In this document: piece by piece, positions 1 to 64,000 of the stretch
How the letters are laid out: every line of letters begins with the position of its first letter
Position numbering within the stretch: position 1 is the first letter of the stretch
DNA from: Macrostomum lignano
Taxonomy: Eukaryota
DNA: 64,000 nucleotides
Direction: 5' to 3'
Assembly: GCA_002269645.1 (NCBI GenBank)
Contig: NIVC01000342.1
Span: forward strand, 62,001-126,000
Notes under the pieces: model-generated
Told to the model about the DNA's origin: nothing
The model's input: only the letters and a program-made list of their open reading frames with translations
The model's database searches: none
Translations under genes and position numbers: made by a program

Positions 1-1992
1 CTACACAAACCCTAAACTCCACAAACCCTAAACTACAGAAACCTTAAACTCCACAAGCCCCAAACTACACAAACCCTAAACTACACAAACCCTAAACTAC
101 ACAAACCCTAAACTCCACAAACCCTAAACTACAGAAACCTTAAACTCCACAAGCCCCAAACTACACAAACCCTAAACTACACAAACCCTAAACTACACAA
201 ACCCCAAACTACACAAACCCCAAACTACACAAACCCTAAACTACAGAAACCCTAAACTACACAAACCCTAAACTACACAAACCCTAAACTCCACAAACCC
301 TAAACTACAGAAACCTTAAATTCCACAAGCCCCAAACTACACAAACCCTAAACTACACAAACCCTAAACTACACAAACCCCAAACTACACAAACCCCAAA
401 CTACACAAACCCTAAACTACAGAAACCCTAAACTACACAAACCCCAAACTACACAAACCCCAAACTACACAAACCCCAAAATACACAAACCCCAAATGAC
501 ACAAACCCTAAACTATACAAACCCCAAGCGACACAAACCCTAAACTATACAAACCCCAAGCGACACAAACCCTAAACTACACAAACCCTAACCTTCACAA
601 ACACTAAACTACACAAACCCTAAACTACACAAACCCTAAACTACACAAACCCTAACCTTCACAAACACTAAACTACACAAACCCTAAACTCCACAAACCC
701 TAAACCACAGAAACCTTAAACTCCACAAACCCTAAACTACACAAACCCTAAACTCCACAAACCCTAAACTACAGAAACCTTAAACTCCACAAACCCTAAA
801 CTACAGAAACCTTAAACTCCACAAACCCTAAACTCCACAAACCCTAAACTACACAAACCCCAAACTACACAAACCCCAAACGACACAAACCCTAAACTCC
901 ACAAACCCTAAACTACACAAACCCTAAACTCCACAAACCCTAAACTACAGAAACCTTAAACTCCACAAACCCTAAACTACACAAACCCTAAACTCCACAA
1001 ACCCTAAACTACAGAAACCTTTAACTCCACAAACCCTAAACTACACAAACCCTAAACTCCACAAACCCTAAACTACAGAAACCTTTAACTCCACAAACCC
1101 TAAACTACACAAACCCTAAACTACACAAACCCTAAACTACACGAACCCCAAACTACACAAACACCAAACTACACAAACCCCAAACTACACAAACCCTAAA
1201 CTACACAAACCCTAAACTCCACAAACCCTAAACTACAGAAACCTTAAACTCCACAAGCCCTAAACTACACAAACCCTAAACTCCACAAACCCTAAACTAC
1301 ACGAACCCTAAACTCCACAAACCCTAAACTACACAAACCCTAAACTACACAAACCCTAAACTACACAAACCCTAAACTACACAAACTCTAAACTACACAA
1401 ACCCTAAACTACACAAACTCTAAACTACACAAACCCTAAACTATACAAAACCCAAGCGACACAAACCCTAAACTACACAAACCCTAACCTTCACAAACAC
1501 TAAACTACACAAACCCTAACCTTCACAAACATTAAACTACACAAACCCTAAACTACACAAACCGTAACCTTAACAAACATTAAACTACACAAACCCTAAA
1601 CTACACAAACCCTAAACTACACAACCTCTAAACTACACAAACCCTAAACTACACAAACTCTAAACTACACAAACCCTAAACTATACAAACCCCAAGCGAC
1701 ACAAACCCTAAACTACACAAACCCTAACCTTCACAAACACTAAACTACACAAACCCTAAACTACACAAACCCTAACCTTCACAAACATTAAACTACACGA
1801 ACCCTAAACTACACAAACCCTAAACTACACAAACATTAAACTACACGAACCCTAAACTCCACAAACCCTAAACTACACAAACCCTAAACTCCACAAACCC
1901 TACACTACACAAACCCTACACTACACAAACCCCAAACGACACAAACCCTAAACTACACAAACTTCAAACGACACAAACCCTAAACTACACAA
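1..1992. repeat. 16-bp minisatellite (CTACACAAACCCTAAA)n with variants, upstream of (probably intronic to) the PDZRN-like exon at 2003
   Basis: Directly visible tandem unit; variants include CTCCACAAACCCTAAA, CTACAGAAACCTTAAA and CTTCACAAACACTAAA. Confidence 0.97.
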
Positions 1993-2002
1993 ATCATTGC
2001 AG

Positions 2003-6087
<4,085 letters not shown>

Positions 6088-6845
6088 GCACGTTCTGTCT
6101 GATTCGTCATCTCGTGGCATTCCTTTCCTGCCTGCCTCCCTGCCGGCCCCTTCAGCTGGAGTTCACTTTCGCTATGCTTATTATTTTTCTCTGCCCCTCA
6201 CCCGAGCAGCAACCGGGCAGACAGGCAAACAAACTGGAACAGAACTTTAGAGATTTGTTCTTCTGCTTTTTACAGCCTGCATGCCCCGTCACCCTCGAAG
6301 AAGCCCCTTACTTACCGACTTACCGCATCTTTGGTGCACTTGCTCCAATGCGGTGTGCGTTTTTTCTCAATTGAATTCGCACTAGCGAGAACAAGCTATC
6401 AGAACAGTTAGTCGCGCAAAAGCAATACAAACACACACTGTTCGCCTCTGTGTGACTTCTGCTTCTGCACTAAATGAATGCCCTCAATATTATATATATA
6501 TTTATTTATTAATATACATGCATATTCATAAATATATGAAGCATAGAAATTGAAATAAATTTCACCTGTTGATTTTTGGTCTCTAAGGCTCGTTCACACT
6601 GCAATTAATTGAGCTATCGATTCACACGAGGAAAAAATACGAGTACTAACTAACAAGACACCTTGGTAACCTGTTTGCGTACAGTGTGCTTAAATGCGTA
6701 CCTGTATGAGAAACTCGGCACTCAGCTCGGAAACTTACACACTCAGCAAAAGCTAAATCCCTCCCTAATTAACCTGATCACCAACCATTCTGGAAGGCAC
6801 TGACATGCTCGATGGGGCTCATGTCTGGAGACTTTCACGGCCTGG

Positions 6846-7435
6846 TGAGACAGGAGAGGAGAGAAGAGATGGAAGAAGTGAGACAAGAGAGGAGAGAGGG
6901 AAGAAGTGAGACAGAAGCGGAGAGAGGGGAGAGGTGAGACAGGGAGAAGAGAGGGGAGAGGTGAGACAGGAGAGGAGAGAGTGAAGAAGTGAGACAGGAA
7001 AGGAGAGAGGGAAGATGTGAGACAGGAGAAGAGAGAGGGAAAAGGTGAGACTGGAGAGGTCAGATTGGAGAGGTGAGACTAGACAGATGAGACTGGAGAG
7101 AAGAGAATGGAGAGGTGAAACTGGAGAGGAGAGAGGGTAGGGGTGATAAAGGAGAGAAGGTGAGACTGGAGAGATGAGACTGGAGAGAAGAGAGGGTAGG
7201 GGTGAGACAGGCGAAAAGAGAGGCTAGAGGTGAGATAGAAAAGGAGAGAAGGAAGAGGTGGGACTGGAGAGGAGAGACTGGAGAGGCGAGACTGGAGACG
7301 AGAGACTGGAGAGGAGAGACTGGAGAGGAGAGACTGGAGAGGAGAGACTGGAGAGGAGAGACTGGAGAGGAGAGACTGGAGAGGAGAGAGGGGATATGCA
7401 CCAGAAACGGGAGAGGAGAGGAGAGGAGAGGGTAG
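6846..7435. repeat. Purine-rich degenerate repeat with core GAGACTGGAGAG(GA)
   Basis: Directly visible; explains the spurious low-complexity ORFs at 7060-7521. Confidence 0.9.
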
Positions 7436-8095
7436 AGGGGATAATTTTCACTAGGGATGCCTATAAAATTCCTTCTATCCCAAAAGCAATTTAAGCTACC
7501 TTTGTATATACAACGCTTCAATCACTCCAACGCCAATTAAAACCCTCAGGCGCCCTGTATCCAGTTTGCGAATAACACGGCACAGCTAATCATGACTGAT
7601 TTAACTGGTCCAAAGTCGAGTACATTTAACCCAATGGCCAATGATCAACACATATAGGTACTAACATGAACTCTATTTTGTGTAGCCGTCAGCAACTGCA
7701 TTGAGTGAAATGCAACTATAGCACAAGTGTGCTGACAACACACAGGGGCCTTGGGCGCCGTCTGCGAAGTGCGAACTCTTTAATACGTGGGAATTTTTTA
7801 AGTTGATATTTCTGTATTTTGTAAAACATACCCTTTCCAAGTCGTGAAAACGTGTTATTTGATATTTGGTGCAAGAATACTGGCAGGGCATGTGAAGAGA
7901 GAGACTAAGTTTTAGCGTCTGTAGCGATATCGAATAGCAAATTATTAACCTGGGCAGACTATTTTTGTCTGCGTGTGTAACATTTTTTATCAAGACAGCG
8001 TCTGGGTGTGCCACTCCTTAGGCGTGGCTGAAACTAACTTCTGACACTAGAGAACAGCACCAGACTTTTTTAATTAATAATGATACCCGGTATAA

Positions 8096-10910
8096 GCATC
8101 TGACACTAGATATTAGCATCTGACACTGAATATTAGCATCTCATACTGGATATTAGCATCTGACACTAGATATTAGCATCTGACACTGAATATTAGCATC
8201 TCATACTGGATATTAGCATCTGACATTAGATATTAGCATCTGACACTGGATATTAGCATCTGACACTAAATATTAGCATCTCAAACTGGATATTAGCATC
8301 TGACACTGGATATTAGCATCTGACACTGATATTAGCATCTGACACTGCTATTAGCATCTGACACTAAATATTAGCATCTCAAACTGGATATTAGCATCTG
8401 ACACTGGATATTAGCATCTGACACTGAATATTAGCATCTCATACTGGATATTAGCATCTGACATTAGATATTAGCATCTGACACTGGATATTAGCATCTG
8501 ACACTAGATATTAGCATCTGACACTGAATATTAGCATCTCATACTGGATATTAGCATCTGACATTAGATATTAGCATCTGACACTGGATATTAGCATCTG
8601 ACACTAAATATTAGCATCTCAAACTGGATATTAGCATCTGACACTGGATATTAGCATCTGACACTGATATTAGCATCTGACACTGCTATTAGCATCTGAC
8701 ACTAAATATTAGCATCTCAAACTGGATATTAGCATCTGACACTGGATATTAGCATCTGACACTGAATATTAGCATCTCATACTGGATATTAGCATCTGAC
8801 ATTAGATATTAGCATCTGACACTGGATATTAGCATCTGACACTAAATATTAGCATCTCAAACTGGATATTAGCATCTGACACTGGATATTAGCATCTGAC
8901 ACTGATATTAGCATCTGACACTGATATTAGCATCTGACACTAAATATTAGCATCTCAAACTGGATATTAGCATCTGACACTGGATATTAGCATCTGACAC
9001 TGATATTAGCATCTGACACTGATATTAGCATCTGACACTGATATTAGCATCTGACACTGATATTAGCATCTGACACTGATATTAGCATCTGACCCTGAAT
9101 ATTAGCATCTCATACTGGATATTAGCGTCTGACATTAGATATTAGCATCTACACTGGATATTAGCATCTGACACTAAATATTAGCATCTCATACTGGATA
9201 TTAGCATCTGACACTACATATTAGCATCTCATACTGGATATTAGCATCTGACACTAGATATTAGCATCTGACACTGGATATTAGCATCTGACCCTGAATA
9301 TTAGCATCTGATACTGGATATTAGCATCTGACCCTGAATATTAGCATCTCATACTGGATATTAGCGTCTGACATTAGATATTAGCATCTGACACTGGATA
9401 TTAGCATCTGACACTAGATATTAGCATCTGACACTGGATATTAGCATCTGACACTGATATTAGCATCTGACACTGATATTAGCATCTGACACTAAATATT
9501 AGCATCTCAAACTGGATATTAGCATCTGACACTGGATATTAGCATCTGACACTGAATATTAGCATCTCATACTGGATATTAGCATCTGACATTAGATATT
9601 AGCATCTGACACTGGATATTAGCATCTGACACTAAATATTAGCATCTCATACTGGATATTAGCATCTGACACTAAATATTAGCATCTCATACTGTATATT
9701 AGCATCTGACACTAAATATTAGCATCTCATACTGTATATTAGCATCTGACCCTGAATATTAGCATCTGACACTGGATATTAGCATCTGACCCTGAATATT
9801 AGCATCTCATACTGGATATTAGCGTCTGACATTAGATATTAGCATCTGACACTGGATATTAGCATCTGACACTAGATATTAGCATCTGACACTGGATATT
9901 AGCATCTGACACTGATATTAGCATCTGACACTGATATTAGCATCTGACACTGGATATTAGCATCTGACCCTGAATATTAGCATCTCATACTGGATATTAG
10001 CGTCTGACATTAGATATTAGCATCTGCACTGGATATTAGCATCTGACACTAAATATTAGCATCTCATACTGGATATTAGCATCTGACACTACATATTAGC
10101 ATCTCATACTGGATATTAGCATCTGACACTAAATATTAGCATCTCATACTGTATATTAGCATCTGACACTAAATATTAGCATCTCATACTGTATATTAGC
10201 ATCTGACACTAGATATTAGCATCTGACACTAAATATTAGCATCTCATACTGTATATTAGCATCTGACACTGATATTAGCATCTGACACTAGATATTAGCA
10301 TCTGACACTGGATATTAGCATCTGACCCTGAATATTAGCATCTCATACTGGATATTAGCGTCTGACATTAGATATTAGCATCTGCACTGGATATTAGCAT
10401 CTGACACTAAATATTAGCATCTCATACTGGATATTAGCATCTGACACTAAATATTAGCGTCTGACATTCGATATTAGCATCTATTAGCACCTGACACAGG
10501 ATATTCGCATCTGACACTAGATATTAGCATCTGACACTGGATATTCGCATCTGACACTGGATATTAGCATCTAACCCAGGATTTTAGCATTTATTAGCAC
10601 CTGAACTGGATATTAGCATCTGACGCTGGATATTAGCATCTGACACAGGATATTAGCATCTGACACAGGATATTAGCGTCTGACACTAATATTAGCATCT
10701 GACACAGAATATTAGCGTCTATTAGCACCTGACACTGGATATTCGCATCTGACACTGGATATTAGCGTCTGACATCAGATTTTAGCATCTGCCACTAATA
10801 TTAGCACCTGACACTGGATATTAGCATCCGACACTGGATATTTGCACCTGACACTGGATATTAGCATCCGACACTGGATATTAGCATCCGACACTGGATA
10901 TTAGCATTTG
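8096..10910. repeat. 19/20-bp minisatellite (GATATTAGCATCTGACACTG)n, about 2.8 kb
   Basis: Directly visible; recurring blocks of variants indicate higher-order duplication. Confidence 0.98.
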
Positions 10911-12407
10911 AAAGTTTTATTAGTACTTTAGTACTATCACATCTCCACCAGTGGTCCTTGAGAGGACAGCACGTCACTGTGTCCAATCCCTAAGTTCTGG
11001 TACCTCAAAAACTACTGTTGCTATTCCGTTTGCCATGTAGATCCTCGTTAACAATTGCGCAGTTACACTTTGAGTTTGTTGTTTCTCTTGTTGTGGCCAG
11101 ACAGGGACTGCGTTCACTCGAAGCATATTGATACACTTTTGCGCATTGGGCTGCGAACCTGGACGCCTTGATGAAAACACGAACTCATTTCTTAACTTAA
11201 CAGTTTTTCTAAAGCCAAAGTTTTCGTTTTTGCCGTTCGGCTTTCAGTGTGTAAAAATTAACGTGAATTTTTTTCGAATTTTCACCATGTGCAGACAGCC
11301 GAGGCAGGCAGCTGCTAACGATGAAAATAGTTGCCTTTTCTGTATATTTCTACTCACAGTAGGGTATTACGGGTTGTACTGAATATTTTGTTTACAAAAC
11401 CTGGAAACCTGTAAGGAAAAGTGAATAATTGCAAGAAATAATTCTGAGATTAAGGATTTCAGTGATGAAGGATTTCAGTGGATAGGAGATTTCAGTGAGG
11501 ATGGATTCATCGAATAGGAATTTCTGTGAGCAAGGGCTATCTATCTGTGAATAGTATTTTCCATGAATACCAATTTCTGTGAATAGGAATTTCAGTGAGT
11601 AGTTGGAAACAGGAGATTATTCTAGTGTCAGCAAATGACCAGTGCAACCAGGCCTTTGATATAAAATGCAAAATTATATACACGCGCAAGTCCAGGCAAA
11701 CTCAAAATAAAGAGCACATTGAAACCGCCTACAATTAAGGTAGGATTCGCGATTACGCATATAATTTTTGACCGTTATAGTTGGAACTTCTCGGAAAGAA
11801 ATTCAACTCCAATTTTTGAAGATGTTGCAAATCTGAAATCTGTCGAAATAAAAACTTGAATTGTTAATTTGTAATTGTTTTGCTTTGGTCACGTAATTTT
11901 CATACTGCGTTGGTCCACGCGATTGAATTTCAAGCACACAAGGATCACTTTTCCTGTCCTGTCCACTTCACCCCTCGCCTCCCTATACGGCATACACAAA
12001 AGTAACGCCTCTAGCGAAGCGAGACCTAATTTAAATTTTAAATAGTTCAACAAGACCTTAACTGGCACCCAAAGTCAGATAACACTTCCCCGTTCCGCCC
12101 TTCCCCACGTTTCTATTCCATATGCACAGACTGCAGGCCCGGGTTTATTGCAGGGGGGTTGGGGATTGGGGGTTGGAGGGCGGTTTTTGAACTGCACATG
12201 AAGTTTCCAGTTGGGGGGGGTTGGCCCCACTCAGCCGCTATTGGCTGGCCCAGGACCCACCACCCACCCCACCCTCCTCCTTCATGGCTAAACTGTTATG
12301 GCGAGGGAACTATAAAACCAGCTTGGAAAACTGAAATCAAGGTTCACAGTCCAATTCCCAATCAATCCGGTGGATCTGAATTCTAATATTCGCTAAAAAC
12401 CAGCAAA

Positions 12408-12990
12408 ATGCTGCAACGCAAGCTCTCGTCATCAACCAGCAATAGCTCCGCCCTGTTTCCACCGTCAACGCAGTCGCCCTCACCGCCACGCGACACAGAG
12501 CAGGCAGTTGCTGCTGGTTCAAGTCAACAGCAGCTTGTCCAGGCTCTTCTAGCTAGCATGCGGCTGTGCATTGCTGCAGATGCGGACAGGTTTAAAGCTA
12601 AATATGGCTGTCTTAGCTGGCGTTTGGCGAGCGCCGATCAACTGCCGGACTATTATCGTTGTCACAGCTCAGGCTGCAGCTGCTGCCACGACAGTCTCCT
12701 AGTAGAGGAAGACGAAGCGCAAGAAGGCAGGGAGCAGAGCCTCCAGCGCCAGATGAAGCAGCGCCGGGAGCAGCAGACTATTGCAGCAGTAGCAGCAGTT
12801 TCTTCTTCGACTGCAAGCAAGAAAAGTCGGCGGCGCATCCGACAGCCGGTGACAATTAAAAAGCAGCAGACTCCCACTTCTTCATCAAGCTATTCTGCGG
12901 GCGCCAATTCCTCTACGAGTATGAGCCTGAGTCTGAGCTCGAGGACGTGCAGAGCGAGGCTTTCTGGTTCGCAGCAGGCACAAATTACAG
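12408..12990 (+). CDS. Possible first coding exon of an unidentified Ser/Gln-rich protein
   Basis: ATG-initiated open frame with the host-like CAG/AGC-rich codon style, a Cys/His cluster (RCHSSGCSCCH) and a strong donor CAG|GTGAGA at 12991. No recognisable domain; downstream exons not identified. Confidence 0.35.
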
Positions 12991-13142
12991 GTGAGAGGCT
13001 GAGGACTGAGGAGGGAGCTGACTTGACTCCATTGAAATCTGATATTTTGGTATCCTATACCCATGCATACACGAGAGATGAGGCTGAATTGTATATAATT
13101 AATGCTGTGACTTTATATATAACTAAAAGATAACGGCTAGAA

Positions 13143-13556
13143 TAAATCTATGAGAAGTCGAAGAGAATATATATCAATGAGGAGAGAATAGATATCAATG
13201 AGGAGAGAATAGACATCCATGAGGAGAGAATAGATATATCAATAAGGAGAGAATATATATCAATGACGAGAGAATATATATACATGAGGAGACAGGAGAG
13301 AATAGATATCAATAAGAAGAGAATAGATATCTACGATGAGAATAGATATCAATGAGGAGAAAATAGATATCAATGGGGAGAGAATAGATATCAATGAGAG
13401 AATAGATATCCATGAGGAGAGAATAGAAATGTGTGAGAAGAGTATAGATACCTACAAAAAGAAAATTATTATTCTATAAGGAGAAAATAGATATCTATAA
13501 CGGCATAAGAAGTAAGATGTCCATGATGAGAGAATAGATAAATGATAAGGAGAGAA
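13143..13556. repeat. Degenerate ~21-bp repeat (GAGGAGAGAATAGATATCAAT)
   Basis: Directly visible. Confidence 0.85.
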
Positions 13557-16366
13557 GGCATTTTCAGATATATCAATACTAATACTAATAAGCAGTAGTC
13601 TCACCTGAGCAGTTGCCTGAATTCATACTCATAAAAGACCTGCTTCTGGCATCTTGCCAACAATAACACTAAGGCGTGGCCGCGTGGGTTTTGAGGCCTT
13701 GGGAACCATTCTGATTTTAGATTAATAATAATTCTAAAATGAGACTTTGGTTAGACTATGAGGGCTTAGTATTATGTGCCCATGGCGATAATTGTATTGG
13801 CAAAGTGCCAGACCCTGAGACAGCCCACATGGCACCCAAAGCTCTTACTGTGTACACGTCCAAATGGGGAATGGGAAGGCGCGGCGCCCCGCAAGTCTTT
13901 GTTCAACCTTCTTCAAGCTCCCATGGGGGCCCGCCGCCATGTTAGCATAGCAACCAAAATAGTCGGGTGAAGGTCGGGACAAAACGGAGCCAAACATTTA
14001 ACGATATCTATCGGTCAATATATCAAGTTCGATTACGCAATCACTTGGGTTGCCATGTCCATTGGCTAGAGAATAGAAATCCCCAAATCCCCCAAACGCG
14101 AGAATTGGGATTCGATTCGACAGATAAGACTTAACATTTTGTAGAATCTCCTTTTAAGCCTGCCAATCTTTCTTAAATCTCCATTTACAGACATCTTCCG
14201 GCTAAAGAAAAGACGTTTGACCCTGGACGAAACTGCAATCAATGGAGCAAAGAAGGCCGGCAGTTCCTCTTCTTCTGGGAGCGGCAATTAAAAAGGATTT
14301 TGATTTCTAACATCCTGACCTAAGAGACAGAGTTAGTGCATTATGTTGCTTGACCGTTAATCTGAATCCAGCACTTTCTCTTACAGCTCTGTAAAAACAT
14401 TGCCATTTCTATATTTAATATTCAACATTATGGCTCAATGTTTCAAATCCGTCAAAGTTTACATGCGCAAAATTACAAAAGTACAATCAATGTATATACT
14501 GTTTTTTATTTAATTAACTATTTTGTTTCTCCTTTCTGTCAGCATTATTGTTCTTTTATAATAATCATATTTATAAAAAACATAATATCGTCGATTCACT
14601 CGATTGACCAATAAGTTACTTGCACTTGCACTTTAAAATATAATGTGTAAAAAACTTGTTTAATTCTACATCAGCTCATTTTGATCGTCTTTTATTTGGA
14701 GCATAATTGCTGCATACTCGTATAGTAAAGCATTCGAAGAGTGAAGAGCGCCACTGTACATACAAGATAAGAGGAATCATTAAACATTAAGCAAGAAACT
14801 AAGCTATGTGTGTCTATTTACACAGCTTATAGTTAGTCGCGTGCATAGTGGGGTGGAGTGGAGGGGCAAGGACGAAGGTTTGCGTCTTGGCTAGCGGGCC
14901 TGGGCCACGCGACTTAATCGATTTCATGGCCAGGGTAAAACGGGCAGGCAGTGAGGCAGAGGGAAACCCCTTCAGCTCCACACCACCACAGCACAGACAC
15001 GCACAGGCCTAGACGGGGTAAGCGTGGGGTGTTGGTTTTACAACCCAATATAGCCAGGCAGGCACGAGGCGTGGGGTTCGGATTTTAGAATTTGGGGCCC
15101 CACGGTGGCCTCATTAATTTTATTCGACAGGGGCGCGTGCGCCCTTCTCTCTCAAATGCGCTGTGTGCTTCCCTCGAGAGTGGGGGGTGAAGGGGCTTCG
15201 AGGGAGGCCGTAAAAGATGGTGGTGGCTCTTCGTTCCCCTTATAGTTTTGGCTGGCCCCCTTCTTTGTTCCCATAAATGGAAAAATATTGAACACGAGCT
15301 AGGCTGCATGCAAAGCCGTGGGGGCCCCGAGGAAAATGGGAACAATATGGGGGCCTCGCAGCTGTTCAAATTCATCAAGAAACCCCCCCCCTCACCGACA
15401 GAAGACGGCACGCGTGACTCATTCGAATCCTGTTCTTGTGCGAGCGGCCTTCATGTGGGGCCTTCTACCATAGACTGACTGTAGACAGAGAAAGAATTGC
15501 CGACCAAGAAGTTAGAAGCACAAGAAGAGTAGAAATTCAGCAAAAGCAGCCTTGCTCTTCTCTTATCTCTTATCGGCATTTCCAAGGAAGTTATTAGGAA
15601 CAGGCCGAATCTTGGTGAAATACTATGTCTCTAGACTCAACACCAGATCAAATATAGTGTTTACAAGCAAAAACTGATAAACAGCATCACGGATATGTTC
15701 GATATAGTTAACATATAGTTAATATAATTATAGATACCGTTTGAACTATTAAGGTGCAGGTTTTAGAGGCGCTTCTTAAACGAGAATTGGGATTCAGGAA
15801 CCAACACTAAGGCTTGGTCTATTTTAAAGAGAAGGTGGGGATTTTCCGCACTAATGAGCACACGAGAGACAGGCAAGAAGCACAGTAAAAAGGGTTGAGC
15901 TCCCCGAGAGGAAGGCCGGTTGCATATAGAGAATTGACGGCTCTGCCTAATGCCAGGTGCGAATCGAAACAGTCGGCCAGATGTCAGACGACTCCGCGGT
16001 CGCGTGGGGCCTCGTGCTGTGACTCCGAGGAGTTGGGGAAGAAAATCCCACCGCAGTTTCGAATGGCGCAAGCCCTTTCTTCATGAAAATGCTCAATATT
16101 GCGAGCTGAGCCTGAGACAGAGAGGGGGGACCGGCGGCGATTGAGAAGTTCTCAAATTAGCCTGGTTGAACATCTGCTGCCTGCTATTCACGCTCGGGAC
16201 CCCCTTGATTGCCTCGCCTTCCTGCTCGACTGAGCGCCTTCCTCCCCCGGGACAGCGGCTGAGCTGCACGTCTATAACGGCTTGAAAAAGGTTTATGGTG
16301 TGCACGGGCTACTCAAGTCTAATGAGTCTTTGTTACAGTTGGTTGATCAAAATCCGTGCACCTATA

Positions 16367-16453
16367 GTCTGTCTGTCTGTCTGCCTGCCTGCTTGTCTGT
16401 CTGTCTGTCTGTCTGTCTATATGCCTGTCTGTCTGTCTGTCTGTCTGTCTGCC

Positions 16454-16502
<49 letters not shown>

Positions 16503-16527
16503 GCCTGTCTGTCTGTCTGTCTGCCTA

Positions 16528-16614
<87 letters not shown>

Positions 16615-16615
16615 A

Positions 16616-16693
<78 letters not shown>

Positions 16694-16698
16694 CCTAC

Positions 16699-16730
<32 letters not shown>

Positions 16731-16745
16731 TTATCCATCTATCTA
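16367..16745. repeat. Compound microsatellite: (TCTG)n followed by (TATC)n
   Basis: Directly visible; junction near 16526. Confidence 0.97.
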
Positions 16746-17674
16746 TCTTTAGCAACCAGTAACAAATTTAGCAGCTCAGTCATGAGTAATCTACATTACC
16801 AATTGCATATGCCATACGATATACAGAGCTCAACGCACGTAACGTTTATAATTCTGTTGTTTAACTTTAACAGCTAATCTGTTACAGTTTGGATTTTATA
16901 AAGCCATTGACAACAGCAAATCCAATGATATAATACGAAGCAGTACATATAGAATCGAATGGGATGAGTTCAACTTGGATAATAGAGCAAAGCAAACTTT
17001 GACACGGCACACCCTCAGTTCCTCATGCAGCGCGAGACCAAGATCAAGAACCCGACACCATTGAGAGGCCTGAAGTCTTGACACCTATGCACAATAGAAG
17101 AGGGTCTTCGTCTCGAATTGCAGGCCTCCAGAGATGAAGTTTAAACAAAGAATTTCTTCTTTTTTCCTCCCACAGAGACTGCAACTTTATATATCGACAG
17201 AGCTAGTCTTTGTCGCGCGTAGGATTTAATACAAAACACAGCCTGCAGACTCGCAGTCTCCGCTGTCCTTTATTATTGTTATTTAACAAATTACGTAACA
17301 GCCCCGACCGAGGCCACTCAACCCGCCCCGCCTGCATCATCACCCTTGTATTTCTCACAATATCCAAGCCCACATAAAAAAGTCAACCTGCCATTGTCAT
17401 TCGATATTTACATAGACAACAAAGACTTCGCTGAGCTCTGGGCCTACGTGGGCGGGCCAAGAAAGTTTAAGAATTATATTTATCTTGTCTGTAAAGCCAG
17501 ACGACTTTCTTTGTTATAACTTTGGATTTGTTCTGTTATGAAGGTCCGGGATGGGCTTAAACCAGGCAGATAGATAATCCCAGCTTATACTTGCGGCAGT
17601 GTCGGCAGAGTATATATAAGAAAACGGATCAACTGGAACTTTGGGGTCTGCGTGTCTTCATGCTGTTGTTATTG

Positions 17675-17945
17675 AAGAGAAAGGAGAGGAGTGAAAAAAG
17701 AAGAGAGAAGAGGGAGAGGGAGTGGAAAGGAGAGGAGAGAAGAGGAGAGGCCGAGGAAGTGAGAGGAGGAAAAGGAGACGGGAGAGGAGATGGAGAGGGG
17801 AGGAGATGAGAGCGGAGAGTAGTAGGGAGAGAAGAGGGAGAGGGGAGAAGGAAAGAGAGGGAGGGGAGAGAGGAGGGAAAGGTTTGATCGGAGAGAAGAG
17901 GAGAAGGGAGAGAATAGAAGGGAGGAGGAGAAACAGAGCAAGAAA
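17675..17945. repeat. GA-rich polypurine tract
   Basis: Directly visible low-complexity sequence. Confidence 0.85.
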
Positions 17946-18605
17946 GTGCGAGAGGTTAAAAACGTAAATACTTGGAACATAAACCAATAGTGCATCCATT
18001 CGAGCGGTTTGGAGGTTTCCGATGAACCCTGGGTTTAAATCAACATTACTTTTTTGTATACCATACTAAACTACTGAATTCAGTAACATAAAACGCGTTT
18101 TCTATAGAAATAGAAAATAAAAAAAAATTAGTTTTTGAAAATTACGTGTGCCAAAGTGTGTCACTGAGACAAGAAACAATAAAGCCATTTAATTTCCGTC
18201 GTATTTTATTCCAAAACAACAACAACCGCTGTATGTCACTGCCAGTTATAAATCATTTATCCAAATAAACAATGATTGTTTGCATTATTAGTAGAAAAGA
18301 ATATTAGATTTCAAAAGACATTGTGCGCGAGTGCAGGTGACCCGGTTAGCACAATTCTTAAAATATTAGGATAAATTTGACTTTAAAATTAGCAGAAGAT
18401 TATAAATTAAAATATTAACAGATTAGCGAAATTAGATCAGCAATATTTATGCGCAATCATTGTGCTAAATTTAATCAAGGCCTTGAAGCAAACAAACGGA
18501 TTGGATTAACATTGCCATTTCGTTAAATAGCTGCACGACTACTTCTTAAACAGACACTCCCTTGATGTCAAATATGCGTCAGACTGACACTCCCTTGATG
18601 TCAAA

Positions 18606-19438
18606 NNNNNNNNNNNNNNNNNNNNNNNNNNNNNNNNNNNNNNNNNNNNNNNNNNNNNNNNNNNNNNNNNNNNNNNNNNNNNNNNNNNNNNNNNNNNNNN
18701 NNNNNNNNNNNNNNNNNNNNNNNNNNNNNNNNNNNNNNNNNNNNNNNNNNNNNNNNNNNNNNNNNNNNNNNNNNNNNNNNNNNNNNNNNNNNNNNNNNNN
18801 NNNNNNNNNNNNNNNNNNNNNNNNNNNNNNNNNNNNNNNNNNNNNNNNNNNNNNNNNNNNNNNNNNNNNNNNNNNNNNNNNNNNNNNNNNNNNNNNNNNN
18901 NNNNNNNNNNNNNNNNNNNNNNNNNNNNNNNNNNNNNNNNNNNNNNNNNNNNNNNNNNNNNNNNNNNNNNNNNNNNNNNNNNNNNNNNNNNNNNNNNNNN
19001 NNNNNNNNNNNNNNNNNNNNNNNNNNNNNNNNNNNNNNNNNNNNNNNNNNNNNNNNNNNNNNNNNNNNNNNNNNNNNNNNNNNNNNNNNNNNNNNNNNNN
19101 NNNNNNNNNNNNNNNNNNNNNNNNNNNNNNNNNNNNNNNNNNNNNNNNNNNNNNNNNNNNNNNNNNNNNNNNNNNNNNNNNNNNNNNNNNNNNNNNNNNN
19201 NNNNNNNNNNNNNNNNNNNNNNNNNNNNNNNNNNNNNNNNNNNNNNNNNNNNNNNNNNNNNNNNNNNNNNNNNNNNNNNNNNNNNNNNNNNNNNNNNNNN
19301 NNNNNNNNNNNNNNNNNNNNNNNNNNNNNNNNNNNNNNNNNNNNNNNNNNNNNNNNNNNNNNNNNNNNNNNNNNNNNNNNNNNNNNNNNNNNNNNNNNNN
19401 NNNNNNNNNNNNNNNNNNNNNNNNNNNNNNNNNNNNNN
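18606..19438. other. Assembly gap (N run)
   Basis: Run of N. Confidence 1.
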
Positions 19439-19575
19439 GTCTGACACAGTTGACTTCAGCGGCGTTGACGGCTTAAAAGCTGCGACCGCATCTGCTGCTG
19501 CTGCTGCGTTGGCTTCGCCCTCAACTTCGACAATGTTGTCGAGACTGTGCACGCTGTGTCTAACCAGCAGATTGT

Positions 19576-22500
19576 TCAGTGTGCGATTTTCTTCATCCGG
19601 CCCTGGTAGACGTCTCTGTGCTCTTCACTATAGCGGCCGAATATCACAACTAAAGCTCCGAATACGGCGAAAGCGGTAAGGCTGAGCAGGAACGAGCTGA
19701 GCTTCACGTACAGCGGGTAGCCGGTGTAGCGCGAATGGGTCCAGATGTCCTTAGACAGAAGGGTCTCGCCGTCTGGCGCAAAAGTTTGATTTCTGTACTC
19801 ATAGTTAAGCGTGTGATTGTCGCTGCTGCAATCTACTAGTGCGAGTTCGGTCTCGTTGTGCACGGTGTAGATGGAGCCGTAAGGTCCGACGTATTGGCCG
19901 TATTCGCAGGGCGAGTAGATCATCTGATAAACGGGTTGAGTATTGGTATGATTAGCAGAGTAAAGAAGAGCATGCTTGCAAAAATTAAAAATAGCTTGCT
20001 GGCAAAAGCTTTGGGGCTTGTCAAGCTTGGTGTTTGTGAAGTTTAGGGCTTGTCAAGCTTGGTGTTTGTGAAGTATAGGGCTTGTCAAGCTTGGTTTTTG
20101 TGAAGTTTAGGGCTTGTCAAGCTTGGTGTTTGTGAAGTATAGGGCTTGTCAAGCTTGGTGTTTGTGAAGTATAGGGCTTGTCAAGCTTGGTGTTTGTGAA
20201 GTTTAGGGCTTGTCAAGCTTGGTGTTTGTGAAGTTTAGGGCTTGTCAAGCTTGGTGTTTGTGAAGTTAGGGCTTGTCAAGCTTGGTTTTTGTGAAGTTTA
20301 GGGCTTGTCAAGCTTGGTGTTTGTGAAGTATAGGGCTTGTCAAGCTTGGTGTTTGTGAAGTATAGGGCTTGTCAAGCTTGGTGTTTGTGAAGTTTAGGGC
20401 TTGTCAAGCTTGGTGTTTGTGAAGTTTAGGGCTTGTCAAGCTTGGTGTTTGTGAAGTATAGGGCTTGTCAAGCTTGGTTTTTGTGAAGTTTAGGGCTTGT
20501 CAAGCTTGGTGTTTGTGAAGTATAGGGCTTGTCAAGCTTGGTGTTTGTGAAGTATAGGGCTTGTCAAGCTTGGTGTTTGTGAAGTTTAGGGCTTGTCAAG
20601 CTTGGTGTTTGTGAAGTATAGGGCTTGTCAAGCTTGGTGTTTGTGAAGTATAGGGCTTGTCAAGCTTGGTGTTTGTGAAGTTTAGGGCTTGTCAAGCTTG
20701 GTGTTTGTGAAGTTTAGGGCTTGTCAAGCTTGGTGTTTGTGAAGTATAGGGCTTGTCAAGCTTGGTGTTTGTGAAGTTTAGGGCTTGTCAAGCTTGGTGT
20801 TTGTGAAGTATAGGGCTTGTCAAGCTTGGTGTTTGTGAAGTTTAGGGCTTGTCAAGCTTGGTGTTTGTGAAGTTTAGGGCTTGTCAAGCTTGGTGTTTGT
20901 GAAGTTTAGGGCTTGTCAAGCTTGGTGTTTGTGAAGTTTAGGGCTTGTCAAGCTTGGTGTTTGTGAAGTTTAGGGCTTGTCAAGCTTGGTGTTTGTGAAG
21001 TTTAGGGCTTGTCAAGCTTGGTGTTTGTGAAGTTTAGGGCTTGTCAAGCTTGGTGTTTGTGAAGTATAGGGCTTGTCAAGCTTGGTGTTTGTGAAGTTTA
21101 GGGCTTGTCAAGCTTGGTGTTTGTGAAGTATAGGGCTTGTCAAGCTTGGTGTTTGTGAAGTTTAGGGCTTGTCAAGCTTGGTGTTTGTGAAGTTTAGGGC
21201 TTGTCAAGCTTGGTGTTTGTGAAGTATAGGGCTTGTCAAGCTTGGTTTTTGTGAAGTTTAGGGCTTGTCAAGCTTGGTGTTTGTGAAGTATAGGGCTTGT
21301 CAAGCTTGGTGTTTGTGAAGTATAGGGCTTGTCAAGCTTGGTGTTTGTGAAGTTTAGGGCTTGTCAAGCTTGGTGTTTGTGAAGTATAGGGCTTGTCAAG
21401 CTTGGTGTTTGTGAAGTATAGGGCTTGTCAAGCTTGGTGTTTGTGAAGTTTAGGGCTTGTCAAGCTTGGTGTTTGTGAAGTTTAGGGCTTGTCAAGCTTG
21501 GTGTTTGTGAAGTATAGGGCTTGTCAAGCTTGGTGTTTGTGAAGTTTAGGGCTTGTCAAGCTTGGTGTTTGTGAAGTTTAGGGCTTGTCAAGCTTGGTGT
21601 TTGTGAAGTATAGGGCTTGTCAAGCTTGGTGTTTGTGAAGTTTAGGGCTTGTCAAGCTTGGTGTTTGTGAAGTTTAGGGCTTGTCAAGCTTGGTGTTTGT
21701 GAAGTTTAGGGCTTGTCAAGCTTGGTGTTTGTGAAGTTTAGGGCTTGTCAAGCTTGGTGTTTGTGAAGTTTAGGGCTTGTCAAGCTTGGTGTTTGTGAAG
21801 TATAGGGCTTGTCAAGCTTGGTGTTTGTGAAGTTTAGGGCTTGTCAAGCTTGGTGTTTGTGAAGTTTAGGGCTTGTCAAGCTTGGTGTTTGTGAAGTATA
21901 GGGCTTGTCAAGCTTGGTTTTGTGAAGTTTAGGGCTTGTCAAGCTTGGTGTTTGTGAAGTATAGGGCTTGTCAAGCTTGGTGTTTGTGAAGTATAGGGCT
22001 TGTCAAGCTTGGTGTTTGTGAAGTTTAGGGCTTGTCAAGCTTGGTGTTTGTGAAGTATAGGGCTTGTCAAGCTTGGTGTTTGTGAAGTATAGGGCTTGTC
22101 AAGCTTGGTGTTTGTGAAGTTTAGGGCTTGTCAAGCTTGGTGTTTGTGAAGTTTAGGGCTTGTCAAGCTTGGTGTTTGTGAAGTATAGGGCTTGTCAAGC
22201 TTGGTGTTTGTGAAGTTTAGGGCTTGTCAAGCTTGGTGTTTGTGAAGTTTAGGGCTTGTCAAGCTTGGTGTTTGTGAAGTTTAGGGCTTGTCAAGCTTGG
22301 TGTTTGTGAAGTTTAGGGCTTGTCAAGCTTGGTGTTTGTGAAGTTTAGGGCTTGTCAAGCTTGGTGTTTGTGAAGTTTAGGGCTTGTCAAGCTTGGTGTT
22401 TGTGAAGTTTAGGGCTTGTCAAGCTTGGTGTTTGTGAAGTTTAGGGCTTGTCAAGCTTGGTGTTTGTGAAGTTTAGGGCTTGTCAAGCTTGGTGTTTGTG

Positions 22501-25236
22501 AAGTTAGGGCTTGTCAAGCTTGGTGTTTGTGAAGTTTAGGGCTTGTCAAGCTTGGTGTTTGTGAAGTATAGGGCTTGTCAAGCTTGGTGTTTGTGAAGTT
22601 TAGGGCTTGTCAAGCTTGGTGTTTGTGAAGTTTAGGGCTTGTCAAGCTTGGTGTTTGTGAAGTATAGGGCTTGTCAAGCTTGGTGTTTGTGAAGTTTAGG
22701 GCTTGTCAAGCTTGGTGTTTGTGAAGTATAGGGCTTGTCAAGCTTGGTGTTTGTGAAGTATAGGGCTTGTCAAGCTTGGTGTTTGTGAAGTTTAGGGCTT
22801 GTCAAGCTTGGTGTTTGTGAAGTTTAGGGCTTGTCAAGCTTGGTGTTTGTGAAGTATAGGGCTTGTCAAGCTTGGTGTTTGTGAAGTTTAGGGCTTGTCA
22901 AGCTTGGTGTTTGTGAAGTTTAGGGCTTGTCAAGCTTGGTGTTTGTGAAGTTTAGGGCTTGTCAAGCTTGGTGTTTGTGAAGTATAGGGCTTGTCAAGCT
23001 TGGTGTTTGTGAAGTTTAGGGCTTGTCAAGCTTGGTGTTTGTGAAGTATAGGGCTTGTCAAGCTTGGTGTTTGTGAAGTTTAGGGCTTGTCAAGCTTGGT
23101 GTTTGTGAAGTATAGGGCTTGTCAAGCTTGGTGTTTGTGAAGTTTAGGGCTTGTCAAGCTTGGTGTTTGTGAAGTATAGGGCTTGTCAAGCTTGTGCATG
23201 TAGAAAGTGGAGATTTCAGCTACGCATTTCCAACCCCTTAATCTAATTCTTCTTCTAAACCCCAAAACCTGACTAACCTGATTCTTCCACATGTTCAAAT
23301 CCAGACACATAACTACGAACAGTACTCCATAGTTGAACCATTTCCCGGTGATGTGCACCGTCCAAACGTCGTCGTCGACAATCCGTTTAAACCAGTCCGG
23401 TATGCGGATATCGAACGCGTAGATAGCTTTGGCTACGCCGGGCAGCCGAACGTCAAGGCTGTTAGTGAAGTTAGGAAAGTCCCAATCCTGCATGACAATC
23501 AGCAGGTCAAGGCTCAGAATTGATGCAGCTAAGAAAGCCCGCGACAGTTCGTTTGACGGAGCAAAGCCCCTGTTGAGGTAGTCCCAGCGGATGATGTCGG
23601 TGCAGATCACTGTGATAACGGTGGTGCACAAGCTGATTAGCAGCAGCCAGAACATGACGATCCGAGTGTAGCCAGAGCGCCACCACTGCCGGATGAAGCG
23701 GTTCCAGCTTGGATAAAGACGCTCCTGTAGCATCATGTCGCTCACCATCCAGGCGGTCATGAAGTCGCCAAGCCAGGTGCCTGTGGCTGCCATCTTCATG
23801 AACGTGGAGTTCTTGATGCCCATCTGCATACTGATGAGATAGGGGATGTTGGACGTGCCGCCGAGGGTCAGCAGGAAAGCGTTGTAAATGTTGGAGAAAA
23901 TGTACACGGATATGATGGTTGAGAACCACATTGTCATCCAGGAGCCTTCGTCGTTAGCAAACATTTTCAGCCGAAACCAACGGTCTGAAAGTTGTAGGTT
24001 TGTACAATTCTTGTTTAATACATCTTGGATATTTTTAGCCACCCAGCGAATTTGCCGATGATTCTGCCACTTCACCTAAACAATTTAAACAAATAAGCAA
24101 AGAGTTTGACTTAAGACAGTCTCACTGAACACAAATACGTGACACAGTTTTCCAGCGATGATGCCAACCAGGATTCCCAGCAGCCACATGATCACTTTGA
24201 GCAGACTCCATGCGTTGGGCGGATACCGGCTGAAAACGAATGCGAACACGTTGCCTAACACGGGGATGCTGCACACCTGCGACGAGTCGGCTATGGGATC
24301 CTCGGCGTAGATTAGGAAGTTAAGAAAAACGACTAGTAAAGTGCAGATCATGCGCAGGTAGGGATGCTGAAAGTAGAACCTAGCATCGTGCACCATGTAC
24401 AGCGAGTACTGGCTAAGCCGATCAATGTCTACGGGGTCAATGGTCGAGCTGAACGAGCCAGGCCGGTTCAGACAGGACGGCGTGTGCAAGTGCCGAGCCG
24501 ATGGCGAGCCCTGGGACCCATCGGCGCCGGTCGTCACCGGTGCCTGCGACCTGGATGATGACACAACCGAAGAAGAGTCATCGTTTTCAAAGATGTCCTT
24601 GTTATCGTTGGCGTTGTCGTCCTTGGTAGCCGACGTTGTTGATGGCTCAGCCACCTCCGTCTGTGTCTGTGACTCCGGTCCCGGCGCCGCGCTGTCCTTA
24701 ATGCCTTCAACGGAGTCGTCACCGACGGATGTCAATCTTCCACTGGCCTCGGCATCGTCGGCTGTTGCGGCGGCAGAAGCTGCCATTGCAGCAGCCGCAG
24801 CAGCCGCCTGAGCAGTCGATGGTACCGACATTTGGCGCCTGTGCCGCGCCGGAGGCCCACGCCGCCCGAGTTCGAAGACGACTCCACTTTCACCAGTGCC
24901 ACCGCCGCTGCTGCCATTGCCACCGTCAGCGATGTCAGACAGCTGGCGCATCAACGAACGCCGTCTGTACGATGTGGACTGATGTTCTTGGTGCTGCGCC
25001 AGTGCCTGTTGTTGCCTAGGCAACCTCTGCCCCGGCGTTGGGCTGCAAACTGCCGAGTTGGGCGCGGTTGGCCCAGTCCGCTTCTCACGCACCTTTAGCC
25101 GGCCGGCGTCGCGCCATTTGATTGACATCCGCCTAACCAACTCACGGTCGCTCAAGCTGGTTGCTAGGTCGACCATCTCAGCTGGCGGCTGCGGCTGCGT
25201 TGGCTCCGCGGAAGCCGCATGCTGCTGAGCAGCCAT
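19576..25236 (-). CDS. TMEM117: Transmembrane protein 117-like
   Basis: Exons at 25236-24126, 23984-23278 and 19923-19576, with GT-AG boundaries and consistent phases. Hallmark segments: FYFQHPYLRMICTLLVVFLNFLIYAEDP, RLKMFANDEGSWMTMWFST, DLLIVMQDWDFP, ITGKWFNYG, DLNMWKNQ-MIYSPCEYGQYVGP. Long low-complexity N-terminal extension. The C-terminus may extend further if there is an indel at ~19590 (see findings). Confidence 0.92.
20011..23193. repeat. 32-bp minisatellite (GGGCTTGTCAAGCTTGGTGTTTGTGAAGTWTA)n filling TMEM117 intron 2
   Basis: Directly visible, highly homogeneous, about 100 units. Confidence 0.98.
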
Positions 25237-27057
25237 GAAACGGGCTGGCGTGACTGACTGAGATTGAAGAGAGTTGAGTTTGCTACTGCTGTCTATATGT
25301 CACAATTGATTCGCGCTGTGTGCTGTCCAAAAAGACGGCGCCCCGCTTTAGGCGGCCACTTTTCTATCACGGCGCCTGGAATGTTGAACGGGTTGCAGAC
25401 TCAGCAATGGGAGAAAATAGCATGGATTAAATGCGCTATTAGGGACGGAAGCCCTCAGACTAACGGACTGGCTGGCCCCCGATTCCAATAGCTCGTATTA
25501 GAAGCAAGCGTGATGCGGGCCAGTTCTAGGGACAGAAAAATAGGAAAGCAATGGTGTGTTCTATTAACTAATAGGGTGACGCGCAGATATGAAACTGCGC
25601 AGCAGTCGCGCAATCGAGTCGCTCACGAATGGACTGAGTCTGAGAGAAAGACAAGGGGAGATGTGGAGCGCATTTCATTTCCTAACGTCAATTCAGAGCA
25701 CCACTTAATAATTCTATACTGGCTTCCAGCTTCCTTTCCTAGATCCCTCCGTACGCCCGTCTATTCAATACCCGGGCAATGCTATCTGGCACATACTGAT
25801 GGCAAGGCGAGAAAACTGAGGTGAGCTGAGCTGAATGGGCAGAGAGAGAGAGAGTATCAGCATATAGCTTATCGGAGACTTCCATGCCATCGAAAACTGC
25901 CCACTCCTCATAGAATAGAAATCCGTCAGCGTCATACGTCACGCAAGTAGCTCGGCTCCGAGTCTGCATCTGACAGGCAATGCGTCTATAAAGGTGCGAA
26001 TGGAAAATTTGAGAATAGATGCGTGGGAAGACACGGGGAGAGGCGGCGCGGGAAGTATCTACCGTCTGAATCGGTCCATCGGGTTGGCTCATTTTTTTAA
26101 TGTAAACTTTGCATAGACTTGAATGAACTCAACTAAACAGGCTACCCTAATTCCCTAACTCAGACTCCATTCTTTCTCGCTGCTAATACCTCCCCTCATT
26201 AGATAGATATAGATATACATTGCAGACAGCGAGCTACATCTACGAATCTGATAGGGATTTTTTTTCGCCCAGAGAAGTAGGAAAAAGCCGAGCGCTTCTA
26301 TTCCAGTTGAGGGTAGGGAGAGAGAGAGAGAGAGAGACTGTCGAAGGCAAGACCAGCTATTGACGCGTCCGGAGTGCTGAGGCGGCGAGTAGAGATAGAT
26401 AAGAAATAAGTGCACATAGGAAAGCAGGGAGACGAGAAACCAATTGGAGGGTGAACAGTAAGAAAATCACTCAAAAAAGAGCATAGATACTGCGGGGGCG
26501 GTTCGGAGGCAGAACCGGAGACCGAGAAAAAGAGTATAGGCAGCTCTGCTGGCCAACAGGGTGACGGGATTACTGTACAAAAAGTCCTCCCAAATCGCCC
26601 CGCCCCCCGTCTGGGTTGGCAACCAGTGCTGCTACATCTGGCTGATAGTTATGCTTTCGGCAACAATTTCTTATGAAGCACGATGCCCGTAGCTCAAAAG
26701 GGCTCAGCTGCCTTTAACCGACGCATAAGTGGTATTTGGCATAAGATAAGAAGCGCAAATTCTGTGCATTATACGAGTAAATAGACTCGGCAAATTTTTA
26801 TTGCGCAGATCAATCGTATGCAGTTCAGACAAAATCCTCCGATTATATTTAACCATCCGCTAAATTAAAACAAAGTAAAAAAAGTTAAAGAACGTCGTAC
26901 TCGATACAATGTGCGAAAAATTCGTAACAATAAATAATTCAGTAAACCTGTTAGATGTCTCCCTAAGGAACTTTATTTTTACACTGTTTTTAGACAGGTA
27001 ACTGAGTCCATGTTTGGTGCAGAGCTCTGGGCTCGATTGATTCTAAAATGGGATTAG

Positions 27058-27490
27058 CTGATGCAGCACTAAGGACATCCAATGCAGTACTACAGGGCAA
27101 TCTGATGCAGCACTAAGGACATCCAATGCAGTACTACAGGGCAATCTGATGCAGCACTAAGGACATCCAATGCAGTACTACAGGGCAATCTGATGCAGCA
27201 CTAAGGACATCCAATGCAGTACTACAGGGCAATCTGATGCAGCACTAAGGACATCCAATGCAGTACTACAGGGCAATCTGATGCAGCACTAAGGACATCC
27301 AATGCAGTACTACAGGGCAATCTGATGCAGCACTAAGGACATCCAATGCAGTACTACAGGGCAATCTGATGCAGCACTAAGGACATCCAATGCAGTACTA
27401 CAGGGCAATCTGATGCAGCACTAAGGACATCCAATTCAGTACTACAACTCCATCTGATGCAGCACTACAGGGCCATCTGATGCAGCACTA
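27058..27490. repeat. 44-bp dimeric minisatellite (CTGATGCAGCACTAAGGACAT + CCAATGCAGTACTACAGGGCAAT)
   Basis: 44-bp period (27061 to 27105); ~23-bp monomer units at the right end. Confidence 0.95.
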
Positions 27491-28439
27491 CAGGGCCATC
27501 TGATGCAGCACAAACGCCAACTCTTGCAGTGTGTGCGCTTGGACAAGAAATTGTGCATGGACATGACAGTACGAGCGTACGCAGTACGCAGTTTACAGTA
27601 CGCGAAAATCCAAGACGCTCCTATGATCAAATCTAAACTGCAACTGCAGCCACCACTCAAACCGACATAGATTAAAGCTGCAGGCGTTTAAAATATTTAC
27701 ATACAACCCGTGGAGGGTCTAAGAGGGCAGAGAGGCCAGAAAGAGAGGCGTTCGACAGGTTGAGTAGCTATCTAGAAAAAAACGAATATCTACGGAATGG
27801 ATTGATCACGCTAGGGAGATCCCGGGAGACTAAGATTCGAACGATACTCGTACCAGAAAATAACGGCGACGGCACGCTTCCTGCGTCAACGCTCGGAACT
27901 GAAACCGAACAAAAAACAGGCAATTAAAACAGCCCCTAGTTATCTAGCCAGGCCTAGCTATCTAGCCAGGAATCTAGCCAGGAATAAGCAGGCAAGACAG
28001 CAGTAGCCCATTCCAAATAATCCGCTCCGCCTTCGCTCTCTCTCTCCTCCCTCCCTCCTGCCATCCAGCTAACACCAGCGTGCGGTCAGCAATAAATCTT
28101 ACTATAAAAGTGTGCCAGCAATTCCTAGCTCTGGCCTCCCTTATAAATTCAACTTACACAGTCTGGTGGGAGAAACCAAAAAACTAGACAGGAGGGAGAG
28201 AGCGAGTGCAGAAGAAAATTTGATGGGAACCCCCCAGAGAGCGAGAAAGAAGGGAAAGCAAAGTTGGACGCTGCGATTTGAGGGAGCGTTAATTCTCTCG
28301 CTTTTTACAAAAGTCCCCTAAAATACACTTATAATAGTCGAGCCGCGTACTTTAATAATGCGTGTGTAAAATTCGTCACAAATTTTAGAGCATCAGACAA
28401 ATTTAGACTTTATAGACAAATAAATATTGGCAGGGCTGT

Positions 28440-28565
28440 GGGCACCCTGGCGACATGCCTTAGGCAACATCGTCTTACAACCAGCGCCAACGGAAATTCT
28501 GCCTGTTCTATGCAGGCACGCACTCATACACACGCTCACACAGGGTGTACAGCCGCCCTGACATG
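28440..28565 (-). mobile_element. Partial copy of the dispersed SINE family
   Basis: Shares GCACCCTGGCG, ACAACCAGCGC and CACGCTCACACAGGGTGTACA with the copies at 31340-31702 and 59550-59925. Confidence 0.55.
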
Positions 28566-31175
28566 AATCTTCAGGCAAATGTACAGGAATCGGCTCTCAT
28601 GGATGTGAATAGCAGCACATTTGTCATGGTCAATTTTTGGTGCACAAGCCCCAGATGAATGTGGCCACACACGCAATCAAAGTAGGGGTTGTGGCGCAAG
28701 AGTCAGTTGCATTGAGTTACTGTGCTTCACTAAGCCTCTCTTTACAGATATTGAGCGGGCCAGTGAGACAAAATAAAAAAAAACAGAAAGATAAAAACAC
28801 AAAAATCTTTCCAAAATTAAGCCAATTGTTGAAACTACTGAGCAAGCAGAAATCCAGGGGAGCAAGTAAATTTCTTATCCCCTACTGCTATCTTTGTTTG
28901 CTCAATCTGTCCTTCTTGAACCCTGGAATTGCTGAATAACAACATTTCTAGAAAATGAAAATGAACTTACACAGGATGGTGATATGACATGATGTGGCGT
29001 TGCCTAAGAGGATAAAATATTATACAGGATAAGAATGTTAGGCAGCATAATAGATAGAAAACTAATTTGATATAAAGCTCATAGGCACTATGGATAAAAG
29101 ATTCCAAGTATAATAAATACTTAATTTATTTGTTAAAATTGCTTTATTACTCTATCTTAAACTATTCTATCTTGCTAAGTAAAACTTTTTATTTTGTTTT
29201 TAAACTAGTTTATAATTTAATATACCTTTAAAAATTATTGTCAATTTTATATATGCCAAAATAGAGTTTTAAATGCAATAAGCTAATAAGGAGCTTAGAT
29301 ATAGATACATAAGTGGCCTGTCTATGTAAATAGAAGTTAGCAAACTATAGCTATACCTATTTTTTAATGATTTTAAAGAAAAAATTCTATATTGTTTATA
29401 CTAGACAATATGAAAGTTAAATATTAGGCTATAAGTTCTGTCTTAAATAAAACAATTCCAGATATTTAACATTTGAAAGTGTAAAAAATTTATAAGTTAT
29501 CTAATATATATCCCAGATATTAGCAATGTCTTATTTTAAAATTAAGCTTATATTAAGAAAACTAAATGTTATATTTATAGAATGTGAAAAAAATCTATTG
29601 AGGGTTTTGCATTTAATCATTATATATTCATAATATATATTGAATGTAGAATATTATATTGCTCTCTTTAGAGCATTAGTTTTTAACTTGTTACAAAAAT
29701 GGTCTATACAATAAATTAAATGCTAAGAGACATTCAGTCATAAATTGTATGAAGTAATTGAATCAATAAAAACTAATAATATTAATGTTTTGAGACCAAA
29801 GTATGAATGCGAAACTAGCAAGCAAACTTGTGTGTGCAGAAAAGATTACACAAAAAGCATACAAACAAAAAGAAAATATTTAAATAATAAAAAAGTATTA
29901 GCTTCACAAAAGAAATAATGCAGAAACAAGTAAAAAATCATGTAAATACGACGTACAGAAACGAAAACCACAAGCTCCTGCACCTTTACCAGGTAACATT
30001 GTCACTGATGGCATTTACTTAACTTGATCAGGTCTTGGTTGAGTGAGTGAGCTGATTTTCCTGGTAAAGCACGCTTTTTTTACTTTTCGAATTAGAAGTT
30101 AAATAAACATCACTTAAAAAGATGCTACTCTAAGTTTTACCTATTATTTTACTTGAATTTATTTGCTCTATTTTTAATACTCTTATTATATAGTAATGAT
30201 TACACTGAATTCGGTATTACCGCTTTTATTATAAACAGTGTTATGCAAACTTCCGGCACTTTAAGTATCGGAGGTTACTTTGGGGTCGATTTTTCGGTAA
30301 AAAGTGGGTCGACGTCTTATTTCAAAAATGTTTTAACAGAATTATTTGCCCTTTGCTGATTTCATGGCGGGTTAATACAGATATAATTAATATGTGATTA
30401 TGGAGGCAGTAAAATTGTCCTGAAAGCCTCTCATGCCAACTATCTTATCACATTACGTTAAGTTGTCGTTACATGTGGCTTTGAGTCGTAAAGTCGTGAT
30501 TTTGCTGTGAGCTCAGCAAGCCGCCTTCGAGATCGTCGGTTTCGTCCGACCAAGCTGCAATCTTCTTGCGCCGTCGGCGGCTTTAACTGGCAGGCCAAAT
30601 CATCAGCGCCGAGTCAACCGACACAAGGGCATGTTTCGTCTAGTTCCCTGTACCGCCCGTACAGTAATCCGACGTCGTCAGCTGAATGTAGGTGTAATGT
30701 AAAATACATATTTTTCCACGATTTCGATTAGACGTCGTGAAATTCGTCCGACGTCGCCAACGTCGGTTTGCTGTACGGGACGCCGGGCGTCTTGGATTCA
30801 GTCGTCATGCAGGCGTGTTCGCAACCAAGCTTTTGAGACGTCAGAAGGAAGTCCTGAGGCCATCCTTGCATGCATTGATGCACTGATTACATGTACAGAT
30901 GACACTATTGATCTCCATAATTAGAACAAACCGTCGTTTTATAGGTCAGCCTAACGTACCATATTGATGAAGTATTGAAATAATTGATGATATAAATAAG
31001 CTTTCTCGCCATACTTTCAAATGTACAAATGTAAGACAGGTGTCTAATTAGGCAAATCCGAATTTCCAAAAATGTTGGCCGCGCATGTGTGAACTTGCTG
31101 ACAAATTCCTTCAAAATTGAAAACTGCACTCGATGAATGTTTATCAAATAATTCAACAACTACTGTTGAATTGCC

Positions 31176-31959
31176 GCAGCAGGGAGCACGACGTTTGCCC
31201 GCCGGAATTTTGCCCGCCGACGTTTGCCCGCCGGAAGTTTTCCCGCCGACGTTTGCCCGACGACGTTTGCCCGCCGACGCTTGCCTGTCGACGGTTGCCC
31301 GCCGACGTTTGCCTGTCGACGTTTGCCCGCCGACGTTTATTTTATTTTTTTAGAGGCAGGGGGGTTGTGTGCACCCTGGCGCATTTTTAGCGACATAGGC
31401 ACACAACCGGCGAGAGGCATTGCTGCCCATTTCGCCGACTCCCCTGAGCAGGCATACAAGCGCGCGGATACGTACGTAGGCACACACTCACACAGGAGTG
31501 TACAGTGGCCCTAACTTTATATTATCGTCAGGCATGTACACTTCACTGCGCCTTGGGGGGTTGGCTCTCAAGGCCGTTAATTGCACGAGCAGAGCTAAGC
31601 CGAGATTCCAATTCAGCCCCAAATTAATGTGACTGCGCTTGGAATCGAGCCTGGGTCGCTGGCACACCAGAGCAGCTGCGCTACCGCTGGTCTACGGCCC
31701 CCCAATGCCCACGGACGTTTGCCTGCCGACGTTTGCCCGCCGCAGTTTGCCCGCCGACGTTTGCCCGCCGGAATTTTGCCCGCCGACGTTTGCCCGCCGA
31801 AGTTTGTCCGCCGACGTTTGCCCGCCGAAGTTTGCCCGCCGACGTTTGCCCGCCGACGTTTGCCCGCCGAAGTTTGCCCGCTGATGTCTGCCCGCTGAAT
31901 GTTGCCCGCCGGAACGGCGGGCAAAGTTCCGGCAGGCAAATTTCGTAGCTCGCTGCTGC
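31176..31959. mobile_element. MITE-like element with imperfect TIRs and internal 14-bp (GACGTTTGCCCGCC)n arrays
   Basis: GCAGCAGGGAGCACG (31176-31190) versus CGTAGCTCGCTGCTGC (31944-31959); arrays at 31189-31336 and 31714-31910; perfect hairpin TTGCCCGCCG-GAA-CGGCGGGCAA at ~31901-31923. Confidence 0.5.
31340..31702 (-). mobile_element. tRNA-derived SINE nested in the 14-bp array element
   Basis: Minus-strand head GGGGCCGTAGACCAGCGGTAGCG...CCCAGGCTCGATTCC (A-box-like and B-box-like), A-rich tail at ~31337-31352, and a body homologous to 59714-59925, 38535-38650, 28440-28565 and 5535-5590. Confidence 0.7.
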
Positions 31960-32061
31960 ATGGCTACTGCCAGTGGCGCATTTCATTTGAGGGGCAAAAA
32001 TTCATTTCAAGAGTTGCCATTTCATGTGGGGGCTTGGTACAGAAAGGGAGATAGGGTGTGG

Positions 32062-32730
32062 TGTCACTGATAATGATTAAATGCCCCTGATAAGGATGCG
32101 GTGTCACTGATAAGGATGCGGTGTCACTGATAAGGATGCGGTGTCACTGATAAGGATGCGGTGTCACTGATAAGGATGCGGTGTCACTGATAAGGATGCG
32201 GTGTCACTGATAAGGATGCGGTGTCACTGATAAGGATGCGGTGTCACTGATAAGGATGCGGTGTCACTGATAAGGATGCGGTGTCACTGATAAGGATGCA
32301 GTGTCACTGATAAGGATGCAGTGTCACTGATAAGGATGCAGTGTCACTGATAAGGATGCAGTGTCACTGATAATCATTAAATGCCCCTGATAAGGATGCA
32401 GTGTCACTGATAAGGATGCAGTGTCACTGATAAGGATGCGGTGTCACTGATAAGGATGCAGTGTCACTGATAAGGATGCGGTGTCACTGATAAGGATGCA
32501 GTGTCACTGATAAGGATGCGGTGTCACTGATAAGGATGCAGTGTCACTGATAAGGATGTAGTGTCACTGATAAGGATGCGGTGTCACTGATAAGGATGCA
32601 GTGTCACTGATAAGGATGCGGTGTCACTGATAAGGATGCGGTGTCACTGATAAGGATGCAGTGTCACTGATAAGGATGCAGTGTCACTGATAAGGATGCG
32701 GTGTCACTGATAAGGATGCGGTGTCACTGA
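32062..32730. repeat. 20-bp minisatellite (GTGTCACTGATAAGGATGCR)n
   Basis: Directly visible. Confidence 0.97.
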
Positions 32731-33117
32731 TTAACGTGTAGCGTTAGGTTACCGCTACAAGCTTACGAGTGTATGTGGCACTTCGAAGATAGCTAGCAAA
32801 AGCGGGAGGTTTTTTGTATATTTTGTCATTGCGTTGGGGGCTATTTAGCGCTGGGGCGAACGAATAGTACAGAAGTGTCTATGGGTGAACTAAAGCGATT
32901 GGAATATAGAATAAGAAATAATTAGAATAAATGATGAATGCTTTGGTGCTGCTACAAGATACTCCCCCTTCCCCATAACGGAGTACTTCTAGGATTAAAA
33001 CAACGAATTAACAGGAGGGAAATTTGGGGTAACAGATTCATGGCGCTACTTCTCTAGAATCAAATTGTCAAGTGTAATCAAGGAGTGTAGAATCAAGTCA
33101 AGTCAAGAAGTGTAGAA

Positions 33118-36100
33118 TCAAGGTGTAAAGTATTTTATCGACGGCTGAGAGGCAAATCGAACATGGCGAGAACTTCTTGAACGAGTATTGGCGGCTGGTG
33201 AATCATTAGGCGGAGCAGTAGGCTCTGGAAGGGTCTCCGGTGGCGGCGGCGGTAGCGTAGCTGGTTTAAGTCGGTCGATTGACACTGTGGTGGGCCGGCC
33301 GTTGATCTCTAGCGTCATTGTTGTTTCATGTCTGCTAAGAACAGCGAACGGGCCTTGATAAGGTGCTTCAAGCGGACGCCTCACGCGATCTAACCGTAGC
33401 CACACGTGTGTGCAGGAGTCCAGCGCGGTCGGCATATGGGTGGGGACCGGACGAGTTCGCGGTAGGCGGTAGGGGAAAAACATTTGGTGGAGCTTGGTCG
33501 ATAGCTCTGTCAGAGTCGAAGTGTCGGCCACTACTTGCGGAACCATGGGTTGCTCTCCAGTAACAAGTGAGAAAGGTGATGATCCGGTTTCGTCCGCAAA
33601 GATACGCATTCCAAGAAGAACGAGAGGCAGTTGGCTCAACCAGTATTTTCCGCGTGCTTTTAGGCCCGTCTTCAACGTTCTATGAGCGCGTTCGACGATG
33701 CCGTTGGCTCGCGGATTGTATGAAGAAGTTCGGATATGGTGAACCCCCAGGTGCTGCGTCAGGTTTTGCATGAGCTCGGCTCGGAACTGCGTCCCTTGGT
33801 CGCTAATCAATGTAAGCGGTGGTCCGAAGCGGGCAATCCAGGATGCTAGGAAAGTCCGCGCGACGGTCTCAGCCGTGGTGTCCATGACGGGAGTAGCCTC
33901 GATCCAGCGTGTGTATGAATCCACCATGGTCAGCAGGTATCGGGGTTTTGGTCCAACCGCGTCGGATTCGGGCGGCGTCAATGGTCCGACTAGGTCGATG
34001 TGCACCGTCGTGAATCGTTGCGATGGTACTGGTAACTGGTGGAGCGGCCGGTGAATATGCTTGCTAACTTTGCATTGCTGGCAGCGCTCACATTCAGTGA
34101 CCCACTTCTTGATGTCGGCGAACATATTAGGCCAGAAAAAACGGTATCCGACAAGCCTCTGTGTCGCTTTTACTCCCGGGTGCGCCAAAGTGTGTAGCGA
34201 ATCAAACACTTTTCGGCGAAGCGGTCCTGGTACTTCAGGGCGTGGGTTGGCTTGTGAAGTCTCGCAGCGAAGCGGGCACTCTGGGATTCCGATGTCAAAG
34301 TGCTTGAACTGGCCGGCCGGAGTGTCTTCAGGCGTTAGATCTTTCTGAGCTCTTGCAATAGCCGGAAGGTCCACGGCTGTTGGGACATCTTCTAAGAGTC
34401 GCACGTTGTTGGTCTGGGTAACTGAGGATGGTTCTGGACGAGACAGTGCGTCGGCTACTACGTTGTCTTTACCGGCGATGTATACAATGTCGAGAACGTA
34501 CTCAGTTATCGCTGAAAGTTGGCGCTGTTGGCGGTCAGAGAAACGCTGTTTCCGATTCTTGAAAGCTCCCACGATTGGCTTGTGGTCACAGAACACCGTG
34601 ACAGGGCGACCTTGGACCATGTGCTTCCAGGTTTTGACGGCGGCGAAAATAGCCAGTAGTTCTCTGTCGAACGTGCTGTAGGCTCTCTCGGTATCCGACA
34701 GTTTGCGCGAGTAAAAAGCTAGGGGTGCAGACTTGTCGTCTACCACTTGATGTAGGGCTGCGCCTAAGGCCGTTGAGCTTGCGTCCGTAGTGATAGTGAG
34801 CGTTGCGCTAGGTTCGGGGAACGCTAAAGTTACGGCCTCAGCCAGGCTGTTTTGAAGCAGTTTCCAAGCTTCGTCATGCTGGTTCGTCCAGACGAACTGA
34901 CTCGAACTGACGAGTTGGCGAAGAGGCTGTACTACTTGGGCGTATGCGGGGATGCAACGTTGGTAGAAACCAAACATTCCCAGATAGCGCTGGAGCGTCT
35001 TTTGATCGGTCGGGGCCTGCAGTTTGCGAAGGGCCTCCACTCGAGTGGGAAGTGGCTTGATTCCCTCGGCTGATACGAGGTATCCCAGAAATTCCACTGA
35101 GTCTCGGAAGAACTGACACTTTGCTGCGTTAACCCTCAGACCTTTGTCCGTTAGACGCTGAAGGATGGCTTGCAGATGTTGCTCGTGTTCTTGTCGAGAA
35201 GTGCTGTGCACTAGGATGTCGTCGATGTATGAAACGACAAAGGGGAAATCTCGAAAGATTGCGTCGACGAACCTCTGGAACGTGCTAGCTGCGTTGCGCA
35301 GTCCGAAGGGCATTCGAAGGTATTCGAAAGATCCAAAAGGGGTGCAGATTGCGGTCTTTTCTATCGCGTCTTCAGCCATGGGGACGAAGTGATAGGCCTT
35401 GACGAGGTCAAGGGTGCTGAATACTTTCGACCCATGCAGCTGATTGTGGAAGTGGTTAATGTTCGGTATGGGGTACCGATCGGGCTTGGTCACGGCGTTC
35501 AAAGCTCGATAGTCACCACAAGGGCGCCAAGACCCGTCTTTTTTTCTCACCATATGAAGGGGCGATGCCCACGGGCTGGAAGATGGTCGGACGATTCCGA
35601 GTCGAAGCAGCTTGTCAAACTCTTCCTTTGCAACAGTGAACTTTTCCGGTGACAGTGGTCGTGGTCGGCAGAATATCGGCTCGCCTTCCGTTTCGATCGG
35701 ATGTCGGACGCCTGTTGCGGATGGGGTCGTGTAGTCGGGCGCCTCTAGTACGCGTGGAAACTGGGTGAGCGGGTTTGATGGTTCCATTTCCGTTGTCACG
35801 TTGATTTGTGGAACTGGATCGGAAGAGCAGTTCAGGGCTGTGGATAATTCCGTTACTGGGTCTGTGATGCGTCTCGACTTAAGGTCGATGATCAAACCGA
35901 ACTTTACGAAGAAATCCGCTCCGAGAATCGGTGCCGTATTAGTGACGATGAATGTTGCTGGGTATGGTCGCCGGAGCCCCGGAATAGAGAGAGTCAGGCA
36001 GCATTGTCCAAAGGTACGGATCTCGTGTCCACCAATGCTGCGCAACTTCACGGGTGTCGGAGTAAGCAGATTTTGAGGGACGTACTGTAGAGGCAGGAGT

Positions 36101-36207
36101 GACCGTTCGGCTCCAGTGTCAACAATAAATGAAACCATGGTGCGAAGAACGTTGCAACGGAGTAACAAAGTGGTGGCCTTGCTCTGGTCACGGGTCGGCC
36201 AGGGCAC
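33118..36207 (-). CDS. pol: Gypsy Pol polyprotein (protease, RT, RNase H, integrase)
   Basis: VDTGA protease; WRPCGDYRALN, MPFGLRNA and YIDD in RT; TDAS...DH...ADALSR in RNase H; HTLAH...CERC zinc finger; D,D(35)E core; GPF module. Uninterrupted 1029 aa. Confidence 0.97.
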   Translation of the reverse strand: MPWPTRDQSKATTLLLRCNVLRTMVSFIVDTGAERSLLPLQYVPQNLLTPTPVKLRSIGGHEIRTFGQCCLTLSIPGLRRPYPATFIVTNTAPILGADFFVKFGLIIDLKSRRITDPVTELSTALNCSSDPVPQINVTTEMEPSNPLTQFPRVLEAPDYTTPSATGVRHPIETEGEPIFCRPRPLSPEKFTVAKEEFDKLLRLGIVRPSSSPWASPLHMVRKKDGSWRPCGDYRALNAVTKPDRYPIPNINHFHNQLHGSKVFSTLDLVKAYHFVPMAEDAIEKTAICTPFGSFEYLRMPFGLRNAASTFQRFVDAIFRDFPFVVSYIDDILVHSTSRQEHEQHLQAILQRLTDKGLRVNAAKCQFFRDSVEFLGYLVSAEGIKPLPTRVEALRKLQAPTDQKTLQRYLGMFGFYQRCIPAYAQVVQPLRQLVSSSQFVWTNQHDEAWKLLQNSLAEAVTLAFPEPSATLTITTDASSTALGAALHQVVDDKSAPLAFYSRKLSDTERAYSTFDRELLAIFAAVKTWKHMVQGRPVTVFCDHKPIVGAFKNRKQRFSDRQQRQLSAITEYVLDIVYIAGKDNVVADALSRPEPSSVTQTNNVRLLEDVPTAVDLPAIARAQKDLTPEDTPAGQFKHFDIGIPECPLRCETSQANPRPEVPGPLRRKVFDSLHTLAHPGVKATQRLVGYRFFWPNMFADIKKWVTECERCQQCKVSKHIHRPLHQLPVPSQRFTTVHIDLVGPLTPPESDAVGPKPRYLLTMVDSYTRWIEATPVMDTTAETVARTFLASWIARFGPPLTLISDQGTQFRAELMQNLTQHLGVHHIRTSSYNPRANGIVERAHRTLKTGLKARGKYWLSQLPLVLLGMRIFADETGSSPFSLVTGEQPMVPQVVADTSTLTELSTKLHQMFFPYRLPRTRPVPTHMPTALDSCTHVWLRLDRVRRPLEAPYQGPFAVLSRHETTMTLEINGRPTTVSIDRLKPATLPPPPPETLPEPTAPPNDSPAANTRSRSSRHVRFASQPSIKYFTP

Positions 36208-36215
36208 GTGACCGA

Positions 36216-37064
36216 CTAGTTTGAAGCACTTTCTAGAGTTGGGCTGTTTGCACGCGAGTTATCTGGTGTGGTCTGGCGGCTGCTGAGCATCGTTGTGGGT
36301 TTGGGACCGGGCCATTTGCACCAAGGTCAGCACGTACGGGCTTGTGAAGCGTAGAATAGATGGCCATTACAGATCTTAGGTCTCTTACGATAGGATCGCT
36401 GTTGCCGGTGATCTCCTTCGTACGCCTGCCTAGGCTTGAACGCGCCGTGCGGTCTCGAATCCCTGGCTTCGGACGTGCGCTGAATGGGTAAAAACGGAGT
36501 TCGGCTGCCCGCGACGGCTAACATGCTGTCGGCGATTTTGGCGAAGTCTTCTAGCGGAGAGTTTTCATGACCGACCAACGCTGAACGGATGTGCGTTGGG
36601 AGCGCCGTGAGCAGGCGTGACTTGATGATAGACTCGTCGGCTGCTGAACCCACTTCGATGAAGCGGCGCTTAATGTCAGTTACCAATTGCGAAGGGCGTT
36701 TGTCGCCGAGTTCTACTGCTGCAAGGGCTTCCTCGATACGCTGGTGGCGGTTGGCGCGCAGTGAGTCTAGAACAGCTGTTTTGAGTCGGTTGTATTCGAC
36801 GATGTCTATGTCGATGTAGCAGGCAACATCCTCCGGGAGAGCGGCCAGTGCGTGGTGGAATTTGGTGCTGGCGGAGCTGATTCCAGCCAGGGTAAATTGT
36901 GATTCGAGTTGGCGGAACCAAATCTCGGGTGCTTGACGGTAGAACGGCGGTGGTCTAATTGTGGCGCGTTGTAACGACGCTACCGGTTCCGTTATGGCGT
37001 TCTCCGAAGAAGCTGCCGCAGGTGGAGTGTCTGATGGAGGTTGTTGACGTTGGGTGTCTTCCAT
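36216..37064 (-). CDS. gag: Gypsy Gag with an in-frame TGA at 36327-36329; the natural end is probably the TAG at 36216-36218
   Basis: PPFYRQAPEIWFRQLESQF, LGDKRPSQL and C-x2-H-x9-C-x3-C box. The frame stays open for 36 codons after the TGA, to ...ESASN*. Confidence 0.9.
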
Positions 37065-37705
37065 TTGTCGTAGTCGTCGAGTGTTGGGATTGCACGCTCT
37101 GCTACCAATTTGTAGCGTTAGGTTACCGCTACAAGCTTACGAGTGTATGTGGCACTTCGAAGATAGCTAGCAAAAGCGGGAGGTTTTTTGTATATTTTGT
37201 CATTGCGTTGGGGGCTATTTAGCGCTGGGGCGAACGAATAGTACAGAAGTGTCTATGGGTGAACTAAAGCGATTGGAATATAGAATAAGAAATAATTAGA
37301 ATAAATGATGAATGCTTTGGTGCTGCTACAAACGATTTCGGAAGGCCAGAATATCGTCATTTTTAAGACCAAATGTTTAGAAGAGGGTTTTTAAAATTTC
37401 TATTTCAGTCGAATCTCATTGGCCCACCGGCCGTGGATAAATACGACGGCAACGGGCGCGGGGCTGAGAGCGCAGACCCCACTGTTCCTTCTACTGCAAA
37501 CCTGTTGCTGAGGCAGAAAATTGAGTCAGTTGCTGCTCATCTATCAAATTTTAGGGAAGCTTTTTGCGCGTAAGTTTTCCATTTTGAAAAGAAGTCCTAC
37601 AGATAATAGGAAATAAAAAATCATAATTAATCACTTCCTGATAACTTTGCGCCTCTTCAGAAACCATCCGATCCGTTTGTCACTCGATCCACCTTTGTTC
37701 TCTTG

Positions 37706-39469
37706 ATGGCTGCACTGCTGAATGCCAAGTCCTGGGTGAGGCTGCTCGCCCTGCTGCTGGCCGCCTGCCACCTGTGCGAGCTCTGCTTTGTTGCCAACTG
37801 CCCACCTGGTGGCAAGAAGCGAAGCTTTCCCGGTGAGTGAATCTAGTATATGAAACTAGTGAGTGAAACTAGTGAGTAGAACTAGTGAGTGAAACTAGTG
37901 AGTAGAACTAGTGAGTGAAACTAGTGAATCTAGTGAGTGAAATTAGTGAGTGAGGGAAACTAGTGAGTGAATCTAGTAAATGAAACTAGTAAGTGAATCT
38001 AGTGAGTGAGTGAAACTAGTGAGTGAAACTAGTAAGAGCTAATTTGTACAAACTGTCAAGCTAAACAAAAGCGTTGAAGTTCTGGTGCTTTGCCTTTCTC
38101 GCCCTCCGTGATACAGAAGAGTGAAAATGAAATTAATTAGCCAGTGAATATCCCAGACAGCAGTCAAACATTCTCGCCCTCAATCCCAGTCTGCTTGAAT
38201 CCACATCAGGTGGAAATCACGGTTGCCTCATTCAAGCCTTAGCAGCCATTAATTTGATCGGGTTTCTTTCTCTCCGCAAGGGTTGAAAGTGTCGTGACCT
38301 CGTGTGGCAGGTGAAAATTTTTCCGATAGCTCGTGTAACTACAGAGCAATGATCAAACTTGATGACAAAAGATAGGCGCTGACGAATGCTTACAATTGCG
38401 CGGGCAGAGAAGTTCAGTGCTAGACGCGTCCGATTTTTGCGCCACGAGACCTGGTTCTGTGCTCAAACACATTCATTTGGGGCTCGTGTGCACGAAACTT
38501 GGCCTTGGGGATGTCGTGCGATCAACACTCATGAGGGCCAGCTTCCAGGGCACAAACAGTGTACATGCCTGACGATTAGAAAGTCAGGGCCGCTGTACAC
38601 CCTGTGTGAGCGTGCGTGCCTTCGTACAGTATTGACGCGTTCAGGAGTCAGCGGAATGGGCAGAATGTGGGAGGATGGGACGGTGAACCATGGCCCCCAA
38701 AGTAAACTCCGAAACAACATTGAAAAGTCGCGCCACCCTTTGCCCCAGTGAGCAGTGTCTTTCGACCAGCATCTTTCACCTGGCCAACCATTCTGATATT
38801 AATGCTTGAAAAACAATGAAAACCGGGTGGAAGCTTCAATCCATCCAATCTTCGTCCTTCGCTCTTCCCAATCCCTCGTCACTCAAAAGTCAATACCGAG
38901 CTAGAAGTTACTCCACACTCTCAAAGGTGGCGACTTTTTAATGCTGTGGAGTTTACTCATTGGTAGACAAACAAGTGTACACGCACGAATTTCACTCGCA
39001 CGACAGGCAAGCAGTTGAGCGCCTGCAAACCATCCTGCGGATCCGGCAAAGGCGTCTGCCTCGGTCGCAGCCTCTGCTGCGGCAACTTCGGCTGCATTGT
39101 GGGAAATGCGGCCAGGAAGGACTGCGCCGGAGCCGAGATGCGCGCCTTTCTCGGCCGGCTGACTTGTCGGCGCAGTCTGCCGCGGTGCGCTTCGGAGCGC
39201 GGCGGCCGCTGCTCCGCTCCTGGCGTCTGCTGCGACCTTGGTGCGTTTATAACCGGGGCTGAGTGCCGTGGTTTTGGTTTTGGTTTGGTTTTGTTCGTGT
39301 TTAGTCTTAATCCATTTCGCAAACTGTCATTGCACATTGCTCAGTAGTTTATACACAGCCCGAAGTCCTCTGAATAGTCTACGTTGGTTAAACAATTGCA
39401 GACTCGTGTCGCGCAGCCAAGGAGTGCAACGAATTCCGCTGGGGCAGGTCTACAGACGGTTCCGCTTGA
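37706..39469 (+). CDS. Oxytocin/vasopressin-family neuropeptide precursor (signal peptide, nonapeptide CFVANCPPG, GKKR, neurophysin), 142 aa
   Basis: Exons at 37706-37832, 39007-39240 and 39402-39469 (429 nt, both introns phase 1, GT-AG). Protein: MAALLNAKSWVRLLALLLAACHLCEL-CFVANCPPG-GKKR-SFPGKQLSACKPSCGSGKGVCLGRSLCCGNFGCIVGNAARKDCAGAEMRAFLGRLTCRRSLPRCASERGGRCSAPGVCCDLDSCRAAKECNEFRWGRSTDGSA*. The neurophysin has 14 Cys. AATAAA near 39532 and 39603. Confidence 0.93.
37845..38035. repeat. Degenerate (GAAACTAGTGAGT)-type short tandem repeat at the start of neuropeptide intron 1
   Basis: Directly visible. Confidence 0.85.
38535..38650 (+). mobile_element. Partial SINE copy in neuropeptide intron 1
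   Basis: CATGAGGGCCAGC...GTGTACATGCCTGACGATTAGA...CTGTACACCCTGTGTGAGCG matches the SINE body. Confidence 0.65.
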
Positions 39470-39737
39470 GCGATGATGAAGGCTGCCGTTCGAACTTTAA
39501 AGCTGCTGGAGGATTGTTTTTTACTGTCCTTAATAAAACCAATGGCTTAATTCGAACAAATAATAATTTGCCAATCATCAACTCGATCTGTCAGGCCTGA
39601 TAAATAAAACCAACTTGATGTCACCTCCATGACTGACTGGCCATTGCCAGCGATTCCAGCAGATTAAGGCTGTTGATATTCAGCTGTTTTGGGTTTCTTT
39701 ACAATGTTTGCTCATTGATATATCCATACTTACAGGG

Positions 39738-39739
39738 GC

Positions 39740-39803
<64 letters not shown>
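39738..39803. repeat. (CAGA)n microsatellite
   Basis: Directly visible. Confidence 0.97.
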
Positions 39804-39804
<1 letters not shown>

Positions 39805-40354
39805 GTTCATTAGAATTGGTTCAAAGCTGCAGAAATTTAATAATTTTCAGAAATTTTTCATTTCCGGACAGTGGAAAAGCATCAGTATTGTTTTATTTAA
39901 CGATTGTAATAAATTTTCTGGTGATAAAAGCGGACATGCTTAACATGCGTTTTGATTGCAGACTTTCCATATATGGTCTGATCTATGACTAATATTCTGG
40001 GGCTTTTGTATGCTGCTGCTGGTGACTGAGAATTACGACGGAAATGAAAAATCCTAGATTTTATTCAAAATTCTCACTGAATTCGAAAGCCAGAAAAACT
40101 TGTCGGCCAATTTGCTGAATGCAGTGATTGACAATAAATTGGTTTTATTTCTGCTGTGTCAGCAACAAAAATAATACGAGTATAGTTTCCCCGCACAGCG
40201 GATCATATCTGCGATGCTTTATAGTATGCCTCAGAAGGACCCTTTAGTGGGTGAGGTGATCTTATAAACAGGTAACTTTTTCCTGTTACTGCTCCAACGT
40301 TTATAGAGCGCTCTCAGCCTCGGACTATTTGAATGGCAACAAATATTTCATGAC

Positions 40355-40762
40355 TTAAAGCCATAGACAATTGCAACTCAATCTAGGCATAAAGCCATAG
40401 ACAATTGCAACTCAATCTAGGCATAAAGCCATAGACAATTGCAACTCAATCTAGGCTTAAAGCCATGGACAATTGCAACTCATTCTAGGCATAAAGCCAT
40501 AGACAATTGCAACTCATTCTAGGCTTAAAGCCATGGACAATTGCAACTCATTCTAGGCTTAAAGCCATAGACAATTGCAACTCAATCTAGGCATAAAGCC
40601 ATAGACAATTGGAACTCATTCTAGGCATAAAGCCATAGACAATTGCAATTCATTCCCGGATTAAAGCCATGGACAATTGCAACTCATTTCGAGCTTAAAG
40701 CCATAGACAATCGCAACGCATTCTAGGCATAAAGCCATAGACAATCGCAAATCATTCCCGGC
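40355..40762. repeat. 34-bp minisatellite (TAAAGCCATAGACAATTGCAACTCAATCTAGGCA)n
   Basis: 34-bp period (40356 to 40390). Confidence 0.95.
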
Positions 40763-41253
40763 TCATGAAATCATTAACGATCGTAAAGGAGCTTCTTTAC
40801 TTTTTGATTCGCGGTAATTAATCTATGGAAAATGGATGAAGTCACTCCTGGTAAAATTTCAATAAACTTTTTCCTAATCCTGTCTCTCACTGAGAACGGG
40901 CTGGGGGTGTTTTATTGAGCTGTGAGTACGTTGAAGCAGTAGCAGAAAATTTTGTACCTTTTATTAGGTCACGAATTATAGTGATAGTGCGAGCATATTG
41001 TAGCTAAACTTAAACAGGCTAGCTAAAGCATATCAATGTTCTGCAGAAATAACGTTCTGCTTCTACTTCAACAGCGAAGCAGTTCTCGAGCGTATGAATG
41101 AAATTAACATGCACAGAATACTACTAGACAGTAGATTTGGAGGTCAGGACGTGAATTCAAATAGCGGAATTAACCCTACTCCAGCTCGTCTTCGTTCAGC
41201 GTCCAAGGCCGCGACTCCATCAGCTGACCGTCCAGCAGAGTCTCCACCAGGTA

Positions 41254-41289
<36 letters not shown>

Positions 41290-41760
41290 GGAGGGTGCCG
41301 CTAAATCGACGGTCTTGAAATTTTTGCCAGCGCTAGGCGGAAGCTCGGGGTTGCCGCGAGTCGCCGTCGTGTCCGATTGCAGTCTCTGCGCGGAGATTTA
41401 TTTTTACATTATTCAGTTGCACATTCAAACTTGACTACTTGTTAGTAGAAAAGTTCGAAAGTAGACACTGAATTTTTATTGCTCTTATTATGACTTTATG
41501 TTTGCCACACCTGATGCAGAGCTCGGATGTTGACGGCGTGTCGCTTCTTTGAAGCCGCGTCGCCAGCCGCGACTGAGGCGGCCCCGGCCGGCAGCTTGCC
41601 TGTGCCCGTCAGCACGACGCTGCGCATCCTGCGGGATCCGGGGGGAGCGGGCGGCCCAGTGGCAGGTGATTCGCTAGATTGCTCATCCAAAGATGTCTAA
41701 TTAGGCTTCGGTTCAATGAGGTTTAATGGTCGATTTTATAAGGATCAACAAAGCGGCTTC

Positions 41761-43782
<2,022 letters not shown>

Positions 43783-45930
43783 GCTGCAGTTTCAGTTGGT
43801 CAAAATTCTATTTTGAAAGACGACCTCGAGACTCGAGCAACAAACCTGTAATAAAACTATTTAATTTTTAGAAGTTAAAGATGACAACATACTCATTGAA
43901 TGTCAGAAAGTATTTTTATTTATTTATTTTATTCAAACAAAAAGCGCTTTTAGTACGTAAGTAATAACTTATCGGTTAGGTTTTTTGGATCCAAAATAAG
44001 TACGTCTTTTTATTTGTTTAAGTTTAAAACTTTCGGCTTCTTAGCGATAATATGTTTTACGAATTTTTACGAATTTTACGAACTTTTACGAATTGTACAG
44101 GATAAATCGTAACTCGAAAAATACTATAAGGAATGCGAAATAAGACGTTTTAATTTTGATCCTATGGATGAACTTTGTTTCTGAGCATATATGCTTGGTC
44201 TCTACCTAATTAAACCTTCTTTTGATGTACATGCAGTATGCAGTACTCTTACATGTAGTACATGTAACTCAAAACACGTATTATATATATGCCATTGATC
44301 TGGTGTTGCATCGAATAGTTGTATAAGTTCATTTTTGCATATGTGATTGACACAAAGCTAGGTCCATGAGAATTGCCCACACAGACGAATTGCCCGTCGA
44401 GATTTGCCCGCAGTGCAATTTGCGCGCGAGCGATCGAATTGCACGCCAAGTTTTTTTCCCGCCGAGGTTTTCCCGGGCAAAGCATTGTGGGGGCCCACAA
44501 TGCTTTTTTAATTTCCTGCAGCGCATTTAGCCACGCGCGGCAGATTTTGTCTCCATTGCCTTCCCTGCAATGCTCATTGAGTCTTAATAAAGAGACCTAC
44601 CCGATCAAAACGTTTTGATAGTAACTGCGCATATTAAATTTATATTTTTCTTGTACGAGCTAGGTAATATTCATGATCAGTTCTATATACATTCAAGGGG
44701 TATACATGCATGGCGGTAAGCTATTAGTTCATGCATGTGTTGTGTCGCTTTAGTACATTTACATGCAAATACTCGTTATGTACAACGCGTATACATGCTA
44801 GTCACAAGTTTCAAATCAAGCTGGACCACTGTAGTATAAGAGGGCATAAAACTAAAATATCGTGTACATTGCATGTAATTTATAGAAGGCCCACAATTTT
44901 CTAGGGAAAAGGTGCACGTTGTTTTTGCATCACAAAATCTTTTGATTGCATTTGATCTGGAGTATGCAACAAATTTAATTCTAATATACTCGTACTGGCA
45001 CTTAAAGAAGGAACAAAACAAAAAATTCATTTGTGAGAATTTGCAACTTTGGCTTGGGCTTATGAAATAAAAAGAAAGTAATATGAAAAACAACTTTCAC
45101 TACACAACTATATGTATACAAATTGCAATTCAGAGTAACATGTTGCACATGTACATGCTAAATTAAAGAAATGGCAAACTTCACTTCCTGAGAGTGAGGC
45201 TTGTGTCTCATGTGCTTGACTGCCAACTACAATAAATTCTTTATTCAATTCGACAACAAGGACAACTTATATAAGTAATATATGTTACTTGAGTAGTCCT
45301 TAATCGACAAACGATCGATCGCCTTGAGCGGGACGATATAATGTACATTATATAATGTGTATGCATTAGTTCAGTTCTATTTAGAAGACGTCCCTAACTA
45401 ATGTCGCAAATAACGACTCAAGAATTGACATTTGACATTGACATTTGAATTGACATTTGAGCTGTCAAATTTTTTAAACCTGTACAGCAATTCGACGTCG
45501 GATTGTCTCTAGCTATCGACGTTGCTGACCAATATGTACTTTTACATTACATCGACGGATAACGACGTTCGTACGTCTCAATTAAATCTCATATGATATA
45601 TTCACGTAGGAATTCAAGTCTGGTCGCTTCACAAGCTGTAATGAAATATTTACATATAGTTTCGAAACTATTTTAAAGCTTATAAAAGGGGGTTATTAAT
45701 TTTTATACCCATGCAAACATGTCGCATCCAAAGTAGCTTCTTGTGACTGTTTCTATTTCTATGGTTTCTATGATCGAGTCTAAAATAAACTAGGTCTGTA
45801 TGACCGGGAAATTATTTAGTAGGTCTTTATGATGACGGGAATAAACTGGATTGCTCTATGTAGAATGTAGTTCTGTCATGGCCGAAATGATCTACATGTC
45901 GGTCTATATAATGTAACTGGAATTAACTAG

Positions 45931-46390
<460 letters not shown>

Positions 46391-49300
46391 CTTTGACTTA
46401 GCTGCAGGGCAGTCCGAAGACGCAGTGGGGAGGCGAAAGTCGCCCATTCCGCTAAACCCTGGTGACCCGCTTCGGCAATGGTGCGGGGCCAGTCAGGCGG
46501 TCCGCGAGTACGTATTCTCTTCGTTTGGGAAGAAAGAGGCTCGTCTAGTTGCCCGAAGGAACCGGACGAGCCGTGAGATGTTCTCAGGTCTACAAACGTC
46601 ATCGATAGATGGGTTTGGACCGAGGTGGTTAAGCCGCTCCCTGATGAAGAACGGGCATTGACAAACGAAATGCTGAGCATCTTCGTTGTCGTACTCGCAA
46701 AATGGGCACAGTTCATTCCGGATGTCGCCCCGGAGAAAGCAGTGCCTAGCGAAGCAGCCATGACCCGTGAGGGTCATAGCAAGAGCCCGGATGTCCTTCC
46801 TGCTTTGGTTCAGGAGGACAGTTCGGAGCTTTCGGGATGGACGAGCGACCGCCGCACGTGATTGGCGGCAGGTGGTCAGGTTCATCCATCTGTCCCTGTG
46901 CAGGTCGGAGGCCCAGGCATCAATGCTACGATTGATGGTGGCCGCAGGGATTGGAGCCAAGGGCAGAGGTCCCAGAAGGGAGCCGCTGCTCCCTTGCTTT
47001 GCAAGCGAGTCGGCCAGCTCGTTTCCAGGGAAACCCGCGTGACCTGAGATCCATTTGAGCTGGACAGCATTTTTGCGTCCCAGCGTAATGAGCATCCGGA
47101 CGCAGTCAGAGACCGTCCGGGAGGCCGTAGTGGTGTGACAGAGGGCTAGCAGAGCCGCCTGGCTGTCGGAGTGGAAAACGATAGTTTTACCGGAGGTGTT
47201 TTTGCTGCAAAGCTCTGCAGCGCAAGAGCTAATAGCAAGGACCTCGTTCTGGAAGACAGTAGAGAGTCTTCCAGTGTGCTGGGCATGCGTGGCGAGCACG
47301 CGGCCATTGATGAGAATGCAGACCCCAAAGCCGGAGAGCCAGTCTTTTAGGGATCCGTCTATGTAGCAGTGGACCTCCTGGGGATTCCAGTGGTCGTTAG
47401 CCTCCTCTGGAGGAGGAAGAATGACTTTGAATTGAAGACAGAGGTTGAGCGTTCGAGGTTCCCCGTCCGAAAGGACGTTGAGGCCGCCACTCTCCTGCAG
47501 ATCTTTGAGACAGAGGTCGGAATGAGACAAAAGCTTGCGCTTAGCCACTGCCCTCTGGGGCTTGAGAGTAATGCCGGTGTCGATGAGACGCCGGGCTGCT
47601 TTGGCTGCCTCCCTGCGGACGAAAATGTCCAGTGGAGGCAGGTCAAGGAAGGCGTTGAGGCCGTCGAAGGGAGCCGAGGGCGGGGCGCCCATCATCATTC
47701 GACATGCACGCCCCTGCACTCGTTTAAGAGCCTCGAAGCAGGTCTTAATCTGCAGGGCACTCGCCCAGATCAGTCCGGCATAGGAGATCGCCGGCCTGAC
47801 CATAGCAATGTAGATCCACCATAGGCGTTTGGGGGTAAGGCCCCAAGTATGGCCAACCGCCCTGCGCAGTTGCGCCAGGATCGCGAAGGCCTTTTTAGTC
47901 TTGGCATGAACATGCGGGGACCAGTTCAGCCTGTGATCAAGGGTGACCCCAAGACACTTGACTTGCTTACGGAAGGGGATTTCCTGTCCGTAGAGCGTGA
48001 GATGGCGGGATTGCCACTTCGTCCTGCTGGTGAACATAACCACAGCGGTCTTAGTCTCGGAGAGCTTCAGACCGCATTGGTCCGCCCAACGTTCAGCAGT
48101 GTTGATGAAGTTCTGAAGGAGATCACGCAGGGTGTCCGGCGATGGCCCAGAGGCTACCGCTGTGACATCGTCCGCATAACCGACCTTCAGAATAGGGTTA
48201 GGACAGGCGTCCCGTAGGAGCTCGTCGATAACCATGTTCCAGAGAATTGGAGAGAGAACACCACCCTGCGGACAGCCTTTGCAGACGGGAACCGTCCGTT
48301 CATGACCTAGCAGGTGTGCCGTAGCAGATCTGTGGCTAATCATGTACATGATCCAGCGCGTGAGGTGAGAATGTGTCATTCTCGTTTGTAGAAAAGGACG
48401 TTGTCAAAGGCTCCCACGATATCCAGGAAGACCGCTAGGGCATAGCCGTTGCACAAGCACAGCTTTCTCCAGCGTGTCCACCAGGATATGCAGCGCACTT
48501 TCGCTGGAGAGTCCCGCCCGAAAAGCATGCTGGTTTTTACTAAGCGGCATGTTCTTTAGTTCCACGGACTGCAGGCGCCAGAGCACCAGCCGTTCCATCA
48601 GTTTGACCATCGAGGAGGTCAAGCTGATTGGTCGAAAGGATTTAACAGAATGGTAGTCCGGGCGGCCGGGCTTAGGAATGAAAATCACCCTCACCTCAGT
48701 CCACGGCTTCGGGACACAACCAAACGTAATGCAGGCTTTAAGAAGCTTGCACAGGTGCATGAGGAACTTCTTGCATTGGACCGCCTCTCTGATTAGGGCT
48801 GGTACGATGCCTCGGGTCCAGGCGCCTTGTAAGGCTTGAAGGAGTTTGCAGCTTTGATGATGCGCTTCTTCGTGATAAAGGAGGAGGCAAGAAACGACCC
48901 GCCTTCGGCATGGTCCGAGGGGTCATTTGTGAGAGCCTCGTTGGGGAAGGAGGCTGAAAGCATAAGCTCTAGCGTCTCCCCAGGGTTCTCGATATGCGTG
49001 CCATCGGCCCGCTTTACCGAGGAAAGTTTGGATATTTTGTCCAAGGTCAGCGCTTTTACTATGCGGGATGTAGGGCGTGCGCCCTCCAGTTCCTCACAGT
49101 ATTCACGCCATTTGTTAGCCTTAGCGTTCCTGACTTCCTTTTTGAACTCATGAATTGCTTCAAGGTAGGCGGTCTCGCTGGGCGTTTAGATTTGGTGGCC
49201 CTGCGATGTAACCGTTTGGCTTTGCGGCGAAAGTCGCCACGCTTGGGGTTCCACCACGGGGCCGACGTTTTGCCCCCTGTAGGCTTTAAGCGGGCAGGAG

Positions 49301-52300
49301 GCCTCGAAAGCAGAGGTTAGCGAATCCGTGAGAACAGCCGCATAATCCTCCGTTTCTTGGCACGAATCAATGGAGGTAGGAAAGCTGGAAGGTAGGTGTT
49401 CCAAAGGGTTGCGTCCAGGGTGAACTTGAAGGCCTCCCAATCGGTGTCCCTAGCATTCCGTCTCCAGATGATACGGTCATTGCGCTGTGCGCTGGCCACG
49501 TTAAAGGAGATGAGCTTGTGGTCAGAGAGAGACGCCACGCGAAGGACCCGCCACTCGTCAATCCTCTGGTAGAGTCTTGGTGTGGCAAGTGTGGCATCGA
49601 TGACCTCCGACCAACGCCCGTTGTCGAAAGTAGGGGTGTTGCCTGAGTTGCAGAACTCAAGCGTGGTGGTGGCAACATAAGTCTGGAGGTCTTCACCTCT
49701 CTGATTAATGTTTGTGCTGCCCCAGTGAGTATGGTGAGCATTTATATCGCCAGCAACCATTAGCTCGTAGTTTCTGGCAGAACAGAGTTCCACCAGCGAG
49801 ATAAGCTCTTAAGCCCCCGCGATTCTTGCGCAGCTGCGCAGAGCCGTCGGCACCACCTGGGGCCTTACCCCGAAACGGCTCTGGTGGATCTATACCGCAA
49901 TGGTCCGACCGGCCGTTACTTACGCAGGCCTGGTCTGGACCAGCGCCTTGCAAATTAAAACCTGCCACGAAGCCCTCAAAAAGGTGCAGGGACGTGCGTG
50001 CCGCATGATCCTGAATGCCCCGCTCTCTGCTCCCTTTGACGGCCTCAACGCCTTTCTTTGCCTCCCGCCTCTGGACATCTTTGTCCGTCGCGAGGCTGCT
50101 AAAACCACCCGCCGGCTCATCGAGGCTGGCGTTAGCTTCAAGCCACAAAGAGCGATGGCGAAGCGCAAGCTCCTGCCGCACTCTGACCTGAGCCTTAAAG
50201 TTCTGGAGGAGAGTGGGAATGCGGCTGTCCTTTCGGACGCTGAGCCGCGCTCCCTCAATCTCTACCAACGCTTCAAGGTCACTATCCCCTCTAGGGAGAA
50301 CGCCGACGACAGCTGGGCCCCTCAGGAGGTTCACTGCTTTACTGACGGATCCTCCAAAGACGGTTTAAAAGAGTCTGCATCCTTATCAACGGCCGCGTGA
50401 TCGCTACTCACGCCCAACACACTGGCAGACTCTCCAGCGTCTTCCAGAACGAAGTCCTTGCCATCAGCTCCTGTGCAGCTGAGCTCCACTGCAGGGATTT
50501 CAAGGACAGAAGAATTTTCTTCCACTCTGACAGCCAGGCCACTTTGCAGGCCCTGTGTCACACCACTACGAACTCCCGAACAGTCCGCGACTGTATCGGG
50601 CAGCTCAGCAAGCTGGCTCGGAGGAACACCGTCCGGCTTACGTGGATCCCAGGACACGCCGGCTTCAAAGTTAATGAGCTCGCCGACTCCCTCGCTAAGG
50701 CGGGCTGTTCCGGCTCGCCCCTTGGCCCCGTGCCCCTGGCCCCCATCCCCGCCACAGTCATTAATCGTGAGATTAACGACTGGGTGGACATCCTGCACTT
50801 GCGCAGATGGGATGGTATCTCCAACTGCCGCCAATCTCGTGCGGCAGTGCCCAATCCGTCCCTCACGCTGCGGAGAATCCTTTTGAACCAAAATCGAAAA
50901 GATATCCGCGCTCTCACTATGACCTTCACAGGTCACGGTTGCTTTGCCAGGCACTGTTTCCTCCGAAGTTCCCGCCGGAGCGAACTCTGCCATGAAGACG
51001 CCAAGCACTTCGTCTGCTACTGCCCGGCCTTCAACCGAGACCGGCTCAACTACCTCGGGCCCAACCCGTCCCTGGACGACGTTTGCCGGCCCGAGAACAT
51101 CCCACGGCTCATCCGGTTTCTCCGGGCCACCAAGCGAGCCTCCGTCTTCCCCACCGAAGACAACGCTGCAGACAGGACCGGCAGACCTCCCTGACCGGCC
51201 CCGCGCCCTAGCCTATGCGGGTCTTTCAGGGATTAGCGGAATGGGCGACGCTCGCCTCCCTGCTGCGTCTTCGGGCCGCCCTGCAGCTAAGTCAAGTAAG
51301 TTAAGAAGAGATAAGCTCTTCCGAGACAACAGCCTTGTCTCCCGGTAAATAAACCGAGGCGATCAGGGCCGTCTTTCCCGGTAGGAGGTTTTCCGTTTGA
51401 TGACGCAGAGGTCCCCATTTGAAAGGTCTCCTCTGAGCCAAGCATTGAAGGAGTTCACCACGTAGATGCAAGCTCTAGGTGGCGGTGTTCCTTCTCTTGG
51501 GCATGTGCTAAAACACTGATACCCACCGGGCATGTGTTGGGGCTTTCCTTTAACAGTCCAAGGTTCTTGGACTAGGATGAGACCCGGCTTGTCACGCTCG
51601 GCATGCCTGATGAGGTTCACCGAAGCTGCGACGCTGTGCTGCAGATTTATCTGCAGACATTCGACCCCTGTAGCATTACTAGACATGGCTAGTTGCTCGA
51701 GGATTCGCGTAGCAGCTCCTCTTCCATCTCTTCTGAGATAGAGGGTCTGCTGACCTCCATGGGCTCCTCATAATCCACAGCGTGCGGCGCGGAGAGCGTG
51801 GTGGTGCCTGCGGCTGGCGAGAGCCTGGACCGCTTCGCTTCACCCTCCTCATCCTGTGCCGCAGCGTGGACGCTGGGGGAGTCCTGAACCGAGCTGGCGG
51901 GCAGGTCATGGTGGGCGGTGGTTTCTGCCTGATGGCCGGATTCCTCAGCCCAGTCAGTACCCGCCGAACCATCACTTCCTGACCCACACAGCCCGGTTTG
52001 AGGAGGGTCTTTTTCGGCGCGTCGACGCTCCAGGTGTTCCAGGAGGTCGTGGGCCTGCGCCAGCGCACGCTGAACCAGACCCGACTTGCGAGTGCTGCGG
52101 GCAGGTTTTCGGCAGCACGAACTGCCTTATTAAGGTGGAGATCCACCGACCGCAGGTCTTGGGCAGCCGCGTCCTTTCCCTTGGGAGGTGCGGTGCGCTT
52201 AGTCGGCTTAGCTTCAGCCTTACCTTCCTCGCATCGGAGGAAAGTCAGCTGATGCAGGCCGATGCAGATGGTGTTGTGCGGAACCCGCTTAGACCATTCG

Positions 52301-53445
52301 TCAGAGAGCCCCATGATCGCCGTAAAGCCCTCCGCACCTTTCCGGGCGGAGCCATGGCAGTAGAGCTCACTGGCGTTAAGGTCAGGGAAGCGGTTGAGCA
52401 TGAGAAGCCTCAGCTGCTCCCCGGACTTGATGGCGCTCATGGCCGGGATCCAAACACGGAAGCGTTGGGTCCTCTTGCGTTCGCCTTCAGAGGCGAAAAA
52501 GAGATTGGGAGCTCCTTCTTCCACTTAGCTCGCTGAGCCGGCGGCTGCTCTCCTCCGATGAGCACCAGAGAAAAATGCAGCCGTCAGTCTTGGCTGATTT
52601 GACCACCTCCACGGAGATGCCCTCCATGGTGAGGTCGATGAGCCCAGCATCGATGGTGCGCCAGGCGTCGTCAAACTCGGTGGCCGTTAGGTTCCTCACC
52701 GAGAATGATGGTGGCCGGTGGGAGTGCAGCCCGTTGAGCCTTGGAGGCGTAGCTCTCCTTGGTCTTGGTCTTGGTGGTGGCAGACGCGGCGGTTCCCGAG
52801 GGCCCGGCCGCTGTAGCCTGGTTGGCGGCATGCTGGAGGGCTGAGGTGTCCTTGAGGGAGGCAGAGCCATCGGCAGAGTCTTTCGGCTCCACCGCGGCTC
52901 CATCCTCACCATGGGGCTCCTCCGACGCAGCACCGCCAGCCGACCGTGCCAACATGTCTGCAGCAGCTTTTTGTCGCCGCTGCTCGATTTGCGCGCATTG
53001 CGGTTGCGTTTGGCTTCAGCGGAACGGCCGCCATGGCGGTTTCGCTTGCGCCTTGCGCTCGACTCACCACCGGCGGCACCGGCAGTGGTGTCGGTCTTGT
53101 CCCCACCAGTCGGGCTGGGCGGGGCAAAGTTGAAGCTGCCTTTGGCAGCATCCAGAGCGGCTGGGGTCAACCCAGCTTCATTCGGAGTGGCGGAAGAGGC
53201 CATAGCTGGAAGCGAGAAAAGAAGAGAGGTTAATGAAGAAAAGAGAGCCGCTCGTGACTGGACTACTCCCCAGCCAAGAGCCCATGGACGCGGCAGACAC
53301 CGAAGGCTTGGAGTGCACTTTTGGCTGGGCAAAAACCTGCGGACTGGCCGCATACCCTGTACGGTCAAAGGGTAACACCTCTACGTCAGAGCCGTAGCCA
53401 GAGGCACCTGATAGCGCACAGGTACGCGAAACTGCGGACTGGCCG
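46391..53445 (-). mobile_element. Full-length non-LTR retrotransposon of the LOA/R1 group (ORF1; ORF2 with APE endonuclease, RT, RNase H and C-terminal Cys/His motif), multiply frameshifted and interrupted by a nested copy
   Basis: ORF1 from the ATG at 53203 to ~51680 in several frames. ORF2 from 51686: LQINLQHS, LILVQEPW, IASVYLP, AGDINAHH, SDHKLISF (APE); FRPISLTS, QHAFR, GCPQGGVLSP, YADD, KCLGV (RT); YIDGS, TVFQNEVLAI, SDSQAA, WISGH, GNELADSLA (RNase H); CPFC...HFVC. The longest intact piece is 46493-48379. Confidence 0.93.
49811..51307 (+). mobile_element. 5'-truncated sister LINE copy (RT thumb, RNase H, 3' UTR) inserted antisense into the host LINE endonuclease
   Basis: 13-bp TSD GAGATAAGCTCTT at 49798-49810 and 51308-51320. 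The protein is paralogous to host 46493-47880. The 3' UTR is homologous up to GCTAAGTCAA. Confidence 0.92.
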
Positions 53446-53712
<267 letters not shown>

Positions 53713-55839
53713 CCCACCTCTCATAAAATTTAAACCCGCGCAGTTAATAACTAGAGGTTTTGTTCCAGTACGTGCAGCTACATGTACATTATGCATGCTA
53801 TGTCGTGTAGAACTGTAGAGCAAAATGCCTCTAAAGTCAAAGCCAGTTTCAATTTTCGAATGAATCGTGTGGCATGTTGCGTCCAGACTTTTATCGAATC
53901 TAGTAACTCCTAGCTGTCCCTGAAAGAAGCTTAGATAATGCAATGTGCGCATAAAATGCATACTTGATTAAAATGAGGAACAGTACATTTTCGGTTCGCA
54001 TAGCGAAATTACTCGTAGATGTACATGAGTGTAGATAAGATAATGGACGTGTGTTGAGCCGCTGTGTGAATGCTTTGTTTTTTATTTGGCCTTCTACAAG
54101 TGTTATATAGCTCCAAAAGAAATTTTGCTAGATTTGGGCCCTCTACCGTGCAGCCGCTTACGAACTCTTCAATTATGGTAAGCTGACGTGTAACAATTAT
54201 CATTTTGGAGTTTACTTTGAAGTTGCATTTTATCGTGCAACTTCGTACAAGCTCTTGATCGATTTAATTTTTTGTATAGTATTCATACATTCAACCATGA
54301 AAATACATGTCTATCTTCATTGATCGACGTTAGTTGAAAAATCAGTTTTGCTTACTAAAATTTGAATAAACGGTTTGTTTTTATCTAAATTTTGCTAGCT
54401 TTATCTATTCGATCAATGATTTTATACTTGTCTTCTTGCATGAAAGTTCCAAGCGATTTTTAATCCTTAACTTTCAGCTATATTATTATACATGCTTTTA
54501 TCTTTGTGACAGAAAATTTAATTTTAGGGCATCAAAAGTCATTATCAATGAAAATTACATCCAAGTCGTACCAGTAAAGACCATTGGCTAGGCTAGACCA
54601 TTGCAACAACATCACTTCCATTAGTTCCTGCCCCATAGATCCACAAAATTAATAGCCAACGCAAATGAAAAATAATATTTAGCAGCTTTGAATGTTTCAA
54701 TATGTATAGGTTGCAATAAAATTTATTATAGTATTTGATTTGGCTCGAGTTCGGATTGTCGCACGAACAATAAATTTTCCATGAACCGCGACTTAAAGTT
54801 AACTACACAAATCAGAAATTTCTATCATGGTTTACAAATGCGGACCTGAAAACTTTTCCTATAGTGACTTAAGTTTAAAATAAAGCTATAATTTCTTTAG
54901 CTTGTAACTTTTTGACTGCTTTGCTAATTTTTTAGGCAAAAATTCGTAAATTCAATCAACTATATCAAAGACAGCTTAGCCTTAATTTGAAAAACTTAAA
55001 CAGGTGAGCTTATTATTAAGATACAAATCTACTTGTTTAATCAAATTATATTTGAATTCAATTAGTCAAGTATAAATTCTTATTTGATTTTTATTTTCTT
55101 TGTACATCTGCATTTTTCCTAGACTCCTGGATAGTTGTATCAATATTTCTGCAGAAATATTTTATATTCTATTTTAATTTAACTGAGGTCTTAGAAGTCT
55201 AGAAACATTTATTTTAAGTAATTTTAATTACTTTGATTTTTTTAAATTTGTTTTAGTCCTTCCTGCTATCTAGAGTTTTTAGGCTTAGCCATTTAATTTT
55301 TCTCTTTAAAAGGAATATATTTTCATGAAAATATGAATCCAAAGATATTTTAGACAAACTATTTTTGCTAGCTATTTCTTTTCATAACTTATAGATAATT
55401 GTTGATTTTTTATCAATGTACTTTTGTCTTTTTTAATTTCAACCATTTCAAGTAATATTATAATACTGATTCAATAGATTTATAATATAATAAAATTTAG
55501 TGTAATCAAATTCATTAGGAATTTAGATATTTAATAGTAATGTGAATCCTAAATGAGGTTTTGGAAAATTGGCATAGAACTAAGTATTGAACAAAGCTGA
55601 TCTATTAAATACTATTTTTTGTACTTTTGGAAAACTATAATAGCTTTTTATCATGATCAAAATGACTTGTAAACTATTTTTTTAATGAAGATTGAATTAT
55701 ACTGTATCAAATATTCTTGACACCAATAAGAAAGTATACTTGCTTTTATGCCAGAATATCAAAGATTAAAATTACAAAATGTTATCAAAATTGTTTCTGA
55801 GCTTTAGTGTCCTCCCTGATTTCTTCCTTTTTTGTAGCT

Positions 55840-58800
55840 ATGCACTTGCTTCTAAGTTCACAGATTGCTAGAACTCTTCTAAGCCTATCTAGTCGCGCAA
55901 TGTCGTTATCATCTTACAAAAGCCTGCTGCGCGAGAAAGCCTTTGTCAATGGCCAATGGGTGAATGCAGCCAATGGAGAGAGCTTCCCAGTCTACAATCC
56001 GGCAAATGGGGAACTTGTCTGCAAGGTGCCAGACATGGGAGCTGCTGATGCAACAGCCGCCATTGCGCATGCTCAGGTGATTATTTGGTGTTAATATTAC
56101 TTCTATCTTGTACTTGAGTAGCCTAAGAGACAGATTGTCAAATTAGGAGTGACGGATTGTTCAATTAGGAGTGACATTGTTCAATTAGGAGTGAGAGATT
56201 GTCAAATTAGGAGAGACAGCTTGTCTAATTAGGAGTGACGGACTCTTAAATTAAGAGTGACAGCCTGTCAAATCAGGAGTGACAGCTTGTCTAATTAGGA
56301 GTGACAGATTCTGAAATAAAGAGTGACAGCTTGTCTTATTAGGAGTGAAAGACTCTTAAAATAGGTGTGACAGCTTGTCAAATTAGAAGTGACAGACTCT
56401 GAAATTAAGAGTGGCAGGTGGTCTAATCAGGAGGGACAGATTCTGAAATTAGGAGTGACAGCTTGTCAAATTAGGAGTGACAGCTTGTGTAATTAGGAGT
56501 GACAGACTCTGAAATGAAGAGTGACAGCTTGTCTAATTAGAAGTGACAGATTCTGAAATAAAAAGTGACAGCTGGTCAAATCAGGAGTGACAGATTCTGA
56601 AATGAAGAGTGACAGCTTGTCAAATTAAGAGTGACAGCTTGTCTAATTAGGAGTGACAGCTTGTCTAATTAGGAGTGACAGACTCTTAAATTAAGAGTAG
56701 CTTGTCAAATCAGGAGTGACAGATGTTCTAATCAGGAGTGACAGATTCTGAAATTAAGAGTGACAGCTTGTCAAATTAGGAGGGACAGATGGTCAAGTTA
56801 GGAGTGACAGATGGTCCAATTAGGAGTGACAGATTGTCCAATTAGGAGTGACAGATTGTCAAGTTAGGAGTGAGGAACTCAAAGTGAAAACCATCAGTTA
56901 ATAAATTAATGTACAAGAAAAGTCTGCAGCTTCACCCGCAGCTCGCATCTGTCACTCGGTTCCCCGCAGGTCGCATTTGAAGCCTGGCGCGGCAAGACGC
57001 CATCTCAGCGAGCTGCTCTTCTGCACAGCTGGGAGCGCCTGATCCAGGACCGCTGCGAGGACCTCGCCGCTCTCATGACCCTGGAGAACGGCAAGCCGCT
57101 CGCCGAATCTCGCGGCGAGGTCGCCTACGGTGCCTCCTTTATTCGCTGGTTCGCCGAAGAGGGCATTCGGGTCACCGGCCAGACTCTGCAGGGCCCGACG
57201 CCTGACAAGCGAATTTTCACGCTCAAGCAGCCGCAGGGTGAGTCAAATCAGGCATTGCCTTCTTTGACTTGATTGGGTCAGTGTGCCTGACCTGTCATTG
57301 GGTCACTGGTGTGCCTGACCTGTCATTGGGTCACTGGTGTGCCTGACCTGTCATTGGGTCACTGTCTAGTGTGCCTGACCTGTCATTGGGTCACTGTCTA
57401 GTGTGCCTGACCTGTCATTGGGTCACTGGTGTGCCTGACCTGTCACAGGGTCACTGGCGCCTTACCTAGAGCTTGACCTCCCCTGAACCCCAACCGCAGG
57501 CGTGTGCGGCATGATCACCCCGTGGAATTTCCCCGCCGCCATGATCACCCGAAAGGCTGGCGCCGCCCTCGCCGCCGGATGCACGGTGGTGATCAAGCCG
57601 GCCGAGGACACACCGCTGACGGCCCTGGCCCTGTGCCAACTGGCCGCCGACGCCCTGCTGCCGCCAGGTGCCCTCAATGTGGTCACGTGCTCGCGAAGCC
57701 GAGCTGCCGAAGTTGGCCGAGTTCTGACCACCGACCCGGCCGTGAAGCACGTGAGCTTCACCGGCAGCACGGACACGGGCAAGCTGCTGCTGGCACAGGC
57801 CTCCAGTACGGTGAAGCGAGTCACCATGGAGCTCGGCGGCAATGCTCCGTTTATTGTGTTCGATTCGGCCGATGTTGACAAGGCTGTGAGATTTTTTGGG
57901 GGGGGGGAGGGGTGTTCTTCTTCACACAAACTCAAATCTTCACACAAGCTCAAATCTTCACACAAACTCAAATCTTCATAAAAAGCTCAAATCTTCACAC
58001 AAACTCAAATCTTCACACAAGCTCTAATCTTCACACAAGCTCGAATCTTCACACAAACTCTAATCTTCACACAAACTCTAATCTTCACACAAGCTCTAAT
58101 CTTCACACAAGCTCGAATCTTCACACAAACTCTAATCTTAACACAAACTCTAATCTTCACACAAGCTCTAATCTTCACACAAGCTCAAATCTTCACACAA
58201 ACTCAAATCTTCATAAAAAGCTCAAATCTTCACACAAGCTCAAATCTTCACACAAGCTCTAATCTTCACACAAGCTCGAATCTTCACACAAACTCTAATC
58301 TTCACACAAACTCTAATCTTCACACAAGCTCTAATCTTCACACAAGCTCGAATCTTCACACAAGCTCTAATCTTCACACAAACTCAAATCTTCACACAAA
58401 AATCTTTACACAAGCTCAAATCTTCACACAATCTCAAATCTTCACATAAGCTCGAAACTTCCACCATCTCTGCAATGTTTACACTGTTTTCAAGTATGTA
58501 TAACTTGTCAAAGACGGAAAAAACTATAATTCTTTTGTTTACTTCGTATCAAATGTCAAGTTATCACTGCCTGAACAAATTTAGTTCTAGCAAAACATTT
58601 CCCCCTATTCACCGCAGGTGGCTGGCCTCATTCAGGCCAAATTTCGCAACACGGGCCAGACTTGCGTTTGTCCCAACCGGATTTTCTTGCAGCGCCGCGT
58701 TAGCCAAAAGTTTCTGGCTAAGCTGTGCGAACGGGTTGCCGAAATGAAAGTTGGCGATGGCTTCGAGGTTTGTTGGCTGTTGGGTTGCTGGGGAATTGCC

Positions 58801-59477
58801 TCAAGTGCTCACGGCCTCATGAGGAAGCAATTTAGCACAAGCAATCAAGGAGAATTTGATAAGGGGTCAGAGGGGGAATTGCACAAGCGGTCAGAGGGGG
58901 GAATCGCACAAGCGGTCAGAGGGGGGAATTGCACAAGCGGTCAGAGGGGGGAATTGCACCAACCCCTCCCCCAACCGTGCAGGCGGGCACTCAACTGGGC
59001 CCGCTGATCAACGCGGCCGCCGAGTCGAAGCTGGAGCGGCTCCTGGCTGACGCCAAGCAGCGCGGCGGCCGGGTGCTCGCCGGCGGCCAGTCGGTCAAGG
59101 TCGGCAGCGGCGCCGGCCACTTTTTCCAACCGACGGTGGTGTCGGGCCTGGGCCGCGACTCCGCCTGCTTTCGCGAGGAGATTTTCGGCCCGCTTGTTGC
59201 CGCGTTCGAGTTCGACAGCGAGGCGGATGTTGTCGAACTGGCGAACGACTGTCGAGTGGGGCTGGCCGGTTATTTCTACTCGGCCGATGTCGGACAGTGC
59301 TGGCGAGTGGCGGAGCAGCTCAATGTTGGCATGGTCGGGGTCAACGAGTCCATGGTGAGCTCCTGCATCGCCCCGTTCGGAGGCTGGAACGAGTCGGGGC
59401 TGGGCAGCGAGTCCGGCGTGGGCTACGGCATCGAGGAGTACCTCAACCTCAAGACTGTCGTGCTGAACTTGGCTTAA
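55840..59477 (+). CDS. ALDH5A1: Succinate-semialdehyde dehydrogenase, mitochondrial
   Basis: Exons at 55840-56076, 56970-57237, 57500-57885, 58618-58767 and 58983-59477, with consistent phases. Motifs: [50 protein letters not shown] (catalytic Cys), [17 protein letters not shown]. The Ser/Arg/Leu-rich N-terminus resembles a mitochondrial presequence. Confidence 0.95.
56135..56872. repeat. Degenerate 22-bp minisatellite (CAGCTTGTCAAATTAGGAGTGA) in ALDH5A1 intron 1
   Basis: Directly visible. Confidence 0.93.
57272..57457. repeat. 28/32-bp minisatellite (GTGTGCCTGACCTGTCATTGGGTCACTG) in ALDH5A1 intron 2
   Basis: Directly visible. Confidence 0.93.
57915..58455. repeat. 18-bp minisatellite (AATCTTCACACAARCTCW) in ALDH5A1 intron 3
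   Basis: Directly visible. Confidence 0.95.
58862..58960. repeat. 25-bp repeat (GCACAAGCGGTCAGAGGGGGGAATT) in ALDH5A1 intron 4
   Basis: About 4 units visible. Confidence 0.88.
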
Positions 59478-59549
59478 CCAGGAGCAGCAACTCAAGAGCG
59501 TCACTGTTGGGTTGTTTTGGGGCTTGTGTGCAAATTGGCTGTTGGGTTG

Positions 59550-59925
59550 TCGTGCAATTCACGGTCATGAGGGTCAACCCCCCCCCCAGGGCACAGAGAG
59601 TGTACATGCTTGGCCGATGTACACCCTGAGTGAGCGTGTGTGCGATTGCGCGCCTGCGTTCAGTATTGGCGCGCTTGTCTACAGCGCTGGTTGTGTGACG
59701 ATGTCGCCGAAGGACTGTTCGCAGGCGCGCACTCGTGCACACGCTCACTCAGGGTGTACATCGGCTAGGCATGTACACTTCACTGTGCCTTGGGAGTTGA
59801 CCCTCAAGACCGTTAATTGCACGAGCAGAGCCAAGCCGAGATTCCAGTTTAGCCCCAAAATTAATGTGACTGCACTAGGAATCGAACCTGGGCCGCTGGC
59901 GCCGCGCTGGACCATCCCAATGGTA
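59550..59925. mobile_element. Tail-to-tail inverted pair of SINE copies (+ 59550-~59712; - 59714-~59925)
   Basis: Arms 59550-59664 and 59714-59824 are near-perfect reverse complements. The minus copy carries a perfect B box GGTTCGATTCC at ~59877-59891. Confidence 0.8.
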
Positions 59926-60546
59926 AGGTTAGAGTTCGTTGAACCAAAATAATGAAAGAAAGTTAAAAATAAAATTGAATCATAAAGTGACGTCATCTTT
60001 AGTTGTTTCTATAAAAAGATGGGTGTGCAAACTTTCGCGCATTTTAATTTCCTATTGGCTGGCAATGGATGCAGCGGGTTGATTTCAACTGGTATTGCAC
60101 TTTGTTGATAAAAAATCGCTACAGACTGCTGTTAGTAGACATATTAGCTTTTTATGTAATATTTCTGTCCAACTGTAGTACTTGGTTGTTTTGTTGCGGA
60201 CAACTTCATTTTCACCGCTCCTTACTTAGTTGAATCGTTGAATTTTCTTTATTACGTAATAAGTTTGATTCTGTCGTGTTCCGCCTTTTGTTGATTCCCC
60301 AGACAGCCACCATTCGCAATAAAGCGCCCTTCTTAATCCATTTATTTATATTTTGAATCATTTTCGAAGTTCGAAATTATATTTAAATAAAATAATAATA
60401 TTATTTTAAGATTATGCTTTTCCTTAATCAATTTGAATCACATTAAATAATGGCTTTGATTTTATCTCAATGGTTTTTCGTGCATCCCAAATGCTGTGAA
60501 ATGCGAACAATATGTTTAAATCAAAAACACTAACCTACGGTTCTAA

Positions 60547-60775
60547 ATCCCAATCCAGAATCCCAATCCAGAATCCCCATCCAGAATCCCCATCCAGAAT
60601 CCCCATCCAGAATCCCCATCCAGAATCCCAATCCAGAATCCCCATCCAGAATCCCCATCAAGAATCCCAATCCAGAATCCCAATCCAGAATCCCAATCCA
60701 GAATCCTAATCCAGAATCCCAATCCAGAATCCCAATCTACAATCCCAATTCAGAATCCCAATCCAGAATCCCAAC
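60547..60775. repeat. 13-bp minisatellite (AATCCAGAATCCC)n
   Basis: Directly visible. Confidence 0.95.
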
Positions 60776-61103
60776 CTAGCATCCCAAACCCAGAGCTAAA
60801 ATTTAAACTCAGAATCTCAAATATATATTAAGACGCAACTCGCTTGCCCAGCCATGGACGGCTAATTAACATGGATACTTGATAAGAAAATCGGCCAAAG
60901 AGATTCCAGAAGAATGAATACCAAAGGCACGGTAAGTTTTTGTAGCCCTCTATTTTAGTCTATGGCTAAAAGTGTCCCTGAGGAGCCAGAGCTCTCAATC
61001 TGCAGCCAGATGTGAATTAATCAGCGATTGGCAACGCAAAACGGCCGACAGGAACTCCCTCAGTGTGCAGCCATTTTTATTAGACTGAAACAGCTGAAGT
61101 GCC

Positions 61104-61561
61104 ATGGCAGCAATGTTCGAGCCGGACTACTGCGGCCCTGTCGACGACCTCCAGGAGCATCGGCAGCAGCTGCAGTCGGACAGCGTCAACTGGAAGGACT
61201 GCATCCACCGGTGGAAGCGAAGCCGGGAGAAGTGGCGCAGGGAGGCGCTCAGCCTTCAGCAGCAGACTTTCGAGGCGGCGCGCAGCGCCAGCCACTGGCG
61301 GAGCGTAGCGGCCTGACGCAGGCGGAGCTGCGCAAAGCGCGGGAGCAGCTGACTGACTGGCATCGGGAGACGCAGCGCTGCAGAGAGGCGGCCAGACAGT
61401 GGAAATGCGAAGCGGTCAGGTGGCGCGAGATGGCGAGAGCCTGGAAGCGGCAGTGCTGCGACCTGCTGGAGCAGAAGGACGATCAGCAGATTGCTCAGCT
61501 GAGCCAGGCTCGGCAGAGGCACTGCGCCGAGTTGCGGCAGCCATACGCATCGACCTGGTGA
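61104..61561 (+). CDS. Small Trp-heptad coiled-coil protein, apparently split by a 1-nt frameshift at ~61312
   Basis: Frame A (61104-61316) and frame B (~61311-61561) both show W-x6-W periodicity and host-like codon usage. One extra C in GCC(C)TG would join them into 152 aa. Confidence 0.5.
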
Positions 61562-61857
61562 CCCGCGCAGGCGTTCGCCCGTTTTTTACATCTCGTATAA
61601 AAATGCGTCTTTTGATCAGTTGGGTTTGAACAAATTTTTTTCACTGGTAATTTTGCAACCGCAAATACACGACTACGGGAAGTGGACTGTTCATGGTCCA
61701 AGTTTTTTTTGCTTTTTTTCTCAATGCTCTGCGAGCTTTTGCTGATTAAACTTTGACTTTAAAGTGCGAATTCAATTCTTCTTTTGCCAAATTTTGGCAG
61801 AAATTTGACAGAAATTCTTGTGTCGAACTAAAACCATCCTCACTTCCACCTCACTGC

Positions 61858-62605
61858 AATACCCATCTCACTCCTGCACCCACCTCACTCCTGCACCCAC
61901 CTCATTCCTGCACCCACCTCACTCCTGCACCCACCTCACTTCTGCACCCACCTCATTCCTGCACCCACCTCATTCCTGCACCCACCTCACTCCTGCACCC
62001 AACTCACTCCTGCACCCACCTCACTCCTGCACCCAACTCACTCCTGCACCCACCTCACTCCTGCACCCAACTCACTTCTGCACCCACCTCATTCCTGCAC
62101 CCACCTCATTCCTGCACCCACCTCACTTCTGCACTCACCTCACTCCTGCACCCAACTCACTTCTGCACCCACCTCACTCCTGCACCCACCTCACTCCTGC
62201 ACCCACCTCACTCCTGCACCCACCTCATTCCTGCACCCACCTCACTCCTGCACCCAACTCACTCCTGCACTCACCTCACTCCTGCACCCACCTCACTCCT
62301 GCACCCACCTCACTCCTGCACCCACCTCACTCCTGCACTCACCTCACTCCTGCACTCACCTCACTCCTGCACCCACCTCACTCCTGCACCCACCTCACTC
62401 CTGCACTCACCTCACTCCTGCACTCACCTCACTCCTGCACTCACCTCACTCCTGCACCCACCTCACTCCTGCACCCACCTCACTCCTGCACCCACCTCAC
62501 TCCTGCACTCACCTCACTCCTGCACCCACCTCATTTCTGCACCCACCTCACTCCTGCACCCACCTAACTCCTGCACCCACCTAACTCCTGCACCCACCTC
62601 ACTCT
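61858..62605. repeat. 17-bp minisatellite (CTCCTGCACCCACCTCA)n
   Basis: Directly visible; explains the spurious ORFs at 61753-62697. Confidence 0.97.
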
Positions 62606-63525
62606 GCAGCCACCTCTTTACTGCACTCTTACTCACTCTCGAAGCACATTCATCAATCAAGCATTTCAACCAGCTTCTTTTTCACCGGTTCTTTTGAATA
62701 AACACTTTTAGTGTACGTTAAAGTACGTTGCAATATCAGTTTAGGCTATTGCTTTTCTAGAGGAATCCAAAATATTTAGATGAATTGTTGAAAGTCTTGA
62801 AGGTCTCAAGTCTACACAGAACTGTGCTCGTACACAAGTCTGCCCTGTGGAGCCAAGCTGGCAGTCAAAACAAGTCGGCACAATGATCGCTTTTATTTTT
62901 TGCCAGCTCAAAAAACCTCGACCATACTAGCTGGCTAGACAGTCCACCGACTTTGCTTCTTCAAGCACTCGCGCGCACCACCCACTGGGAGCAATTGGCC
63001 AACCTTGGTGAAGCCTTCTCTCGGATCCTTTAACCAGAGAGCGCGGCGGCTCCGGCTCCCGGCTACCCGACACTCGAGAGCTCGCGATCCTCTGGGGGGG
63101 GAGGGGAAGTATTTGTGAGGAAGGGGATCGAGGCCCGGGGTATGGGCCGCCGCAAACTCGAGTGGCTCAATTTGGGGCGTTGCTGCGCAGCCTCGCTCTC
63201 TCTCTTCTCCCCCATCTCCTAGCCGCCATTAGTGCCCGAATCGTCTCTTTCTCAGGAGATCTCTGCTCGTTCCTTCGAGACAGCTCAAGCAGAAGCAGCG
63301 GCAGCTGCAACCTTAGTCAGCAACAAACTGCAGCGAAGGCGCTGCTAATTCTGACCTGAACTTGACCGGGCATCGAGTGGGCAGCGTCTGAATGAGCTGT
63401 AGCTCTGATTGCAACTGGCAGTCTGGCTTTTAGCAATATCGGCGCCATGACTGATTCTGTTTTATATTTTATTTCTAGTAGCTATGATGACAAAGATGAC
63501 AAAGTTGTGACGACTGCTCCCGGTG

Positions 63526-64000
63526 TGGTGAGTGAGGTGGCTGTAAAGTGAGGTGGCTGTGGAGTGAGGTGGCTGTGGAGTGAGGTGGCTGTGGAGTGAG
63601 GTGGCTGTGGAGTGAGGTGGCTGTGGAGTGAGGTGGCTGTGGAGTGAGGTGGCTGTGAAGTGAGGTGGCTGTGGAGCGAGGTGGCTGTGGAGTGAGGTGG
63701 CTGTAGAGTGAGGTGGCTGTGGAGTGAGGTGGCTGTGGAGTGAGGTGGCTGTGGAGTGAGGTGGCTGTAGAGTGAGGTGGCTGTGGAGTGAGGTGGCTGT
63801 AGAGTGAGGTGGCTGTGGAGTGAGGTGGATGCGGAATGAGGTGGATATGGAATGATGTGGATATGGAGCGAGGTGGCTGTGGAGTGAGGTGGCTGTGGAG
63901 TGAGGTGGCTGTGAAGTGAGGTAGATATGGAATGATGTGAATATGGAGCGAGGTGGCTGTGGAGCGAGGTGGCTGTGGAGTGAGGTGGCTGTGGAGTGAG
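63526..64000. repeat. 16-bp minisatellite (GGAGTGAGGTGGCTGT)n running off the window edge
   Basis: Directly visible. Confidence 0.97.

Follow-up and report, generated by a model that had tools for sequence, protein, structure and literature searches.

Vasopressin/oxytocin (VP/OT)-type signalling was thought to have been lost in the Platyhelminthes until 2022 (PMC7181382; PMC8896804). The closest described system is platytocin of the polyclad Stylochoplana pusilla (precursor BCO16375.1; Kobayashi et al. 2022, PMC8896804), a peptide of sequence CFIRNCPPG with a deorphanised receptor and tested functions. The same study names four proteins of Macrostomum lignano (PAA85176.1, PAA50340.1, PAA46766.1 and PAA87831.1) as vasopressin/vasotocin precursors. 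Vasotocin-type peptides that likewise carry proline at position 8 occur in Platynereis (CFVRNCPPG) and tardigrades (CFVTNCPPG), both listed in PMC7181382, and in scallop (CFIRNCPPG) and tick (CFITNCPPG); their precursors share one architecture, with a neurophysin of 14 Cys. Vertebrate oxytocin/vasopressin-neurophysin precursors show the same hormone-GKR-neurophysin order and come from a three-exon gene.

The gene described here lies at 37706-39469 of the window (the whole 64,000-nucleotide stretch of M. lignano DNA that was analysed). We identify it, with a probability of roughly 0.93, as copy g2 (BOX15_Mlig003431g2, PAA85176.1) of the M. lignano VP/OT-type ("vasotocin-neurophysin", platytocin-like) preprohormone gene. 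GenBank PAA85176.1 has exactly the sequence of its 142-aa product, as does UniProt A0A1I8HHA6, named "Oxytocin", and the annotated GenBank gene for that protein covers the same 1764-nt span. This is a real VP/OT-type hormone gene, and it is already known. The original prediction was right in its central call of a three-exon VP/OT-type preprohormone and in making novelty conditional on a literature check. It had also called the gene hidden, which does not hold, since the exact protein is in both databases and is cited in PMC8896804. The proviso that the host be a flatworm is settled by the source, M. lignano, and the best relative outside Macrostomum is a flatworm too.

A HMMER search against 1.84 billion representatives returns 65 matches, nearly all of them VP/OT-type precursors. 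The top match outside Macrostomum is the platytocin precursor (E 3e-11, 35-38% identity), which has the same architecture as the M. lignano gene with all Cys conserved. One other candidate, a repetitive 1035-aa ENA ORF (P0006, E 6.5e-16), was rejected as a relative: it shows no Cys spacing of the neurophysin kind, and its match is probably an effect of composition. In text searches the strings CFVANCPPG, CFVANC and CFINNCPPG matched no paper (they may be printed within figures), the gene name Mlig003431 matched none in a literature search, and the supplements of PMC6188537 hold nothing on the peptide strings. What the present analysis adds is modest, namely the explicit peptides of both M. lignano paralogues, the Ala at position 4, the atypical Glu-Leu/Cys junction, the shifted intron 1, and a copy-specific retrotransposon insertion.

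Gene structure and copies

The features of the locus are as follows (a slash marks a splice or cleavage junction).

37661..37705, + strand: probable 5' UTR segment, directly after a pyrimidine-rich AG (ctcttcag/, AG at 37659-37660)
37706..37832, + strand: coding exon 1, 127 nt, donor G/gtgagt, phase 1
37706..37783, + strand: signal-peptide region, aa 1-26 (MAALLNAKSWVRLLALLLAACHLCEL), from the translation
37784..37810, + strand: nonapeptide CFVANCPPG, aa 27-35, from the translation; C-x4-C-P-x-G motif
37811..37822, + strand: GKKR, aa 36-39, amidation donor Gly plus Lys-Lys-Arg, from the translation
37833..39006, + strand: intron 1, 1174 nt, GT-AG, phase 1
39007..39240, + strand: coding exon 2, 234 nt, acceptor cag/, donor G/gtgcgt; neurophysin core, Cys1-Cys12 of 14
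39241..39401, + strand: intron 2, 161 nt, gtgcgt...cag, phase 1
39402..39469, + strand: coding exon 3, 68 nt, acceptor cag/; last two neurophysin Cys, short tail, stop
39532-39537 and 39603-39608, + strand: two AATAAA polyadenylation-signal motifs (motif match), 63 and 134 nt past the stop

The three coding exons (37706-37832, 39007-39240 and 39402-39469, + strand) join in frame to 429 nt, from an ATG at 37706 to a TGA at 39467-39469. The 142-aa translation runs from a hydrophobic leader through the nonapeptide and its processing site into the 14-Cys neurophysin (MAALLNAKSWVRLLALLLAACHLCEL-CFVANCPPG-GKKR-SFPGKQLSAC...), and the exon 3 tail of this precursor carries no copeptin-like extension. 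Re-translation bears out every sequence statement of the original prediction about the three-exon model, its coordinates, the hydrophobic leader, CFVANCPPG and GKKR. An older UniProt model, A0A1I8HIC0 (P0004), begins exactly at 37661 (KPSDPFVTRSTFVLL-M...), and the open frame extends further upstream; by its sequence context, the AG at 37659-37660 could be a candidate 5'-UTR or trans-splice acceptor. Intron 1 opens with a 13/26-nt tandem array of about 200 nt (37833-38035, found with TRF) that repeats the donor motif GTGAGT. Of the 23 GTGAGT sites in the window 12 fall in this array; the counts in the paralogous copies are 35 and 23.

Both introns are GT-AG and both are phase 1 in the joined CDS, just as predicted, and exon 2 does stop just after the second CC of the neurophysin, at the third codon past it. 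The second of these positions is conserved: intron 2 has the same site (the CC+3 codon) and phase in the second M. lignano gene, Mlig001406, in the gastropod Gigantopelta aegis and in the tardigrade Hypsibius exemplaris. The first is not. In the gastropod and tardigrade genes mapped, the canonical intron 1 is phase 0 and sits immediately before the first neurophysin Cys, and the same phase-0 intron 1 followed by a phase-1 intron 2 has been reported for deuterostomes (PMC10532012). Intron 1 of the present gene, in contrast, is phase 1 and lies 17 nt upstream of that site; it follows the dibasic site by 3 1/3 codons, as does intron 1 of the second M. lignano gene. Of the two phase-1 introns only intron 2 is conserved, and intron 1 departs from the canonical layout; the displaced intron 1 is read, by sequence comparison, as a Macrostomum-lineage intron shift.

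Database models disagree on the end of exon 1. An in-frame alternative donor, G/gtggca, also phase 1, lies 24 nt upstream and would end exon 1 at 37808. Model A0A1I8HIC0 uses exactly this junction and so lacks GGKKRSFP. Were transcripts to take it, they would encode a hormone-neurophysin fusion (...CPPGKQLSAC...) with neither a dibasic site nor an amidation signal, an isoform that frees no nonapeptide. We consider this very improbable as an account of the locus: as a donor gtggca is inferior to the consensus gtgagt found at 37833, the five other models (one from UniProt and four from GenBank, one per copy) place the end of exon 1 at 37832, and GKKR and the Ser after it have counterparts in the paralogue and in platytocin, which would be unexpected if those residues were intronic.

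The gene with exon 1 ending at 37832 is present in M. lignano as four near-identical genomic copies, so that in a recently duplicated genome g2, or some of the four, might be a silent or decaying duplicate, with the peptide made from other copies only. Two features besides the copy number speak for such decay. In copy g4, exon 2 has a +1/-1 indel pair through which 24 residues are changed and two Cys lost, and the window copy, alone among the four, has an LTR retrotransposon 375 bp upstream of its ATG; the two LTRs are 100% identical, and so young an element might disturb the g2 promoter. On the other hand, the g4 indels sit within G/C runs, in an assembly of long reads, and could be sequencing errors, and the other copies share the conserved 375-bp stretch that separates the LTR from the ATG in g2. 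The g2 reading frame, splice sites and 14 Cys are all intact. Exon 3 is 100% identical across all four copies, and exons in general diverge by 0.9-1.6% versus 2.6-5.1% for introns, 3-4 times less (Fisher p = 0.054, 1.3e-4 and 1.5e-3). Between g2 and g1/g3 there are 2 synonymous and 2 non-synonymous differences and one codon indel, too few for dN/dS; the variants specific to g2 are GAE-MRAF instead of GADEMRAF and CASERGG instead of CTLERGG. A silent g2 is, on balance, unlikely, and we continue to treat it as an intact hormone gene.

A second M. lignano gene, BOX15_Mlig001406g1 (PAA87831.1), encodes CFINNCPPG followed by GKR, at about 46-50% identity to the present precursor. Its three exons are arranged likewise, with two phase-1 introns at matching relative positions; the Glu-Leu pair before Cys1 is shared, and so is an F-box-like neighbour, downstream and on the opposite strand at each locus. 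It differs in having Ile-Asn at positions 3-4 (Val-Ala here), in using GKR instead of GKKR, and in an intron 1 without the tandem array of donor motifs.

Nonapeptide, neurophysin and leader

Among 56 other representative precursors, C1, C6 and G9 of the nonapeptide are found in 56, P7 in 55 and N5 in 52; in an alignment of 36 family sequences C1, C6, P7 and G9 are likewise invariant or nearly so. The peptide had been described as unusual. This is right for Ala at position 4, seen in 0/56, and wrong for Pro8, which with 15/56 is the commonest residue at its position. CFVANCPPG and platytocin agree at 7/9 positions, differing at position 3 (Ile there, Val here) and position 4 (Arg there, Ala here); the other Pro8 peptides listed above are one or two substitutions away, with Arg or Thr at position 4. 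Vertebrate hormones have Tyr at position 2, where Phe is found here. The lack of charged side chains, given as a further peculiarity, is true of CFVANCPPG but ordinary, being found in CFITNCPPG and in oxytocin. Nor is GKKR the departure it was taken for: it is the rarer form (2/56, against 51/56 for GKR and 1/56 for GRKR), but the platytocin precursor has it too. The Pfam model Hormone_4 (PF00220) is unreported even at E<=10, which for a model of 9 positions is uninformative, as weak matches are discarded by the HMMER filters. The motif C-x4-C-P-x-G-G-K-K-R was for this reason inspected directly.

The neurophysin identification is supported by model, sequence and fold. Pfam Hormone_5 (PF00184), the check that the original prediction had proposed, scores 55.9 bits (E 7.8e-15), where the gathering cut-off is 27.2, and covers positions 2-79 of 79, and bovine neurophysin II in PDB is matched by sequence at E 5.6e-8, values far removed from chance. 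GKKR is followed by exactly 14 Cys, each aligned to a Cys column that is invariant or nearly so among 36 precursors, and that alignment keeps every Cys of both the hormone and the neurophysin. In an AlphaFold model the neurophysin core has a pLDDT of 82-88, and the best 10 fold matches in PDB are all bovine neurophysins, although at TM-scores of only about 0.4. The hormone region of the model continues the leader helix at pLDDT <50 and is uninformative on docking of the hormone in neurophysin.

Compared with vertebrate precursors, which go on into a copeptin absent here, the loops between Cys are respaced: x3/x6 versus x2/x7 at the start, x4 versus x5 after the first CC, x7 versus x5 before Cys10, and x13 versus x9 in the loop between Cys7 and Cys8. 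This last loop reads C-AGAEMRAFLGRLT-C here and C-QEENYLPSP-C in the bovine protein, where it holds the hormone-binding Glu of the crystal structures, Glu47 of neurophysin II. A Glu is present in the M. lignano loop, offset by one residue, and the loop is 4 residues longer, whereas platytocin neurophysin retains the C-x2-E-N loop. The equivalent loop of the second paralogue has no acidic residue. A longer loop with an offset Glu weighs against a standard VP/OT-type reading.

The leader has a charged n-region (K8, R12), an h-region LLALLLAA, and a c-region with 3 Cys that ends in Glu-Leu, so that the junction before the hormone is CEL/C, compared with the canonical signal-peptidase site VIS/C of platytocin. 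At -1 the 56 other precursors have Ala (33), Ser (10), Gly (9), Thr (3) or Leu (1, in the second M. lignano gene). Judged against these homologues, Leu at -1 is atypical for signal peptidase, and the mature N-terminus is therefore insecure. A crude -7..-1 cleavage-site matrix, built from 53 homologous leaders, dominated by hydrophobic positions and recovering the known site in 41/53 training cases, finds no clear site in the leader of this gene.

The same gene could in that case yield a different product, through cleavage upstream of Glu-Leu (after HLC here, after SLA in the paralogue): an 11-mer, ELCFVANCPPG-NH2, possibly with a pyroglutamate, whose binding to neurophysin and receptor would be altered. 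Leu(-1) is confined to the two M. lignano genes among 57, and Glu-Leu is the sole part of the leader kept between these paralogues. SLA/EL in the paralogue is a textbook -3/-1 site that scores +4.7 bits against -2.5 for the position before Cys1 in the crude matrix, and, as described above, the neurophysin has a diverged loop at the place that would ordinarily bind Cys1 through its free alpha-amino group, in the paralogue with no acidic residue at all. We nonetheless think an 11-mer improbable. HLC/EL has His at -3 and is likewise a poor site, and the matrix is too crude to name a clear winner. Every characterised VP/OT-family hormone known to us starts at Cys1, and neurophysin binding requires a free amino group there. 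A nonapeptide beginning at Cys1 is the product carried forward below.

Proposed processing and significance

The steps of processing and action are drawn from the well-studied pathway of the VP/OT family. The leader would direct the precursor to the ER and then be removed, the Cys1-Cys6 ring would form, and the neurophysin, with seven disulfides, would chaperone the hormone into dense-core vesicles. A prohormone convertase would cleave after Lys-Lys-Arg, an enzyme of the carboxypeptidase E type would trim the basic residues, and peptidylglycine alpha-amidating monooxygenase would turn the extra Gly into a C-terminal amide. The product would be cyclic CFVANCPPG-NH2, with a calculated monoisotopic mass of 903.37 Da. 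A few neurosecretory neurons would presumably release it, and it would act through a GPCR of the rhodopsin type. If it resembles the platytocin of polyclads in function, the hormone would have a part in regulating water balance, egg laying or chemosensory behaviour.

According to PMC8896804, M. lignano has no clear VP/OT-receptor orthologue, a point against the main reading. Taken together with the conserved Glu-Leu and the remodelled neurophysin loop, this raises the idea that Macrostomum may make peptides with an N-terminal extension, (p)ELCFVANCPPG-NH2 and ELCFINNCPPG-NH2, acting via a diverged or non-orthologous receptor. We hold this to be quite unlikely; if true, it would represent a lineage-specific rewiring of an extremely conservative hormone system.

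Among flatworms other than polyclads, VP/OT-type precursors are, to our knowledge, reported from M. lignano alone, and this species is genetically tractable, by transgenesis and RNAi. The gene gives a handle on the role of the hormone in osmoregulation or reproduction in a macrostomid, and on the receptor it uses. That value is independent of the present analysis, because the gene was already public and cited.

A VP/OT-type preprohormone gene and its precursor

The gene BOX15_Mlig003431g2 has three coding exons, and exact re-reading of the region agrees with the original prediction on coordinates, exon borders and phase-1 introns.

37706-37832 (+): coding exon 1, 127 nt, ATG at 37706, donor G/gtgagt
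39007-39240 (+): coding exon 2, acceptor cag/, donor G/gtgcgt
39402-39469 (+): coding exon 3, TGA stop at 39467-39469

The two introns have GT-AG borders, each in phase 1. The spliced CDS (429 nt) encodes 142 aa in the order MAALLNAKSWVRLLALLLAACHLCEL, CFVANCPPG, GKKR and a C-terminal part of 103 aa. This last part contains exactly 14 Cys, as predicted for a neurophysin, and the Pfam model Hormone_5 (neurophysin) scores 55.9 bits (gathering cut-off 27.2), with 78 of 79 model positions aligned. Of the two HMMs proposed at the outset, the other, the 9-position model Hormone_4, reported no match; the nonapeptide motif was therefore inspected directly. Bovine neurophysins in the PDB match the precursor (E 5.6e-8). 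An AlphaFold model, with a 36-sequence alignment as input, has a mean pLDDT of 71.8 (82-88 in the neurophysin core), and its best 10 PDB fold matches are all neurophysins, though at TM-scores of only about 0.4. The assignment as an OT/VP-type preprohormone gene is supported.

Contrary to what had been claimed, the gene is not hidden, since an annotated gene on NIVC01000342.1 (GCA_002269645.1), of which the window is positions 62001-126000, has the same 1764-nt span. A similarity search found a Macrostomum lignano protein 98% identical to the product, and exact-sequence look-up found the product itself as GenBank PAA85176.1 ("hypothetical protein BOX15_Mlig003431g2") and UniProt A0A1I8HHA6, named "Oxytocin". 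Novelty, which the original prediction had made conditional on a literature check, is gone: PAA85176.1 is cited as a VP/OT-type precursor in the 2022 literature. The study that characterised "platytocin" of polyclad flatworms (Kobayashi et al. 2022, Sci Adv, PMC8896804) reported finding no clear receptor orthologue in M. lignano. The strings CFVANCPPG and CFINNCPPG (the latter from a second M. lignano gene) are absent from the searchable full texts. The gene is thus published, and a written-out or discussed peptide was not found.

An older UniProt model, A0A1I8HIC0, ends exon 1 at 37808, at an in-frame donor (G/gtggca) 24 nt upstream, which would remove GGKKRSFP and hence the processing site. 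The donor at 37833 fits the consensus, GK(K)RS is conserved and five other database models speak against the upstream donor, all of which argues that its use is minor or artefactual. A tandem array (37833-38035, 13/26-nt unit) occupies the start of intron 1, exactly from the splice donor of exon 1 onwards; it repeats the donor motif GTGAGT, and 12 of the 23 such sites in the window fall within it. Read-through at the donor runs straight into an in-frame TGA (...SFPGE*); a transcript retaining the intron would then still encode leader, hormone and GKKR but lack neurophysin.

Relatives and the mature peptide

An exhaustive HMMER search with the precursor gave 65 matches. The second best, PAA87831.1 (BOX15_Mlig001406g1), is a divergent M. 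lignano paralogue of about 46-50% identity that encodes CFINNCPPG and GKR and lacks the intron-1 GTGAGT array. The best match outside Macrostomum, BCO16375.1 ("oxytocin/vasopressin-like peptide [Stylochoplana pusilla]"), is the platytocin precursor; it encodes CFIRNCPPG and GKKR, sharing GKKR and Pro8 with the window gene. One further match, a 1035-aa ENA ORF from outside the window (E 6.5e-16), was rejected as an apparent artefact of composition or tandem repeats: it is highly repetitive (a 68-aa unit about 15 times), shares nothing but short strings such as CRRSLP with the precursor and does not show the Cys pattern of a neurophysin.

The peptide was compared with the nonapeptides of 56 further representative precursors. 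Residue 4 is never Ala among them (Thr 27, Gln 14, Arg 9, Ser 4, Asn 1, Ile 1); in the family at large it belongs to the two positions that vary most and best tolerate substitution. Pro is the commonest residue at position 8 (Pro 15, Arg 14, Ile 10, Leu 7, others), and oxytocin and CFITNCPPG are likewise without charged side chains. Ala4 is therefore the sole unprecedented residue, and the peptide is unusual, as first described, in this respect but not in Pro8 or lack of charge. The nearest of the 56 is the tardigrade CFVTNCPPG (one change); CFINNCPPG, CFIRNCPPG, CFITNCPPG and annetocin CFVRNCPTG differ by two. Platynereis CFVRNCPPG, listed in a review (PMC7181382), also differs by one. GKR is indeed the usual processing site (51 of 56; GKKR 2, GRKR 1), but the GKKR singled out earlier is shared with platytocin.

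The residue before Cys1 is Leu. Among the 56 precursors it is Ala in 33, Ser in 10, Gly in 9, Thr in 3 and Leu in one, which is the other M. lignano gene; Glu-Leu precedes Cys1 in both Macrostomum genes, while the remaining leader differs between them. SLA/EL in the Mlig001406 paralogue is a textbook -3/-1 site; a home-made signal-cleavage scoring matrix gave no decisive site. The mature peptide may thus be a Glu-Leu-extended form or CFVANCPPG-NH2, the latter being favoured because in all characterised members of the family the hormone starts at Cys1. Bovine neurophysin has a loop with the hormone-binding Glu; in the window precursor this loop is four residues longer and the Glu is offset by one position, and in the paralogue the corresponding loop has no acidic residue.

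Introns, copies and surroundings

Exact spliced matching was used to map three other genes: Mlig001406 and those of the gastropod Gigantopelta aegis and the tardigrade Hypsibius exemplaris. Mlig001406 has the window gene's layout, with a phase-1 intron 1 lying 3 1/3 codons downstream of the dibasic site and a phase-1 intron 2 in the third codon past the second CC. The gastropod and tardigrade share the codon and phase of intron 2, whereas their intron 1 is phase 0, directly in front of the first Cys of neurophysin (RQ^C). Deuterostome genes are likewise reported to have a phase-0 first and a phase-1 second intron (PMC10532012). On all these comparisons, intron 2 is ancestral. The layout originally put forward as that of the family holds for intron 2; the phase-1 intron 1 is noncanonical, and this comparison of gene structures indicates that it shifted (by 17 nt in the window gene) within the Macrostomum lineage, ahead of the split between the two paralogues.

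The Mlig003431 gene occupies four loci in the assembly, the window and three others (L001-L003). Identity among copies is 97.4-100% in exons and 94.8-97.8% in introns; the lower exon mismatch (0.9-1.6% vs 2.6-5.1%; Fisher p = 0.054, 1.3e-4, 1.5e-3) fits a constraint on coding sequence. The window copy differs from copies g1 and g3 by one codon indel (GAE-M vs GADEM) and in a variable loop (Ala/Ser vs Thr/Leu). Exon 2 of copy g4 (L003 10001-11710, PAA46766.1) carries a +1 G insertion and, about 70 nt downstream, a -1 deletion, both in G/C runs, which together rewrite 24 residues and lose two Cys of the neurophysin. Either the copy is decaying or a pseudogene, with a compensated frameshift, or the indels are homopolymer errors of the long-read assembly. 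The GTGAGT array has 12 copies in the window, 35 in L001 and 23 in L002 and L003.

In each of the four copies, the hormone gene has a TMEM117-family gene upstream of it (23122-25236, - in the window; Pfam E 3.7e-98 and 1.2e-30 for its two large exonic ORFs). Downstream, on the opposite strand, a gene with an F-box-like motif (41700-42900, -) is weakly similar (38% over 81 aa) to an F-box gene downstream of Mlig001406 (9619-12406, -, of its locus L005). This microsynteny suggests that the two hormone genes arose by segmental or whole-genome duplication.

A complete-looking Ty3/gypsy-type LTR retrotransposon (32737-37331, -) ends just 375 bp upstream of the hormone-gene ATG in the window copy. 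The element is missing from the three paralogous loci: homology to them stops at about 32731-32736 and picks up again at 37331/37332. Given this absence and the identical LTRs, the insertion is very recent.

18606-19438: assembly gap, 833 N
31181-31931: 14-nt tandem array, adjoining the insertion site; also in paralogous loci
31913-32790: long 20-nt minisatellite (>34 overlapping 300-nt copies), adjoining the insertion site; also in paralogous loci
32737-32957 and 37111-37331 (-): LTRs, 221 nt each, 100% identical
33118-36207 (-): open pol ORF, 1029 aa (protease, RT, RNase H, integrase)
36327-37064 (-): gag-like ORF, DUF7041
39739-39805: perfect (CAGA)17 microsatellite, 270 nt past the hormone-gene stop codon
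40356-40760: 34-nt tandem repeat
46493-48379 (-): second reverse-transcriptase/RNase H ORF, truncated, 628 aa

Proposed maturation and remaining interest

By analogy with the family, the precursor would enter the ER and lose its leader, the Cys1-Cys6 ring would form, and neurophysin would assist sorting into dense-core vesicles. A convertase would cut after KKR, followed by carboxypeptidase trimming, and the extra Gly would be converted to the amide on Gly9. The peptide would then be released from neurosecretory cells to act on a rhodopsin-type GPCR. Its roles, as for platytocin (PMC8896804), likely include water balance, egg laying and chemosensory behaviour. The interest that remains is small, and lies in Ala4, the Glu-Leu/Cys junction, the shifted intron 1, the two divergent paralogues and the missing receptor.
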